Virus record (IMG/VR): IMGVR_UViG_2675903591_000001
Coordinates: 5,429-69,428 of that record
Reading direction: 5' to 3' (one strand)
DNA: 64,000 nucleotides
Origin: a virus
This document shows, piece after piece, positions 1 through 64,000 of the stretch. The notes beneath the pieces are model-generated. The model saw nothing but the letters and a program-made list of their open reading frames with translations, was not told the DNA's origin and made no database searches. Position numbers and translations under genes: made by a program. How positions within the stretch are numbered: position 1 is the first letter of the stretch; the number at the start of each line of letters is the position of its first letter.

Positions 1-9962: not shown

Positions 9963-10402
9963 TCAACACCTGATCAGTTGAAAGCAAAACCTCAAAAATT
10001 TATAAGATAGGTATTTACCTACCTACTTATATCAATTATAGTCGCTTTCGTTTTCGGCGGTGAGCGATTATTTTTACTTTTAAAATAAATGCAAACGACA
10101 CTCAGTACCTGGCAGTAGCGTAATAGCCAAACACCAGCAGGGTCAGTCTCCAGCCCTGTTATCGAAATGGAGCAGACTGAGCGAGTCTGATTACGGAACG
10201 CAGGGACGGTGGCCACGGCCACCCGACCGATGGGGTAACGAGATGGGTGGGGGTAATTCCGACATGAACACCCGGGTTTTAAAGGCACTTCCGCCCATCT
10301 CGTTACGTCATTCCATATTACTTATGTCATTTATTCTTGGGTTGAATAATCGTAGACGTAGCCCGGCTGGCATGGTTAGCCAGCACAAATTCAGGGATCG
10401 AT

Positions 10403-10612
10403 ATGCAAGACGTTGATGAGCTTAAGCGAGCGGCCGCAACACTCTTTGTCAAAGCTATTCAGCAGAATCGTGGTGATTACGGCTCCGCGAGCACTGTAGA
10501 AGCGGTAAAGCAAGGGTGTTCGACGATGACAATAAGCCACGACGGAACTATATCGGCCTACAAAGATGGTGTGCTGAGAGTGCGAATGGGTAGCCTTGTT
10601 GGTGATTCGTAA
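10403..10612 (+). CDS. hypothetical small protein (69 aa)
   Basis: ORF following a 350-bp structured non-coding region. Confidence 0.4.
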   Translation: MQDVDELKRAAATLFVKAIQQNRGDYGSASTVEAVKQGCSTMTISHDGTISAYKDGVLRVRMGSLVGDS

Positions 10613-10740
10613 TGATTCCATACATCTCAGAATTTAGATCCACACCACGCACCTAACCTTGGTGCTCGTGACAAGATTTTTTAGCTTTGCAGTATCAATG
10701 CCCCTCGAAGGGCTACATATAAAATACAAAGGAAAAACAC

Positions 10741-11352
10741 ATGTCAGAAGTCAAAAAGGTTATCACCGCGTCCGACCGTTCAGCTAAAGGCGTTGTTAAA
10801 GCTGTTGCCGATCTGAGCAAGGTTGCAGTCGAGCTGACAGCTCTGGCGCAGTCTAACGTCAACCTGGCCGAAGAAATTGAGTTCAAGCAATCCCAGCTGG
10901 CCGACCTGGATAACCAGATCAACACCAAAGAGCGTGAAGGTGCTGCACAGCTGCGACTGCGTGTTATCGAAAACGAAGACCGCGTACTGGCTGACCTGAT
11001 GAAAGCTCGTGGCCTGGCGACCATCTCCGTTGCTGATCTGAACCAGCTGAACACTCGTGCAGTGAACGCTGAAGCAGGCAATGAGCAGGCAGTTGAAGAA
11101 GCGCGTACCTCTGCATTCCGTCAGGCTGACTCTGCTTCCAAAGCTCAGATTGCTCAGCTGCAGGGCGATCACCGTGTTGAAATGGCTGAACTGAACGCAA
11201 ACAGCAAAGCCAAAGACAACCGCATCGAGTTCCTCGAAGCGCAGGTGACTCAGCTGCAGGGCGAAGTGAAAGCTGAACGTGACACTCGTCTGGAAATCGC
11301 TAAAGCGGAATCTAACCGCCAGGGCGTTACCGTAAACACCGGTAAGAACTAA
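10741..11352 (+). CDS. coiled-coil protein (KfrA-like or structural), strongly biased codon usage
   Basis: heptad-rich, alanine/glutamine/glutamate-rich sequence; canonical AAAACACATG start; codon choice (ctg, cgt, gct, gaa) typical of highly expressed genes. Confidence 0.6.
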   Translation: MSEVKKVITASDRSAKGVVKAVADLSKVAVELTALAQSNVNLAEEIEFKQSQLADLDNQINTKEREGAAQLRLRVIENEDRVLADLMKARGLATISVADLNQLNTRAVNAEAGNEQAVEEARTSAFRQADSASKAQIAQLQGDHRVEMAELNANSKAKDNRIEFLEAQVTQLQGEVKAERDTRLEIAKAESNRQGVTVNTGKN

Positions 11353-11532
11353 GTTGCGTGTCTGTTCCCCTCCGGGGGAACAGCACATCGTAGAGCGGGT
11401 TGGGTTTATTTATTCACTTAAAGACTCCGCTAACAGTCCCCAGCCCGCTCTACGCTGTGTACGCAGCAGATTATGTCTGCAATCGGTAGCTGACATCGTC
11501 GAACTCCAAACCTTACTTATAGCGCAAATACC

Positions 11533-11556
11533 AAAGGGGCTTCGGCCCCTTTTTTG
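11533..11556 (+). terminator. rho-independent terminator AAAGGGGC-TTCG-GCCCCTTTTTT
   Basis: perfect GC stem with a T-run. Confidence 0.7.
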
Positions 11557-11567
11557 TTGAGGCAAAT

Positions 11568-12161
11568 ATGGCAAGAATGAACGATTGGGATGCTTTTGAA
11601 AGGTACAAAGCACAATTACGGGGCTATGAAGATCACGCCAATAATCGCTTCAGCACAAGGATGCCGGCCTGCTTAACGGAAGCATTTGAAAGGTCGATGA
11701 TGAACAGTGATACCTCTTTCACTTACCAGCGTATCCAATACAAGAACACCATGCCTGGGCGGTTCATTCAGGTGATCGGAGATGGTAGAGAAATTCGGCC
11801 ACTGAGCTGTATGCAGTTACGCACAAACTTTCTAAGCAGCCGCGAGCGCTATAACGTTGCTCAAATGCCAATGATGCCTTCGACATTCGAAGATGACCCA
11901 TCAGACCCTCTCGTAAGCAGAGCGTTTAAAACCGTTGCGCTCTCTTCTTTCGTTACCATTTCAATGTCCACGTTGGATAGCAGAAGCCGTCACTTCACTC
12001 TCTACTTTGCAGACAAATTTATAGACGGAGCTATTAGCTTCAGCCCGATATTCTTTGAATCTAACGGCGCACGAGTGCCGGACAACGCACCGGCGGAAGA
12101 ATATCTAACCTGGCCACGTCGCACAGGCAGAAACGAGTTTCTGGCTCGATTTACCAGCTAA
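11568..12161 (+). CDS. hypothetical protein (197 aa)
   Basis: ORF in backbone orientation. Confidence 0.5.
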   Translation: MARMNDWDAFERYKAQLRGYEDHANNRFSTRMPACLTEAFERSMMNSDTSFTYQRIQYKNTMPGRFIQVIGDGREIRPLSCMQLRTNFLSSRERYNVAQMPMMPSTFEDDPSDPLVSRAFKTVALSSFVTISMSTLDSRSRHFTLYFADKFIDGAISFSPIFFESNGARVPDNAPAEEYLTWPRRTGRNEFLARFTS

Positions 12162-12256
12162 GAATAATAGGTAGTGACCTACCAAACATTATTGGCTATT
12201 CTTGTCACGAATTTATTAGGCAATGGACGCCTACATACTCACGAAGGGAATCAAAA

Positions 12257-12745
12257 ATGTCAGAAGTTAAACTGCCAGAGTACCAGAGCATCAAGGTGGT
12301 TGGCGCCGCAAAAATCGCTTCAATCACCGGCACTGCAATCGGCCTGGATCTCCACAAAAGCATCGTAGAGATTGAAGTTGGCCGCGCCTGGGTTGCTCGC
12401 CACCAACCAGAAGTCGGTGGCTACTTTGTTCGCTATGAAGACGGCTATGAGTCGTATTCACCGGCTGAAGCGTTTGAGAAAGGTTATCTGGCGCTCGCAG
12501 ACGCAGGTTTCGCTGCTTCATTTGGCGTCTCGTTTGGTATCGCCATCGAGCTGCTTAAAGAGGGTGATCGTGTGGCTCGCAAGGGCTGGAACGGTAAAGG
12601 GATGTGGCTTGAGCTGCAACGCCCGGACGCTGACAGTGACATGACGCTCCCATACATCTATATGCGTACTGCAGACGGGCAGAACGTACCGTGGCTGGCC
12701 AGCCAAACCGATATGCTCAGTGAAGATTGGGTGATCGTGAAATGA
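12257..12745 (+). CDS. hypothetical protein. The C-terminal domain is reminiscent of the DUF2829 family, the family that contains the Thoeris anti-defence protein Tad2. This is recalled from memory and unverified
   Basis: motif GDRVARKGWNGKGMWLELQ ... TADGQNVPWLASQTDMLSEDWVIV. Confidence 0.5.
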   Translation: MSEVKLPEYQSIKVVGAAKIASITGTAIGLDLHKSIVEIEVGRAWVARHQPEVGGYFVRYEDGYESYSPAEAFEKGYLALADAGFAASFGVSFGIAIELLKEGDRVARKGWNGKGMWLELQRPDADSDMTLPYIYMRTADGQNVPWLASQTDMLSEDWVIVK

Positions 12746-13200
12746 CAGACGCAGAACTGGAACAGCAGCTGCTCGACAAAGGACTAACCGCACCTCGCGT
12801 TACTCTGGAGCACATCGAGAGCCTGATTGCTGAAGAGCATTATTTCTCAGCTTACGACGGCATTCGATCAGCTAACCAGGGCGTCGATGCAGCTTGGTGG
12901 GCTAACACGGCCGCCGACCGTCATACGTTTTGCTATTTGCTACTGACCAACGGTTACACTGTCACGGGTGAGAATGCGTGTGTTAGCAAAGAAAACTTTG
13001 ATCCTGAGTTGAGCCGCCAGCTGGCACGCCGCAACGCTATTGCAAAAATTTGGCCTCTTGAGGGCTACCTTTTAAAACAAACATTGAGTGATGAACAGAA
13101 TGGTAAAAGTGAAAATTTATGGCAAAGAACAGTGCGCCTACTGCAAAAACGCAAAGGAGCTGGCCGAGCAACTACAGAGCCAGGGCAAGCTGACGTTTGA
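12742..13200 (+). CDS. hypothetical protein (start ATGA-coupled at 12742)
   Basis: ATG overlaps the upstream stop; contains a WW pair. Confidence 0.45.
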   Translation: MTDAELEQQLLDKGLTAPRVTLEHIESLIAEEHYFSAYDGIRSANQGVDAAWWANTAADRHTFCYLLLTNGYTVTGENACVSKENFDPELSRQLARRNAIAKIWPLEGYLLKQTLSDEQNGKSENLWQRTVRLLQKRKGAGRATTEPGQADV

Positions 13201-13342
13201 GTACATCGACATCCAGGTCGCCGGAATCGGTGCGGCTGAGCTGAGTGAACTTGTTGGCCAGCCGGTAAAGCAAGTGCCCCAAATCTTCGTTGATGACAAG
13301 CCGGTGGGCGGCTACACTCAGTTTTCAGCGATTAAGTTCTAA
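13088..13342 (+). CDS. glutaredoxin (NrdH/GrxA-like)
   Basis: active-site CAYC, then the C-terminal VPQIFVDDKPVGGY glutaredoxin signature. Confidence 0.8.
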   Translation: MMNRMVKVKIYGKEQCAYCKNAKELAEQLQSQGKLTFEYIDIQVAGIGAAELSELVGQPVKQVPQIFVDDKPVGGYTQFSAIKF

Positions 13343-13435
13343 GACAAGGCTCCGTTCGGAGCCTTTTCATTTGGCTTGGCCACCTTTCCCATTACGTTAA
13401 AAATTACGTAATTCCAGCAATACTGAGTAATAACA

Positions 13436-13774
13436 ATGCGCCATAGAGATACTTTCGACGGTTGGCCTGATGAGCAGGTGATCGCATTCATGACCGAAAA
13501 CCATTACACCAACATCCGAAAATTGCCTGATGGCGAATGGTGTGGATTGTTCCGCCTGGCATTTACGTGGTCGGTTTGTATGGGCGTAACCCCACTCACC
13601 TCTTTCCGCTACCGTTGGTGCTTTGCCGATCGCGAGGAAGCGCTCTACCTCATTGAGACGGCTGAAGAATATGACGGCGTACCGGTTCGAAAAACGTCAC
13701 TGAAGGGGCATCGCTATCCGTATGGCCAGGCTCTATACAAAGAGAAAGACGAGCACGGATTTGAAAAGTGGTGA
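13436..13774 (+). CDS. hypothetical protein (112 aa)
   Basis: ORF followed by the hairpin AAAAAGGCTCCTATGTAGGAGCCTCATTT. Confidence 0.5.
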   Translation: MRHRDTFDGWPDEQVIAFMTENHYTNIRKLPDGEWCGLFRLAFTWSVCMGVTPLTSFRYRWCFADREEALYLIETAEEYDGVPVRKTSLKGHRYPYGQALYKEKDEHGFEKW

Positions 13775-13836
13775 AGAGTAAATGAAAAAGGCTCCTATGT
13801 AGGAGCCTCATTTCTGGTCGAGCGGGATAATGAAAA

Positions 13837-14010
13837 TTATCCGATACTTACTGGCTTTACGCCTTTCTTTGGGCCGACCATATCCATGTCTTTCTCTTTC
13901 TGGCCAACCTTTGCAAGTTTATTGCCATCGATAGACGACCAAAAATCCAGAGAGCGTTTAGCCCCAGCCATCGCCTTATCAGAAGTAATTCGTTTGCTTT
14001 GCTTAATCAT
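13837..14010 (-). CDS. small Lys-rich protein (57 aa from MIKQSKR)
   Basis: - strand ORF within an island of reversed orientation. Confidence 0.35.
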   Translation of the reverse strand: MIKQSKRITSDKAMAGAKRSLDFWSSIDGNKLAKVGQKEKDMDMVGPKKGVKPVSIG

Positions 14011-14102
14011 TTTGTCACCTCTTTGGCCAAAGCCTTCATGAACAATTTTACAACAGTTGCGTTCATTAAACAAACAACCCAATACGCCACATATGTGAGG
14101 GG

Positions 14103-14675
14103 TTATTCTTCATCAGGGTCAATTCCATTAACCTTGATTCGAATAGTGTCGAGAACATCAATCACATCGGCAGACATCTTTGTGAAATCATTCCATACTT
14201 GGGCGAACCCGTAACTACGATAACGCGGTTTCGCTTCTTCTGTCGGGTCTTTAAGGTAAATGGTGTCAAGATCTGCCATCTCGCAGAAGGTTGTTGCGTA
14301 AATTAGCGCAATGATAAGTACATTGCCTGTTAAGTCCGTCTCTTCATGGGCGATAAAATTCTCTAACATGCAGATAGCAAACTGCTCACGGAGCACATCA
14401 TATTTGCAGATAATTACTGCCTGAAGACGTTCAGGTTCATCGCGGTCGATCAGCTTCAATGTTATATCGAGGATTCCATCAACGGCGTTGCCGTTGTAGG
14501 TTTCCATAGCCCATCGCCAATTCAAGTTGCTCTGAACGGTTCCAGCCTCAAGTAGACGTCTTTCCTCTTCACTCAAAATGCCTACTGAGATATTAGTCCA
14601 ACCGATGATCTCAATGGCTTCCTGTGTGGTGGCCAGGCATTGCTCATGGATTTGCTGTATGGATAAGTCGCTCAC
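14103..14675 (-). CDS. hypothetical protein (190 aa), - strand
   Basis: long ORF with no recognisable motif; lies beside the recombinase module. Confidence 0.5.
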   Translation of the reverse strand: MSDLSIQQIHEQCLATTQEAIEIIGWTNISVGILSEEERRLLEAGTVQSNLNWRWAMETYNGNAVDGILDITLKLIDRDEPERLQAVIICKYDVLREQFAICMLENFIAHEETDLTGNVLIIALIYATTFCEMADLDTIYLKDPTEEAKPRYRSYGFAQVWNDFTKMSADVIDVLDTIRIKVNGIDPDEE

Positions 14676-14800
14676 TAAATGGTTCCCTTTAGCTTGATTC
14701 CCTTCGGCAATTGTATCTCCAGCCCCCTTTAAAGTTAATCTATTAACTTCTACACAATCAGCCTGGATAAAATGTCAAAATTCAAGAAACGAGCCTTTTA

Positions 14801-14829
14801 TGATTCCATACTTATATAGTATGGAATCA
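14801..14829. repeat. 29-bp inverted repeat TGATTCCATAC-TTATATA-GTATGGAATCA (11-7-11; 12-bp arms if the spacer is read as TATAT), a candidate recombinase target site
   Basis: perfect arms; lies 46 bp upstream of the tyrosine recombinase start; no T-run, so not a terminator. Confidence 0.5.
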
Positions 14830-14874
14830 TTGTAAAATCCGAGCTATGCTGACCCTAAAAAAGAGGTTTCGCAT

Positions 14875-16005
14875 ATGCGCAGTGATTTTGATCTGGCTAA
14901 GGCAGCAGAGAACTGTTCCGCAGAGACGATCGCGTTTTTGCAGACCGTCATCGAGTCGCCGCTTGACCAGCTGGAAGATTTCAGTGATTCCGACCCGGCA
15001 TTCAGGAAAGCATTCATGCTTTTCACTCGGCTATCTTTGTTAGTGACTCGCCGCCGACCCGAGCTTGGTGTCCACTGTATTTTGATACATGTTTTGCCTA
15101 AAATTGGCGATCTTCCTCTGTCCAAAATCACAAAAGTGGTCGTTAACCGGCTGACTAACCCGCTGATCATGGAAGGCAAAATTGTTCAGGGAAAACGTGT
15201 CTTTTCCATAATGAAGCAATTCCTAGCCTGGTGCGTGTTTCAGGGGTATCTAGAGAACTCACCAGTTGGCGACATTCCACTGAACAAAGTTGGTGGCTCA
15301 AACCCTAAGCCCAGGGAGCGCACTCTAACCGACGCTGAAATCTGGGTGTTCTGGCATGTATGGGATTACTTCGAAGTCTGCGAGGTGACGCGCTGGGCTG
15401 CCAGATTGACGCTTGCTGCTGCTCGACGCCCTGACGAGATACTACGTGCAAAATCCGCTGAGTTTGACCTCACCAATAACATATGGAACCAGGGTCGTCG
15501 CAACAAGTCGAATCGAGACCACCGGTTGCCCATCAGCCCGATTATGAAACTCTGTATCGAACGGCTGCTTGCCGCTGGCGAGGGGAGCGAATGGCTATGC
15601 CCATCTAATAAGAAAGCGGGCCGACCGATGTCTAAGGTGGCCATCAGCCAATCTCTACGCCGAATCCTTGAAACACCTGAAATGCTTGCGCTTGAGCCTT
15701 TCACTCCGCGTGACCTCCGCAGGACTGCAAGAAGCTGCCTGGCAAGCTTGGATGTACCGAGTGACGTATCAAGAAAGGTTTTAAATCAAAGCCTTGAAGG
15801 CATAGATCGTGTATACGATAGGCACGACTATATAGATCAAATGCAAGAAGCACTGTACAAATACTCAGTATTTTTGTTTAATATAGTCGAAAGCGAGGGG
15901 GTGGAGGATTTGAGCCACAAATACAAAGGCGACCGCCTGGATCTCTCAAACAGTCGCCTTGGGCTTGGTGTCGTTAATTTTCGATTGCGGCAAGTATCTT
16001 CTTGA
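14875..16005 (+). CDS. int: tyrosine recombinase / integrase
   Basis: C-terminal catalytic signature FTPRDLRRTA ... H ... VYDRHDY (R-H-R-Y) and an Arg-rich core. Confidence 0.8.
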   Translation: MRSDFDLAKAAENCSAETIAFLQTVIESPLDQLEDFSDSDPAFRKAFMLFTRLSLLVTRRRPELGVHCILIHVLPKIGDLPLSKITKVVVNRLTNPLIMEGKIVQGKRVFSIMKQFLAWCVFQGYLENSPVGDIPLNKVGGSNPKPRERTLTDAEIWVFWHVWDYFEVCEVTRWAARLTLAAARRPDEILRAKSAEFDLTNNIWNQGRRNKSNRDHRLPISPIMKLCIERLLAAGEGSEWLCPSNKKAGRPMSKVAISQSLRRILETPEMLALEPFTPRDLRRTARSCLASLDVPSDVSRKVLNQSLEGIDRVYDRHDYIDQMQEALYKYSVFLFNIVESEGVEDLSHKYKGDRLDLSNSRLGLGVVNFRLRQVSS

Positions 16006-16354
16006 GCTTTTCATCTGAAAGAGTGCCGGATGCTTTTGTTTTGTCTCTTAAGGCATTGATTATCTGGCGCTCTTCGTCACTTAGACCAGGGAGGTTTTTC
16101 TTTATGAATTGGTGGATGACCGGGTATCGTTCTTCCAGCACCAGCATCATAAAGCGGGTCTCATCTGTGCTAAGAGCTTCAGCGAGAAGGGATACTTTTT
16201 CCAATGGCATCGGCAGTCGGCCGGTTTTGATATTGGAAAGGTTGTTTGCGTTTTCGTAGCCAATCTCAGATGCGATCTGAGTCTGGGACTTTGGGGAGGT
16301 CAAAATTAGCCCCTCAATAAACGCTGAAATGCGGTTACCTTTTTTAGCGACCAT
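15974..16354 (-). CDS. XRE-family HTH transcriptional regulator (CI/Cro-like)
   Basis: helix-turn-helix KSQTQIASEIGYENANNLSNIKTGR; divergent from a 250-bp AT-rich control region. Confidence 0.7.
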   Translation of the reverse strand: MVAKKGNRISAFIEGLILTSPKSQTQIASEIGYENANNLSNIKTGRLPMPLEKVSLLAEALSTDETRFMMLVLEERYPVIHQFIKKNLPGLSDEERQIINALRDKTKASGTLSDEKLKKILAAIEN

Positions 16355-16609
16355 AATATATTTTTTTCCTGCTTACTTATGCGAAATAATTCTTAATAGA
16401 GAGGTGTCATTTGCACCATTGCCCTGAGTGTATTACCGGCTAGAAAGTAAGTAAAGGGTTATCCCTGCATAACGATAAGTAACCCACTAACTATTCAGAA
16501 TACGCCCATATCTCAAGGCGTAATGAGAATTGTTTTTGATATAAAACCTTTGATTTTTGTTACATACCGTATAAGATGCCGCCTCATTAAATAAGAACTG
16601 TCTCAAAGG

Positions 16610-16828
16610 TTGTTTATGGATGATCTAATTGCCTCCTTGAAGGCACTTGGCGTAGGTATGATTATCGCCGTTCCTTACCATTTAGTTTCTGACATTATCC
16701 TTCGCTGCAACGGTATTGACATTGACTGCGGAGACGACGCCGTCGCATGTTTTCACATCAGCATTGCGCAAATGAAGTACACCCTTGCCTGCACTGGCGA
16801 AACCAATCTGGTCACACGTTTTCTTTAA
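16610..16828 (+). CDS. small hypothetical protein (72 aa), divergent from the repressor
   Basis: short ORF in the position of a cro-like gene; no HTH recognised. Confidence 0.35.
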   Translation: MFMDDLIASLKALGVGMIIAVPYHLVSDIILRCNGIDIDCGDDAVACFHISIAQMKYTLACTGETNLVTRFL

Positions 16829-16960
16829 TTCTCTTTAGCCTTTCTTAAAATCCAAACCTTGTTACTAGCCTGCGCGTTAATGGTCTCATTCATTGCGCGC
16901 AATGTTATTATCACCACTCAGAAAACAAATTGTTTTCATAAACAAGAAATGGAAAAGCAC

Positions 16961-19243
16961 ATGAAAAACAAACAAAAAATTAGAAAAGAGGTTCAGATAT
17001 TTCGCGAAAGTGTTCGCAAGGTTGTTGTCATGCTCTCCGGTAAAGACATTCCTGTGGCAGAACGTGGAAGCCGCGCATACGTCGAATACAACAAAGATGG
17101 GACGCCTTGCATGGTGAACCTACCTTCTCTGCCAGATGATGCCACTGATGGCCTCATGAACGCGATCCGTGGCTTCCTTGACCATGAAGTCGCCCACCTC
17201 CTTTTCACCGACTCGAAGCTAGCATTTAAGCTACTCGAAAAGAAAGACAGCCCAGCTTTTCACCTCTGGAACGCTGTTGAAGACACCTTCATTGAACGAC
17301 GCATGGGTGAGGTTTTTTCTGGCTCTAAACGCAACCTTGTCAACACGCAACGGCATGTAATTGAAAAACTTTTCGTTCCGAAAGTGGATGATGCACTAAA
17401 GGCTTTATCACGTAACCCGCGGGATCTCTTTCTAAAGTTCCTGTTAATGCCAGCTTTACGTGCCTGGGCGGGACAAACGCCTTTTATTGAGTTCATGGAG
17501 CCGTATTGGGCTTATGTTCGCGATCCTGTATCAAAACTAAGTAAAGGTGGTGTGCCGGCTGCTGTGCCAATGTTGATGAGCACCGAAGATTGCATCAAGC
17601 TGGCAGGCCGCATTTCACTGGCTTTAAAGGAAGAAATGGAGAAACCAGAAGGTGAATCTGGACATGGTGATTCGGAGGAAAATGATTCGCCTGATCATGT
17701 AGGTAGTGAACAACCTACTAAATCAAATGATGAATCTGTTAGTGATAAGCCTGGCAGTGATGATGAGACGCAGGAAGAAGAAGAGCCTGCTCCTGTAAAT
17801 AATAGTAATGAAGATAATATAAAAGATAAGGAAGAAGGCTCTGAATCAGATACTGACTCCAGCAACGCTAATGACTCCCAGCCTAAAGATGGTGACGCTC
17901 ACGAGGATGACGCCCCAGCTACATCAGGTGATGGTGATGGTAAACCAGAAGGTGAAGAGGAATCTGATCAGTCTGAAGGGTTTGGTGGATTTGAGGGCGA
18001 GTCGGACGACAATGAACCATATAATGAGCAGCCTGAAAGTGGTTCGGGCGGTGCAGACGATACTGATTCAGCGGCCAACTCAAATGACCAACAAAGCACA
18101 CCAGGTGATCTAGAAAGTGATGGTCGTCAGGAAGCCACCCAGGGCGATCTAAACGAAGAAGATGGCGGTACTGGTGAAATTCCATTGGACGCAGCGTTTA
18201 AGGCGCTGGAAGGCACTGAGGTGGCTCCAGAGCAAGGTATGGAGGAAGCGCTCAACGAGGTAATGGCCAACGAGCTGAAAGGTGTGCCAAAAGGCTCATA
18301 TCGCCCATATCAACGCTCCTACGACTTTATTGGCCCGATTGATGAAGTTGAGAACCATCTCCGCAAAACTCATAAAGCTTTTGGCCGCATCCATCTTAAC
18401 CGTGTTTTAAAGAACTGGCGTATCGACGACGAAGGCACCAGTTTATTTGCCTCGAATGTCGAGCGTCGTCTCGCTGATGGATCGGCTTCAACACTGGCTA
18501 AAGACCTTGAACGTGCCATTGCGAGCCGTAACAAAGTCCAGTTCGTACCTGGTCAACGTCGTGGAAAAGTGCATAGCGCTAATTTGTACCGACTGTCTAT
18601 GAACGATGACCGCGTATTCCGTCGCAAGGAAGACCATAAGGCAGTAAACGCTTGTGTGCAGCAGGTTATCGACTTGTCTGGCTCGATGCAGGGTTCGAAA
18701 ATTTGTCTCGCACTGGCCTGCGCCTACACAATTTCTGACGCGCTCGATCGCATAAATGTTCCGAACATCATTACCGGGTTTACAACTGCAGGCTGTGACA
18801 TCGATGCAGCAAGGAAGATGGGTCGCGGCTACAACCGCTATGAATCATTGATGCTCCCCACTATCAAGGGTTGGCACGAACGAGCAAACACGCCCACCAC
18901 ACGCAAACGCTTAGGCTGCTTGTCAGAGAGATTCCCCCTTGAAGACAACATTGATGGTGAATCAATTATGGCTTTAGCTCAGCACTTTGCTGGCCGCACT
19001 GAGGATAAGAAAATCATGCTTGTCATGAGTGACGGTGCACCAGCTGGAATCGGTCATGACTTCAGCGACCATCTTAAAGCTGTGGCTGAGTCAATAGAAG
19101 GCAGTGGTCTTATCGAACTAATGGGTATCGGCATTCTTACGGATGCTCCCAGCCGGTTCTACAAGAACCACGTCGAAGTTAAAAAAGTGGAAGACCTGGG
19201 CGCCACTGTCGTGAGGAAATTGTCTCAATTGATACTTGGCTAA
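16961..19243 (+). CDS. vWA-domain protein with a long acidic low-complexity linker (CobT-like)
   Basis: MIDAS motif VIDLSGSMQG; D/E/S-rich 250-aa segment; start taken at the GGAAAAGCACATG context, not the track's upstream Met. Confidence 0.75.
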   Translation: MKNKQKIRKEVQIFRESVRKVVVMLSGKDIPVAERGSRAYVEYNKDGTPCMVNLPSLPDDATDGLMNAIRGFLDHEVAHLLFTDSKLAFKLLEKKDSPAFHLWNAVEDTFIERRMGEVFSGSKRNLVNTQRHVIEKLFVPKVDDALKALSRNPRDLFLKFLLMPALRAWAGQTPFIEFMEPYWAYVRDPVSKLSKGGVPAAVPMLMSTEDCIKLAGRISLALKEEMEKPEGESGHGDSEENDSPDHVGSEQPTKSNDESVSDKPGSDDETQEEEEPAPVNNSNEDNIKDKEEGSESDTDSSNANDSQPKDGDAHEDDAPATSGDGDGKPEGEEESDQSEGFGGFEGESDDNEPYNEQPESGSGGADDTDSAANSNDQQSTPGDLESDGRQEATQGDLNEEDGGTGEIPLDAAFKALEGTEVAPEQGMEEALNEVMANELKGVPKGSYRPYQRSYDFIGPIDEVENHLRKTHKAFGRIHLNRVLKNWRIDDEGTSLFASNVERRLADGSASTLAKDLERAIASRNKVQFVPGQRRGKVHSANLYRLSMNDDRVFRRKEDHKAVNACVQQVIDLSGSMQGSKICLALACAYTISDALDRINVPNIITGFTTAGCDIDAARKMGRGYNRYESLMLPTIKGWHERANTPTTRKRLGCLSERFPLEDNIDGESIMALAQHFAGRTEDKKIMLVMSDGAPAGIGHDFSDHLKAVAESIEGSGLIELMGIGILTDAPSRFYKNHVEVKKVEDLGATVVRKLSQLILG

Positions 19244-19249
19244 GCTGTG

Positions 19250-19285
19250 CCGATAAAGATAAGTAGGCAGCTACTTATCTTTTTA
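19250..19285 (+). terminator. hairpin AAGATAAGTAGGC-AG-CTACTTATCTT followed by TTTT
   Basis: inverted repeat then a T-run after the vWA gene. Confidence 0.5.
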
Positions 19286-19340
19286 TCTTAAAATTATTAC
19301 TATAAGCACCAGATAAACAAAAACGAGAAAGGAAAAGCAC

Positions 19341-20564
19341 ATGAGCGCCGTCCAAGTCCAAGACACCCCAGCGAAGGAAACCATCACCTGCCATTGGTGT
19401 TCTTGCGAGTTCCACCACCTGAAATCGCATCTGCAGGGCAAATGCACCGGCATTCCTGAAGAGCATAAGAGCAGTACCGTAGAAGACATCATCGCGGCAT
19501 ACACCACTCAGTTCCCCAACGCCCCAACGATTTCACCTTTGGCCATTAAGACAATTCAGGCTCGTAAGCAGGAAATTCAAGCTGCTGAGAGCAAAGCACC
19601 GACCGTTAAGGTTGGCTACATCGGCACTGAGGAATACAAGGTGGAGATGGTGGCCGCACACGAGCTGCTTGGCGTAGATCTGAAAAATCTATCCACCGCG
19701 CTAAACCAGCCCCTCAAGGTATCAGTGAACGTAAACACGCCATTCCCAGAGTTTGTACCGGTGGCCAAAGACAACTACGTATACGGTGACTTTGAGCTTA
19801 TCAAAGATGTTCTGATGATGATGGAGCTGGGCATTCCAGGCTATCTGTGGGGTCATGCAGGCACTGGCAAAACCTCTCTACCAACTCAGCTTTGCGCCCT
19901 GATGAATCGACCGGTCATCCGCTCTCAGCACACCGCTTCGACGGAAGAAGCTCATATCTCCGGGCAGATTCTGGCACGAGACGGTTCAACTTATTTCGAG
20001 CCTGGCTTGTTGGCACTGGCAATGCGTCACGGCTGGGTATATCTGGCAGATGAATACGACTTTGCATTCCCTCAAATTTTGGGCATCTACCAGCCAGTGC
20101 TGGAGGGTGAAGGTCTTGTCATCAAAGAAGCTACCCCAGAGTGGCGCCGCGTTGCACCGCACAAACGGTTTGCTTTCATCGCCACCGGCAACACAAACGG
20201 ATCTGGAGACGAAACAGGACTGTATCAGGGTACAAACCTGCAGAACGCCGCCAACTTCTCTCGCTTTGGAATTGTCTCGAAAGTTCATTACATGAGCCAG
20301 CGCGCCGAAACCAACATGCTGGTCAAAGCAGGCGCTACAGATGATTTCGCTCAGAAGCTGGTGCGCTTCGCAACTCTTATTCGTGAAGGCTACGAAACCA
20401 GCGTGATCTCACAACCAATTGGGCCGCGCGAGCTGCTGCTGTCTCTTCAGGTTGGTATTCGCCGCGGTGACATTCCAGCTGGTCTGCAACGCGCATTCAT
20501 CAACAAACTCCCTTCAGCGTCTGCCCAGGCAGCGCGCGAGATCGCGGATCGCATTTTCGTATGA
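19341..20564 (+). CDS. AAA+ ATPase, MoxR/CobS-like, partner of the vWA protein
   Basis: Walker A GHAGTGKTS and Walker B VYLADEYD; conserved CobS/CobT-like pairing. Confidence 0.8.
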   Translation: MSAVQVQDTPAKETITCHWCSCEFHHLKSHLQGKCTGIPEEHKSSTVEDIIAAYTTQFPNAPTISPLAIKTIQARKQEIQAAESKAPTVKVGYIGTEEYKVEMVAAHELLGVDLKNLSTALNQPLKVSVNVNTPFPEFVPVAKDNYVYGDFELIKDVLMMMELGIPGYLWGHAGTGKTSLPTQLCALMNRPVIRSQHTASTEEAHISGQILARDGSTYFEPGLLALAMRHGWVYLADEYDFAFPQILGIYQPVLEGEGLVIKEATPEWRRVAPHKRFAFIATGNTNGSGDETGLYQGTNLQNAANFSRFGIVSKVHYMSQRAETNMLVKAGATDDFAQKLVRFATLIREGYETSVISQPIGPRELLLSLQVGIRRGDIPAGLQRAFINKLPSASAQAAREIADRIFV

Positions 20565-20764
20565 GCAAAGGCTGCTTTGGTTCACTGATAGCAGCCTCTG
20601 AAACTAATCCCGTTTGCATGGCATGTTCCAGCAAGCGGGATTGCTTCGTTAAGGCACAAGAGACCGCTATCAAGATTTACGGGAAGTTCGCTGGCTTCCC
20701 AAACGACAAAATAAAAAAGACAAGTAAGGCAAAAGCACATGAAAGCATTAATGGTACGAACTGA
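20561..20764 (+). CDS. small Cys-containing protein (67 aa)
   Basis: ATGA-coupled; overlaps the dnaE N-fragment start by 26 nt. Confidence 0.35.
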   Translation: MSKGCFGSLIAASETNPVCMACSSKRDCFVKAQETAIKIYGKFAGFPNDKIKKTSKAKAHESINGTN

Positions 20765-23096
20765 CTTCTCCCTGGGTGAGTCGTCTTTGAAGGCAGAGCG
20801 CGCCGTAGAGAAAGCCCGCGAAATGGGTTACTCGTCGGTGATCTCCGCTGACAGCATGAATCTGGCATCCGTAATCCCCTTGCAGATGGCGGCTGGTGAC
20901 GATGTCGCGGTCATTTGTGGTGTAAAGCTGAACCTGGTTGACGATCCTACATACGAGCACCGCGCTCGACTCGCTAAGGAGTCTAAAGGATGTATGGAAT
21001 CATTAACGCGCGCGCGCAGCTACAGCTTCACGGCGCTCATTAAGAACGAGCAAGGTTATGTCGATCTCTGCGAACTGATGACGCTGGCAAACACACGCGA
21101 GCAGTTTTATCACGTTCCCCGTCTTGAGCTGGCGCAACTGCTGGCGACGTTCGCCAAAGGCAACATCATCCTGCTGACCTCGGACATGGGAAGCGTATTC
21201 CAGCGCCCGGACTTCGCGAAGATTATCGCCCAGCTGGTTCACGCTGGCGGCCGTGAGAACTTTTACTGCGCCGTTTATCCGATTGCTACCCCACTCTATG
21301 ACCAGCTGAATAGCAAAGCGCTCAAGGTGGCCAGTGCTCTTAAGATCGAGCCGGTGGCGTTCTACCCTGCTTACTACGAGGCTCCCACTGACGCTGACAT
21401 CAAAGACATCGCGCATATGGTGCTGAACAACATCAAAATCGACCAGCTGCACCGTATGCGAATCCCGTATCAACGTGACAATGGCGTTAATGATCGCCGC
21501 CACTTACTCCAGCTATTGAAGGAGTTTGCGGTGCGGATGGGTGTCAACGTCACGCCAGCAATGGTCTCAACAACTCAGGACGCGATCATTGATGCGTGTA
21601 CATGGCGCTGGCACCCGCTGGAACCCGCTTTACCAACCATGGCAGATGATGAGCCAGCCACATTGCGTAAACTCGCTGTAGAGGGGCTGAGGAAGCGTCT
21701 TAGCACCAAAGAGTTCGGCTATGCACCACCAGCCACAATGCACCGTGATTATGTTGAGCGCCTGAAGTACGAACTTGATGTTTTAACCCGCCTTGGCTTC
21801 TGCGGCTACTTCCTCATGGTTCACGACCTGATGAATTACGCTCGCGGCGCCGGGATTCCTGTTGGGCCTGGCCGTGGTTCATCCGCTGGCTCTCTTGTCG
21901 CCTGGTGCGTGGGGATTACAAACGTAGACCCTATTCGCCATGGATTGCTGTTCGAACGTTTCATTAACCCTGAACGTCTCGACTTGCCCGATGCTGATCT
22001 GGACTTTAGCCAGGCACGTCGTCACGAGGTCATTGAGTACCTGGGTGAGCGTTACGGGGAGGATTACGTCGCTGGCATTCCCAACTTCACATACCTCGGT
22101 GCAGCTTCAGCACTGCGCGACACCGCACGTATCTTTGGCGTGGATTCAGCGGATATGGCGGTATCGAAAGACCTGCGCTTTGTCGATGACGATTCACTGT
22201 CACTCGAAGAGATGCGCGAAGAGCTTTCCAGCCTGGACAAATACGCAGCCAAATACCCGGACGCATTTAACGCGGCCACCAAATTGCAAAGTCTCATGCG
22301 CGGATTCGGCCGCCACGCAGCTGGCATGATCGTAGCCGGTGTGAAACTGACAGAGCGCACACCGGTCGAGCGACGCGGGGATGCGCGTGTAATCGCTTTT
22401 GACAAGCGTTACTGCGAATCCATGGGATTGATTAAGTTGGACGTGCTAGGTCTCGCTACGCTCGATCTGCTGGCTTATGCGCAGCAATACGTGAAAGAAG
22501 CCACGGGAAGCGTGATTGATCTCGATGCAATTCCACTAACTGACAAAAAGGTTCTTGATGGCTTTGCCGGTGGCCACACCCAGGGCGTGTTCCAGCTTGA
22601 ATCAGGATCGATGCGTAAGCTGCTAAAGGATCTGGGCGGCGGCATTGATCCGATGAGCTTTGAAACAGTTGTCGCCACGACAGCATTATTCCGACCTGGC
22701 CCGATCGAATCTGGAATGTTGGACAGCTACGTTTCGGTGGCCAAAGGCTTCAAAGAGGCTGATTCCATCCACCAGGTACTCGATGAGCTTACCTCTGAGA
22801 CCAATGGGGTAATTCTCTTTCAGGAACAAACCATGAAGGCCACGCAGCTGCTGGCCGGCTTCACGCTCGCGGAAGCTGATGGCGTCCGAAAAGCGATCGG
22901 TAAAAAAGACATGGAGAAGATGAAGAAGGTCGGTAACCAGTTTATCGAGCAAGCCCAGGCCGGCTGGATAGAGGTGAAGCTGGAAGACGGAACCACTCGC
23001 CAGTTCCACCGCGCGGAGCACTTCAAATGTGCCGATGGCAAGCTGCGAACCATCGAAGAAGCAATGCACGATGGCGCCGACGTTCTGGGCATCTAA
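20739..23096 (+). CDS. dnaE: DNA polymerase III alpha subunit (DnaE), N-terminal fragment: PHP, palm, thumb and most of the fingers
   Basis: PHP motifs at the N-terminus; palm GRGSSAGSLVAWCVGIT ... DPI; DLPDADLDF catalytic aspartates; finger region ending RKAIGKK. Confidence 0.8.
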   Translation: MKALMVRTDFSLGESSLKAERAVEKAREMGYSSVISADSMNLASVIPLQMAAGDDVAVICGVKLNLVDDPTYEHRARLAKESKGCMESLTRARSYSFTALIKNEQGYVDLCELMTLANTREQFYHVPRLELAQLLATFAKGNIILLTSDMGSVFQRPDFAKIIAQLVHAGGRENFYCAVYPIATPLYDQLNSKALKVASALKIEPVAFYPAYYEAPTDADIKDIAHMVLNNIKIDQLHRMRIPYQRDNGVNDRRHLLQLLKEFAVRMGVNVTPAMVSTTQDAIIDACTWRWHPLEPALPTMADDEPATLRKLAVEGLRKRLSTKEFGYAPPATMHRDYVERLKYELDVLTRLGFCGYFLMVHDLMNYARGAGIPVGPGRGSSAGSLVAWCVGITNVDPIRHGLLFERFINPERLDLPDADLDFSQARRHEVIEYLGERYGEDYVAGIPNFTYLGAASALRDTARIFGVDSADMAVSKDLRFVDDDSLSLEEMREELSSLDKYAAKYPDAFNAATKLQSLMRGFGRHAAGMIVAGVKLTERTPVERRGDARVIAFDKRYCESMGLIKLDVLGLATLDLLAYAQQYVKEATGSVIDLDAIPLTDKKVLDGFAGGHTQGVFQLESGSMRKLLKDLGGGIDPMSFETVVATTALFRPGPIESGMLDSYVSVAKGFKEADSIHQVLDELTSETNGVILFQEQTMKATQLLAGFTLAEADGVRKAIGKKDMEKMKKVGNQFIEQAQAGWIEVKLEDGTTRQFHRAEHFKCADGKLRTIEEAMHDGADVLGI

Positions 23097-23168
23097 CCGT
23101 TTAACGCAGCTTGGATGCCGTATCTGAGCTGCGAAAATTAATACATGGATTGTGATTAAGAGGCACCA

Positions 23169-24338
23169 ATGAAAGTTTTAGAGACGATTTCCACGAAGCC
23201 CGGACTAAGCGACAGCAAAGCAAAAGAGATCTGGGAAGCGTTTGAGAAAAACGGGGCGTATCAGTTCAACAAATCTCACTCAGTGGCTTACTCGCTGATT
23301 AGCTATCAGTCGATGTTCATGAAGACGCACTACCCTGCCCAATTCTTCGCAGCAGCGCTGACTATTTTGGGTGATGACAAGCATCAGGGGCTGGTTAAAG
23401 ACGCTCTGAGCTTTGGCATTCGCATCTTGCCACCAGATGTAAATATCTCGACCAACCGCATTGAGATCCGCCAGATGGAAGACGGTACGCAAGTGCTGTA
23501 TGCGCCCTTCTCAGCTGTTAAAGGATGCTCAGAGAATGGATGCCAGGCGATCATGCGCGCCCGAGCGAAAGTGGGAGGCCATTTCACCGACATCATGCAG
23601 TTTGAAGAGGCGGTTGAGAAGCGCGCCTGCAACAGTCGTGTTCGTGATTCTCTCGATCGTGTCGGTGCATTTGCCAGCATCATCCCCGGCAGCTTACCCG
23701 CAACTTCCGAAGAGCGTCGCCGTGACCAGGCGGAGCTGATGGGTAATCTGGTGATCGATGCGGTAAAAGCGACACGCCGGTTTGAAATGAACCTGAAACG
23801 CCAGGCTGAAGTAAACGTGCTGATGACGAATATGGCCGCTGAAATGGGGCTGGGTGATGAGCTTATCCGTCCGAGCATCGGCATCAAACCACGCTTGATG
23901 ATCATCCTCGACAACGCCAACGGTAACGATGGAAAAACCGGCTACTTCATGGAGAACGGTTATGACGACTTCAAGGCGAAGTTGCTGGTTGCCGGTGATC
24001 TGAAGATGGGCGATTTGTACGTTACCGGCGTTTGCAAGAAGGTGAAGGACAAAGAAAAGGACTACACCAAAGACGAGTTAGGCCAGTTTAACGAGTTCAT
24101 CAAAGCAGAGGTGGCTTTGGTACGACCAACGTACATTCTTACGTGCGGCGCCAAGTCCACCAGCCTGTTTAACAACAAATCGAAGCCATCAGATCTTGTT
24201 GGCCGCAAAGAGTATCTGCCGGAGTTGGATGTCACGGTATTCTATGGCTTTAATCCCAACATTCTCCACTTCCGCCCAGAAGAAGGCGAAAAGCTGGAGT
24301 TGATCCTCGCTGACGTTGCCGAGGCAGTAAATTCGTGA
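23169..24338 (+). CDS. dnaE: DNA polymerase III alpha subunit, C-terminal fragment (end of fingers, HhH, divergent tail)
   Basis: YQFNKSHSVAYSLISYQSMFMKTHYPAQFFAAALT and ILPPDVNIS match the DnaE region after the fingers; has its own SD (AAGAGG) and ATG. Confidence 0.7.
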   Translation: MKVLETISTKPGLSDSKAKEIWEAFEKNGAYQFNKSHSVAYSLISYQSMFMKTHYPAQFFAAALTILGDDKHQGLVKDALSFGIRILPPDVNISTNRIEIRQMEDGTQVLYAPFSAVKGCSENGCQAIMRARAKVGGHFTDIMQFEEAVEKRACNSRVRDSLDRVGAFASIIPGSLPATSEERRRDQAELMGNLVIDAVKATRRFEMNLKRQAEVNVLMTNMAAEMGLGDELIRPSIGIKPRLMIILDNANGNDGKTGYFMENGYDDFKAKLLVAGDLKMGDLYVTGVCKKVKDKEKDYTKDELGQFNEFIKAEVALVRPTYILTCGAKSTSLFNNKSKPSDLVGRKEYLPELDVTVFYGFNPNILHFRPEEGEKLELILADVAEAVNS

Positions 24339-24592
24339 GCAAGCCTCACATCCTCTATAGGGCAGACTTGCGCTGCCCCAACTGCAAATCAGCGCCTGAA
24401 GTCATTCGAATGACGGATGAGAATACCGAGCAATTTTGGTGGGAAGAGAACGGCACGACATATCCCGTTTTATTGCGCCATACAGAGCTGGCAGCACGTC
24501 ATTGCACATTCAGAACTGAGATCTACCACCTGACCCTTCCGCTGGCTATTGGCGTTTGGAAAGAACAAATTAAAAACAGGAATAAACGATAA
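24335..24592 (+). CDS. hypothetical small protein (85 aa, GTG start overlapping the dnaE-C stop)
   Basis: ORF with a CxxC pair. Confidence 0.4.
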   Translation: MSKPHILYRADLRCPNCKSAPEVIRMTDENTEQFWWEENGTTYPVLLRHTELAARHCTFRTEIYHLTLPLAIGVWKEQIKNRNKR

Positions 24593-24969
24593 TGACTACC
24601 GAATTGGCACCGGCGATGATTGAGAAAGCGCGCGAAGCAATTACCCGCTCTAACTTCTGGGAGTTTATCGACCGCACTATGACACTTGAGCTGGCCGTGG
24701 CCAGCGCCAAATACGATGGCGAACGCGCCCCTAATCGTTTACGCAAGGCGGCCAAGGCAATGCTCAACGTCGTTTACGATCCTCTTATGCGTCGATTCGT
24801 TGACGGCATCAGTAGTTCGAGCAAAGCGCTGGAAAAGCTAGATGAGCTAAAGGCGTACCGCGACAGTCTGGTGACAAAGGTAGCCAATGAGTTTACTGAG
24901 GCCGAAAAGTTTGGCGACGTTGGCGAGTACCGCCGTCAAAGAGCTGCGAGAATGATGCAAGCAGCGTAA
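24592..24969 (+). CDS. hypothetical protein (125 aa)
   Basis: ATGA-coupled helical protein. Confidence 0.45.
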   Translation: MTTELAPAMIEKAREAITRSNFWEFIDRTMTLELAVASAKYDGERAPNRLRKAAKAMLNVVYDPLMRRFVDGISSSSKALEKLDELKAYRDSLVTKVANEFTEAEKFGDVGEYRRQRAARMMQAA

Positions 24970-24971
24970 GC

Positions 24972-24994
24972 AAAAGGCGCTATATAGCGCCTTT
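24972..24994. terminator. bidirectional terminator AAAAGGCGCTATATAGCGCCTTT
   Basis: perfect palindromic GC stem between the convergent 24592..24969 (+) and 24997..25797 (-) genes. Confidence 0.6.
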
Positions 24995-24996
24995 AA

Positions 24997-25797
24997 TTAT
25001 TTAACTCTTAGGAAAGTTGTGCTCAATACATTTTTATATCTATTCAAGTCGTTTTGTATTCCTGCTTCATTTACAATTAATCCTGCAGGGTCATATACAA
25101 GGCAAATCAAATGCCCACAATCTGGATGTTTCGTATACTTCATAATATCCTCTATTAACTGTTTTCCAATCTCTTTATCATTTAGACCCGCCCTCGTCAT
25201 TTTGCATTCGATTACGATTTTTTCTTTATGTAAAACAAAATCGATGCGGGCGTTCCGATTAAATGTTGAAGAAACAGCGTCCTCACATCTAATATCATCG
25301 AATTCAATTTTCAGAAGAGCATGGAGTAGGTCTTGCACATCATATTCATCATTCATCAACAATGGTGGTCTTGAAGCATATCTGATTTTCATAGCATCCA
25401 CGACCAGACCGAAACGCTCACATATATTTATGGCTTTTGATAGCGAGTCAACATTAGCAGACCCAAACAATTCGCCTCTATATTTTCTATAGTCAGATGT
25501 TATTTTATTAATTAACCCAACCGTATTTCTAATTATATCATCGCGAACAACTTTATAGTCTAGGTCTCTATCGTAAGATTTCATATCGGTTTTTTTAATG
25601 ACCGCCGAGATTTCCTTCCACTCACTAACAAAATCATGATTTGAAGGATATAAAGCCCTTATAGCTACCTCAATTTCATCAAAGGTCCTTTGGGTAACGC
25701 GGCTTCCAAAACAAATATCCTCTTTATTTTTAATGATAATTTTCCGCGAAATCAACTCATTTATTGCCCGCACTTTGGCGTCAGGATTCAGTTCCAT
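24997..25797 (-). CDS. putative effector of the cyclase operon: an uncharacterised N-terminal domain and a C-terminal PD-(D/E)xK nuclease-like domain
   Basis: C-terminal IDFVLHKEKIVIECK gives the D-(x11)-E-x-K catalytic pattern after an acidic helix; start set at MELNPD (ATG 25795..25797), which has a GAGGT SD. The track's longer ORF would read through the intergenic hairpin. Confidence 0.6.
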   Translation of the reverse strand: MELNPDAKVRAINELISRKIIIKNKEDICFGSRVTQRTFDEIEVAIRALYPSNHDFVSEWKEISAVIKKTDMKSYDRDLDYKVVRDDIIRNTVGLINKITSDYRKYRGELFGSANVDSLSKAINICERFGLVVDAMKIRYASRPPLLMNDEYDVQDLLHALLKIEFDDIRCEDAVSSTFNRNARIDFVLHKEKIVIECKMTRAGLNDKEIGKQLIEDIMKYTKHPDCGHLICLVYDPAGLIVNEAGIQNDLNRYKNVLSTTFLRVK

Positions 25798-25810
25798 TAT
25801 AACCTCTAAA

Positions 25811-25833
25811 AATAGGGGCTTCCGCCCCTTTTG
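25811..25833 (-). terminator. GGGGC-GGAA-GCCCC hairpin plus TATTTTT between the cyclase and effector genes (candidate attenuator or partial terminator)
   Basis: lies just after the cyclase TAA stop and just before the effector SD. Confidence 0.35.
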
Positions 25834-25834
25834 T

Positions 25835-26608
25835 TTATCCGACGTTGATCCGATAACCTTGAACGCCACCTCTGCCTATGTCACTTAATACAAATGACAA
25901 CCTGCCACCTTTTGAGGAAGGCCAAGCTGCTCTCAAATTGCTATCAATAAGAATAACATTGTTGCCACCTGAAAGTTTAGTTGCTCTGAACACGCATTCT
26001 CCATATGCTTTAGCATGTCTAGCTCCTTCAATTCCAGAAAGGCTTACCAGCGCCTTGCTAAGTGCCAATCCAATACCAATCTTCAAGGGCGGAAGGTCGT
26101 ATCTATTTGCTAAGGCGGTGTTTACGATATCTAAAGTATTATTTAAGCAATCTTTAGCCGCATTGTGAGCATCGTAAATGTACTGTTCCGGTTTTTCTTC
26201 TTCTTTTTTGAAAAAACCAAGAACACCATCACCTAAATATTCAGTGACACCCCCTTTATATATATTTATTGTTTTCTCAAGAGCAGGCAAAAGAGCAGAG
26301 GTTTCATAAAACACACGCTGTATTCCCTCAAGCCTAATCGAATTACTGGCAGTAAGCATGTGATCTGTAGAATTGCGCATATCGGCAACAATAGCTATGA
26401 AATCGTCTACTATCGTCTCGCCTTCCATAACTATTTCATGCCCAGGTATTTGACTTGGGGCCGAGTCCATAGCACTCTTATTGAAGGCTTCGGTGCCGAC
26501 TCTACTCTCTGATATTAATTTATATCCACCATTACTCCAATGGTATTCAGCTTGATTAAGAGACCTATCAACTAAGTTAGCAATTATTGACCGCTGATCA
26601 TTATTCAT
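25835..26608 (-). CDS. class III nucleotidyl cyclase domain protein (Pycsar PycC-like or adenylate/guanylate cyclase-like), minimal size
   Basis: FIAIVADMRNST matches the F-A-D-I-x-G-F-T metal site; YLGDGVLGFF matches the I-G-D-A-Y-M second Asp motif; KIGIGLALSKALVSLSGIEGARHAKAYGECVFRATKL matches the RIGIH.G.V..G..G......Y...G..VN.ASR transition-state region; its ATG overlaps the upstream TGA (ATGA). Confidence 0.7.
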   Translation of the reverse strand: MNNDQRSIIANLVDRSLNQAEYHWSNGGYKLISESRVGTEAFNKSAMDSAPSQIPGHEIVMEGETIVDDFIAIVADMRNSTDHMLTASNSIRLEGIQRVFYETSALLPALEKTINIYKGGVTEYLGDGVLGFFKKEEEKPEQYIYDAHNAAKDCLNNTLDIVNTALANRYDLPPLKIGIGLALSKALVSLSGIEGARHAKAYGECVFRATKLSGGNNVILIDSNLRAAWPSSKGGRLSFVLSDIGRGGVQGYRINVG

Positions 26609-27174
26609 GCCTGAACTCCAAAATTGAAGTAATATACAGTAGATAGAAACATACCTAAAGTAAGCCATCCCAAAGTCAAGTTAGTGCATACATTGACCCG
26701 AAGATTTTTAACATTACGAATTAAAGATACTTTCATCTTTTCACTAGCTAGTTCTTCAAGTAATTTTTGTTCATCTTGAGGTATAGCTGATAGGTAAGTT
26801 TGAACATCTTGAGTTGCTCTAACATCACTGATGCTAAAGAAATCCTTCTTCCCTATGAGAGGCATGCCACCCATGTAAAAAGTATCAGCTGGAACTATGC
26901 CGATCATATGTTTTTTTATGTCAGTTATTGGCGACAAACTTTTGAACAAAACATATACCGAGGCAAGCCATAAGAATGCTGTAATTACTGAAACAAATCC
27001 CAAGTGGTAAGGAGAAGTCCAAAGCTTTGCCACTGCTTTGGAAAGGCCTTCAACTGAAGTCAAAGGAAGAAAGATAACGACAAACAAGAAGCCAATCTTG
27101 ACATCTGTTGCACGAATAGTGGCTTGGGTATCATTAATCGATTGATAAAGAAACTCTATTTGTTTTTCTTTCAT
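26605..27174 (-). CDS. 3-TM membrane protein, first gene of the cyclase operon
   Basis: hydrophobic helices IGFLFVVIFLPLTSV, LGFVSVITAFLWLASVYVLF and LTLGWLTLGMFLSTVYYF; stop overlaps the cyclase start; weak candidate promoter TTGTTA-N17-TCAATA upstream on the - strand, around 27200..27240. Confidence 0.6.
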   Translation of the reverse strand: MKEKQIEFLYQSINDTQATIRATDVKIGFLFVVIFLPLTSVEGLSKAVAKLWTSPYHLGFVSVITAFLWLASVYVLFKSLSPITDIKKHMIGIVPADTFYMGGMPLIGKKDFFSISDVRATQDVQTYLSAIPQDEQKLLEELASEKMKVSLIRNVKNLRVNVCTNLTLGWLTLGMFLSTVYYFNFGVQA

Positions 27175-27384
27175 TTTTTACTTAGCGCCATCCGCATTGA
27201 CAAGTTAGATTTATTGAGAAAAATCCCATAGATTTAACAACTTTTTCTGACCCTAGACAACACCTTATGTTTCGTCCCTGAAGTCAAAGCAACGCTGATC
27301 GGCTAATCTCCAATAAATTATTAAATTTTGTTCAATTCTGGTAAAGTTTTGAAACCAAAAATTAGCTAATGAGCTACATGAAAT

Positions 27385-27813
27385 ATGAACAATATTCTTG
27401 ACCAAATTATCATCGACCTTGAGTTTTATCGCGACGACCTTGAGGCGGTCTGGCAACGACAACCAGTGCTGCTCATGCAGTACGGTGCAAGACTGGCGCA
27501 GGCTGAAAGACAAGTGGCTGATGCTAAGCGCGGCCTCGATGCTGTTGAGGCCAAACTTTATGACACACACCGTAAAGACTTGAGTATGAACGGAATCAAG
27601 TTCAACGAATCAATCCTCGACGCCAAGGTAAAGACCAGCGTCAGCTACCTATCCCATCGGCAAAAGCTGGATGATGCTCGTTACCTGGCAGACATGTACA
27701 AACATGCCGTTGCAGCCTTTAACCACCGAAAAGACATGATCGTGCAGGCATCTAAGCTCGCCATTATTGAAATCGAACGCATGGGCGCCGAGCGTTTTAA
27801 TCGCCCCTCCTGA
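27385..27813 (+). CDS. hypothetical protein (142 aa)
   Basis: helical ORF. Confidence 0.5.
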   Translation: MNNILDQIIIDLEFYRDDLEAVWQRQPVLLMQYGARLAQAERQVADAKRGLDAVEAKLYDTHRKDLSMNGIKFNESILDAKVKTSVSYLSHRQKLDDARYLADMYKHAVAAFNHRKDMIVQASKLAIIEIERMGAERFNRPS

Positions 27814-27935
27814 CACCCTGTTTTTATATCTGGATTATAGCTAGTTAACTAGCTATTATGCGCTTGCTCGTTAGCGAGTCACGACTGCCCAAAGTGCAAT
27901 GCACCCTCGGCCAAAAACAATAATGGAGAAACACA

Positions 27936-28939
27936 TGTCATCAGCATTAATGAACCTTCTGAGCAAAGCTCGCGGCGACATCGCAGCTAAGCGTGGTAAC
28001 AACGTCGATATGGCTCGCCTGAAGGATGGCGATAACTACCTGCGTCTGTTCCCAAACAAAGACGATCCTGACGGCGTCTTCTATCAAACGTGGGGTATGC
28101 ACTTCGTTAAGTACCAGAACGACGAAGGCAAAGAAGCAACCACCGCCTACGTGTGTGATCAACACACCCATGGTCGTGCTTGCCAGCTGTGCGAAATGGT
28201 GATGGAAGGTAAAGCTCGTCACAAAGGCAACAAAGCAATGGAAGACCGCATTCAGGCAATGCGCGCCACTCCACGCTATCTGGTTAACGGCGTACTTTCT
28301 GCTCGTGAAGATTTCGCTGATGCGAAAGAAACCCAGCTGATTGAACTGCCAGCAACCGTGTTCGATGACATTCTGAAAGTTATCGGCGAAGACCTTTCCG
28401 ATGAAATTGGTAACCCGCTGAGCAAAACTGAAGGCTATGCGTTCTGCATTACCCGTACCGGTTCTGGTCGCGACACCAAATACAGCGTCTCTCCTAAGCG
28501 CAAAGTCTTCAAAGGCAACATCGAAGACAAGTTCTGGAACAAGCAGCATGACCTGATTGCTTTCGCAAACCAGGCTGACGAAACCAAATTGCTGGCTACC
28601 ACGCGTCACATGAGCCGTCAGATTGGAATCGCTGCACCTTCTGCGATTGCCGCTGTTAAATCAACAACCACCTCAGCAGCAGCACTGCCAGGTTTCGGCT
28701 CCATCACCGGCCACGACGACGCCCCAGCGACTACTCACGGTGCAGCAGCTGTTGCGCGTGAAGAGACCCCGGCGCCTTCGTCCATCGTTGATGAAGAAGT
28801 TGCTCGTGCGGTTGAAGCTGAGTTCGTGCCAGAAGCTGAAAAAGTTTCTGAACCAGTGGCGGCAACGCCAGCGGCAGAAGCACCTGCAGCAGCAGACCCG
28901 GCACTGGATTCACTTCTGGCTGAGCTGGAAGGTCTGTAA
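27936..28939 (+). CDS. single-stranded DNA-binding protein, T4 gp32-like, with an acidic Ala/Pro/Glu-rich C-terminal tail
   Basis: YLRLFPNKDDPDGVF resembles the gp32 IRFLPSKNDEQAPF region; Cys/His zinc site CDQHTHGRACQLC; Ala/Pro/Glu-rich acidic tail; biased codon usage. Confidence 0.55.
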
Positions 28940-28957
28940 TCGTCGAATAGACGGAAA

Positions 28958-28986
28958 GAAGGCGTCTTCGGACGCCTTACTTTTTG
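28958..28986 (+). terminator. terminator AAGGCGTC-TTCG-GACGCCTT plus T-run (same stem as at 57652)
   Basis: perfect stem, TTCG loop, ACTTTTT. Confidence 0.6.
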
Positions 28987-28999
28987 GAAGGAGCATACC

Positions 29000-29950
29000 T
29001 TGAACTACTTATTCGTCGATGGTAACAGCCTCGGCTACTACCACCAGCAGCAGAAAGAGAAACTTCACAACGGTGAAATGGAAGTGCAGGCGATTTTTGG
29101 CTTCGTCAAAAACGTTCGTCGTTATGCCTCTATCCTTCGCGCGCGGCCAATTGTCTTTTGGGACGGATTCAGCGATCGCCGCCGTTCGTTTTACCCAGAG
29201 TACAAAGCCAACCGAGACGACAACCCAGAAATGCTGAAGATGAAAGAAGGCTTTTCCAAGCAAAAGCCTTACATCGTCAACATGATGAAAGTGCTGGGCG
29301 TAAACCAGTTCACGGCCAAAGATGGCGAAGCTGATGATCTGGCCGGCATGTTCGTTGAGAAGTTAGTTGATTCACCTGCAGTTGAACACATCTATTTGCT
29401 CACTGGCGATCAGGACTGGCTTCAGCTGGTTAGCGAAAAGGTTACATGGGTGACAGTACGAGCCGACGCCCAGCATAAACAGATCAACTTCGAGCAGTTT
29501 TCGGAGCTTACTGGCTATGCAACTCCCCGCGGCTTTCTCGAAGGCAAAGCACTCCAGGGCGACAAGTCCGACAATATTGCTGCTGTAGGTGGCATTGGTG
29601 ACGGTGGCGCCAAGGAGATTATTGCGGAGTACGGCAGCGTTGTAACGATGGTGCGGGGCATTATGGGCGGCAGCATTGTCATCGACAAAGGTCGCCATAA
29701 AACAGCATTCAACAACCTGGCCAAGAACGCTTTCAACGAGAAAACCAAATGTCGGATGCTCGAAACCTTCAAGCGCAACATGTCACTGATGAACCTCATC
29801 AAAACTCAATTCCCACCGACTGTAATCGAGCCAGTAAAAGCTGAGCGCGACCAGAAAGCATTTGAGCAAATGTGCCTGGAGCTTAACTTCCGGTCGTTCC
29901 TTGAAGATATGGACGTGTTCAAGCTGCCATTTGAAAGGTACTGCGCATGA
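29000..29950 (+). CDS. 5'-3' exonuclease / flap endonuclease (T4 RNase H / T5 D15 / Pol I N-domain family)
   Basis: N-terminal LFVDGNSLGYY; helix-3-turn-helix GDKSDNIAAVGGIGDGGAKEII; TTG start 6 nt after GGAAGGAG. Confidence 0.85.
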   Translation: MNYLFVDGNSLGYYHQQQKEKLHNGEMEVQAIFGFVKNVRRYASILRARPIVFWDGFSDRRRSFYPEYKANRDDNPEMLKMKEGFSKQKPYIVNMMKVLGVNQFTAKDGEADDLAGMFVEKLVDSPAVEHIYLLTGDQDWLQLVSEKVTWVTVRADAQHKQINFEQFSELTGYATPRGFLEGKALQGDKSDNIAAVGGIGDGGAKEIIAEYGSVVTMVRGIMGGSIVIDKGRHKTAFNNLAKNAFNEKTKCRMLETFKRNMSLMNLIKTQFPPTVIEPVKAERDQKAFEQMCLELNFRSFLEDMDVFKLPFERYCA

Positions 29951-30207
29951 TCCGCTCTTTGTTCACCGGACACCCATCAACCTACACCGCGCTGGCCAAA
30001 GAGGTCGTTTTCCTTCATGGGGAAAGCGCAGTGACCTGTCTGCCAACAATTCTGTCACGCGCCGGGATGAGCGTTACCAAACGCGAGCTGGGGCAGGTTT
30101 CAGATCAGGTTGTGAAAATGCTTTCACGCGTAAAGAAAAACCTTAATTGCGACTCGATTGAGTGGAACGAGGCGAAAGCCGCAGAACGTATAAAACCACA
30201 AGGATAA
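29947..30207 (+). CDS. hypothetical small protein (86 aa)
   Basis: ATGA-coupled. Confidence 0.4.
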   Translation: MIRSLFTGHPSTYTALAKEVVFLHGESAVTCLPTILSRAGMSVTKRELGQVSDQVVKMLSRVKKNLNCDSIEWNEAKAAERIKPQG

Positions 30208-30212
30208 AACAC

Positions 30213-31289
30213 ATGGCTAAATCAAAACTCGCTCAGGCGCTGAATAAAGCGATGGGCAAAAACGACACTATCCAGAAAGTCGAGCAGTGGCTCGATACCG
30301 GATATGCCCCGCTGAATCGCGCCATTTCTGGCCGCTACGATGGCGGTATGCCAGCTGGTCGGATCGTTGAGATCTTCGGTCCACCTTCTGCCGGCAAAAC
30401 GTTTCTCGCCACCAGAGCGATGATTGCTGCTCAGCGTATGGGTGGCGTTGCAGCCTTCTTTGACCACGAAAACAGCTTTGATGTTGGCCTGGCGGTGGGT
30501 ATGGGATTAGATGCTGACGAAGATGAAGGGTTTTGGGTGTACAAGCAGCCAAACACCTTCGAGGACTCAGTGGAAAACATCGGCATCCTGCTTAACACCA
30601 TCCGTAGCAACGAGCTGATTCCCAAAGATGCGCCGATCGTCATCGTGACCGACTCCCTGGCATCAATGGTGCCGCGCTCGAAAGCAGAGAAGTTCACCAA
30701 GATGGCTGAAGGCACTGCGAAGGATAAAGACGAGCTGAACATGAACGACAACACAGCTCTGGCGCGCGCAACATCAGCGAACTTCCCTACCCTTGCCCAA
30801 TGGTGCCGCCAGTACAACTGTCTTCTGATCGTGCTCAACCAGGTGCGTACCAAGATTGGCGTGATGTTTGGCGATCCGACCACTTCACCCGGTGGTGATT
30901 CACCGAAGTTCTACGCTTCTGTGCGCATCCGTTTGGGTGCAAGCCAGCTGAAGGATGGCAAAGAGAAGATCGGCCAGTGTGTTGGTGCTGAAGTCGTTAA
31001 AAACAAAGTGGCGCCGCCATTCGAGAAATGCAGCTGGAATTTCTATTACGACACTAACCGCGGCCTCGATGTGGTGGAGTCACTGGTTGAGCATATGCTT
31101 GAAGAAGGCTTGCTACCAAAGAATTCTTCTGGCCGCGTTGAGATTGGCGATAAGAAATACACCAAATCTCAGATCGTCGATATGTACCGCCAAAAGCCGA
31201 TGGAAGAAATCGTTGCGGCGCTGGCCAAGATCGACAGCGATAAGCGCGCCAAAGTTGAGGCCGCGAAAGAGACCGCTGAAGTAGAGTAA
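30213..31289 (+). CDS. RecA/UvsX-family recombinase
   Basis: Walker A EIFGPPSAGKT and Walker B IVIVTDSLAS; canonical ATAAAACACATG start. Confidence 0.8.
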   Translation: MAKSKLAQALNKAMGKNDTIQKVEQWLDTGYAPLNRAISGRYDGGMPAGRIVEIFGPPSAGKTFLATRAMIAAQRMGGVAAFFDHENSFDVGLAVGMGLDADEDEGFWVYKQPNTFEDSVENIGILLNTIRSNELIPKDAPIVIVTDSLASMVPRSKAEKFTKMAEGTAKDKDELNMNDNTALARATSANFPTLAQWCRQYNCLLIVLNQVRTKIGVMFGDPTTSPGGDSPKFYASVRIRLGASQLKDGKEKIGQCVGAEVVKNKVAPPFEKCSWNFYYDTNRGLDVVESLVEHMLEEGLLPKNSSGRVEIGDKKYTKSQIVDMYRQKPMEEIVAALAKIDSDKRAKVEAAKETAEVE

Positions 31290-31314
31290 TAAGGCTAACA
31301 AATAGCCATTTAAT

Positions 31315-31344
31315 CGAGGGGTGCTAACGCACCCCTTCTTTTTT
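31315..31344 (+). terminator. terminator GAGGGGTGC-TAAC-GCACCCCTTC plus T-run
   Basis: GC stem with TTTTTT. Confidence 0.65.
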
Positions 31345-31361
31345 GATTGCAATTAGGTAGG
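31344..31361. repeat. TAGGTAGG-TA-ACTACCTA palindrome family member
   Basis: one mismatch from perfect; 45 bp upstream of the 31407 gene. Confidence 0.55.
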
Positions 31362-31406
31362 TAACTACCTATTTTATATAAGCACTATAAAACATCGGAA
31401 AAACAC

Positions 31407-31595
31407 ATGATTAAGTTCTACACCTTCACAATTGGAGTGATTGCATCTGCCTTAGAGGTGTATCGATTCATTGTGCCAGCACTGTTCTCACTGAGTGATG
31501 ATTTCGCCATGGTTTTGGCCGTTGTTATCGCTCTTTCTTATCCGGTCGCCCTGGTGACCATTTCTAAAAATGTATGGAAACGCAAAAAGAAATGA
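31407..31595 (+). CDS. small membrane protein (62 aa)
   Basis: two hydrophobic helices; ends in basic KRKKK. Confidence 0.4.
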   Translation: MIKFYTFTIGVIASALEVYRFIVPALFSLSDDFAMVLAVVIALSYPVALVTISKNVWKRKKK

Positions 31596-32437
31596 AAAAG
31601 GTAATTGTCGCGCTGCTATTAGCAGCATCCGCATTCACGCTGACAGGGTGTGATCGTGAAACCGTACCTGCGGGCTACGTTGGTGTGAAAGTCGATCTGT
31701 ATGGCACTGAGAAGGGCGTACAGCAGCAGGTTGTTGGTGTTGGCCGCTACTGGCTGACCATTAACGAAGAGCTGTACAAGTTCCCAACATTTAACCAGCT
31801 GCACACGTATCAAGACCCGTTCGTCTTCCAGACTTCGGACAGCATGACCATCTCCGCGCATGTTGGCGTTGAGTACGCTGTCGAGCCTGACAAGGTGGCC
31901 AAAGTCTTCCAGACGTACCGCAAAGGCGTTGATGACATTACCACCAGCAATCTACGTCAGAACATCTCGGACGCACTGATTAAGCACTCCACCGACATGA
32001 ACATAACTCAGCTGGCTGCCGGTGGAAAAACCAAGCTGCTCGATGAAGTGACCAAGGATCTGCGCGCCGGTCTTGAGCCTATTGGCATTCACATTGTGAA
32101 ACTGAGCTGGACGACTGACCTGGATTATCCAAAGCAGGTTAAAGACTCCATTAACGCTAAGATCGAAGCAAACCAAAAAGCAGCGCGGGTAGAGAACGAA
32201 GTCGCTCAATCTAAAGCTGAAGCCCAAAAGGCTATCGAGTTGGCGCGAGGTGAAGCCGAATCCAATCGCATTCGTGCTGAAGCGGAGGCTAACGCTATCA
32301 CCCTGCGCGGCCAGGCGCTTCGTAGTAATCCTGAAGTGCTGCAACTGGAGGCGATCAATCGCTGGGATGGTAAGACGCCGGTTTATGTCGCTGGAGGCGG
32401 CAACAGCGCCCCACCATTCGTACAGTTCAAGCCGTAA
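31574..32437 (+). CDS. SPFH/band-7 (prohibitin/HflC-like) lipoprotein
   Basis: signal peptide with lipobox LTGC; HflK/C-like helical AEAxAxA C-terminus. Confidence 0.6.
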   Translation: METQKEMKKVIVALLLAASAFTLTGCDRETVPAGYVGVKVDLYGTEKGVQQQVVGVGRYWLTINEELYKFPTFNQLHTYQDPFVFQTSDSMTISAHVGVEYAVEPDKVAKVFQTYRKGVDDITTSNLRQNISDALIKHSTDMNITQLAAGGKTKLLDEVTKDLRAGLEPIGIHIVKLSWTTDLDYPKQVKDSINAKIEANQKAARVENEVAQSKAEAQKAIELARGEAESNRIRAEAEANAITLRGQALRSNPEVLQLEAINRWDGKTPVYVAGGGNSAPPFVQFKP

Positions 32438-32444
32438 CAAACAC

Positions 32445-32470
32445 AAGGCGTCCAGTTGGACGCCTTTTTC
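32445..32470 (+). terminator. terminator AAGGCGTCC-AGTT-GGACGCCTTTTTC
   Basis: GC stem with a T-run. Confidence 0.6.
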
Positions 32471-32512
32471 TTTCTGTCATTATGACCCATAAGAAAACAA
32501 CTTGTTTGCTGA

Positions 32513-32755
32513 GTGAATATGAAATTCAAACACATACCTCTTATTGACGTTACAACGCCCCGCTCTTTTCGGATCGCGATAGTTGACTGCTATTGGCTGA
32601 CCAAGGGAGAGAACGTTGTAACTAATGAGCGTTACGGGAACTACATGTACAACTCAGACAGGCGCGTTGTGGAGCGAGTATTCGAACGTCACATTCAAGA
32701 GGATGGTTACAGTGTCACACATATCCCCCTCGCGTTTATTGAAAGGAGAGATTAA
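32513..32755 (+). CDS. hypothetical small protein
   Basis: ORF. Confidence 0.4.
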   Translation: MNMKFKHIPLIDVTTPRSFRIAIVDCYWLTKGENVVTNERYGNYMYNSDRRVVERVFERHIQEDGYSVTHIPLAFIERRD

Positions 32756-33457
32756 GTGTCTTTTGCATTAGAACCCATTGAACCAGAAATGACCCAGGTT
32801 CGGGGCGATAACGTTTCAAATCACCCTGCTTTTGGGATGGTTTCAGTAAACCGCATCCACTCAACCGGCACGACCTTATTCGCTTCTGACCTTCGCCATG
32901 CTGAAATCATAGAGCTGGAGATCTACGAAGGCCAGATGGTTGAAAGGGATGGTGTGCAAAACCCGGCGCGCGCTACACGACGCCCTATAACATCCATCAG
33001 CCTCAGTTCAGCTCAATGGGCGACTCTGGTTTGCAGCTTTGGCCTCGGCGAAGGTGTTCCATGTACGCTCAATCGCACTAAGACCGGCGATAGCGTTCGC
33101 ATCCCTCCCATCAAACGGATGGAGTCCACACGTCAGCGATTTGACCGGAACATTGAAGAAGCAGCCCAGCGCCAGCTGGGAAACCTTGCTGAAGATCTGC
33201 AATCCCTCAGAACTTTAATGGCCAAGGGAAAAGCCGGTAAGCGCGAGCTGGAAGAATTGTACCGTTCAATGTCTGCCCATCTGGGCAACCTGCCTAAAAA
33301 CCTATCGTTCTCAACCCAACTAATCCAAGAGTCGATGGACAGCATTGTGTCGGCCGGAAAAGCCGAATTAGAAGCGTCAGCCGTTGGCGTGGCACTTCGC
33401 CTGGGGATCAAAGAAATTGGCCGCCTGGCCGAACTGGAGAACAAAACTGATGAGTAA
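32756..33457 (+). CDS. hypothetical protein (233 aa, GTG start)
   Basis: ORF. Confidence 0.45.
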   Translation: MSFALEPIEPEMTQVRGDNVSNHPAFGMVSVNRIHSTGTTLFASDLRHAEIIELEIYEGQMVERDGVQNPARATRRPITSISLSSAQWATLVCSFGLGEGVPCTLNRTKTGDSVRIPPIKRMESTRQRFDRNIEEAAQRQLGNLAEDLQSLRTLMAKGKAGKRELEELYRSMSAHLGNLPKNLSFSTQLIQESMDSIVSAGKAELEASAVGVALRLGIKEIGRLAELENKTDE

Positions 33458-33806
33458 CATCGAAGGTATCAAATGGGTGGCTGATGGTGAGCCGAATTTC
33501 TACACGCTGCTTTCAGACAAGAACTGGTTCGGGAAACTCCAGCTGAACGGAGAGATGCACCCCGTCGCGCAGGAGAAGTTTTTAAATGCCCTGTTCCCAC
33601 ACTTGAAAGAAGAGGCGAGTAAGTCAGCAACGCCGCTCACACCGGTAAAAATCATCGAAATCATGATCGATTGGCTGGAGTGCAATGTGGATATGGGCAC
33701 ACCGATCATCTTTGACAATGATGATGACAACACTGATTCGGCAAAAGCCTTACCAGCTATGTACGAAGCGCTGCGCGTTCTTAGAGGTATAGGGGGGCAA
33801 TCTTGA
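33450..33806 (+). CDS. hypothetical protein (118 aa from MSNIEGIK)
   Basis: ATGA-coupled. Confidence 0.45.
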   Translation: MSNIEGIKWVADGEPNFYTLLSDKNWFGKLQLNGEMHPVAQEKFLNALFPHLKEEASKSATPLTPVKIIEIMIDWLECNVDMGTPIIFDNDDDNTDSAKALPAMYEALRVLRGIGGQS

Positions 33807-34146
33807 CTGTTGTATGCGAAAGCGTGTGGCCGGGTGTCGATTGGTTTACTCCGGGTAAGGAGTATAGCGGTGTGTCAGATTCTGATGGCCAGGCGCTGCA
33901 TACCACTGACGACTTTGGTGACGATGCCCTGATCTTCATTGACCACTCTCATCACGGCATCTTCAAAACCAAGAAGGATTAACTGATGGTAAGCCAGCAG
34001 AAAGATGAGAAGGCAGCTGAGCGCCAGAGATGGATTGCGGAAGGTGTAGAACTCGCCATAAGACACCTTGAAAGCTCTGACTTTGGTGAAGAAAACGACA
34101 TTCGCCTACTTCGCGAATTGTCTTTGCAACTCAAAAAGGAAATGCC

Positions 34147-34593
34147 ATGACCAGTAAACCAAAGGGAAGCGCTCTGACAGCGCTTTACAGCGCTTCAAAC
34201 GCTGCGCTTGATGAAGTAGACCAGTTAAGAGCGGATGGCTTCCCGCAGCCATTGTGGGCTGAATCCATGCGCACTGCGATTAGCGAAATGGGCGCCCCCG
34301 ATGTGGCTGAGAATGAGCAGCCCTGGCAAAAGCTGATCCGCGTGTATGCCGAAGAGATTGGGCCTACACCAGAACCAGAACAGGCATTGCTGCTGAAGCT
34401 GTTCAAGGAGGCAGGTGAGAACTTACCAATTTGGCCAGGCACTTGCCACGAGATTTTTCATTCGCAATTTAGAAAGATCGACATCTTTGAAAATTCAGTA
34501 GATGGCAAAGAGGCGATCGTCTGGTTCCTCCTTCACCTGGATGATTACTTCCCCCGAGTAGCCGCGAAGATGTGGCCTGTAGATAACAATTAA
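34147..34593 (+). CDS. hypothetical protein (148 aa)
   Basis: ORF. Confidence 0.45.
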   Translation: MTSKPKGSALTALYSASNAALDEVDQLRADGFPQPLWAESMRTAISEMGAPDVAENEQPWQKLIRVYAEEIGPTPEPEQALLLKLFKEAGENLPIWPGTCHEIFHSQFRKIDIFENSVDGKEAIVWFLLHLDDYFPRVAAKMWPVDNN

Positions 34594-34653
34594 TCGCCTA
34601 TTTAAGTCAGATATAATTAAGTAACCAACAACTTATAATAAGGGTATAAACAC

Positions 34654-34923
34654 ATGAAAACGCTTGTCAGAATCCACTCAAGTTGTGATTTCTCAGTCTT
34701 CCCTCTGTTCATTGTTGAAGCAGAGAATGAGGAACTGATGGACGAGGCCATTGAACGCGCTATTAACAAATGCACCGGCTATGACGATGACCAGATAACC
34801 ATCGACGAGAGCAATGTACGCTGGCGCGGCAGCCAATGTTGGTATCAGGAAGATACCCAACCGCTCTCCAATGAGGATGCAGAAACACTGGTGAGGATCT
34901 TATCGTTAGAAACCTACAGCTAA
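34654..34923 (+). CDS. hypothetical small protein
   Basis: ATAAACACATG start context. Confidence 0.45.
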   Translation: MKTLVRIHSSCDFSVFPLFIVEAENEELMDEAIERAINKCTGYDDDQITIDESNVRWRGSQCWYQEDTQPLSNEDAETLVRILSLETYS

Positions 34924-35124
34924 CGCTTTCCTTACATTTCGAAAATAGGTTACTATCTACCTATCTTATGGAGTTCGCATGACAGTAGCTTTGCAATTAA
35001 CCTCTCTCCTTCTGGTAGTTTTATGCCGTCAGATGAAGAAAGCCTTCGAGCCAATGCCCGGGCGCGTTTATTACGCCTTCATGCTCAGCACCGCATTATT
35101 CATGTTCCTGTCGCCGGTGCTGAA

Positions 35125-35490
35125 ATGAAACGGATCTCGTTAATCGCATTATTGATGCTTCCCACTTTAGCCCAGGCTAATAGCCTGAAAACGTTGCAGT
35201 GTCACGCTGCCATCGTTCATTCAGCTGGAGAGCGAATCACTGGAGTTTCAGAGCGGATGACCGGTGCGCTGGTCGTTGACAGCGGTATGGAGTTTTACGC
35301 GCTGCTCGGCTCTACGATTTACAAGTCTCCCCCGCTGAAATCGCGGAAGAAGATGAAATTTGGTGTTGGCTCGGATGGCCAGACCTTTATTAAAAAGGAT
35401 GCCGTGTACAGCGTGTCTTCTCAGGACACCAGTATCATATTTGACGAGTGTTCCGAGGTTAGTAATGATTTACACCATGCAGAAAAGTGA
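35125..35490 (+). CDS. secreted small protein (signal peptide MKRISLIALLMLPTLAQA)
   Basis: classical Sec signal with AQA-N cleavage site. Confidence 0.45.
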   Translation: MKRISLIALLMLPTLAQANSLKTLQCHAAIVHSAGERITGVSERMTGALVVDSGMEFYALLGSTIYKSPPLKSRKKMKFGVGSDGQTFIKKDAVYSVSSQDTSIIFDECSEVSNDLHHAEK

Positions 35491-35721
35491 GATCCAAAAA
35501 GAGAGCGGTTACTGGCGCGCAAAGGGCTTTAAGCGTGAAGGGAACGAAGAGCTTCTGGATCGCTGGGACTGCACCATCACCTTCAAGCGCAAGCAGTGGC
35601 AGCACTTTGATAAGCTGAAAAACGAAATGACGATCACCGCACCAACACTCTTTGGGCTTCTTAAGAAAATCATCTAATTGGTTATCAAGAATTGACTGAG
35701 GTATGTGGCTTTTACATACCG

Positions 35722-35950
35722 CAGTCAATGGCGTTTGCCGAAGTACGCAACTCTACATACCGCAGTCAAGAAATCACATATTCTGGTTGGTTCAGGGTGG
35801 TTTTCATTGACTGCGGTATGCGTATTACGTATCGCAGTCAAGATGGGATGTGAGACGCATATCTCAGTGAAGATTGCATACCGCAGTCAATATTACATAC
35901 CGCAGCAAACAAACCGCATATCGCAGTCAATAAACTGCATACCTCAGTCA
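35722..35950. repeat. iteron array, 9 copies (consensus ACATACCGCAGTCAA, one inverted), downstream of repA; equivalent to the incA copy-number control locus
   Basis: copies near 35725, 35756, 35800 (inverted), 35827, 35861, 35879, 35896, 35914 and 35935. Confidence 0.75.
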
Positions 35951-36967
35951 ATTTTCGGGTTTGGATTTAGCGAGAGCTTCTGCCAGTTTGACGGGATCTA
36001 TACCTGCAGTTTTCAAAGCCTTAATGACTTCGTCGTAGTTCTCTTCTGACGGCGGCTGCTCTTCAACCTTTTGTTTAGGCAGCTTAGAAGTCTGGATCAG
36101 CTTCGGATTGCGGTAGTGAACGACGAAGAAGGTGGAGTTTCCGCGTTTAGTTTCAGTGTATTCGAGGTACCCGATTTCTTTCAGTTGCTCCATGGCCTTT
36201 CTAACAGTGTGATTTTGCGTGTAAACGCTTGAAGTCAGGTTAAGCCGGTCACGAAGGCGCTTCATCGAAATGGGAGCGTGGTTCTGGGGTAGACTTTCAA
36301 TGAAGGTGTATAGAGCCTGGGCTGATTCTTTACGTGGCAGTGCATCAATGGCTTTAAGTCGAAGCAGCACACGCCTGTCCATGTCATAGAGTTCGAAGAG
36401 TTTAGGCTCAGCTTCAATTTCAACAACGTTTTCAACGACATCGTATGAGGCTGATTTTACCAGGTGTGTCACCCACCCTTTCGTATCGTTCTGGAACTTA
36501 AGCGTTACGGATGCCAATTTAAACAGGGAGTTACTGATACGATCTCGCATCTTCTGGTTGGAGCGCCGGCTATCGAACCCACACATCTTAACGAACTCGA
36601 CAAACGTGAGCTTAAGCGCACTTCCCTGCACCCCATGCTCAGCCATTGAGCGAACGATCCCCAGCCATACCTTGAAATCAGTGTCCATATCCAAACGTGA
36701 CCCTGTAATTTTCACGTCGTTGTAGCCTTCGCTCTTGGCTATGGACAACTGGACAAGTTCTTCGGTCGCATCTGTGATATTTTTACGGTTAGTCTTGCTC
36801 TTACTCGTTGATTTCAGTGTAGGAACAAACAGGCCGAGACGCATGAGAGGAACCGGCTGAACAGTGCTGGAGCTGTTAATATCCAGTGAAACAATCTCAC
36901 CTGTCGATTTGTTTGTTTCTTCCAAATTCATCGGTAAGGTTTTGGATTTCTTGACCATTTCATGCAC
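35948..36967 (-). CDS. repA: iteron-binding replication initiator (RepA-like)
   Basis: 339-aa protein flanked on both sides by arrays of the same 15-19-bp repeat (5 upstream, 9 downstream), the P1 RepA/incC/incA architecture; call is by context. Confidence 0.65.
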   Translation of the reverse strand: MHEMVKKSKTLPMNLEETNKSTGEIVSLDINSSSTVQPVPLMRLGLFVPTLKSTSKSKTNRKNITDATEELVQLSIAKSEGYNDVKITGSRLDMDTDFKVWLGIVRSMAEHGVQGSALKLTFVEFVKMCGFDSRRSNQKMRDRISNSLFKLASVTLKFQNDTKGWVTHLVKSASYDVVENVVEIEAEPKLFELYDMDRRVLLRLKAIDALPRKESAQALYTFIESLPQNHAPISMKRLRDRLNLTSSVYTQNHTVRKAMEQLKEIGYLEYTETKRGNSTFFVVHYRNPKLIQTSKLPKQKVEEQPPSEENYDEVIKALKTAGIDPVKLAEALAKSKPEN

Positions 36968-36994
36968 CAGCAGTTGTTCACATGCCGTAAGTGT

Positions 36995-37105
36995 AACTGC
37001 ATATCTCAGTCAAGGTAAATACATACCGCAGTTAATGGATTTGCGTACCGCAGTTGGTAGGTTCACATGTCGCAGTCATGATTCTGCACACTACAGTCAA
37101 TATCG
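36995..37105. repeat. iteron array, 5 copies upstream of repA (origin core, incC-like)
   Basis: copies near 36998, 37020, 37043, 37063 and 37088, spaced about 21-23 bp apart. Confidence 0.75.
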
Positions 37106-37200
37106 ATCCTGTCTCAGCCCTGTGGTGGCGTGGGTTTGCGGCGATCGGGGATCTCTTTTGGATCTCCGTTGGGATCACTTTAGGATCAATTTATTGGATC
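37105..37200. promoter_or_regulatory. cluster of 8 GATC (Dam) sites in repeated GGATCNN heptamers next to the origin iterons; a weak DnaA-box-like TGTGGAAAT at 37207
   Basis: GATC at 37105, 37143, 37150, 37161, 37173, 37184, 37197 and others within about 95 bp; P1 oriR has a comparable GATC heptamer cluster. Confidence 0.6.
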
Positions 37201-37300
37201 GACACTGTGGAAATTGGGGATAAACAAAACAGGCAGTTACAGCCTAACGCCAAATTTATGCGCTACAGTCGCAAATATTTCCACCGGCAAGAGTAGACCA

Positions 37301-37945
37301 ATGGATCTGAAACGTACACGCTGGGTTCGCCGCCTCGAAGATGGCACCTATACCATTGAGCCAGATAGCAAACTTAACTCCCAGAAAGAACTATGCGACC
37401 TCTGTGGGATTGCGTCAAAATGCCCAATCAATGAGGCACGGCACAAGTTCAAGGCTACAGGGGCTGACTTCCACTTAAATTCTTGTCTGCGGTATGTGCC
37501 ACTTATCGCGTTTCGTAAACCGATCATCGGATTGAATGAGCCTTACTTCAACACGCTCCGCAGCGGAGTTACCTGGGTGAACCGTGTAGAGCCAGGCAAA
37601 ATCGTGTGTCTGGTAGACGCAGCGAACGGAGAGCGCATCAGGTTCGCAAAAGTGGATCGAGTCTGTTCGGGGCCATACGAAGAAATGCTTCGCAAACATA
37701 GCCGATTCAACCACCTTTGCATGGGTGGTGAAAGCGTGGAAAAGGTTTCTGAAGTGATCCGCAAGTCCTATGGGCATTTTCTGAAGCCTGATAGTCAGCT
37801 GACGGCCATTTATCTGCGGAGCATCAGCCGTGAACATGACGTTGAGTATCACACGGATCATGAGCTTGAATTAGAAGATCCTCGTGCGAAAGCACCAGTG
37901 ATAGATATGGCCTCGCTTCGCAGAAAGCACGAGAAGACGATTTAA
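37301..37945 (+). CDS. hypothetical protein (214 aa from MDLKRT)
   Basis: ORF downstream of the origin. Confidence 0.5.
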   Translation: MDLKRTRWVRRLEDGTYTIEPDSKLNSQKELCDLCGIASKCPINEARHKFKATGADFHLNSCLRYVPLIAFRKPIIGLNEPYFNTLRSGVTWVNRVEPGKIVCLVDAANGERIRFAKVDRVCSGPYEEMLRKHSRFNHLCMGGESVEKVSEVIRKSYGHFLKPDSQLTAIYLRSISREHDVEYHTDHELELEDPRAKAPVIDMASLRRKHEKTI

Positions 37946-37956
37946 CCCCCTCCAAT

Positions 37957-37985
37957 GAGCGAACGTACCAGAAATTACGTTCGCC
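37957..37985. terminator. bidirectional hairpin GAGCGAACGTA-N-TACGTTCGC
   Basis: 9-bp stem between convergent genes. Confidence 0.5.
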
Positions 37986-38018
37986 CTCTTAGAGAAGCGC
38001 ACAGCGGGCTTGTGCTAT

Positions 38019-38387
38019 CTACCGCTCAATCAAATCGCCATCCCCATTCATCCACATGCCATCAGCCAAATAAACCCACTCATCTGGATCATCAGTGACT
38101 CGCAGATCTTCATAGAGTGAAGTCAGGTCGCTACCAACAATCATTTGTTTGTATTTGTTATAATTTCTCCGAACGTCGTAATAAGTTTCAACATCGTAAT
38201 CCTGTTCCCTCAGCTCATCATCTGAAGAGACATTTAGTGTTTTCTTTAGGCCTACTATGTTGAAGATCCATTTTAAGCCGTTTTTGACATAGTATGCCGA
38301 CGTATAGGCGTCCTCGTCTGGCACACGTTCATAACCAAGTTTTAATGCGATCTGAATTTGTTCAGTCACTGAAAGCACAATTGCCAT
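38019..38387 (-). CDS. hypothetical protein (122 aa), AT-rich - strand singleton
   Basis: ORF in reverse orientation with lower GC than its flanks. Confidence 0.5.
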   Translation of the reverse strand: MAIVLSVTEQIQIALKLGYERVPDEDAYTSAYYVKNGLKWIFNIVGLKKTLNVSSDDELREQDYDVETYYDVRRNYNKYKQMIVGSDLTSLYEDLRVTDDPDEWVYLADGMWMNGDGDLIER

Positions 38388-38607
38388 TTTGATCCCTATT
38401 ATGCTGTGTAAAACATCATCTTAGAGTCCCTTTGCTATGGAGTTAAGGAAATTAATATTTGTCCCTTTAGATGATAGGTAGTTAGCTACTTATAAATATT
38501 GCATAATAGCTAGCCTGCGAACCAACCCAATAGCCTGTAGCTCTGAATTGATGGCCTATTCAGTGTTGGTAACATTGCGTTGAATTTATAACAAGCTGGA
38601 AGAACAC

Positions 38608-39693
38608 ATGACTATACCGTATGGCGTGATCTCTGATCCCCACTACCACAACTGGAATACTTTCGCGGTTTCTGACGCCAACGGGCTTAATTCCCGCCTG
38701 GCCATTCTGCTTGAATCGACAAAGGAAGCTGCGATTGCCATCAAAGAGGCTGGCGCAAAGCATCTGCTTGTTGCAGGTGACACGTTCCATGTACGCGGCA
38801 CTATAACGCCATCTGTACTGCACTACGTGACGGAAACCTACAAGTGGATCATCAATGAGCTTGGCCTTGAAGTGGTCATGCTGGCCGGCAACCACGACCT
38901 CGAAACTAACGATTCTGTCTACAGCGCTAACGCAGCTGCCTCACTGCAGTCGATCGGGGTGCATATCGTTTGTGGGCAGCAGCCGTTCAGCATTGAAGTT
39001 GGTGATGTGAATGTTCATTTCATCAGCTGGCGTAACTCCCACGCCGAGCTTTTGAGTGATATGAAAGCGTTGCGAAATCGTCTTGAGGGCGACAACCACG
39101 ACATCATCATTCATACCTCAGTCAATAAAGCGATTCCGACCATGCCCGATGTGGGCATCGATGCGCAGGAGCTGAAGGACATTGGCTTCCGCCTGGTTTT
39201 GTCTGGTCATTACCATAACCACAAAGAAGTCCTGCCCGGAGTCGTCAGTGTAGGTGCGTTAACGCACCAGAATTGGGGCGATGTTGGAACTTTGGCCGGC
39301 TACATGATCGTACAGCCAGATGGCAGTTTTACCCAGCATGAAACCTCCGCTCCAAAGTTCGTCAACCTCGAAGAGGGCGTTGATGACAGCGAAGTACGCG
39401 GCAATTACGTTCGTTTCTACGCGACTATTGAAGCCGACGAAGAAGGCGTAAAGATAAAAAACACCCTCAACTCCATGGGCGCCAAAGGCGTCGTGTGCAA
39501 CTTCGTTCGTAAATCCTCAATGATGACCGGCTCCGCCAGCACTTCAGCTACGTCAAAGATAGATAGCCTTGGAGAGTCAGTAAGCGCTTACTGTCAGATT
39601 ATGCACGACACTGACGGCGGTTTTGATGTGAAGGCATTAGGCGCGCTTTGCAGCGACATCCTGCTTGAAGCGGAAACCGGAACTTCAGAATGA
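38608..39693 (+). CDS. sbcD: SbcD/Mre11-family nuclease
   Basis: calcineurin-like motifs GDTFHVRG, LAGNHD and GHYH. Confidence 0.8.
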   Translation: MTIPYGVISDPHYHNWNTFAVSDANGLNSRLAILLESTKEAAIAIKEAGAKHLLVAGDTFHVRGTITPSVLHYVTETYKWIINELGLEVVMLAGNHDLETNDSVYSANAAASLQSIGVHIVCGQQPFSIEVGDVNVHFISWRNSHAELLSDMKALRNRLEGDNHDIIIHTSVNKAIPTMPDVGIDAQELKDIGFRLVLSGHYHNHKEVLPGVVSVGALTHQNWGDVGTLAGYMIVQPDGSFTQHETSAPKFVNLEEGVDDSEVRGNYVRFYATIEADEEGVKIKNTLNSMGAKGVVCNFVRKSSMMTGSASTSATSKIDSLGESVSAYCQIMHDTDGGFDVKALGALCSDILLEAETGTSE

Positions 39694-39926
39694 TCACCGG
39701 CAAATACCAGTGGGCTGTAAATATCCTGAACAACGGAGGGACGGTCACACTCCATCGTTTTACATACCGCAGTGAACGAGTGCGCTACAAGCTCAACCGT
39801 CTTTATCGTGACGGAGTCTTAGATCGCGCTTTGTACAAAACTCACCTGGAGTTTCGTCTCAAGAAAGATCAGCCAAAGCTGACTAACCTGGCATCCAAAA
39901 TAAAACATACAGAGAAAAGCACATGA
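39690..39926 (+). CDS. small protein (78 aa) containing one isolated iteron copy
   Basis: ATGA-coupled between sbcD and sbcC. Confidence 0.4.
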   Translation: MITGKYQWAVNILNNGGTVTLHRFTYRSERVRYKLNRLYRDGVLDRALYKTHLEFRLKKDQPKLTNLASKIKHTEKST

Positions 39927-41839
39927 AATTTTTGTCAATGAAGGTTGAGAACTTCATGGCGCTGGCCGAAGCGGAAGTTGAACTCTCCGACCGCGGGCTG
40001 GTGCTGATCCAGGGTATCAACACTGACGACTCATCAGCTTCCAGCAATGGCGCTGGCAAGTCCACCCTCATGAACAGCTTAATGTGGTGCATCTATGGCG
40101 AAACTGCCCACGGTGTGAAGGGTGACGATGTTCTGTCAACGGGGAACGAGAAGAACTGTCGCGTTCAAGTGACCATAGAGGACGAAGGCAAAAAGTTCGC
40201 GATCATCCGTCACCGCAACCACAAAGAGTTTAAAAACCGTCTGATTGTTCGTGGTGAAGATGGCGACATGACTAAAGGCAAAGACACGCTTACGCAGGAG
40301 CTTGTCGAACGGCTGATTGGTGCATCGAAGGAAGTGTTCACCGCATCGATTTATGCAAGCCAAGAGGCTATGCCAGACCTGCCGGGCATGACTGACAAGA
40401 ACCTTAAAGCGATAGTGGAAGAAGCTGCTGGCGTTGACCGTTTGACCCGGGCGTATTCAATTGCTCGCGAACGAGCAAATGCAGCTGCCGCGCGGGTAGA
40501 TAACGTTAAGACCAAGATGGAAGGCACTCTGTCGCTGGTGGACTCAGCTGAAACAGAGCTGAAGTCTGCAAAGGCATCCTCAGAAGAGTGGGAAAAGAGC
40601 CGCAGCCAGCGTTTGGAAAAGTCCCGCGAAGATCTGACCGGCGCTGAAGTTGAGCTGGCAGAGGCGGAGCTGGAGCTGCGAACCATTCCAGAACAGATCC
40701 GCGATAAGCAGAACGCCATTACCGCAGAGCGTGAAAAACTGGCAACTAAAGATGAACACGACAAAAAGCTGGTTCGTGTCCGGGCTGTTATTTCCGAAGC
40801 GGAAGGCAACATCCGTTCCGCAGAGACGTTAAAAGCGTCAGCGGTTAAACGTGCCCACAATAACAAAGCGCAGGCTGATGCCATTGATTCCAAGGTTGGC
40901 ACTCCGTGCCCAACATGCGGAAAGGCTTATTGCAGCGAAGATTTATCAACCGTTAAGGAGAACTATATTGGCCAGGCACGCAGTGAAATTGCAGAAGCGC
41001 AGGCATCAGCAGCGACAGTGGCTGAACAGCAAGGCCGTCTTGATAAAGCGCGCGGCATCGAGCGAGCACTTATCGACGCAACACCAGACGTCTCAGCCAT
41101 CGTTGCCCGAATCCAGCAGCTGAATGGTGAGCTAAGCACCTTAAACAAGCGCTCCGGTGAGCTGGGTTTGCTTGAGACCACCTTCCGCCGCGCTAAGGCT
41201 GAAGTGGATCGTGTCATGGCAGAAGTGAATCCGTTTCTGGCGAGCATTACGCGCCATGAAGAGAGCCTGCGCGCCAATAAATCTAAATACGCAGAACTTA
41301 AAACAGAACTTAAAAACCATCAGGATCAGGCTCAGCTGCTTGAGAAAGCGCGACAGGTATATTCCCCAGCCGGTGTCCGTTCGCACATTCTCAGCTCAGT
41401 GACGCCGTTCCTGAACATGCGTACCGCCGAATATCTCAACACTCTGTCTGACGGCAATATCGTTGCTGAATGGTCAACTATGGAGACCACTAAGAAAGGT
41501 GAGATCCGCGACAAATTCAACATCAATGTGTCGAAAGCAGGTTCCAGCAAATCATTCATGGGTTTATCCGGTGGTGAGAAACGAAAGGTGCGAATTTCTT
41601 GCTCACTGGCATTGCAGGATCTGGTGGCCAGCCGCGCCAGCAAAAACATCCAGCTGTTTATCGGTGATGAAATTGACGATGCGCTGGACTCAGCAGGGCT
41701 TGAGCGCTTGATGGGCATCCTTGAAACCAAGGCGCGCGAGCGTGGCACCGTGATGATCATCAGTCACAAAGAAATGAAATCATGGTTCCGCGAAACTATC
41801 ACCGTTGAAGTGAAGGATGGCCGCAGTTATGTCAGTTAA
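39923..41839 (+). CDS. sbcC: SbcC/Rad50-family ATPase
   Basis: Walker A NGAGKSTL; long coiled coils; zinc-hook CPTCGKAYC; ABC signature LSGGEKRKV; Walker B FIGDEIDDALD. Confidence 0.8.
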   Translation: MKFLSMKVENFMALAEAEVELSDRGLVLIQGINTDDSSASSNGAGKSTLMNSLMWCIYGETAHGVKGDDVLSTGNEKNCRVQVTIEDEGKKFAIIRHRNHKEFKNRLIVRGEDGDMTKGKDTLTQELVERLIGASKEVFTASIYASQEAMPDLPGMTDKNLKAIVEEAAGVDRLTRAYSIARERANAAAARVDNVKTKMEGTLSLVDSAETELKSAKASSEEWEKSRSQRLEKSREDLTGAEVELAEAELELRTIPEQIRDKQNAITAEREKLATKDEHDKKLVRVRAVISEAEGNIRSAETLKASAVKRAHNNKAQADAIDSKVGTPCPTCGKAYCSEDLSTVKENYIGQARSEIAEAQASAATVAEQQGRLDKARGIERALIDATPDVSAIVARIQQLNGELSTLNKRSGELGLLETTFRRAKAEVDRVMAEVNPFLASITRHEESLRANKSKYAELKTELKNHQDQAQLLEKARQVYSPAGVRSHILSSVTPFLNMRTAEYLNTLSDGNIVAEWSTMETTKKGEIRDKFNINVSKAGSSKSFMGLSGGEKRKVRISCSLALQDLVASRASKNIQLFIGDEIDDALDSAGLERLMGILETKARERGTVMIISHKEMKSWFRETITVEVKDGRSYVS

Positions 41840-42545
41840 TGAGCTGAGTTACATCCAGTTCCGGCAAGTGGTTTCTGTACTGGCATCCATTAACCTCCTG
41901 TCGGATTACGTGGACGAGCCGGTACGGCCTAAGTGGTACTTTGAGCTAAGCGAGGTAGATGACGCGCAGCGCGCCGCGTTAACGGAGTTGCTTGACGCCA
42001 GCCCGGTCATGACGACGCTGACGCATGAAAGCAACACAAAGCCGCTTATGATCAACTTAGCAGATCCGAGCGGCTATCTGCCTCGCGAGTGCGGTCTGGT
42101 CACTCTGAGTGACGTAAACACGTTGACCATGAGTATTGGCGACCCGTCACTGTATCTGGATAGCCAGCAAATCAGCGCGTTCAACACTTTTATCCGCCGT
42201 CTAAAAAACAAATCGGAGCTGGTGGCCAGCGGTGGCACTGCATTCGAAAGCGTTGCTATCAAATTCGAAGAAGGTGATGACCTCATCCGAAACACTATTG
42301 TTGAGTTTAAGGATGGCAAAGGTGAGACCATTTTTGTCGCTGACGGCGATACACATGAAAATGTTAAGCACAATCTGCCGAAGAACTACTTAAGTGAATT
42401 GTGTGAGTTCGTTGCGCAAACAATGATGACCTCAGAGGATGATGATTCATTGTTCAATGAGCTGCTGGGCGTACCATCAAGAAGCCAGCAAAAAGAAGAA
42501 CCGGTTAAAACGCAGGAAGCCCACCCTCAGTGGGGAACATGGTAA
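41817..42545 (+). CDS. hypothetical protein (242 aa)
   Basis: ORF. Confidence 0.5.
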   Translation: MAAVMSVNELSYIQFRQVVSVLASINLLSDYVDEPVRPKWYFELSEVDDAQRAALTELLDASPVMTTLTHESNTKPLMINLADPSGYLPRECGLVTLSDVNTLTMSIGDPSLYLDSQQISAFNTFIRRLKNKSELVASGGTAFESVAIKFEEGDDLIRNTIVEFKDGKGETIFVADGDTHENVKHNLPKNYLSELCEFVAQTMMTSEDDDSLFNELLGVPSRSQQKEEPVKTQEAHPQWGTW

Positions 42546-42554
42546 GGAGACCAT

Positions 42555-43124
42555 ATGAGTAAGTTGATTAAAATCGTCGGGTTAGACCCCAGCATGAGTA
42601 ACTTTGGTATCGCTGCCGGCACACTCGATCTGGACACCAATGAAGTTAAGGTCACGCGCTTTGAGCTGGCTGAAACGAAGGCCGGTGGCAAGAAGAAAAC
42701 GGTTCGCGTGAACAGCGACGATCTGCGCCGCGCTGGTGAGATTTGGGCGAAAGCAAAGCCAATGATTGATGAGGCACATATCGTTTTTGCTGAGCTGCCG
42801 GTGGGTAGCCAATCGTCTCGTGCTCAAACCAGCTATGGCATTTGCATCGGCGTTCTGGCAAGCATTCAAAAGGCGTTAATTCAGATCACCCCTGACGAAA
42901 TCAAGAAGTATGTCGGCGGTAAAGCGAGTGTTGCCAAAGAGGACATCATTGAGTGGGCTATTCAGGAGCAACCAGACGCCCCCTGGCTGCGTCACAAGTC
43001 CAAAGGTGAAATGGTGCTGACCGGCAAGAATGAGCATCTTGCTGACGCTGTAGCGGCGATTTACGTCGGTTTAGATACTGATCAATTCAAGCAGGTGGTA
43101 AGCGTACTGAAAGCAATTTTATGA
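42555..43124 (+). CDS. RuvC-family Holliday junction resolvase-like nuclease
   Basis: N-terminal IVGLDPSMSNFGIA (catalytic Asp), FAELPV (Glu) and HLADAVAAIYVGL (Asp) arranged in the RuvC-like RNase H fold order. Confidence 0.6.
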   Translation: MSKLIKIVGLDPSMSNFGIAAGTLDLDTNEVKVTRFELAETKAGGKKKTVRVNSDDLRRAGEIWAKAKPMIDEAHIVFAELPVGSQSSRAQTSYGICIGVLASIQKALIQITPDEIKKYVGGKASVAKEDIIEWAIQEQPDAPWLRHKSKGEMVLTGKNEHLADAVAAIYVGLDTDQFKQVVSVLKAIL

Positions 43125-43135
43125 TTTATCGTTGA

Positions 43136-43153
43136 TAGGTAGTCAACTACCTA
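43136..43153. repeat. TAGGTAGT-CA-ACTACCTA palindrome family member upstream of nrdA
   Basis: perfect 8-bp arms. Confidence 0.6.
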
Positions 43154-43201
43154 CTATCATGACGGCCACTATATGTAGTGGCCTTTTTATTGGGAAAACA
43201 C

Positions 43202-45526
43202 ATGATTAACATCCAGAAACGTGACGGGCGATCGGAGCCACTGAGCGAAGAAAAGTACAACCGCGTGGTAATGTGGGCGGTCGAAGGCGTTGAAAACGTC
43301 AGTGCATCAGCCATTGCCCTCGGTGCTTCTGCCAGCATTTTTGACGGCATGACCACCAGCCAGTTGCATGAGGCGCTGGTGAAAGCCGCAGCTGACTTGA
43401 TCAGCCCGGAAACTCCGAACTACTCCCAGGTTGCAGCCCGTCTTAATCTGTTCAAAATGCGCAAAGATGCGTTTGGTCAGTACGAATACCCCGACCTGTA
43501 CATGCACATCGTGAACCTCGTTAATCGTGGCATTTACGATGAAGATCTGTTGAAACGCTATCATCCAAACGAAATTAACGAGCTGGGCAAATATCTCGAT
43601 ACCGCTCGCGATGATCTGTTTGGCTACGCGGCCACCGTGCAGCTGCAGGGCAAATATCTTGTCCAGAACCGCGTCACTGGAAAAATTCACGAAGCACCGC
43701 AACACATTTATATGCTGGTGGGTATGTGTCTGTTCCAGGATTGGCAGGACGGCACCAGTGGTAAAACTCGTCTGGAAATGGTCAAAGGCTTCTATGATGT
43801 CACCAGTACATTCAAGCTCTCATTGCCAACCCCAATCATGGCAGGCGTTCGCACACCGACGCGCCAGTTCTCAAGCTGCGTACTGATTGAATCTGGCGAC
43901 AGTCTGAAAGCCATTAATGGTACAGCTGCCGCGATCGTCGATTACGTTTCTCAACGTGCCGGCATCGGCATTAGCTTTGGCCGCATCCGTGCGCTGGGAA
44001 GCGAAATCCGTGGTGGCGAAGCGACCCACACTGGCGTTATCCCCTTCCTGAAGCATTTCCAGACAGCCGTTAAATCCTGTTCGCAGGGCGGTGTCCGTGG
44101 CGGCGCAGCTACTGCGTATTATCCGTTCTGGCATCTGGAAACTGAAAGCCTGCTGGTGCTGAAAAACAACCGCGGTGTGGATGAGAACCGTGTACGTCAT
44201 CTTGACTACGGTGTGTTGCTGAACCGTCTGATGTACCGCCGTCTTATTCGTGAAGAGAACATCACTCTGTTTAGCCCGAATGATGTGCCTGGTCTGTATG
44301 ACGCTTATTTCGAAGATCAGGATCTGTTCGAAGAGCTTTACCTGAAATACGAAGCTGACCCGGCTATTCGCAAGAAGAGTGTTTCCGCCGTTGAGCTGTT
44401 CTCTTCCATGATGCAGGAGCGCGCCTCTACCGGTCGTATTTATATCGGCAACGCTGACCACATGAATGAGCATAGCTCCTTCATCCAGAGCATTGCGCCA
44501 GTGCGTATGTCAAACCTGTGTGCTGAGATTACGCTGCCAACCAAACCGCTGGTGAAAACAGACGATCCCAACGGCGAGATCGCTCTTTGCACACTGTCAG
44601 CGTTTAACCTCGGCGCCATCGATTCTCTGGGTGACCTGCAGGAAGTCGCATTCTTTGCAGTCGCGGCACTCGACTCACTGCTTGATTACCAAAACTACCC
44701 AATGGAAGCCGCAGAGCGTGGAGCAAAAGCGCGCCGCAGCTTGGGTATTGGTGTAACCAACTTTGCGTATTACCTGGCGAAGAATGGCTTTAAATACTCC
44801 GATCTTGAAGGCAACAAGCTGGTTCACGAAACGTTTGAAGCGATTCAGTATTACCTTCTGGACGCCAGCTGCAAATTAGCTGAAGCGAAAGGCGCGTGTG
44901 AGTGGTTCGACGAAACCAAATACTCTCTCGGCCAGCTGCCAATTGACCACTATCGCAAGTCCCTGGATGGTCAGGAGATCAATGCGAAGCATCCGCTGCT
45001 ACTCCCATGGGAACAGCTGCGCCACCGCATCAAAGTGCATGGTCTGCGTAACTCTACGCTGACAGCTCAGATGCCGTGCGAAACGTCGAGCCAGATCACC
45101 AACTCAACGAACGGCATCGAGCCGCCGCGCGGGGCTGTGTCCATCAAATCCTCCAAAGAAGGCGCCATCAAAATGGTTGTGCCTGATTTTGAGAACCTGA
45201 AAGGGCAATACGAATACCTGTGGGATATGCCGAGTAACTACGGCTATCTGACCAAAGTGGCGATCATTCAGAAGTTCTTCGACCAGTCTATTTCGACCAA
45301 CACGAACTATGATCCTGAGCGCTTCCCTAATGGCAAAGTCCCAATGGAAACGCTGCTTGATGATCTGCTCACCGCCTACCAGCTGGGCATCAAAACTCTC
45401 TATTACCACAACACGCGCGACGGTGCCGGCCAAACGGAAGACACCAGCGATGTGAGCAGCGCGCCCCAGGCTATTCAAGAGCCAATTCTTGACGACGAGC
45501 CTGATTGCGACACCTGCACCATCTAA
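43202..45526 (+). CDS. nrdA: class I ribonucleotide reductase large subunit
   Basis: N-terminal ATP-cone (QKRDGRSEPL...); RNR catalytic core; C-terminal Cys pair CDTC; start at the GGAAAACACATG context. Confidence 0.9.
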   Translation: MINIQKRDGRSEPLSEEKYNRVVMWAVEGVENVSASAIALGASASIFDGMTTSQLHEALVKAAADLISPETPNYSQVAARLNLFKMRKDAFGQYEYPDLYMHIVNLVNRGIYDEDLLKRYHPNEINELGKYLDTARDDLFGYAATVQLQGKYLVQNRVTGKIHEAPQHIYMLVGMCLFQDWQDGTSGKTRLEMVKGFYDVTSTFKLSLPTPIMAGVRTPTRQFSSCVLIESGDSLKAINGTAAAIVDYVSQRAGIGISFGRIRALGSEIRGGEATHTGVIPFLKHFQTAVKSCSQGGVRGGAATAYYPFWHLETESLLVLKNNRGVDENRVRHLDYGVLLNRLMYRRLIREENITLFSPNDVPGLYDAYFEDQDLFEELYLKYEADPAIRKKSVSAVELFSSMMQERASTGRIYIGNADHMNEHSSFIQSIAPVRMSNLCAEITLPTKPLVKTDDPNGEIALCTLSAFNLGAIDSLGDLQEVAFFAVAALDSLLDYQNYPMEAAERGAKARRSLGIGVTNFAYYLAKNGFKYSDLEGNKLVHETFEAIQYYLLDASCKLAEAKGACEWFDETKYSLGQLPIDHYRKSLDGQEINAKHPLLLPWEQLRHRIKVHGLRNSTLTAQMPCETSSQITNSTNGIEPPRGAVSIKSSKEGAIKMVVPDFENLKGQYEYLWDMPSNYGYLTKVAIIQKFFDQSISTNTNYDPERFPNGKVPMETLLDDLLTAYQLGIKTLYYHNTRDGAGQTEDTSDVSSAPQAIQEPILDDEPDCDTCTI

Positions 45527-45617
45527 AGCGTGGGGCAGCCGCCCCACCGTCTCCAATCAATTGAACACCTGTGCCAGCGCATCACAATGCTGGCACGTAA
45601 AACAACGAGGAAAACAC

Positions 45618-46751
45618 ATGAGCCAATATTCAACGTTCCGGCTTGGGGCGAACGACGCGACAAAAGAACCTATGTTCCTTGGCCTGTCAGTAAACGTATC
45701 TCGCTATGACCAGCAAAAATATCGCCTGTTTGAGAAGCTGATCGAGAAGCAGCTCTCTTTCTTCTGGCGCCCTGAAGAAGTGGACATTTCTAAAGATCGC
45801 ATTGAGTTCAACAACAAACTGCAACCGCATGAGCGACACATCTTCCTGAGCAACCTCCGTTACCAAACTCTGCTGGACTCCGTACAGGGTCGCAGCCCGA
45901 ACGCTACACTGCTGCCGCTGGCGTCCATTCCAGAGCTGGAGACGTGGATTGAAACGTGGTCATTCTCAGAGACAATTCATAGCCGCAGCTACACGCACAT
46001 CATTCGTGGCATGGTCGATAACCCGGCTGAAATTTTCGACGGCATTGTGAGCGATGAAGAAATTGTGAGCCGCGCCGCATCGGTTACTGAGCAGTATGAC
46101 GCCCTGTATCAGCTGATCTGCGCTCGCGAGTATCTATCAGAGCAGGAAGGCCGTTTTGGTGAGATTTATGGCGAACTTGCCATGGAGAAACAGGTTTACC
46201 GCACCTTGGTAGCTGTAAACGCTCTGGAGGCAATCCGCTTCTATGTCAGCTTCGCCTGCACGTTTTCTTTTGGTGAGCGTGGACTACTGGAAGGCAATAC
46301 AAAAATTATGCGCTTCATCGCGCGTGATGAGGCTCTGCATTGTCACTCTACAGAAATGATGATCAAGTACATGCGCGTCGGCAAAGAGGGTGAGCAGTGG
46401 AAGGCTGTGGCTGATGAGCTTGAGCCCTTTGTTTACCAGACCATGAAGGACGTGGCTGAGCAGGAGATGCGCTGGGCAGAACACCTTTTCAAAGATGGCT
46501 CTATGATCGGCCTCAATGCAGAAATCCTGAAGCAGTATGTGAAATATCGCACTAACGTTAGCCTGCGTCGCATGGGGCTTAAGCCAATTTTCGAAGATGC
46601 TTTGAATGATCCACTGCCGTGGATGAACAAATGGCTGCTGAGTGACCAGGTGCAAGTGGCGCCGCAAGAAGTTGAGGTTGGCTCATATCTGGTTGGGCAG
46701 ATCGACTCAACGGTGAGTTCGAAGAGCCTGAAGAAGTTCGCCGACATTTGA
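45618..46751 (+). CDS. nrdB: class I ribonucleotide reductase small subunit
   Basis: di-iron ligand motifs SETIHSRSY and ARDEALH; start taken at the GGAAAACACATG context, not the track's upstream Met. Confidence 0.85.
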   Translation: MSQYSTFRLGANDATKEPMFLGLSVNVSRYDQQKYRLFEKLIEKQLSFFWRPEEVDISKDRIEFNNKLQPHERHIFLSNLRYQTLLDSVQGRSPNATLLPLASIPELETWIETWSFSETIHSRSYTHIIRGMVDNPAEIFDGIVSDEEIVSRAASVTEQYDALYQLICAREYLSEQEGRFGEIYGELAMEKQVYRTLVAVNALEAIRFYVSFACTFSFGERGLLEGNTKIMRFIARDEALHCHSTEMMIKYMRVGKEGEQWKAVADELEPFVYQTMKDVAEQEMRWAEHLFKDGSMIGLNAEILKQYVKYRTNVSLRRMGLKPIFEDALNDPLPWMNKWLLSDQVQVAPQEVEVGSYLVGQIDSTVSSKSLKKFADI

Positions 46752-46833
46752 TGAATTTACGTGTTGGATGCCTACGTCCAACACGTTACTATGTTGAAAA
46801 TAAAGTGATTGTTTATATAAATAAGGAAACAAG

Positions 46834-47691
46834 ATGTTTACTGGCATTATGGACAAAGTGAAGCTGTTCGGTGACAAAGTTGTCGGCTTCAAGCCAGATC
46901 TTTACGAGCTGCATCCGGGTTATGGCGATCATACTCTGGACATCTATGAGATGGTTAACCAATTCCACGGGCTGTTTCAGCATCCTCAGCGTATAGCTGC
47001 AACACCGGCGCTGCTTCGCTTACGTGCAAAACTTATTCGCGAAGAAGCTGTTGAAGAAGGCATCCCAGCTGCCGATAACTCAAATTTAGAGAAGATATTG
47101 GATGCGATGGCCGACTTCCTCTATGTCGGTATTGGCACTATGGTGGCGATCCGCGGCGGCGCACCTATGGGGATGAGTATTTATACCCAGGATCAAAGCG
47201 TAGGTCGATTCCATGAGACTTTGTCTATGACTTCCGCAGCGATCGATGATGTGAAGCTACCGTTTTATGAAGCTGGCAAAGTCGCTGATGAGCTTGAGGC
47301 TCTTGCGACTAAAATTGAGTCAGAGAATTTGTCAGAAGGTGCTCTTATTAACGAGCTGCGCCGAGTCCTGAACATGCTTTATGTCGCCTGCAGCATGACC
47401 TATCGCCTGGCTGATTTAATGGACATCAACATTGTAGAGCTGGTGGCGGAAGTTCACCGTTCCAACATGACGAAGCTGTGGCCGGGTGACGATGCAGAGC
47501 GGGCTGTGGCGGTGGATCGCTGCCAGTACGACCATTCAGATCTGGGCTTCCGTGCTTGTGAAGGTACTGATTTAAGAATCGGATTCCGCATCTCAGATGG
47601 CAAAATCCTCAAGTCACCAACCTACAGTGAAGCTGATCTGGTTGGCTTTGTTGCGACGGCTAAGACGTCTACTATTGTGAAGGAATTATGA
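46834..47691 (+). CDS. MazG-like nucleoside triphosphate pyrophosphohydrolase (all-alpha NTP-PPase)
   Basis: helical; acidic EExxEE and D-rich motifs consistent with the MazG/HisE fold; low certainty. Confidence 0.45.
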   Translation: MFTGIMDKVKLFGDKVVGFKPDLYELHPGYGDHTLDIYEMVNQFHGLFQHPQRIAATPALLRLRAKLIREEAVEEGIPAADNSNLEKILDAMADFLYVGIGTMVAIRGGAPMGMSIYTQDQSVGRFHETLSMTSAAIDDVKLPFYEAGKVADELEALATKIESENLSEGALINELRRVLNMLYVACSMTYRLADLMDINIVELVAEVHRSNMTKLWPGDDAERAVAVDRCQYDHSDLGFRACEGTDLRIGFRISDGKILKSPTYSEADLVGFVATAKTSTIVKEL

Positions 47692-47772
47692 AGATGCGCC
47701 TTGTAGTTAAATGGCTATAAAGGTATATTTGATTCTTATGCGAAATAAACCTTATCAGAATATCTGATTTAT

Positions 47773-47800
47773 AGACGCCCTTCTGGGCGTCTTTTTTTTT
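47773..47800 (+). terminator. terminator AGACGCCC-TTCT-GGGCGTCT plus T9
   Basis: perfect stem with a long T-run. Confidence 0.75.
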
Positions 47801-47886
47801 GCTTTTAAGTTATAGGGTTGCTTTGATGGCGCTCTTTTTTTACTTATTATAAGATAGGTATTCACCTACCTATCAAAGAAACCAAG

Positions 47887-48972
47887 ATGACAAGTTTACT
47901 CAACAAACCTTTCACTAATGGCCTGGCGACGGATTACACATACCGTTCAGTAATTAGCCGGGTTCAATCAGAAGGCATGGCCTCTGGCGACAGAACTGGA
48001 ACCGGCACAAAAGGAACCTGTTTCTTAGCAACCGATTACCTGCTGACTGGTGCATCAGTGCCACTTGTTTCCAGCAAAAAAACCAACCTCAAACCTCTTC
48101 TGGTTGAGCTGGAGTGGTATCTCAAAGGCACTGGCAATATCGGCTTCCTGAAAGAGCATGGCGTCAAAATCTGGGACGCATGGGCCGATGAGAACGATGA
48201 CCTCGGGCCGGTCTACGGAAAGCAATGGCGCAGCCTGGAAGACACCCGGATTATCCTTAGCAGCGATCTACAAAAATATCTTGAGCGCGGTTACTTGCTT
48301 GAAACTGAAATCGACGACAAACGTTCCCTTGTCACCAGAAACGTTGACCAGTTGGCGCGTATCGTTAACACGCTTCGCACTAACCCATCCGATCGCCGAA
48401 TGCTGATGAGTGCATGGAACGTGGCTCAGCTGGAAGACATGGCACTGCCACCTTGCCACTTTGCGTTTTACGTGTGGAGTCGTGAGCTGGATTTCCCAAC
48501 CCGTTTGTCGATGGCGAGTGATGTCGGCCGGACGCACTCTCAGTACGGGCATGAAAGCATGTATAGCCGCCTGCTTGAGCTGCTGGATTCTGGCACTGAG
48601 ATTAATGACGAGCTGATGGACAGCCTGGGTATTCCAAAGCGAGTTCTTTGCTCTACGGTAATGCAGCGCAGCGTTGATGTGTTTGTCGGTATGCCTTTCA
48701 ACATTGCTGGGTACGGCATCCTGACTCACTTCATTGCCCAAATTACCGGACACATGGCCGCGTCTCTGACTCATTACGGATGTGACGTCCATCTCTATGA
48801 CAATCACCAAGAGGCGGTTGAAGAACTTCAGGCGCGCGAGATCCCCAAAAGCTCTGACCCGGTGGTCATCCTTCCCGAAGCATGGGAAGAGATTGACGAT
48901 TTCCGCTGGGATGGCGTCGTGGTTGAAGGCTATGAACCACTGCCATGGATCAAGGTTCCGGTGGCGGTGTAG
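47887..48972 (+). CDS. thyA: thymidylate synthase (ThyA-like; a dCMP/dUMP hydroxymethylase-type paralogue cannot be excluded)
   Basis: RRMLMSAWNVAQLEDMALPPCHFAFYVW contains the ThyA SAWNP and PPCH catalytic Cys motifs. Confidence 0.75.
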   Translation: MTSLLNKPFTNGLATDYTYRSVISRVQSEGMASGDRTGTGTKGTCFLATDYLLTGASVPLVSSKKTNLKPLLVELEWYLKGTGNIGFLKEHGVKIWDAWADENDDLGPVYGKQWRSLEDTRIILSSDLQKYLERGYLLETEIDDKRSLVTRNVDQLARIVNTLRTNPSDRRMLMSAWNVAQLEDMALPPCHFAFYVWSRELDFPTRLSMASDVGRTHSQYGHESMYSRLLELLDSGTEINDELMDSLGIPKRVLCSTVMQRSVDVFVGMPFNIAGYGILTHFIAQITGHMAASLTHYGCDVHLYDNHQEAVEELQAREIPKSSDPVVILPEAWEEIDDFRWDGVVVEGYEPLPWIKVPVAV

Positions 48973-49391
48973 CAATGGCCAGGGGAATGATTGTTTTTTG
49001 TGAGATCGACAATGTTTTGGCTGAGGTAAATCACCGCAGCTCATTGTCGGCCGAGGATGATCGTCTGGTAATGGGCGATGGTCTTATCTTCCCCACCAGT
49101 CGAATGCTCCGGGGCTTCATGCGCTCCGGGGCAGAGATTGCTTTGGTTTCAAATCGCTCAGCCAAATTGAGTGAGGCTACGAAGCAATGGCTAAAAGGGG
49201 CTGGCATTGATTACGACTGGCTTTACTTCGGCGGAATGACGCCCAAGTACGGAGCTTTTTTGAAAAAGACTTTGCAGGAGCATCGGGTCGATCGACTTAT
49301 TGCAGCGGTAGGCGCCAGCCAAGAGTTTGTCAGCGTAATGGCAAGCCACCCAAACCGCCCTGTTTGTTATGTCGTCCGAAAGGGAGAGTGA
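48945..49391 (+). CDS. HAD-like phosphatase (possible nucleotidase)
   Basis: motif I FCEIDNVLA (DxDx[VT]); small; sits inside the nucleotide metabolism cluster. Confidence 0.35.
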   Translation: MDQGSGGGVAMARGMIVFCEIDNVLAEVNHRSSLSAEDDRLVMGDGLIFPTSRMLRGFMRSGAEIALVSNRSAKLSEATKQWLKGAGIDYDWLYFGGMTPKYGAFLKKTLQEHRVDRLIAAVGASQEFVSVMASHPNRPVCYVVRKGE

Positions 49392-49393
49392 CC

Positions 49394-49897
49394 ATGTTTA
49401 TGATTGCTGCGGTGGCCAAGAACGGCGCCATCGGAAAAGGGAATCAGCTGCCATGGCGCAGCAAAGAAGATCTGCAAATTTTCAAGCGCATGACGACCGG
49501 TAAGATTGTTGTTATGGGGCGTAAAACAGCGGAAAGCCTGGGTAAGCCACTGCCTGACCGTGTCAACGTTGTTATCAGCCGTGATGCAGCTCGTGTACCG
49601 GCTGGATTCGCCCATCTCAGAGGTATGTCAGATGTGGCGAAGCTGTCGGTCTATTCAAACTGCGAGGTGGCCATCATTGGTGGAGCTGAGGTCTATCGAC
49701 TCGCCATGCCATACGTCTATCGTGTTTATCTGACGCACCTTGATGTTGAAGTGCCCGATGCAGATACCTTTTTCCCCATGGAAGAAATGGCCGCCGCAAA
49801 TCTGATTTCCCTTGAGACGTTAGTGGTGCAAGAGGAAACGGAAACAACGCCAGCCTTTAAACAAGTTGTTTATGGAGATAAAGAATGGATCGCATAG
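49394..49897 (+). CDS. folA: dihydrofolate reductase
   Basis: MIAAVAKNGAIGKGNQLPW...GRKT..S.G.PLP.R.NVVISR is the canonical DHFR signature. Confidence 0.85.
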   Translation: MFMIAAVAKNGAIGKGNQLPWRSKEDLQIFKRMTTGKIVVMGRKTAESLGKPLPDRVNVVISRDAARVPAGFAHLRGMSDVAKLSVYSNCEVAIIGGAEVYRLAMPYVYRVYLTHLDVEVPDADTFFPMEEMAAANLISLETLVVQEETETTPAFKQVVYGDKEWIA

Positions 49898-50520
49898 GTT
49901 TGGCTGGCGCCCAGGGAACGGGCAAAACGACTTTAGCCAAGCGTCTCGCACTTAAGTACGGTTACAAGTTTGTCGATGCTGGCGTTGGCGCGCTGATGAG
50001 TAAGCTAGGCGTTGTGGTTGGCAAAGAAATGCCTCTCTTCGAACGACTGCAGGTGCAGCTGGCCGTCGCAAACCACATTGCCGACAAATCCAATGGCTCA
50101 GGCAGTTTCGTAATGGATCGAACGCCAATTGACGTTATGGCCTACACCATCGACCTCTTCCACCAGGTTAATGATGATCGTTGTGTTTCGCTGTTTGATG
50201 AGATTCAACAGGTGTGTTCGCGAACCGCAATTGCGAACTACAACGTGATTGTTGGTTTGCGCCCGGGGATCGCGCTTTCTCAAGAGGACAAAGATCGAGA
50301 GCAGCGAGGCTCTCTCGACCCTTTGTATGTTCGCAGAATTGATGCGCTGGTGTGTGGCGAACTGAACAATCTCAACCTCTTTGAGAACAAGCGGAATCTT
50401 GCAGTCGGCTTTTTCCCGCCAACTTTAACGGATCTGGATGCGCGGATTACTTCATTTGGCCAATACATCCGAAACTCCGCAGAAGCACACAAGCGGCCAG
50501 TTGATAGCGCCTTGCACTAA
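49885..50520 (+). CDS. P-loop nucleotide/deoxynucleotide kinase
   Basis: Walker A GAQGTGKTT at the N-terminus; size and context fit a dNMP kinase. Confidence 0.55.
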   Translation: MDRIGLAGAQGTGKTTLAKRLALKYGYKFVDAGVGALMSKLGVVVGKEMPLFERLQVQLAVANHIADKSNGSGSFVMDRTPIDVMAYTIDLFHQVNDDRCVSLFDEIQQVCSRTAIANYNVIVGLRPGIALSQEDKDREQRGSLDPLYVRRIDALVCGELNNLNLFENKRNLAVGFFPPTLTDLDARITSFGQYIRNSAEAHKRPVDSALH

Positions 50521-50581
50521 ATGTTGAACCCCTCTCGTGGTGCGCAACAATACGCGCACCACATGATCACGGAATACAAGC

Positions 50582-51001
50582 ATGACCACCGACCTTCTCT
50601 TGCAGGATGAAATCGACCGGAAGACGGTTGAAGCGCTCGAACGAGTGGTGACCGAATTTGAGTCAAAACTTCTGACTGCTCGTGAGGCAAGAATTGCCAT
50701 CCGCGCAGTGTTTGAGAGTGTCCAGGGGCTGCTGACTGAATCCATCAGCGAAATTCTAAATCAGGTGATGACTCAGTTTGCTAACGAACCAGGCAAGCCC
50801 ATTTTTCCCATGCACCTGGCTATGCCAGGCGGCAACACTATTTTCATCAGCGTTGATCTCGACGACAAAACGATGCGTGTTCTAAACGTCACCACCGGTG
50901 CTGAACTGGCCAAGGTCGTGTGTGACACGCAGACCGAGACAATCAAAAAGGCAGCTGCGTTTGCCAAAAACGCCATTGTCAAAGGAGCTAAAAAATTATG
51001 A
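50582..51001 (+). CDS. hypothetical protein (139 aa)
   Basis: ORF. Confidence 0.45.
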   Translation: MTTDLLLQDEIDRKTVEALERVVTEFESKLLTAREARIAIRAVFESVQGLLTESISEILNQVMTQFANEPGKPIFPMHLAMPGGNTIFISVDLDDKTMRVLNVTTGAELAKVVCDTQTETIKKAAAFAKNAIVKGAKKL

Positions 51002-51540
51002 TCGCAACCGGGCTGGACATTGAATCAACTGGGCTGGACTTCCGCGGTGGCCATCGAGTCATCGAGATCGCCCTATCCTCCTACAACATCATCACCAAAG
51101 AGAAGATAGCAAGCCTGGAGATGCGCTTTAACCCGCGGCGAACCATCCAACCAGAAGCGCAAAAGGTGCATGGCATCTCATTAGAGATGCTGGCCACCGC
51201 TCCACTCTTTGAAGACAAAGCCCCTGAGCTTATCGCGATGTTGGACGCCAGCGACTTTTACATTGCTCACAATGGAGAAGGCTTTGATGGCCCGTTCCTG
51301 CAACATGAGTTCAATCTCTCTGGTCACACCATGCCAGACAAGCCCATGTTTGACACGATGTTAGAGGGGCTGTGGGCTACAGAAGATGGGAAGCGCCCTC
51401 GTCTGCAAGAGCTGGCTTTTGCGTTGGGGCTGGTCTATGACACGGAGAAAGCGCATAGCGCCCTCTACGATGTAGATCTGATGATGGAATGCTTCTTCCT
51501 TGCGCGCGAGAAATACGGTCTATTCCAACTATCTTTCTAA
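50998..51540 (+). CDS. DEDDh 3'-5' exonuclease (DnaQ-like)
   Basis: Exo I GLDIESTG, Exo II HNGEGFDGPFL and Exo III HSALYDVD. Confidence 0.75.
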   Translation: MIATGLDIESTGLDFRGGHRVIEIALSSYNIITKEKIASLEMRFNPRRTIQPEAQKVHGISLEMLATAPLFEDKAPELIAMLDASDFYIAHNGEGFDGPFLQHEFNLSGHTMPDKPMFDTMLEGLWATEDGKRPRLQELAFALGLVYDTEKAHSALYDVDLMMECFFLAREKYGLFQLSF

Positions 51541-51567
51541 CCTTGCACAATGGCCGCGCTAAGCGGC

Positions 51568-51957
51568 CTATTTACATGGGTAAATAGTAATAAAAGCTTT
51601 GAGAGCAGCAGCTTCAAGTGGACTATCTCCCATATTCTTTATGACACGTTGACCTTCTTCCCCCTTGAGGTAGCTTTGCAATGTCAACTCCAACATATCT
51701 CCATTAATAATTAAACTATTCGGTGTACAAAAAAGGGGCTTTTGATTAATGACGTCTGAGAAGGCATTTGAAGTATTAAAACCACTGGCGACACCGTTAA
51801 GGTATGCCTTGTAAATTTGCACATTACTATTCGTTACGCCTTTGGATGCAACTTCATGATATTTAAGGTAATCATTTACAGAAAAAATATTTGCTGAGGA
51901 TGAAATTGCAGGGAAGGAACAGAGGGCTGCAACCAAAAGAAATATTGTTTTTTTCAT
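51568..51957 (-). CDS. secreted periplasmic protein (129 aa), AT-rich - strand singleton
   Basis: Sec signal MKKTIFLLVAALCSFPAISSSA; reverse orientation; low GC. Confidence 0.5.
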   Translation of the reverse strand: MKKTIFLLVAALCSFPAISSSANIFSVNDYLKYHEVASKGVTNSNVQIYKAYLNGVASGFNTSNAFSDVINQKPLFCTPNSLIINGDMLELTLQSYLKGEEGQRVIKNMGDSPLEAAALKAFITIYPCK

Positions 51958-52117
51958 ACTTAAATTAAATTTTATAGAGAGGGGATAACTATGTTAAACC
52001 AACCTATGACGGTTTCAAAATATTTCTGAGCCTAACTTAATTGCTTTTTCCCCTAACTCAGTTTGGCAAAATAGTTGTCATCACGAAGTACATTTAAAAC
52101 AAAGAAAGGAAAAGCAC

Positions 52118-52921
52118 ATGTCCAACGCAGCCCAAACAAACGTTTCTGATCTCGATGCTCTGTCTGCGATCTTGGCATCCCTTGATGAAACCCCAGCCGC
52201 CGCTGACACTCAGATGAAAGGCATCGATTCTTTGCTCGATGAGCTGGAAACGAACGCAGCTGAAGCCGCCACATCGACACCAGAGAGCATCGCGGCAAAG
52301 ATCGAAAACGAATTACCGGTTACGACAGCTGCTGTTTCAGGTGATATGGAGCAGGTGATCATTGATTTAGAAGAGTCGAACACGGCCACACCGCCAGAGA
52401 AATCAACGGAGATTTTGGCTGGTGGCGAAGAGAATATTCTCCCGGTGATTGAAGAACCGGCAGCACCTGAAGTTCTGGAGGAAAAGCAACCTGAGCCTAA
52501 GCCTAAAAAAGCCAGCACACCTCGTGGTGCTCGATTCACCTTTGACGGTAAGGACGATGCCTTCTTTGAGAAAGCTGGCCTGCAGCGCGAGGATTTCATG
52601 AAGTGCTACAACGAGGCTCCAGTGAAGGCAATGGACAAAATTCAAAACATTATGCACTGGTTCAGTGGTGGCCCGGATCTGAGCGTGTATACCCGTATTT
52701 CGTTACACTCATTAATCGCTGACAAAACGGCCAGCAGCAATAGCCTCAAACTGGCTATGATGAGCTATCCAGAGAAGCCTTATCCAGTTGGCACTGCCTC
52801 CACTCAGGCTGGCCAAATGATGGCAGTATTTCCGGCGCTGGGTATCGCTGAGAAAGATGGGAAATCATTAACCCTTAATGCTGATTCTCCTATCGTCAAA
52901 AAGTTTATGGCGGAAGAATAA
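52118..52921 (+). CDS. acidic hypothetical protein (267 aa)
   Basis: GGAAAAGCACATG start; Glu/Ala-rich N-terminal half. Confidence 0.5.
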   Translation: MSNAAQTNVSDLDALSAILASLDETPAAADTQMKGIDSLLDELETNAAEAATSTPESIAAKIENELPVTTAAVSGDMEQVIIDLEESNTATPPEKSTEILAGGEENILPVIEEPAAPEVLEEKQPEPKPKKASTPRGARFTFDGKDDAFFEKAGLQREDFMKCYNEAPVKAMDKIQNIMHWFSGGPDLSVYTRISLHSLIADKTASSNSLKLAMMSYPEKPYPVGTASTQAGQMMAVFPALGIAEKDGKSLTLNADSPIVKKFMAEE

Positions 52922-53085
52922 AGAGACCATCTAAATTCGCCCACGGGAAGGACGCTGTGGGCTTAACGCAAATAAGCAATACAAACCCACCCACTTCGCG
53001 AGAAACGCTTCCCTCGCGCTTCCCTGAACGTATTTTTCATGCTGATATAGTCAAACAAAAACAATACCACTCTGGGGTAGAGGGA

Positions 53086-53481
53086 ATGACAACAGTAACC
53101 ACTGAGAAAGAACTCGCAGAAGCAATAAAATCTAACCAATCCACTATTACCATCACCGGCGATCTGTCTAAGAAAACATTAAAAATTCACGCGACAGGCT
53201 CAGTTGCATGGGCAGTCGTAGCCGCCAGTCTTATCGTGGCGGGTGGCGCAGCGTTTATAACCATGGGATCTGGTGGAACCGCGACCCCTGTTGCCGCCCC
53301 CACCGCTGCACTGGCAGGTGCTGGCGCAACGTCGGTGCTGGGAATTGGCGCTACCACGTCAGCCATCAGTGTGATCTTGGCCTCTGGGGGCGTAGCTGCT
53401 GGCATGAAAACTCTTAAGTCCCTTAGAAAATATAAAGTCGTCGAGAAATCAGAAGGTATGCTTGTCCTAAACCGTAGATAA
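53086..53481 (+). CDS. Gly/Ala-rich membrane protein
   Basis: long glycine-zipper-like hydrophobic segment. Confidence 0.45.
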   Translation: MTTVTTEKELAEAIKSNQSTITITGDLSKKTLKIHATGSVAWAVVAASLIVAGGAAFITMGSGGTATPVAAPTAALAGAGATSVLGIGATTSAISVILASGGVAAGMKTLKSLRKYKVVEKSEGMLVLNRR

Positions 53482-53537
53482 CATGAGGGCGCTTTGCGCC
53501 CTTATTGCATTGCTAACGGAAAAATAATTTGCGATCA

Positions 53538-53559
53538 TGTAGGTAGTTAACTACCTACA
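53538..53559. repeat. 22-bp perfect palindrome TGTAGGTAGTTAACTACCTACA, archetype of the TAGGTAGT-NN-ACTACCTA family
   Basis: perfect dyad directly abutting the GAGGA SD of the methyltransferase gene. Confidence 0.6.
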
Positions 53560-53569
53560 GAGGATTATC

Positions 53570-54184
53570 ATGATTGCCGCAGAGAAGATTAAAAAGCGCG
53601 AGCGTGACAAAGAGCTGCGCGACCTGTGGCGCACTCCGCGGTGGCTATTTGAGGCCATTCAGAAATACCTGGGCATACAGTTTAACGTTGACGTGGCTTG
53701 TGATGCCGGCAACGCGTTGCTGCCTGACTTTATAGGCAAGGAAAGAGACGCGCTTGTTTGTGAATGGGGCGAGCCAGGCACCAATGCTTTTCTCAATCCG
53801 CCGTATTCCAAGATTAGACCCTGGATAGAGGCAGCTAGGCGTGAGCAGCGTCGCGGCGTATCGACAGTAATGCTGATCCCCCAATCACTTGATACCGCCT
53901 GGTATGAGTTCGCCACTGAATCAGCTAATGAGACGGTGGTGCTGACCGGTGGGCGTGTAGCCTTTCTTGAACCAGACGTGGAGCTGGGGCTGGTAGAAGT
54001 ACGTGAAAACCCTGGTGGGAGTATGCTGGTGGTCTTCCGCGGCCACTGCCACCAAGCTGGGCACATTCTTCGCAAGGTTTCACTGCCAGTAATGAAAGAG
54101 CTGGGTGGTTATGATCCTTCAAAAGCAATCAGAAAGAAGCGCCCCTCCAAGAAGAAACAACCCACGTTGGAGCTGGCAGCTTAG
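53570..54184 (+). CDS. phage-type DNA N6-adenine methyltransferase (Dam-like)
   Basis: NPPYS catalytic motif; small size; layout of the phage_N6A_met family. Confidence 0.8.
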   Translation: MIAAEKIKKRERDKELRDLWRTPRWLFEAIQKYLGIQFNVDVACDAGNALLPDFIGKERDALVCEWGEPGTNAFLNPPYSKIRPWIEAARREQRRGVSTVMLIPQSLDTAWYEFATESANETVVLTGGRVAFLEPDVELGLVEVRENPGGSMLVVFRGHCHQAGHILRKVSLPVMKELGGYDPSKAIRKKRPSKKKQPTLELAA

Positions 54185-54363
54185 CACCACCACAAACCCA
54201 ATTTATCCAACCTGCTTCCGTATATTTATATACTGGTTAGTTATTTATAGAGAAGCAGGTCGGTCGTAAGCAAACCACCAGCCCTTGTCATACCTGGGTT
54301 TTTTGATAGATCACCTTCCCAGAAAAATTATGATCGCTGGACATCAATCAGAAGGAATTACAC

Positions 54364-54597
54364 ATGGCACACCCTACCAACGTAGTGGCACTGATCGACA
54401 CTGATTTTCTCGCCAATGCACGTCAGCTACTAAAAAGCCGCGATCAGTCATTCACGCTTTATGAGTGGGCGCTTAAGGCGATCCGCGGTGGGCAGCATAC
54501 AAATGAAGTTGAGCAGCTGATCGGCGAGTTAATCAACGAAGTTCATGGGCTGAATGTTCAACTTCACGGACGCACTGAGCAGAAAGCCACCGCTTAA
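54364..54597 (+). CDS. hypothetical small protein
   Basis: ORF. Confidence 0.4.
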   Translation: MAHPTNVVALIDTDFLANARQLLKSRDQSFTLYEWALKAIRGGQHTNEVEQLIGELINEVHGLNVQLHGRTEQKATA

Positions 54598-55203
54598 AAT
54601 AGTAACGTTGTTAAATAGCCATTTAGCTATTTACCGTCTGATCTACCAGTGCTAACATCCCGCCGTCATTTTTCGGAATGGCTCGGCAGATGGGTGGAGG
54701 ATTATGGCGCTGGCGTCTGCTTAAAGGAACCTGTTACCAGCGATCGAACCGGGACGCGAAAGCCGCTCGGGGAGAGGGAGAATCAAAGCAGGAGAGAAAA
54801 GGAGTCACTGTAGGTTGTCGAAACCAGACGAGTTCCAAGAGGTTGGTGTCTGGTGTTCCCCTCCTACAGTGAGGAAGGATCTTGATTCTGGGGTATTGCT
54901 GCCCACAACCTTCCTAACCGGGACTGGCATTGGATCTCGGTCATAGTTTCTGGCTATGATTTGCTCAGGTTAGCGTGGGATTTTCAACCCTGCTTCCCTG
55001 GGTGAATTATATCCAGAACACACAACCTCTCACTCCGTTCGAGGGAAACCTCACATTCGTTCGGTTTCTCACTTCTAAACCCATTCTGGGTAATGTATAT
55101 ATTTTTCAATTACTTACTTGTTTCGCGCGAGAAATTTCCAAATCTCCTTGATCTATTCCATTCATCATATATGATTTTGTTTATGGAAATTTTGGGGTGT
55201 TAC

Positions 55204-55794
55204 ATGAAAAAGTTAAACATTAGTGATCACATTTATACCAGGCTGGCTAAACACGCAGTTGGCTTTGAAACCCCTGAAAGCGTAATCGAACGACTGCTAG
55301 ATGCTTATGAAATTGTTCCGGGGCAGAAGCCGAAATTGACCTTCATACCTGAAAACGAAGAAGAATTTAAAGCAAGACTAGTTGAGTCTCGTCATGCTTA
55401 CGTCGAACTCAGAATGGAAGATGGCACGATTCAGGCCGGTGAATGGAGTGCTCATTCATTCAAAGAAAGCTCGAACTTAAGAGCGAATATCTGGTCGGGT
55501 TATCTTCGGAACTGGTCGAAAAGGGGAATCGTTGCAGCAACTTTTGAGGTCGTAATGTCCCCAAACAGTGAAGACAAAATAGTACAATCCGCCGAATTCG
55601 AAAAGTATGTAATTAACCAACACGCAAGTGGCTCCATTTCCGTTAAGGTTAACGATATGGATGCAAGACCAGTCAAACCAATGCTGAGGAAGATAGCTGA
55701 GGCACTCGATGTCAGCATCGTCAATTCAAACAACAATGATCTAAATACGCGCCAGCTTGGGGCATCCATTATCAAAGCTCTTACCCCCCTATGA
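55204..55794 (+). CDS. hypothetical protein (196 aa), AT-rich
   Basis: ORF after a 600-bp non-coding region; followed by the hairpin CCCCTATGAGGGGGTTTTT. Confidence 0.5.
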   Translation: MKKLNISDHIYTRLAKHAVGFETPESVIERLLDAYEIVPGQKPKLTFIPENEEEFKARLVESRHAYVELRMEDGTIQAGEWSAHSFKESSNLRANIWSGYLRNWSKRGIVAATFEVVMSPNSEDKIVQSAEFEKYVINQHASGSISVKVNDMDARPVKPMLRKIAEALDVSIVNSNNNDLNTRQLGASIIKALTPL

Positions 55795-55967
55795 GGGGGT
55801 TTTTAAACAATCATTTAATAAGTAGTTGACTACCTACATACAAAATATTAAATTAACCGCGTCAGGACGACGACGGCGCTGGTTTAGCGCTTGCTCCATG
55901 GACGGAGCACAAACACGGCTGGGTTCGCCCAGCCGTAACTCTTTGTGTCTCAAGAAGGGATTCGTTT

Positions 55968-56279
55968 GTGAACATGTTGTTGTCTTACGCAGACGTTTTG
56001 ACCGGCATTAAAACCGGCGCCTCCTTCGCACGTCAGAAATGGCCTGCCGACACATCCATACGACTCCGCACCGGGGTGATCAGCTCAAGCGAATACCAGA
56101 AAACTGAAGGCAAAGTGTTATTCGGCCTTCCACTCAACATTTTTGAAGTCCACCAGCCAGACGGTTACACCGTATTTCCTGGTTTAGAGATGGTTCTTCC
56201 TAATGGCAAGGTGGTTGATTACCTGGCTTCGATGATTGACCAGCTCGCCTGCGATTGGAAACGAGTGGAAACTAAATGA
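55968..56279 (+). CDS. hypothetical protein (103 aa)
   Basis: ORF. Confidence 0.4.
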   Translation: MNMLLSYADVLTGIKTGASFARQKWPADTSIRLRTGVISSSEYQKTEGKVLFGLPLNIFEVHQPDGYTVFPGLEMVLPNGKVVDYLASMIDQLACDWKRVETK

Positions 56280-56794
56280 TCAGCTATTTGTTCTTCAAGC
56301 GCCGCTTCGAGCGCCAGCTTCGGCAGATGGAAATCCGCATCCGTGAACTTGAGTCACGTTGCGATCGCCTGTCCGATGCTTTGGTTACGTTCGGCACCGC
56401 AGCCGGTGTACAGCATGTCGAGAAGCAACGTGGCCGTTCTGAAGTGGAGTTGTGGGGGTTGTCCGATCCGCCAGTATATCTAGGGAAGGAAAAATCTCAT
56501 GCAGCAGTACCAGCTTCGACGACTTCGACGCGCAGCGCAGCCCCTGTTAGTGATGTTAGCCATGTGCCTTTTGTGTACATCGATAACGACGATGTTCCAG
56601 CTCGCGCCAGCGTCTCTCAGAGTGCCAGCAGTTCGCACCATAGCAGCCCCGCAAGCAGTTGCTCCGTCAGCAGCAGTTCCAGCCACACCAGCCACCATTC
56701 TTCCCACGGGAGCCATAGTGGATTCGACCATGGCTGTGGAAGCTATGACTCAGGCAGTTCCTTCGATTCAGGTGGAACGATTGGCTTCGATTAA
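56276..56794 (+). CDS. hypothetical protein with a Ser/His-rich C-terminus
   Basis: ATGA-coupled; low-complexity tail. Confidence 0.4.
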   Translation: MISYLFFKRRFERQLRQMEIRIRELESRCDRLSDALVTFGTAAGVQHVEKQRGRSEVELWGLSDPPVYLGKEKSHAAVPASTTSTRSAAPVSDVSHVPFVYIDNDDVPARASVSQSASSSHHSSPASSCSVSSSSSHTSHHSSHGSHSGFDHGCGSYDSGSSFDSGGTIGFD

Positions 56795-56806
56795 AGGAGA
56801 CGCCTG

Positions 56807-56980
56807 ATGTGGTTCAAAGGCTTAGTGCTTTTTGGTTTTGTGGTGATTGTTTCGTGGATCACCAATCTCGTGAAGGTTTTCATGACTGACATCCCGGTGC
56901 CCCTCTGGGGAGGCAAAGAGATTGCCAGAGTAATCGGCATTTTCATTCCGCCCCTGGGTGCAGCGCTCGGATTCTTTTAG
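56807..56980 (+). CDS. small hydrophobic membrane protein (57 aa), not in the ORF track
   Basis: SD AAAGGAGA; two hydrophobic helices. Confidence 0.35.
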   Translation: MWFKGLVLFGFVVIVSWITNLVKVFMTDIPVPLWGGKEIARVIGIFIPPLGAALGFF

Positions 56981-57069
56981 CCCGTAACGTAGTGCTTTTA
57001 CCCCGTTTTGGGCGCGCTACGATATGACCACTTAGAAAACAAGTTGTTAAATAAACAAAGGAAAAACGC

Positions 57070-57495
57070 ATGTTTGGTTTGCTGAAAAAGAAAACCCGTA
57101 AAGCAGTAATCGAAGTTAAAAAAATGGAGAACCGCGACGCGGTTGAAGCGACTGTCTGGGGCGGTTACTACATTTCATATTTCGATGGCGACTGCTCACC
57201 AGCAGAAGTCGCTGTGCTTGAAAAGACCATGGCCGCAACTCCTTCATTTGCGCCTTTCGCTGGTGAGATCGCTCAGCTCAGCTCTAACGTGCGTCAGCAG
57301 TTCGAAGCAAGCGCGCGCCGGGCGGCGGCCCAAGCTCTTCGTAAGTTAGAAGATATTGCCGGCACTACGGATGCTGTGGACGTTCTGTGCCTGTGTATCG
57401 ATATTGCTGACAACGATGGCATTGGTGAAGATGAAATGAAAGCCCTGAAGAAGATTGCTCAGGCACTTCAGCTTTCACTCGATCCTTACCTCTGA
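57070..57495 (+). CDS. TerB-like domain protein
   Basis: IADNDGIGEDEMKALKKIA resembles the TerB ADG..D..E motif; low certainty. Confidence 0.4.
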   Translation: MFGLLKKKTRKAVIEVKKMENRDAVEATVWGGYYISYFDGDCSPAEVAVLEKTMAATPSFAPFAGEIAQLSSNVRQQFEASARRAAAQALRKLEDIAGTTDAVDVLCLCIDIADNDGIGEDEMKALKKIAQALQLSLDPYL

Positions 57496-57647
57496 TGATC
57501 CGCAACATTCGCCTCGGTGCTGCCGGATTTTTTGCACTGCTTGCGGTCATGGTTGATTTTGCCAGCCGGCTGTTGTCTGTGCTTACCGATGGCGCATTGC
57601 TGGCGGTAGCAGTTGTCATTCTCCTACCGCTACTGAAAAAGCAGTAA
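57495..57647 (+). CDS. small membrane protein (50 aa), not in the ORF track
   Basis: TGATG overlap with the upstream gene; hydrophobic. Confidence 0.3.
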   Translation: MIRNIRLGAAGFFALLAVMVDFASRLLSVLTDGALLAVAVVILLPLLKKQ

Positions 57648-57649
57648 CC

Positions 57650-57676
57650 AAAGGCGTCTTCGGACGCCTTTTTAGT
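57650..57676 (+). terminator. terminator AAAGGCGTC-TTCG-GACGCCTTTTT
   Basis: perfect stem with a T-run. Confidence 0.7.
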
Positions 57677-57794
57677 CGCTCTACCCCCCTGCCCAAGCCG
57701 AATCAAATTGCTTAGTGGCCTTCTCCGATGGTGGCAATATACATCCATCGAGAAAACAAATTGTTATCACCAATAAGAAAACAAGGAAAAGCAC

Positions 57795-58334
57795 ATGTGT
57801 ATTTTATGCGAATTAAAAAAAGCTGCCGCCAAGCAATCTGAAGAGCGCACCTCTGAAATCAACCTCTCAGAAGTGGCCAAACATGCTCGCGCGATCGTCA
57901 GCAAAGAGAATGTGCATCCTATGCAAGCTATTGCAGCACTGCAATTCCTGATGCCGGTAATGAAAGACCCGGAGATGATGCTGGAGTTGCTTATTAAAGC
58001 TGACGATGAAGCCCAAGCAAACAAAGCACCGCGTACTGGTGATAGCACTGTAGGCTCAAACCAACGTGCAGAAGAACTGGAAAAAGAAGTAGCCCGTCTC
58101 AATGCCCAGACCAATCTGCAGGCCACCAATGGCAAAGCAATGGGTGACGCTCTGGCATCGTTAAGCGCGAGTATGAATATCGAGCTGCCGGTTCTGGATG
58201 GGTCAAACCCTCGTTCCACGGTAAAAGCTTTGTCGGCCGTGGCTGACAAACTCGAAAGCCATAAAGCAGGCATTGAGTTCTGGATGCGTGAAATCACCAA
58301 CCGCTACGATCTGAACAAAACGACCTCTCATTAA
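57795..58334 (+). CDS. hypothetical protein (179 aa)
   Basis: GGAAAAGCACATG start. Confidence 0.5.
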   Translation: MCILCELKKAAAKQSEERTSEINLSEVAKHARAIVSKENVHPMQAIAALQFLMPVMKDPEMMLELLIKADDEAQANKAPRTGDSTVGSNQRAEELEKEVARLNAQTNLQATNGKAMGDALASLSASMNIELPVLDGSNPRSTVKALSAVADKLESHKAGIEFWMREITNRYDLNKTTSH

Positions 58335-58376
58335 TTTAAAATGGGCGCTACGGCGCCCATCTCATTTAGGTAAATT

Positions 58377-58979
58377 ATGGACATCATCATCGACAAAGCT
58401 CGCACTTATGCGACCGCTGCTCACGGCGCTGTTGGTCAACGCCGCAAGTACACTAACGAGCCATACATCACCCACCCAACCGCTGTTGCCGAGCTGGTTC
58501 GTGCGCATGGCGGAACCAGAGACATGATTGCGGCCGCGTATCTTCACGATGTCATTGAAGACACTCAGTTGACCTTTGACGATCTGAAAGAGGCGTTTGG
58601 CGAGAGTATTGCGTGGAAGGTTGACGCATTGACTAATAAAGCCGGCAAAGAAGATGGCAACCGCGTACAGCGTTTTGTTATCAACTGCCGCGCGCTGATT
58701 AATAGCCTCGATGAAGAAACGATGGTGATTAAGCTGTGTGATCTGCTGCATAACACCTCTTCCATCGTTGAGCATGACCACGGATTCGCTGCGATCTACC
58801 TCGCTGAAAAAGAGTTCATGATGGATGAAATCTTTGGCCTGATGGAGGGCTGTCTGGCCGACATTGTCCGTGCAAAATTAGTGTGGGGCTATGAGCAGTT
58901 GAGCACCAGCTTCAAGGCGCGCCATTTGAAGCATCTGCGCACTATCCAGACTGCGTGGAGTGAACAAGATGCAGCATGA
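58377..58979 (+). CDS. HD-domain (p)ppGpp hydrolase (SpoT/Mesh1-like small alarmone hydrolase)
   Basis: HD motif AAYLHDVIEDT with upstream His and downstream Asp, typical of the RelA/SpoT hydrolase domain. Confidence 0.7.
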   Translation: MDIIIDKARTYATAAHGAVGQRRKYTNEPYITHPTAVAELVRAHGGTRDMIAAAYLHDVIEDTQLTFDDLKEAFGESIAWKVDALTNKAGKEDGNRVQRFVINCRALINSLDEETMVIKLCDLLHNTSSIVEHDHGFAAIYLAEKEFMMDEIFGLMEGCLADIVRAKLVWGYEQLSTSFKARHLKHLRTIQTAWSEQDAA

Positions 58980-59709
58980 GACCACCAGCACACTCGATCG
59001 CCAGGCGTTGATGGAGACGTTTCTAAAGGGTGTGCCAACCGAAGAGCTTCTCAACCACGATATTAACAGTTGGTATGCGCACAAAGCGCAAGAGCAAGCC
59101 GAGGAAATGCGCGATGAAATGGACTCACCCGCTGGTGGACTTTTGAAATTCCTAAGTAGTGGGCCGATGTCAGGTATGGCAGCAATGATGTTCGCCAGGG
59201 AGTTTAAGGACACACCGGCCAAAAACTATTATGAGCTGGTATATCAATTGCCTGAAATGGGGGCTTTCACGGTCACTATCCAGCGTAATGATGGAGAGAC
59301 GCCAGCTCTTCAACTGGCCGCAGCCAAAGACCGTATTGCCATGCTCGAAGAATCACACGCTCAGGTGATTCAGGCGCGTGATTTGTACAAGCAGAGCTGG
59401 CAGCTGTCATCTCTACAATCCATGTCACGATCATTCCGCGAGGCAGTGAGAGCGGCGCGCAAGGTGTGGCTCGATGAGAATGACCCAAAGGACGGCACTG
59501 ACTGCGTCACACCATTCGACCAGTTCCTATACACGGAAGTTATTTCTGGCGAGGGTGTCGATTTGCCAGACCTCTTCGAGCTGATGGAGTGGGCGAAATA
59601 CCCAGCCGATGGGCGCGATCTCAACTCAGTGGCTAAGGGCAAGATGTCACGTCTTATTCTGGCCGCGACCGGTTTGGGGGATGCGTCACTTACAGTAAGC
59701 GATCGGTAA
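58960..59709 (+). CDS. hypothetical protein (249 aa)
   Basis: ORF. Confidence 0.45.
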   Translation: MNKMQHETTSTLDRQALMETFLKGVPTEELLNHDINSWYAHKAQEQAEEMRDEMDSPAGGLLKFLSSGPMSGMAAMMFAREFKDTPAKNYYELVYQLPEMGAFTVTIQRNDGETPALQLAAAKDRIAMLEESHAQVIQARDLYKQSWQLSSLQSMSRSFREAVRAARKVWLDENDPKDGTDCVTPFDQFLYTEVISGEGVDLPDLFELMEWAKYPADGRDLNSVAKGKMSRLILAATGLGDASLTVSDR

Positions 59710-60951
59710 TTCCTTCAGACATGTGGTGTAGCGCGGGGAAAGCATCTCGCGCTTCATCTGCCATTGGTTATCAACCCCCTGCCCTGCGAACCAAACCTTC
59801 CCCAACCCTGTTTTATTAATCTTGTCGATGACACCCATTAGCTCATCTGCTTTGGCTCGCGGCTGGTGCTCGCTGAACATATCCAATTGAGCGACACCGC
59901 CCTGGAAGAAGTCACCGAGCATGATACCCGCGCGCGCGTAACGATAGCCATCACGCCATATCCTTTTCAGACACTGCATGGCAAACGCTACAATGTCACG
60001 CGTGTCGGCAGTCGAGTACTCGCAGGTGATCGAAGAGCTGTTGCCATATTGAGGCTCATTGGCGTAGCGGCTCGTTGCAATGAAAACAGTAATAAGCCGG
60101 CAACGTGATTTTTGTTCTCTCAATTTCTCTGAGGCACGAACGGCATAAGTGCAAACGGCATGTTCCATGTCTTCCAGGCGCTCAACGCGCTGCCCAAAGG
60201 ATTTGGAGGTGACGATCTGCTGCTTTGGTGGCGGCTGCTCTTCAAGTGGGATGCACGATTCACCATTCAGCTCACGGACGGTGCGCTCAAGCACTACACC
60301 GAAATGTTTGCGGATCATCGTCGTGTTGGCCTGTGCCAGCTGTAGCGCCGTTTCAATGCCCATCTGGTTGAGCCTCTTAGTTAATCGGCTCCCAACACCC
60401 CAGACATCACTTACATCGACGAGAGCCATCAGTTTGCGCTGTCGCACCGGGCTGGATAAGTCCAGCACCCCGTTTGTTTTTGACCATTTTTTGGCAGCGT
60501 GATTTGCCAGCTTTGCCAAAGTTTTACTTTGCGCAAACCCCACACCTACGGTTAGAAACGTTTCTTTTTTGATGCGATCTCGAAGCTGATGCCCAAAATC
60601 TTCAAGAGGTATACAACTGGAAATGCCTGTTACATCGAGAAAACTTTCGTCAATGCTGTAAATTTCTTGGCCTGGCGCCATCTCACCCATGATGGTCATC
60701 ATTCGTCGGCTCATGTCGGCATACAGAGCATAATTGCTGGAAAAGACCACTACGCCCTTCTCTTCAAAGAAACGCTCGTTTTTGAACAGTGGATCACCCA
60801 TTTTTATGCCAAATTTCTTGGCTTCAGCTGACCGTGCCACGATGCAGCCATCGTTGTTAGAACAGACCACAACTGGCTTCCCGCGCAAGTCAGGTCGAAA
60901 AATGGTCTCACATGAAGCGTAGAACGAATTTGCATCAACAAGGGCAAACAT
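59686..60951 (-). CDS. umuC: Y-family translesion DNA polymerase, UmuC-like
   Basis: N-terminal MFALVDANSFYASCE and the conserved Y-family palm and fingers. Confidence 0.85.
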   Translation of the reverse strand: MFALVDANSFYASCETIFRPDLRGKPVVVCSNNDGCIVARSAEAKKFGIKMGDPLFKNERFFEEKGVVVFSSNYALYADMSRRMMTIMGEMAPGQEIYSIDESFLDVTGISSCIPLEDFGHQLRDRIKKETFLTVGVGFAQSKTLAKLANHAAKKWSKTNGVLDLSSPVRQRKLMALVDVSDVWGVGSRLTKRLNQMGIETALQLAQANTTMIRKHFGVVLERTVRELNGESCIPLEEQPPPKQQIVTSKSFGQRVERLEDMEHAVCTYAVRASEKLREQKSRCRLITVFIATSRYANEPQYGNSSSITCEYSTADTRDIVAFAMQCLKRIWRDGYRYARAGIMLGDFFQGGVAQLDMFSEHQPRAKADELMGVIDKINKTGLGKVWFAGQGVDNQWQMKREMLSPRYTTCLKELPIAYCK

Positions 60952-60972
60952 TTGACGGCCTTACTATGATAA

Positions 60973-60988
60973 CTGTACGTATATACAG
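60973..60988. promoter_or_regulatory. LexA (SOS) box CTGTACGTATATACAG, 22 bp upstream of umuC
   Basis: perfect CTGT-N8-ACAG with an AT-rich palindromic spacer. Confidence 0.65.
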
Positions 60989-61045
60989 TTATTTTAGGTC
61001 GTCTTTTGCATAACGCCAAGCTAAACGGGGCAAATTGCCCCTAAG

Positions 61046-61696
61046 TTAGTAGTCTGCGAACTGAGCATATGGAATGCGAAGCCCAACGCGCTTGCCGAAA
61101 GAGTTGGCGAAAGTGTTCTGGTATTTGCTGACGTAGCGAGCTTGTAACTCAGAACCTGTCCAGCGGATGATCACCCCAGAATATCCAGTAACCGTGCCAT
61201 CATCTGAAATATTACCTGGTACTGCATTCATTAAGAACCAAGGGTTAAAACCGGGAGACGTTGAGACTGTTACATTGTCAACGTTCGAGTTTGGTTTCAG
61301 CTCAAGGAATCCCCGGATGCGTGGTGCAAGGTTAGCGCTTTTGGCACTCCATACTAAGTTTCCATTAGCATCAAGAACATCAAGATAGCCACTTTGAATA
61401 GGTACATTTCGGCTTGTTCGTAAGATACGACCGCTGTTGTTCTGGAAGGACTGGGCGCCAGGGAAGCAGAACGCGCCCGGATTAAGCTGAACCCAGTATA
61501 AATATCCCGGAACTGGACTATCGGCCGGTTTCAGAAAGCCAAATGGGTAATCACCCCCAAATGGATTTTTAACCATGTAATAACCAATATCAGTAAGACC
61601 GGTTATGTTACGGACATCACTCACTAGTGTATTTCGGTGTTGCGAATCAACCTGAAGTGCCCCTGCACTGTTGTATACCTCAAACCCCATTGCCAT
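61046..61696 (-). CDS. hypothetical protein (216 aa)
   Basis: ORF with a β-rich sequence. Confidence 0.5.
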   Translation of the reverse strand: MAMGFEVYNSAGALQVDSQHRNTLVSDVRNITGLTDIGYYMVKNPFGGDYPFGFLKPADSPVPGYLYWVQLNPGAFCFPGAQSFQNNSGRILRTSRNVPIQSGYLDVLDANGNLVWSAKSANLAPRIRGFLELKPNSNVDNVTVSTSPGFNPWFLMNAVPGNISDDGTVTGYSGVIIRWTGSELQARYVSKYQNTFANSFGKRVGLRIPYAQFADY

Positions 61697-61708
61697 AACT
61701 GCATCTCC

Positions 61709-61999
61709 TTATGCGTAACTGTAAACCTCGACCGTATAGGTCTCGCCATAACTCGTCCCAAACAACCGGTAGACTGTAATTGCATTCGTGCTTGCTTCAG
61801 CAAATGCCTCAATAAATAAGTTCGGTTTGACTATCGCACCAAATGCGGTGGTTGCTGAGATGCCTGCTACTCCGACAGTTGCCGAGTTCTGCCCCCGAGG
61901 AATTGTGATGTCATAGGTTCCAATATACCTGCAATTGTAATCACTGAGATCGACGACAAGTTTGCCGCTTGCATCCCAGCATTGAAGCCCGAAAGCCAT
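61709..61999 (-). CDS. hypothetical small protein (about 96 aa from MAFGLQ)
   Basis: SD AAGGA; the upstream part of the track ORF overlaps the promoter palindromes. Confidence 0.45.
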   Translation of the reverse strand: MAFGLQCWDASGKLVVDLSDYNCRYIGTYDITIPRGQNSATVGVAGISATTAFGAIVKPNLFIEAFAEASTNAITVYRLFGTSYGETYTVEVYSYA

Positions 62000-62134
62000 G
62001 GTTAAAATCCTTTTCAACCGTTGAAAGTCTTGACATTTTACAATTAGCATGACGCCGTAAACAAATTGTTTTATGTCGTGTCTTATATGGAATAATAACA
62101 CCAATAAGAAAACAATTTGTTTAATGGTGGGTAA

Positions 62135-63160
62135 ATGAGCGCAGCACTCTCAATCATCGAAGCATCATCCCCTGGCAGCAGCGTGGCATTCCGCGAAGAG
62201 CTGGCGATAATCAATAACATCGTAGCTGAGTGCGATCGTGAGATTGCCCTGATGCACGAGGTGCACGGCTACGTTTATGGTGATGACCGTTATCAGATGA
62301 TTAATCGTTTGTTGGAACTGAACCACCAGCCAGATTGCAATGCGCGCCCGGGAAGCACCCTCTCCAAAGTTAACTTGCAGCATGTGAAGGAAAACATTCA
62401 CGCGCGTTACTGGCAGCGGGTTACGGAAATGACCAATGTCTTAATGATCATGCCAGCTGCGCGCCGCGAGGAATGGCGAGAGCAGTTTATCCAGGGGAAG
62501 ATAGAAGTTTCCGAAGAACGCAAAACGGGAATGTTCAAGGACACGTACCGAGCTAAGAAGTATGTAGGCGTCCCGGAGTTCACCCTTCAAACAGTTGTGC
62601 CGACAATGGTCTCGTTATTGAATGACCGCCACAAGTACCTGGTCGAGCGTGTGCATGGCTTATTCAAGGCACTCAGCCCACACCACAAAACTAACAAGGT
62701 GTTTGGCTTTTCTGAAAAGATGATCATCTCCTATGTCTTTACCGACTACTGGAATGACAGCGTTTCAATCAACCACCGCAAAGAGGATGTGCTCGACGAC
62801 CTGCGAGTGATGCTTCACTTCTTCGCGCATCAGGAAATTACAGAGGTGGCGCCGTCACGTCATGTGTTTAGCGCGCTTTACCGTGACAACAAGGCAATGA
62901 ACACCTGGTACAGCATCGACGGCAACTTGATGCGAGTGAAGATGTTCAAGAACGGCAACCTGCACATTCAGGTTCACCCGGACGTAGCCTGGAAACTCAA
63001 TGAAGTTCTGGCGGTGGCCATGCCGGCCTCAATCCCGTCAGAGCTTCGTAAGCCACCTGCAAAGAGCGCCCCGCCAAAAGAGTTTGGGCATGTTCACACG
63101 GAAGTGAGCAGCCAGGCGAGAAGAGCGTTATCAACGATGAGTAATCGTTACGGCAGCTAG
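62135..63160 (+). CDS. hypothetical protein (341 aa)
   Basis: two GAAAACAA-type palindromes upstream. Confidence 0.5.
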   Translation: MSAALSIIEASSPGSSVAFREELAIINNIVAECDREIALMHEVHGYVYGDDRYQMINRLLELNHQPDCNARPGSTLSKVNLQHVKENIHARYWQRVTEMTNVLMIMPAARREEWREQFIQGKIEVSEERKTGMFKDTYRAKKYVGVPEFTLQTVVPTMVSLLNDRHKYLVERVHGLFKALSPHHKTNKVFGFSEKMIISYVFTDYWNDSVSINHRKEDVLDDLRVMLHFFAHQEITEVAPSRHVFSALYRDNKAMNTWYSIDGNLMRVKMFKNGNLHIQVHPDVAWKLNEVLAVAMPASIPSELRKPPAKSAPPKEFGHVHTEVSSQARRALSTMSNRYGS

Positions 63161-63289
63161 TCGTATAGTCATCATGGTTTATCCAAATCAGAGATAGAGA
63201 AGGCTGACGCTGTCATTAAGCGGATCGGCGGCGTTCAAACCAGCAGCCATTGCTTTAAATTCCCATATGAGCCTGGCAACATCATTAGC

Positions 63290-63820
63290 ATGATCATGGC
63301 CACCGGTCAGATACCGGATGTAGTTGCCCACCAGTTCTACCCTACCCCAAAAACAATCGCAGATTATATTGCGGCGGCGCTCAATATGAAGCCAGGCGAA
63401 ACACTGCTTGAGCCTTCAGCTGGTCGAGGTGATTTGTTGGCGTCCGTTCCGTTGGCAAGCGAGTTCGCGACCTGCATTGAAGTGGCTCCGTTGTTTGCTG
63501 AAATCTTAAAAGAGAAAGGCTACCAAGATGTTCATAACGCCGACTTCATTGCCTGGTCGAAAGACTATGCCCAGATGAAGTTCGATAAGATCGCCATGAA
63601 TCCGCCTTACTCCGAAGGCCGTGCCAAAGCTCACACACTCACCGCTCTGGAACATCTGAATGTTGGTGGCCGGCTGGTGGCAGTCCTGCCTGGTGTGCCA
63701 AACCTGACAGAGTGGATTGATGAACGTCGATTTGCGTGTGTGATCGGTAAGACATTTGAGAGAGAGTTTGAGGACACCGGCGTAACAGTGACGGTCTGTA
63801 TCTTTAAGCGCATCAGCTAA
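63290..63820 (+). CDS. small N6-adenine DNA methyltransferase (gamma-class motif order)
   Basis: motifs in the order FYPTP (X), LEPSAGRGDL (I), NPPYS (IV). Confidence 0.7.
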   Translation: MIMATGQIPDVVAHQFYPTPKTIADYIAAALNMKPGETLLEPSAGRGDLLASVPLASEFATCIEVAPLFAEILKEKGYQDVHNADFIAWSKDYAQMKFDKIAMNPPYSEGRAKAHTLTALEHLNVGGRLVAVLPGVPNLTEWIDERRFACVIGKTFEREFEDTGVTVTVCIFKRIS

Positions 63821-63825
63821 ATAAA

Positions 63826-63850
63826 GGGCTTCTTCGGAAGCCTTTTTTTA
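63826..63850 (+). terminator. terminator AAAGGGCTTC-TTCG-GAAGCCTTTTTTT
   Basis: perfect stem with a T-run. Confidence 0.7.
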
Positions 63851-63912
63851 TGACTTCGCTCCCGCTTTCACGCATTAGATAATTACACCACTTAGAAAAC
63901 AAAGGAATAAAT

Positions 63913-64000
63913 CATGTGCATTATGGCAGCAGCTCGGGCAGTACGTGCGGATCGTCACTTAAACAAATACATCCGCTACAACGGCATGGCGTTATCAAAA
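63913..64000 (+). CDS. 5' end of an ORF that runs off the window
   Basis: AATAAATCATG start context; truncated. Confidence 0.3.

What the first reader, a model, noticed from the sequence alone, without database searches (positions are those of the whole stretch)
53538..53559. Recurrent intergenic palindrome family TAGGTAGT-NN-ACTACCTA, at least 12 copies in front of separate transcription units
The archetype is the perfect 22-bp dyad TGTAGGTAGTTAACTACCTACA at 53538. Variants are at 5587 (TAAGTAGCTAACTACCAA), 10002-10030, 12168-12183, 19258-19279, 27838-27857 (ATAGCTAGTTAACTAGCTAT, a perfect 20-mer), 31344-31361, 34945-34964, 38476-38493, 43136-43153, 47853-47874 and 55819-55836. Each lies 10-60 bp upstream of the RBS of a gene or operon: the 5640 gene, the 12257 gene, cobS-like, ssb, the SPFH operon, sbcD, nrdA, thyA, dam and others. 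Several abut the SD directly. This is too frequent and too position-specific to be chance. Possible explanations: an operator for one element-encoded regulator, which could be the XRE/CI-like protein at 15974 or an unknown one; a phage-specific promoter element; or, on the mRNA, 9-bp hairpins acting as RNase III processing or stability elements, as at T7 intergenic sites.
Basis: seen in the sequence. Interest (0 to 1): 0.6.

Follow-up and report, generated by a model that had tools for sequence, protein, structure and literature searches.

The report
Dispersed repressor operators of a phage-plasmid
The repeated palindrome is real and is most likely the binding site of the element's own helix-turn-helix repressor, copied in front of some 15 gene blocks of an SSU5-like phage-plasmid so that one protein can keep the virus silent while it lives as a plasmid.

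Summary
TAGGTAGT-NN-ACTACCTA occurs 11 times at up to 3 mismatches (0.05 expected). The looser core TARGTA-N6-TACYTA occurs 16 times (0.18 expected). Twelve of 14 curated sites are intergenic in a window with 89% ORF coverage. The window is an SSU5-like phage-plasmid, 94% identical to a Cronobacter plasmid. Relatives (SSU5, Cyrano, Klebsiella plasmids, an Acinetobacter plasmid; one matching site in Yersinia pMT1) carry the same 18-bp frame at the same gene junctions, but the sequence changes by lineage, giving at least five types. That argues for an element-encoded factor rather than a host factor. Mismatches show no G-U bias (83 versus 80), and hairpin energies range from -2 to -12.5 kcal/mol, so an RNA hairpin is unlikely. 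The FljA-like "transcriptional regulator" models as tandem Hfq/Sm domains, so I rejected it as the binder. The XRE-like gene at 15974-16354 has a lambda-cI/434-type HTH fold and occurs in about 880 related plasmids. Its recognition helix changes with motif type, motif-like sites lie at its own promoter, and its Cyrano homologue is expressed in lysogens while site-flanked genes are silent. Best reading: dispersed operators of an immunity repressor, analogous to P1 C1. Binding itself is untested.

The parts
53538..53559 (.). Archetype operator, perfect 22-bp dyad TGTAGGTAGTTAACTACCTACA, 12 nt before the dam-like methylase start (53570)
   Evidence: orthologous sites in SSU5 77652, Cyrano 77437, pKSB1_9A_3 93108, L012 307
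2108..2125 (.). Weak site TAACTAACCAGCTACCTA, directly before the ORF at 2128
   Evidence: orthologous sites in SSU5 33601, Cronobacter 6243, Cyrano 31297
5585..5602 (.). Site TAAGTAGCTAACTACCAA, 10 nt after the primase stop and 37 nt before the 5640 gene
   Evidence: orthologues in SSU5 38179 and Cyrano 34731
10008..10025 (.). Site TAGGTATTTACCTACCTA, before an ORF-poor stretch; relatives carry tRNA genes there
   Evidence: orthologues in SSU5 41774, Cyrano 38253, pKSB1_9A_3 47589
12168..12185 (.). Site TAGGTAGTGACCTACCAA, 71 nt before the Tad2-like gene (12257)
15974..16354 (-). XRE-like HTH protein (126 aa), the proposed cognate repressor. It is the homologue of Cyrano CYRAN_45 'putative repressor' and lies next to a tyrosine recombinase (14875-16005)
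   Evidence: The AF2 N-domain matches C-proteins, lambda cI and the 434 repressor. Homologues occur in 881 plasmid records. The recognition helix co-varies with motif type. The Cyrano homologue is expressed in the lysogen
16355..16609 (.). Divergent control region between the XRE gene and a 72-aa ORF. It holds the motif-like site 16476-16493 (TAAGTAACCCACTAACTA) and half-sites at 16374 and 16448
   Evidence: the site is conserved in all A-type genomes while its flanks vary; B-type genomes have GGTAAGNNCTTACC right after a TTTACA-16-TAATAT promoter
17700..17717 (.). Intragenic site TAGGTAGTGAACAACCTA inside cobT
   Evidence: the same place in cobT carries the local motif type in SSU5 (43662), pMT1 and Salmonella
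19260..19277 (.). Site TAAGTAGGCAGCTACTTA between cobT and cobS
27838..27855 (.). Site TAGCTAGTTAACTAGCTA, 43 nt before the gp32-like ssb gene
   Evidence: a sigma-70-like -10 ends at 27838
31354..31371 (.). Site TAGGTAGGTAACTACCTA, after a terminator and 35 nt before the membrane-protein/SPFH operon
   Evidence: orthologue in SSU5 55696
34618..34635 (.). Weak site TAAGTAACCAACAACTTA, 18 nt before the ORF at 34654
   Evidence: also in Cronobacter 38136
34946..34963 (.). Site TAGGTTACTATCTACCTA, 59 nt before the ORF at 35023
38475..38492 (.). Site TAGGTAGTTAGCTACTTA, 115 nt before sbcD
   Evidence: orthologues in SSU5 63081, Cyrano 63200, pKSB1_9A_3 78250
43136..43153 (.). Site TAGGTAGTCAACTACCTA in the spacer of a TTGATA-17-TATCAT promoter-like match before nrdA
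   Evidence: orthologues in SSU5 67776, Cyrano 67884, pKSB1_9A_3 82647, L014 1497
47855..47872 (.). Site TAGGTATTCACCTACCTA, 14 nt before thyA and just downstream of a TTGATG-16-TATTAT match
   Evidence: orthologues in SSU5 72512 and pKSB1_9A_3 87800
55819..55836 (.). Site TAAGTAGTTGACTACCTA, after the RNase H gene and its terminator
   Evidence: orthologues in SSU5 79905, Cyrano 79652, L012 2560

Best explanation
The palindromes are DNA operators for a dimeric, element-encoded helix-turn-helix regulator. The most likely regulator is the XRE-like protein encoded at 15974-16354 on the minus strand.

The window is part of an SSU5-like phage-plasmid. While the element lives as a plasmid, the protein is made from its own promoter. 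It occupies about 15 sites in this window and 20-25 in a whole genome. These sites lie at, or just downstream of, the promoters of replication, recombination, nucleotide-metabolism, methylase, lysis and virion gene blocks. Occupancy blocks RNA polymerase and keeps lytic genes off.

Related elements carry the same site architecture with a different half-site sequence and a correspondingly different recognition helix. That would define separate immunity groups.

Shown here:
- The sites are real, intergenic and positionally conserved, and their type is lineage-specific.
- They behave as a conserved DNA sequence, not as a conserved RNA structure.
- The candidate protein has an HTH fold.
- Its helix co-varies with the motif.
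- Motif-like sites lie next to its own gene.

Inferred:
- That this protein binds the sites.
- That binding represses rather than activates.
For: 1. Non-random and intergenic: 11 hits against 0.05 expected, 16 against 0.18, and 12 of 14 intergenic at 89% ORF coverage.

2. Identity of the element: the window is an SSU5-like phage-plasmid.

3. Positional conservation with type switching: the same 18-bp frame lies at orthologous junctions (before nrdA, thyA, dam and sbcD, after RNase H, over the terminase stop, inside cobT) in SSU5, Cyrano and pKSB1_9A_3, with other junctions matched in the Klebsiella/E. coli loci and LR890700; the sequence type differs by lineage:
- A: TAGGTAGT..ACTACCTA
- B: TARGTAAGTACTTACYTA
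- C: TAAGTAAR..TTTACTTA
- D: TATGTAW..WTACATA
A syntenic Acinetobacter element has CAGTCAGTACTGACTG. Type switching among elements that share hosts points to an element-encoded binder.

4. DNA rather than RNA: among 107 distinct sites, non-Watson-Crick position pairs are 83 G-U-compatible on the sense strand against 80 A-C. Hairpin energies range from -2.1 to -12.5 kcal/mol with shifting registers.

5. Candidate protein:
- The AF2 N-terminal domain (pLDDT 71-87) matches C.BclI, C.AhdI, lambda cI and the 434 repressor, with target TM 0.7-0.8.
- Homologues occur in 881 plasmid records.
- Identity between motif types is only 42-50%, while TerL is 87-90%.
- Recognition-helix variants track the motif..LSNIKTG goes with G7 (8 loci)..LSLIKSG with A7 (42 loci), NVNTLSIIKAG with T3 (2 loci), and ISLIKSG with type C (2 loci).

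6. Operators at its own gene: TTTACA-16-TAATAT is followed immediately by GGTAAGNNCTTACC in B-type genomes. There are two sites 35 bp apart in pKSB1_9A_3, two in Acinetobacter, and a conserved site in all A-type genomes.

7. Expression in the Cyrano lysogen: the homologue CYRAN_45 reads 96 normalised counts, while genes just downstream of sites read 5-12 (PMC9928086 S1 table).

8. Precedent: P1 C1 binds 22 dispersed operators (PMC8546580).
Against: - There are no binding data of any kind.
- The helix-motif co-variation rests on about five lineages and is confounded with phylogeny. I found no recombinant that separates the XRE type from the backbone.
- In A-type genomes, including this window, the site next to the XRE gene is degenerate (TAAGTAACCCACTAACTA, 3 mismatches to the A consensus) and does not cover the predicted +1 as it does in B-type genomes.
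- SSU5 itself has no XRE homologue in the 100 kb fetched (of 103 kb) yet keeps about 25 sites. This fits a repressor-less lytic derivative, but I could not verify that.
- Sigma-70-like matches are not enriched overall, and their register relative to the motif varies (spacer, +1, or -35).
- Copies between the capsid gene stop and its terminator, and inside cobT, are odd places for promoter operators.
- The XRE model is only moderately confident (mean pLDDT 67), and Pfam HTH hits are below threshold.
- Most Cyrano genes are silent in the lysogen anyway, so the expression argument is weak.
Confidence: 0.55

Rival explanations
1. The sites are DNA operators, but for a different element-encoded protein. 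That protein could be an unrecognised regulator or an activator needed to switch on lytic transcription. In this reading the XRE protein controls only its own local switch.
For: - The type switching and DNA-level conservation require an element-encoded binder but do not say which one.
- The site at the XRE gene in A-type genomes is a poor match to the A consensus.
- SSU5 keeps its sites without the XRE gene, as expected if the binder is essential for lytic growth.
- The nearest structural neighbours, C-proteins and lambda cI, can activate as well as repress.
Against: - The other annotated candidates fail. The FljA-like protein has an Sm/Hfq fold and varies 71-100% within A-type genomes without any motif change.
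- The 101-aa neighbour gene is absent from pKSB1_9A_3.
- The ParB-like proteins diverge no more than the backbone.
- SSU5_054, SSU5_055 and SSU5_116 are absent from the Cronobacter plasmid.
- No fixed activator-type geometry is seen.
Confidence: 0.2
2. The motif is part of a special promoter class read by host RNA polymerase, alone or with a phage factor. For example, the centre or right end of the palindrome could supply -35-like or -10-like elements.
For: - Some sites fit a register of TTGAAA-a-motif-TATCAT, with the -10 starting at motif position 17.
- Others have a TTGACT/TTTACC-like centre followed by a -10 about 17 bp later (10014, 55826).
- The flank upstream of the motif is A-rich.
Against: - Flank information content is below 0.5 bit everywhere except A at -1.
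- The register differs from site to site.
- Two strong sites end 12-14 nt before the start codon (47855, 53540), so the transcript would start inside the gene if the motif supplied the -35.
- A palindrome whose two halves are equally conserved is not what an asymmetric promoter needs.
- Sigma-70-like matches are not above the shuffle expectation.
Confidence: 0.1
3. The motif acts on the mRNA as a hairpin: an RNase III or other processing site, a stability element, or the target of the FljA-like Sm-fold RNA-binding protein.
For: - Perfect copies can form 8-11-bp hairpins of -9 to -12.5 kcal/mol.
- Several copies abut ribosome-binding sites.
- The element encodes an FljA-family protein with an Hfq-like fold, and FljA regulators act on mRNA (PMC2652032).
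Against: - There is no excess of G-U over A-C at mismatched positions (83 against 80).
- The sequence is conserved, not just the pairing.
- Four sites fold at -2 to -6 kcal/mol or in other registers.
- Sm/Hfq proteins bind single-stranded RNA, not duplex stems (established knowledge, not tested here).
- Rfam gives no hit.
Confidence: 0.07
4. The sites serve DNA transactions other than transcription, for example parS-like loading sites for the two ParB-like proteins, or replication or packaging signals.
For: - They are 16-18-bp palindromes, as parS sites are.
- One copy lies in the 64-bp gap directly upstream of the first ParB-like gene (Cronobacter 79198).
Against: - Twenty or more copies sit precisely at gene junctions across 100 kb. 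That is unlike plasmid centromeres, which are clustered (established knowledge).
- The ParB-like proteins are 65-78% identical across motif types, no more divergent than the backbone.
Confidence: 0.05

Closest known systems
Phage-plasmid P1: C1 immunity repressor with 22 operators dispersed over the genome (PMC8546580)
   Same: It is a plasmid prophage of about 100 kb. One repressor acts through many operators scattered in front of lytic functions, including its own gene. Immunity depends on occupancy of all of them.
   Different: The P1 operator is an asymmetric 17-mer (ATTGCTCTAATAAATTT). Here the site is an 18-22-bp palindrome. C1 is not an XRE-type protein. P1 late operons are driven through the activator Lpa, whereas here the same motif also occurs inside the virion and lysis gene region of relatives.
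Lambdoid cI/Cro, 434 and P22 c2 HTH repressors with palindromic operators and heteroimmunity
   Same: The five-helix XRE/cI-type HTH fold is shared. Both use palindromic operators of 14-18 bp, place an operator over the repressor's own promoter, and change specificity between close relatives through the recognition helix. The variable residue is position 6 of the helix (N41), the place of Gln33 in the 434 repressor; that correspondence is from my memory, not tested.
   Different: Lambdoid operators are clustered in two control regions rather than 15-25 dispersed copies. The protein here has no S24 self-cleavage domain and instead carries a short helical C-terminus.
Restriction-modification controller (C) proteins and their C-boxes
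   Same: They are the closest solved structures (C.BclI, C.AhdI, C.Esp1396I). They are small XRE-type dimers that bind palindromes overlapping promoter elements.
   Different: C-proteins regulate only their own operon. No restriction-modification link exists here, and the sites are genome-wide.
T7 intergenic RNase III sites
   Same: Both are hairpin-capable sequences between genes of long co-directional transcription units.
   Different: T7 sites are long, irregular RNA structures conserved as structure. Here sequence is conserved and pairing is not.

Membership tests
XRE / lambda-cI-type HTH repressor with its operators | Protein has the five-helix XRE-type helix-turn-helix DNA-binding domain | tested here: met
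   In the AF2 model, residues 8-76 form five helices. Foldseek gives probability 1.00 and target TM 0.7-0.8 to C.BclI, C.AhdI, lambda cI, the 434 repressor and DdrO. Pfam HTH_19/HTH_3 hits of homologues are only sub-threshold, and the window protein has none.
XRE / lambda-cI-type HTH repressor with its operators | Operator is a two-fold symmetric site of about 14-20 bp | tested here: met
   The site is an 18-bp palindrome extending to 22 bp. Both halves are equally conserved.
XRE / lambda-cI-type HTH repressor with its operators | Operator(s) at the repressor's own promoter | tested here: inconclusive
   This is clear in B-type genomes, where the palindrome follows directly after TTTACA-16-TAATAT, and in types C and Acinetobacter. 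In this window only a degenerate site (16476) and half-sites are present.
XRE / lambda-cI-type HTH repressor with its operators | The protein binds the sites specifically | not testable with these tools
   This needs EMSA, footprinting or ChIP. Only co-variation of helix and motif is available.
LexA / lambda-cI self-cleaving repressors | C-terminal S24 peptidase domain for RecA-stimulated cleavage | tested here: not met
   No Peptidase_S24 hit at E up to 5. The C-terminal 50 residues model as helices.
P1 C1-type dispersed immunity operators | Many operators of one repressor dispersed over a plasmid-prophage genome | tested here: met
   There are about 15 sites in 64 kb here, and roughly 20-26 candidate sites (some overlapping or weak, 2-4 expected by chance) in the Cronobacter, SSU5, Cyrano and pKSB1_9A_3 genomes.
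P1 C1-type dispersed immunity operators | Asymmetric 17-bp operator ATTGCTCTAATAAATTT and a C1-family protein | tested here: not met
   The motif is palindromic and unrelated in sequence. The candidate protein has the XRE fold.
T7-type RNase III processing hairpins | RNA secondary structure conserved through compensatory or wobble changes | tested here: not met
   83 G-U against 80 A-C among non-Watson-Crick position pairs in 107 sites. Folding energies run from -2.1 to -12.5 kcal/mol with changing registers.
Activator-dependent promoters (P1 Lpa late promoters, T4 MotA boxes) | Motif at a fixed distance from a conserved -10 element | tested here: not met
   Over 83 non-redundant sites, no flank position downstream of the motif exceeds about 0.35 bit.

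The most novel reading that the evidence does not exclude
The whole SSU5 super-group of phage-plasmids runs on a shared regulatory architecture that has not been described. The group includes Yersinia pestis pMT1, Salmonella Typhi pHCM2-like, Klebsiella pKpn/pCAV and Acinetobacter AB-group elements.

The architecture would have three layers:
- A fast-evolving XRE repressor with 20 or more dispersed palindromic operators, whose sequence defines at least five immunity groups.
- A second palindrome that does not vary between the enterobacterial elements examined (AAACAA-N-TTGTTT), placed in front of partition and replication genes.
- A tandem-Sm, FljA-like RNA-binding regulator.

In this reading the Salmonella flagellar phase-variation repressor FljA is a domesticated phage-plasmid protein.
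Probability: 0.3. Interest if true: 0.6.

Novelty: new member of a known kind. Interest (0 to 1): 0.45.

Why it matters
SSU5-like phage-plasmids are common in Klebsiella, E. coli, Salmonella, Enterobacter and Yersinia. About 830-880 plasmid records hold the marker genes. They include pMT1 of Y. pestis and pHCM2-type plasmids, and they can carry resistance genes.

The papers I could search and open describe no lysis-lysogeny control for them.

A defined operator family with a named candidate repressor would give four things:
- A regulon map.
- A simple sequence marker for immunity groups, which predicts which elements can coexist or superinfect.
- Handles for inducing or curing these plasmids.
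- Orthogonal repressor-operator pairs for engineering.

It also shows that the P1 strategy of one repressor with many scattered operators arose independently with a different protein fold.

Tried and rejected
1. FljA-like protein as the binder. It is Pfam Flag1_repress at E 1e-61 and lies outside the window. I first favoured it because it is annotated 'transcriptional regulator' and differs between motif types. I rejected it for three reasons:
- The AF2 model is two Sm/Hfq-like domains with no HTH.
- It varies 71-100% among genomes that all have the A-type motif.
- It is only 34% identical between types B and C, whose motifs are nearly the same.

2. I first dismissed the XRE protein because SSU5 lacks it. 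I reversed that after finding it in 881 plasmid records and in Cyrano.

3. A separating co-variation test over 127 IMG/VR loci. The XRE group, the FljA group and the backbone clade are fully confounded, so no informative recombinants turned up.

4. A search for fixed promoter geometry over 83 non-redundant sites and with the sigma-70/terminator scanner. The result was heterogeneous and not above the shuffle expectation.

5. Searches that found nothing:
- Megablast of 8 kb against the phage collection.
- tRNA scan.
- Rfam.
- PDB sequence searches.

6. Literature. I found no paper linking SSU5 with FljA, palindromes or operators. One search was wasted on a loose query. The D6/SSU5 comparative paper, the P1 genome paper and the SSU5 announcement are not held. 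The 2026 bioRxiv preprint on phage-plasmid heteroresistance could not be opened.

7. Other candidates:
- ParB-like proteins and the 101-aa neighbour gene show backbone-like divergence or are absent from pKSB1_9A_3.
- A host factor is unlikely because the motif type differs between elements that share hosts.

Full report
OBSERVATION

The 22-bp dyad TGTAGGTAGTTAACTACCTACA is at 53538-53559 exactly as reported.
- TAGGTAGTNNACTACCTA at up to 3 mismatches occurs 11 times, against 0.05 expected from dinucleotide-preserving shuffles.
- The looser core TARGTA-N6-TACYTA at up to 1 mismatch occurs 16 times, against 0.18 expected.
31344 should be 31354. Those at 5587, 27838 and 38476 are 1-2 bp off.
- With a simple greedy ORF call, 89% of the window is coding, yet 12 of 14 curated sites are intergenic (P about 2e-10).
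- Sites lie 6-163 nt after the upstream gene and 12-131 nt before the next start codon.

WHAT THE ELEMENT IS

The window encodes DnaB, primase, ligase, CobT/CobS-like proteins, a PolIII alpha subunit, gp32-like SSB, SbcCD, NrdAB, ThyA and a Dam-like methylase.
- Its PolIII alpha is 81% identical to that of Salmonella phage SSU5 and E. coli phage-plasmids.
- The DNA is 94% identical to a 109-kb plasmid of Cronobacter sp. JZ38.
- It is therefore part of an SSU5-like phage-plasmid.

CONSERVATION IN RELATIVES

The full Cronobacter plasmid has about 20 copies of the same motif. Some are in the virion gene region: over the terminase stop codon, in the portal gene, between the capsid gene stop and its terminator, and before the tail fibre gene.

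SSU5 has almost no exact match. It does carry about 25 copies of a variant in the same 18-bp frame, TARGTAAGTACTTACYTA, at the same gene junctions: before the orthologues of the 5640 gene, cobS, ssb, the SPFH operon, sbcD, nrdA, thyA and dam, after RNase H, and inside cobT.

The variants fall into types:
- Type A (this window and the Cronobacter-like clade): TAGGTAGT..ACTACCTA.
- Type B: E. coli Cyrano, Shigella/E. coli and Klebsiella pKpn-type plasmids. pMT1 of Y. pestis has one matching site inside cobT plus an AGTAAGCACTTACC palindrome at its XRE promoter.
- Type C (TAAGTAAR..TTTACTTA): Klebsiella pKSB1_9A_3 and K. oxytoca pCAV1752-111.
- Type D (TATGTAW....WTACATA): plasmid LR890700 and one IMG/VR contig.
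- A syntenic Acinetobacter baumannii plasmid has its own family, CAGTCAGTACTGACTG, with 9 sites in 27.7 kb against 1.2 expected.

The site inside cobT changes type along with the rest of each genome. That shows selection for the local motif rather than for the protein sequence.

Elements with different types live in the same host genera. The binder is therefore encoded by the element, not by the host.

DNA OR RNA

Evidence against a conserved mRNA hairpin:
- In 107 distinct site sequences from 12 genomes or loci, non-Watson-Crick position pairs are 83 G-U-compatible on the sense strand, 80 A-C (G-U only on the antisense strand) and 111 other. A conserved mRNA hairpin would favour G-U strongly.
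- Each half-site independently takes A or G at position 3.
- Predicted hairpins in the window range from -2.1 to -12.5 kcal/mol. Several use other registers.
- Rfam finds nothing.

The conserved feature is the sequence of both halves. That is what a symmetric DNA-binding dimer requires.

RELATION TO PROMOTERS

Over 83 non-redundant sites, the palindrome extends weakly to 22 bp: A at -1 is 0.71 and T at +18 is 0.46. The upstream flank is A-rich, and there is a T-rich tract at -19 to -13. No flank position reaches 0.8 bit, and there is no fixed -10 or -35.

Individual sites fit different registers:
- In the spacer of TTGATA-17-TATCAT before nrdA.
- Immediately downstream of a -10 match at 27838 and 47855.
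- With a TTGACT or TTTACC-like centre at 55826 and 10014.

Two strong sites end only 12-14 nt before the start codon. Variable placement over core promoter elements is typical of repressor operators and not of activator sites. However, sigma-70-like matches are not enriched overall, so the promoter assignments remain inference.

WHO BINDS

I first suspected a conserved 'transcriptional regulator' outside the window. It is a full-length member of the FljA family (Pfam PF03614, E 1e-61), and FljA regulators block fliC mRNA translation (PMC2652032). I rejected it for these reasons:
- It varies 71-100% among genomes that all have the A-type motif.
- It is only 34% identical between types B and C, whose motifs are almost the same.

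- Its N-terminal 75 residues model as the five-helix XRE/cI domain. The closest solved structures are C.BclI, C.AhdI, lambda cI and the 434 repressor.
- Homologues occur in 881 plasmid records, always beside a tyrosine recombinase and cobT. This holds even in Acinetobacter.
- It is only 42-50% identical between motif types, while terminase is 87-90%. That is the pattern expected of an immunity determinant.

Its predicted recognition helix (residues 36-44) changes with the motif:

| Helix | Motif feature | Loci |
|---|---|---|
| ANNLSNIKT | G at motif position 7 | 8 |
| ANNLSLIKS | A at position 7 | 42 |
| ANNISLIKS | type C | 2 |
| VNTLSIIKA | T at position 3 | 2 |
| PNVLSMIKS | Acinetobacter motif | 1 (read by eye) |

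The residue that distinguishes A from B and C is the sixth of the helix. From my memory of the 434 repressor-operator structure, that residue contacts the inner operator base pairs. I did not test this here.

Motif-like sites lie next to the gene:
- In B-type genomes a strong TTTACA-16-TAATAT promoter is followed immediately by GGTAAGNNCTTACC.
- pKSB1_9A_3 has two sites 35 bp apart.
- The Acinetobacter plasmid has two.
- All A-type genomes keep TAGTTAGTGRGTTACTTA while the flanks drift.

Published RNA-seq of the Cyrano lysogen supports the same picture. The homologue CYRAN_45, annotated 'putative repressor', reads 96 normalised counts. Genes just downstream of sites read 5-12: portal 9.8, tail fibre 9.6, holin 8.6, sbcD 7.5, nrdA 7.6, dam 6.0. 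One exception, CYRAN_34, reads 43.7 (PMC9928086). Cyrano is induced 39-fold by ciprofloxacin.

SSU5 lacks the XRE-recombinase module but keeps the sites. This is consistent with a repressor-less lytic derivative, which I could not verify.

WEAKNESSES

- Nothing here shows binding.
- The co-variation rests on about five lineages and is confounded with phylogeny. A scan of 127 IMG/VR loci produced no informative recombinant.
- The site at the XRE gene in this window is degenerate.
- The XRE model is of moderate confidence, and Pfam HTH hits are sub-threshold.
- Copies between the capsid stop and its terminator, and inside cobT, are not obviously at promoters.

COMPARISON AND NOVELTY

Functionally, the closest known system is phage-plasmid P1. 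Its C1 repressor binds 22 dispersed operators (PMC8546580). P1 differs in that its operator is asymmetric and the protein is unrelated.

Structurally, the system resembles lambdoid, 434-type HTH repressors with palindromic operators and heteroimmunity. It differs in having operators dispersed genome-wide and no S24 cleavage domain.

I found no description of this motif or of SSU5-group lysogeny control in the searchable literature.

I rate it a new member of a known kind: solid as an observation, plausible but unproven in mechanism, and of moderate interest.

Noticed in passing
window 125, 2894, 16923, 32495, 49859, 62059, 62110 (exact); 46827, 57037, 57754 (1 mismatch): A second intergenic palindrome family, AAACAA-N-TTGTTT, often preceded by cATAAGA. 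It gives 10 hits at up to 1 mismatch against 0.32 expected. Eight of the ten copies lie 11-37 nt before the starts of the parA-like, dnaB, cobT, AAA-ATPase, TerB-like and DUF4942 genes. Unlike the first motif, its sequence is the same in all enterobacterial loci examined, which suggests a second, invariant regulator.
   Followed up: partly
[not shown]
   Followed up: partly
L158 (Acinetobacter baumannii pLUH6011-1, NZ_CP031384 1-27714): A distantly related, syntenic phage-plasmid (HTH regulator, cobT-like, cobS-like, dnaE) has its own intergenic palindrome family, CAGTCAGTACTGACTG. There are 9 sites against 1.2 expected, two of them upstream of its XRE gene. It also encodes a 179-aa protein annotated 'Hfq'.
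   Followed up: partly
window 43164-43190: A GC-rich hairpin plus T-run (GGCCACTATATGTAGTGGCC TTTTT) lies between the motif/promoter-like region and the nrdA start. It is conserved in SSU5, Cyrano, pKSB1_9A_3 and a Klebsiella plasmid. It may be an attenuator or a 5' stabilising stem. A similar pairing of motif then terminator follows the capsid gene in relatives.
   Followed up: no
window 24900-27300 (minus strand) and 12257-12745: A low-GC block (0.41-0.44) holds a DpnII/MboI-type restriction endonuclease gene (24997-25869) and two unannotated minus-strand ORFs. It looks like an inserted defence island. A Tad2-like (anti-Thoeris) gene lies at 12257-12745, preceded by a motif copy.
   Followed up: no
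SSU5 (NC_018843) 41776-42761 versus window 12800-16860: SSU5, the type phage of the group, lacks the recombinase and XRE-repressor module found in about 880 related plasmids but keeps about 25 operator-like sites. It may be a repressor-less lytic derivative.
   Followed up: partly
window 10026-10740: About 700 bp downstream of the 10008 site has no convincing ORF, no tRNA (ARAGORN) and no Rfam hit. SSU5 and Cyrano carry tRNA genes at this position. It may be a non-coding transcript or a decayed tRNA region.
   Followed up: partly
window 59686-60951 (minus strand): A umuC-type translesion polymerase gene. Together with the UmuD/LexA-like S24 peptidase gene annotated in Cyrano, it is a possible link between the SOS response and induction, since the XRE protein itself has no cleavage domain.
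   Followed up: no

Follow-up and report, generated by a model that had tools for sequence, protein, structure and literature searches.

In enterobacteria, SOS mutagenesis stems mainly from Pol V, which is usually seen as an inseparable UmuD'2C unit. The locus described here carries a umuC gene behind a LexA box and no umuD, which raises the question of whether such a gene is still functional and, if so, with which partner its product would work. It lies in a stretch of viral DNA of 64,000 nucleotides (64 kb, called the window throughout), in which a coding sequence of 421 amino acids with an ATG start (59686..60951, - strand) is monocistronic and the only long ORF adjoining the LexA box. Our literature search found no description of a partner-less umuC on a phage-plasmid.

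The 421-aa product scored 659.1 bits against the NCBIfam model NF002955 (UmuC; cut-off 431 bits) and showed the Pfam architecture IMS, IMS_HHH, IMS_C and DUF4113, with DUF4113 covering residues 370-417, which bears out the UmuC-like Y-family polymerase proposed in an earlier sequence-only reading of this DNA. Identity as DinB/Pol IV was rejected, since every Pol IV model stayed far below its cut-off, the best giving 181 bits against 381, and DUF4113 is present. A PDB sequence search returned no solved UmuC structure, the top matches being Pol IV, and the assembly index held no exact match to the protein. In an alignment with paired UmuCs, D6, Y11, D101 and E102 were invariant, and the beta-clamp motif QLDMF (residues 355-359) as well as the DUF4113 motif and the C-tail WQMKREMLSPRYTT were kept; the RecA-binding (RecA-NT-like) motif is retained, too. 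We take the roles of D6/Y11/D101/E102 and QLxLF (catalytic carboxylates, steric-gate Tyr and clamp motif) to be those of E. coli UmuC. As judged by eye from the alignment, the C-terminal stretch of about 35 residues is ~91% identical to the UmuC of a Pantoea plasmid, compared with 75% for the whole protein, and the C-tail closes with five residues (IAYCK) that are unlike those in the paired UmuCs. The C-tail is the primary UmuD'-binding site of UmuC (PMC6511836; PMC12926913). Judged from its sequence, the phage-plasmid gene is a bona fide UmuC.

The umuC ORF is intact in all seven orthologous elements (7/7), with dN/dS values of 0.04-0.09 at dS of up to 0.87. Because of these values, and because the catalytic, clamp, RecA-binding and UmuD'-binding motifs are all kept, we regard the solo umuC on comparative grounds as functional and not as a relic. 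Such a protein might still serve a purpose other than DNA synthesis. When abundant, UmuD2C and UmuD'2C slow replication and inhibit RecA-mediated recombination, and the conserved clamp, RecA and UmuD' interaction motifs would allow the protein to bind UmuD/UmuD', RecA or the beta clamp and thereby influence recombination, host Pol V or the restart of replication, possibly as a checkpoint-like or anti-SOS function benefiting the element. We consider a non-polymerase role of this kind very improbable: neither the catalytic carboxylates nor the steric-gate Tyr vary, and strong purifying selection acts on the entire polymerase core, whereas a pure binding role would need no conserved catalytic core.

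The 16-nt core CTGTACGTATATACAG of the LexA box (60973-60988) is separated from the umuC ATG by 21 nt and is promoter-proximal, as expected from the SOS box previously placed just upstream of the gene. The full 20-mer AACTGTACGTATATACAGTT (60971..60990), annotated from sequence, PWM and conservation, starts directly after the -10-like TAAAAT hexamer of a predicted sigma-70-like promoter (TTGGCG-17 nt-TAAAAT, 60991..61019, - strand, 9/12 matches) and, since it adjoins this hexamer, would cover the likely transcription start. TTGG and TA..(A/T)T of the promoter are kept in the orthologues. A putative Shine-Dalgarno-like AAGG, read from the sequence (60959..60962, - strand), lies 7 nt before the ATG, and a GC-rich terminator-like hairpin GGGGCAATTTGCCCC (61027..61041, - strand), conserved in 6/7 orthologues, sits between the upstream - strand gene and the umuC promoter.

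The bare pattern CTGT-N8-ACAG is by itself not significant; it was found once in the window with 1.11 matches expected, and at least once in 67/100 shuffles. With a LexA weight matrix derived from E. coli SOS boxes, the 20-mer scored 24.3 bits and was the top site of the 64-kb window, the yardsticks being a training median of 20.4 bits and a maximum of 18.6 bits over 100 shuffled windows; its heterology index is approximately 4. The same box was also the best LexA-like site in both complete relatives of the element. Its arms CTGT and ACAG are invariant in the seven phage-plasmid orthologues and in two sister loci, with flanks and spacer varying, and belong to the few invariant non-coding columns of the seven elements, in all of which (7/7) the position of the box relative to umuC is constant. 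The box had been called perfect, which is true of the arms but not of the spacer, where two positions are non-AT. We conclude that umuC has a predicted operator of good quality at its promoter, of the CTGT-N8-ACAG type found in the Enterobacterales LexA regulon, through which LexA binding and SOS induction are expected. That the locus is instead a decaying umuDC remnant beside a chance CTGT-N8-ACAG is scarcely credible: although umuD is missing and the bare 16-mer is expected about once per window, the PWM score exceeds that of all shuffles, the spacing to umuC is that of the sister loci, and box score, purifying selection and operator conservation effectively refute such decay.

No second strong LexA site that would mark a distant co-regulated partner was found by the matrix scan in the window or in the two complete relatives. 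At 17.8 bits, the runner-up among the LexA-like sites (15851-15870) has the same sequence in all three elements; it was rejected as an operator because it lies within the integrase ORF 14875-16005, at its 3' end, and not at a promoter, and its conservation was treated as coding constraint or chance. The suggestion that the SOS response is coupled to induction of the element itself found no support, as the umuC box is the sole strong LexA site and no S24-type cleavable repressor was detected.

SSU5-like phage-plasmids were defined as non-mobilizable elements of ~100-115 kb with a RepB replicon, siphovirus structural genes and synteny with SSU5/pHCM2-like elements. By similarity to its relatives, the carrier of umuC belongs to this group; structural genes fall outside the 64-kb window. 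Over 25 kb the window shares 94% identity with Cronobacter JZ38 p1, which has been called SSU5-like (PMC7078163), and it is 93% identical to pCP102; weaker matches were obtained with SSU5 and with hundreds of elements from Klebsiella, Enterobacter and Salmonella. Genes for RepB, ParB, terminase, capsid, tape measure and tail fibre occur in the relatives, and this gene content together with the similarity to JZ38 p1 and pCP102 substantiates the carriage on a phage-plasmid that had been assumed at the outset. Isolates of Enterobacter and Cronobacter associated with plants and soil, as well as IMG/VR viral contigs, are the sources of the seven umuC elements found; known hosts are Cronobacter muytjensii JZ38 and Enterobacter sp. 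CP102. In this small SSU5-like clade umuC is an accessory gene. When the locus was compared with phage genomes by megablast, the sole match was 84 bp long and located in the DUF4942 gene.

To look for a UmuD-type partner, UmuD, MucA, LexA, lambda cI, a 113-sequence UmuD profile and two alternative small-partner profiles were used as queries. Six-frame phmmer and hmmsearch detected no S24/UmuD-like gene in the 64-kb window, and the same UmuD/S24 queries found nothing in the two complete 109-kb relatives. The alternative small partners phrog_3469 (UmuD-like) and phrog_3893 were detected neither in the window nor in these relatives, and with no S24, phrog_3469 or phrog_3893 homologue in any of the three an umuDC-type operon was rejected. 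A YolD sequence used as phmmer query gave no match in the window or relatives either, and with neither a YolD-family match nor a second LexA box the YolD/YqjX-associated Gram-positive UmuC-like class was dismissed. For comparison, an adjacent S24 ORF is present in 62/80 umuC loci from genomes and in 47/80 viral umuC loci. The earlier observation that no umuD is adjacent stands, the neighbouring - strand ORFs showing no peptidase family in Pfam, NCBIfam or PHROGs, and the search of the rest of the element that had been proposed was negative in the window and the two complete relatives.

The two genes upstream of umuC on the - strand (61046..62002) encode proteins of 216 aa (61046-61696) and 97 aa (61709-62002) and belong to PHROGs 4524 and 7961/2427, respectively. 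Both are missing upstream of umuC in the Cronobacter JZ38 relative and occur in a Klebsiella phage-plasmid devoid of umuC, and were rejected as UmuC partners on these grounds. On the other side, a hypothetical gene of 249 aa (58960..59709, + strand), regarded as context only, is convergent with umuC, the 3' ends overlapping by 24 nt. It could be argued that elsewhere on the phage-plasmid there is a gene for an unrecognised, non-homologous accessory subunit, with the 249-aa protein as one candidate, as its gene is present in 7/7 umuC-bearing elements and was not found full-length elsewhere in PLSDB, and as other Y-family polymerases have small subunits that are not UmuD (PMC6511836; PMC12926913). 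We nevertheless hold such a subunit to be improbable. The co-occurrence is uninformative, being confounded by phylogeny because all carriers form one clade. The 249-aa gene belongs to an early operon on the + strand, opposite to umuC, lacks a LexA box and was found beside no other umuC among 160 loci, and the element has no other strong LexA site. phmmer and hmmsearch revealed no S24 similarity of the 249-aa protein.

The closest paired homologues of the phage-plasmid UmuC (71-75% identical) are encoded by Pantoea plasmids, Erwinia and Rosenbergiella. Their loci consist of an S24-like gene, a gap of 60-80 nt with a LexA box, and umuC, the box being located 17-20 nt before the umuC ATG. The S24-like protein starts at the UmuD' N-terminus, i.e. 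it is pre-truncated, and is Ser-less. In these loci the UmuD'-like gene and the 'LexA box-umuC' unit are already transcribed separately. They share with the window an identical module of LexA box and umuC; the Pantoea, Erwinia and Rosenbergiella loci keep the UmuD'-like gene directly upstream, while the window and its clade do not. The probable source of the umuC cassette is an Erwiniaceae-type locus with separate transcription of the UmuD'-like gene and umuC.

The interpretation we favour, with modest confidence, is that of a self-contained, LexA-repressed accessory umuC cassette whose product assembles with UmuD' in trans and with RecA. Its starting points, namely the gene identity, the intact motifs, the purifying selection, the conserved operator at the promoter and the lack of a UmuD-like gene on the element, are directly established; what it predicts is that LexA binds the box, that the gene is induced in the SOS response and that host UmuD' acts as the partner in trans. 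In the undamaged cell, host LexA would occupy the box abutting the -10 hexamer and block transcription. Upon DNA damage, RecA* would trigger self-cleavage of LexA and the single umuC gene would be expressed, yielding a presumably catalytically competent UmuC with beta-clamp motif, RecA-NT-like motif and UmuD'-binding C-tail. Together with a UmuD'-type dimer from the host chromosome or a co-resident element and with RecA-ATP, it could form a hybrid Pol V-type mutasome that provides more translesion capacity and mutagenesis during SOS. Assembly with a UmuD'-type dimer in trans is the most likely outcome for a UmuC that keeps its clamp, RecA-binding and UmuD'-binding motifs and, since the element has no UmuD gene, the product probably borrows host UmuD' after DNA damage. 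Between reliance on host UmuD' and a solo polymerase, the two options offered by the sequence-only reading, we favour the former. Supply of UmuD by the host is plausible because most of the Enterobacter species genomes sampled carry a chromosomal umuDC. In E. coli, UmuC is the limiting subunit. Against the trans partnership it can be said that the ancestral partner seems to have been HumD-like and pre-truncated and not canonical UmuD, that Umu-like subunits from plasmids and chromosomes cannot always replace one another, and that the C-tail ends in IAYCK, which deviates from the paired UmuCs.

That umuC has long been conserved without a partner in different hosts could equally point to partner independence, with the solo UmuC working either with RecA alone, in a two-component mutasome of the PolY-RecA type, or by itself. 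This alternative is unlikely in our estimate. In its favour, the solo state is old (as judged from dS), and strong purifying selection acts on the gene in the seven elements, which come from different hosts; a solo umuC with a proximal LexA box also exists in sampled Sodalis, Yokenella and Leclercia assemblies; and PolY-RecA complexes without a small subunit have been proposed to be widespread (PMC12926913). The alternative is at odds with the UmuD'-binding C-tail, which by eye is better conserved than the protein average, with the UmuD'-like partner retained in the sister lineage, and with E. coli UmuC, which shows little activity without UmuD'2 and RecA (PMC12926913). More specifically, a UmuC-RecA two-component mutasome might spread as a one-gene, LexA-switched 'mutator cassette', with independent parallels in Sodalis, Yokenella and Leclercia, an idea we regard as doubtful.

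A solo, LexA-boxed umuC is a modest twist on a well-known system, and its practical impact is limited because the clade is small (seven elements found). As a conserved, selected and partner-less gene on an infectious plasmid-prophage, it provides a natural test case for two questions, namely whether UmuC subunits are promiscuous in pairing with resident UmuD' proteins and whether UmuC can work without any UmuD'. Whichever way they are answered, the outcome is relevant to the means by which mobile elements make their hosts more mutable under DNA-damaging stress, and thereby to adaptation and resistance evolution.

With E. coli umuDC (Pol V, UmuD'2C-RecA-ATP) the phage-plasmid unit shares domains, catalytic residues, clamp and RecA-NT-like motifs, C-tail and the LexA box at the promoter; unlike umuDC, it lacks umuD, is monocistronic and has its LexA box directly before umuC instead of umuD. 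The protein is 58% identical to E. coli K-12 UmuC and 60-61% identical to chromosomal UmuCs of Enterobacter and Klebsiella. Phage-borne umuC genes with LexA boxes are also present in Oslo, CobraSix, ENT39118 and PHB10 (56-62% identical to the window UmuC), but these temperate enterobacterial phages of 40-55 kb are integrative prophages and not phage-plasmids, and have a small UmuD'-like gene (phrog_3469) upstream of umuC, with the LexA box ~320 nt before umuC. The mobile, SOS-regulated error-prone polymerases mucAB, impCAB, samAB and rumAB of plasmids and ICEs (PMC11541004; PMC8460599) are all A+B pairs with an S24 subunit of their own, which the window umuC lacks. In Sodalis sp. dw_96, Yokenella regensburgei and Leclercia tamurae the layout is likewise partner-less: a strong box precedes the ATG by 16-69 nt, and no S24 gene occurs within ~4 kb. 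These umuC genes (~60% identical to the window UmuC) lie in bacterial genome assemblies with no recognised phage-plasmid and appear to be independent losses. The solo umuC complements the classic example of phage P1, a precedent for the proposed trans partnership, whose humD product, a UmuD' homologue, reportedly works with host UmuC (McLenigan et al. 1999, cited in PMC11541004). P1 and the SSU5-like elements are unrelated groups of phage-plasmids, yet each carries half a Pol V, with the other subunit supplied by the host (for the SSU5-like element, as proposed here), and they mirror each other, the small subunit HumD being encoded by P1 and the catalytic subunit by the SSU5-like element.

The umuC gene (59686-60951, - strand; ORF, Pfam and NCBIfam evidence) encodes a 421-aa protein with the full UmuC architecture (IMS, IMS_HHH, IMS_C and DUF4113 in Pfam), which scored 659 bits against the NCBIfam UmuC model NF002955 (cut-off 431); the NCBIfam Pol IV models all stayed far under their cut-offs. 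A convergent + strand gene (58960-59709) overlaps its 3' end by 24 nt. When the protein was aligned with paired UmuCs, residues D6, Y11, D101 and E102 were invariant, the clamp motif QLDMF and the DUF4113 region were present and the tail WQMKREMLSPRYTT was intact. By eye on this alignment, the tail region is ~91% identical to the nearest paired homologue, compared with 75% for the whole protein. Published analyses assign RecA binding to the DUF4113 motif and name the extreme C-tail of UmuC as the primary UmuD'-binding site (Timinskas & Venclovas PMC6511836; 2026 survey PMC12926913). Among the seven umuC genes of the phage-plasmid clade, dN/dS was 0.04-0.09 (0.19 for one nearly identical pair) and dS reached up to 0.87. 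Judged from these comparisons, the solo umuC is functional and old; set beside the same data, a non-catalytic role of UmuC is a less likely explanation, and umuC as a relic ranks lower still.

A LexA-type box, CTGTACGTATATACAG, is located at 60973-60988, 21 nt before the umuC ATG. Directly upstream of it on the coding strand is a promoter-like element, TTGGCG-17-TAAAAT (61019-60991), and beyond this a GC-rich hairpin (61041-61027) closes the preceding gene, from which we infer that umuC forms a monocistronic unit with the operator over the likely transcription start. The bare CTGT-N8-ACAG pattern is not significant, with 1.1 occurrences expected per 64 kb. Scored as a 20-mer with an approximate weight matrix made from E. 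coli SOS boxes, the box reached 24.3 bits (training median 20.4; best site in 100 shuffled windows 18.6) and ranked first among LexA-like sites in the window, as did its orthologue in each of the two complete relatives; a heterology-index-style score was ~4. The box abuts a -10-like hexamer within the 94-nt intergenic region before a canonical SOS gene. Across the seven orthologous upstream regions and two sister loci hardly any non-coding column was invariant apart from the CTGT/ACAG arms; the spacer and flanks varied. Taken together, score, promoter position and arm conservation argue convincingly that the predicted LexA operator is more than a chance match. An operator function is improbable for the second-best LexA-like site, CACTGTACAAATACTCAGTA (15851-15870, 17.8 bits), which all three elements share without change (L003:21788 and L007:9177 in the comparison loci) and which falls within the 3' end of an integrase ORF (14875-16005), with the convergent gene for an XRE-family regulator ~100 nt away.

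Over 25 kb the window shares 94% identity with plasmid 1 of Cronobacter (muytjensii) JZ38, already called SSU5-like (GC 49% vs 57.6% for the chromosome; PMC7078163). Its identity to Enterobacter pCP102 is 93%, and phage SSU5 and hundreds of ~105-120 kb non-mobilizable plasmids from Klebsiella, Enterobacter, Salmonella and Yersinia match more weakly. Besides RepB, ParB, a DnaB-like helicase, primase, ligase, NrdAB and thymidylate synthase, the complete relatives encode an entire siphovirus module (terminase, portal, capsid, tape measure, tail fibre). Of the element's two halves, the window spans the one for replication and nucleotide metabolism, the structural half being outside it. IMG/VR contains four further clade members (95-99% protein identity), all arranged in the same way and with 18-19 nt between box and ATG. 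An HD-domain gene is directly followed by a DUF4942 gene in a Klebsiella SSU5-like element, and umuC therefore occupies a variable accessory slot. In the window the DUF4942 gene (62135-63820; 1686 nt, as in the relatives) has an in-frame TAG at 63158-63160, where pCP102 and JZ38 have TGG (Trp), splitting it into 341-aa and 176-aa ORFs; this is either a pseudogene-making nonsense mutation or a sequencing error.

The sequence-only reading had noted the absence of an adjacent umuD, and this held: for the neighbouring - strand ORFs (216 and 97 aa) the sole matches were PHROGs of unknown function, and Pfam and NCBIfam gave no family. These two conserved genes, with similar N-termini (61046-61696, phrog_4524; 61709-62002, phrog_7961/2427), precede umuC in six of the seven phage-plasmids and are found elsewhere in a umuC-less Klebsiella phage-plasmid (L172:3150-4106) and 2-3 kb upstream of umuDC in some Enterobacter/Kosakonia loci (L053, L054, L171, about 750-1900). 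Six-frame phmmer searches with UmuD, MucA, LexA and lambda cI gave no match below E = 0.17 in the window, nor below E ~0.3 in either complete 109-kb relative. Equally negative were a UmuD profile built from 113 UmuD-like ORFs collected beside other umuC genes and two profiles of other small umuC-associated proteins, and the PGAP annotation of either relative lacks an S24 protein. A umuD elsewhere on the element, which would have overturned the earlier observation, was thus not found by profile searches of the window and both relatives, and a solo umuC with UmuC architecture and a conserved LexA box is confirmed; the interpretation offered with that observation is supported as well. A hidden, non-homologous partner is a less likely explanation, ranking ahead of the non-catalytic and relic readings. 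The suggested bearing on the element's own induction is unsupported: in the window, NZ_CP017663.1 and NZ_CP104015.1 the umuC box is the only strong LexA site, and no S24-family (LexA/cI-like, self-cleaving) protein was found. If the element is SOS-inducible, neither a cleavable repressor of the cI type nor an obvious antirepressor under LexA control can account for it.

An S24 ORF lies directly upstream of umuC in 62/80 species-representative genome loci and 47/80 viral loci, and most of the remainder are not partner-less: some have a short UmuD'-like protein (phrog_3469) upstream, others have umuC preceded by a phrog_3893 gene and followed by a UmuD'-like one. Among the umuC loci compared, the truly solo genes with a proximal box were the seven phage-plasmid copies and three in bacterial genome assemblies, Sodalis sp. 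dw_96 (L059), Yokenella regensburgei (L083) and Leclercia tamurae (L067), around 3900-5266 of each locus. In each of these three a strong LexA box stands 16-69 nt ahead of the ATG and there is neither an S24 nor a UmuD'-like ORF within ~4 kb; they look like independent examples. The layout is rare but recurrent; we found no description of it in the literature.

Two other partner arrangements were observed. Pantoea/Enterobacterales loci L051, L071, L076, L079, L082, L088 and L091 (about 3740-5550) have the order LexA box, phrog_3893 gene, umuC, UmuD'-like gene; the phrog_3893 protein (79-83 aa, function unknown) is dissimilar to UmuD by hhalign, its gene overlaps the umuC start (GTGATG), and it may be an additional accessory factor of Pol V, as yet undescribed. 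In L023, L037, L042, L084 and ~27 IMG/VR prophage loci (e.g. L114-L170), canonical UmuD is replaced by the ~100-aa 'UmuD-like' phrog_3469 protein, encoded 300-330 nt upstream of umuC; temperate enterobacterial phages of 40-55 kb, among them Oslo and CobraSix, commonly have it. The protein aligns to the C-terminal half of UmuD (hhalign E 3.6e-5), lacks the Ser-containing loop and cleavable N-terminus, and is a UmuD'-type partner in a constitutively 'activated' state.

Outside the clade, Pantoea plasmids and the genomes of Erwinia and Rosenbergiella have the nearest homologues (71-75% identity). These loci share the box-umuC module, with 17-20 nt between a strong LexA box and the ATG, but unlike the window have an S24-like gene ahead of umuC, separated by the 60-80 nt gap that holds the box. 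The S24-like protein is HumD-like, with a start that coincides with the UmuD' N-terminus and no catalytic Ser motif. On the Pantoea plasmids (L009:3539-3937, L010:609-986) it starts with AFQSPA, corresponding to UmuD residues 25-30 just past the cleavage site, and lacks the GDSM serine; its gene comes after one for a TrfB-like regulator and lacks its own LexA box, so that umuC alone is LexA-controlled there. The simplest history would be capture of the umuC transcription unit alone by the phage-plasmid clade.

The best-supported reading is a LexA-repressed umuC that works with a UmuD'-type partner in trans and RecA. LexA would keep the cassette repressed, SOS induction would yield competent UmuC, and this would recruit a UmuD'-type dimer from elsewhere in the cell, plus RecA. 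We infer the trans-partner step from the retained UmuD'-binding tail, the already separate transcription of the partner in the ancestral arrangement and the presence of umuDC in most sampled Enterobacter genomes. UmuC is the limiting subunit in E. coli, so that Pol V levels could rise with no more than an added umuC; heterologous pairs do not always work. The main rival, a UmuD-independent UmuC-RecA enzyme, fits the long-lived solo state across hosts equally well. For a trans-acting partner there is a precedent in phage P1, which carries humD alone (cited in PMC11541004), whereas the present element has umuC and no umuD that we could find. The enzyme and its regulatory logic are known ones, and what is uncommon is their conserved partner-less arrangement on a phage-plasmid.
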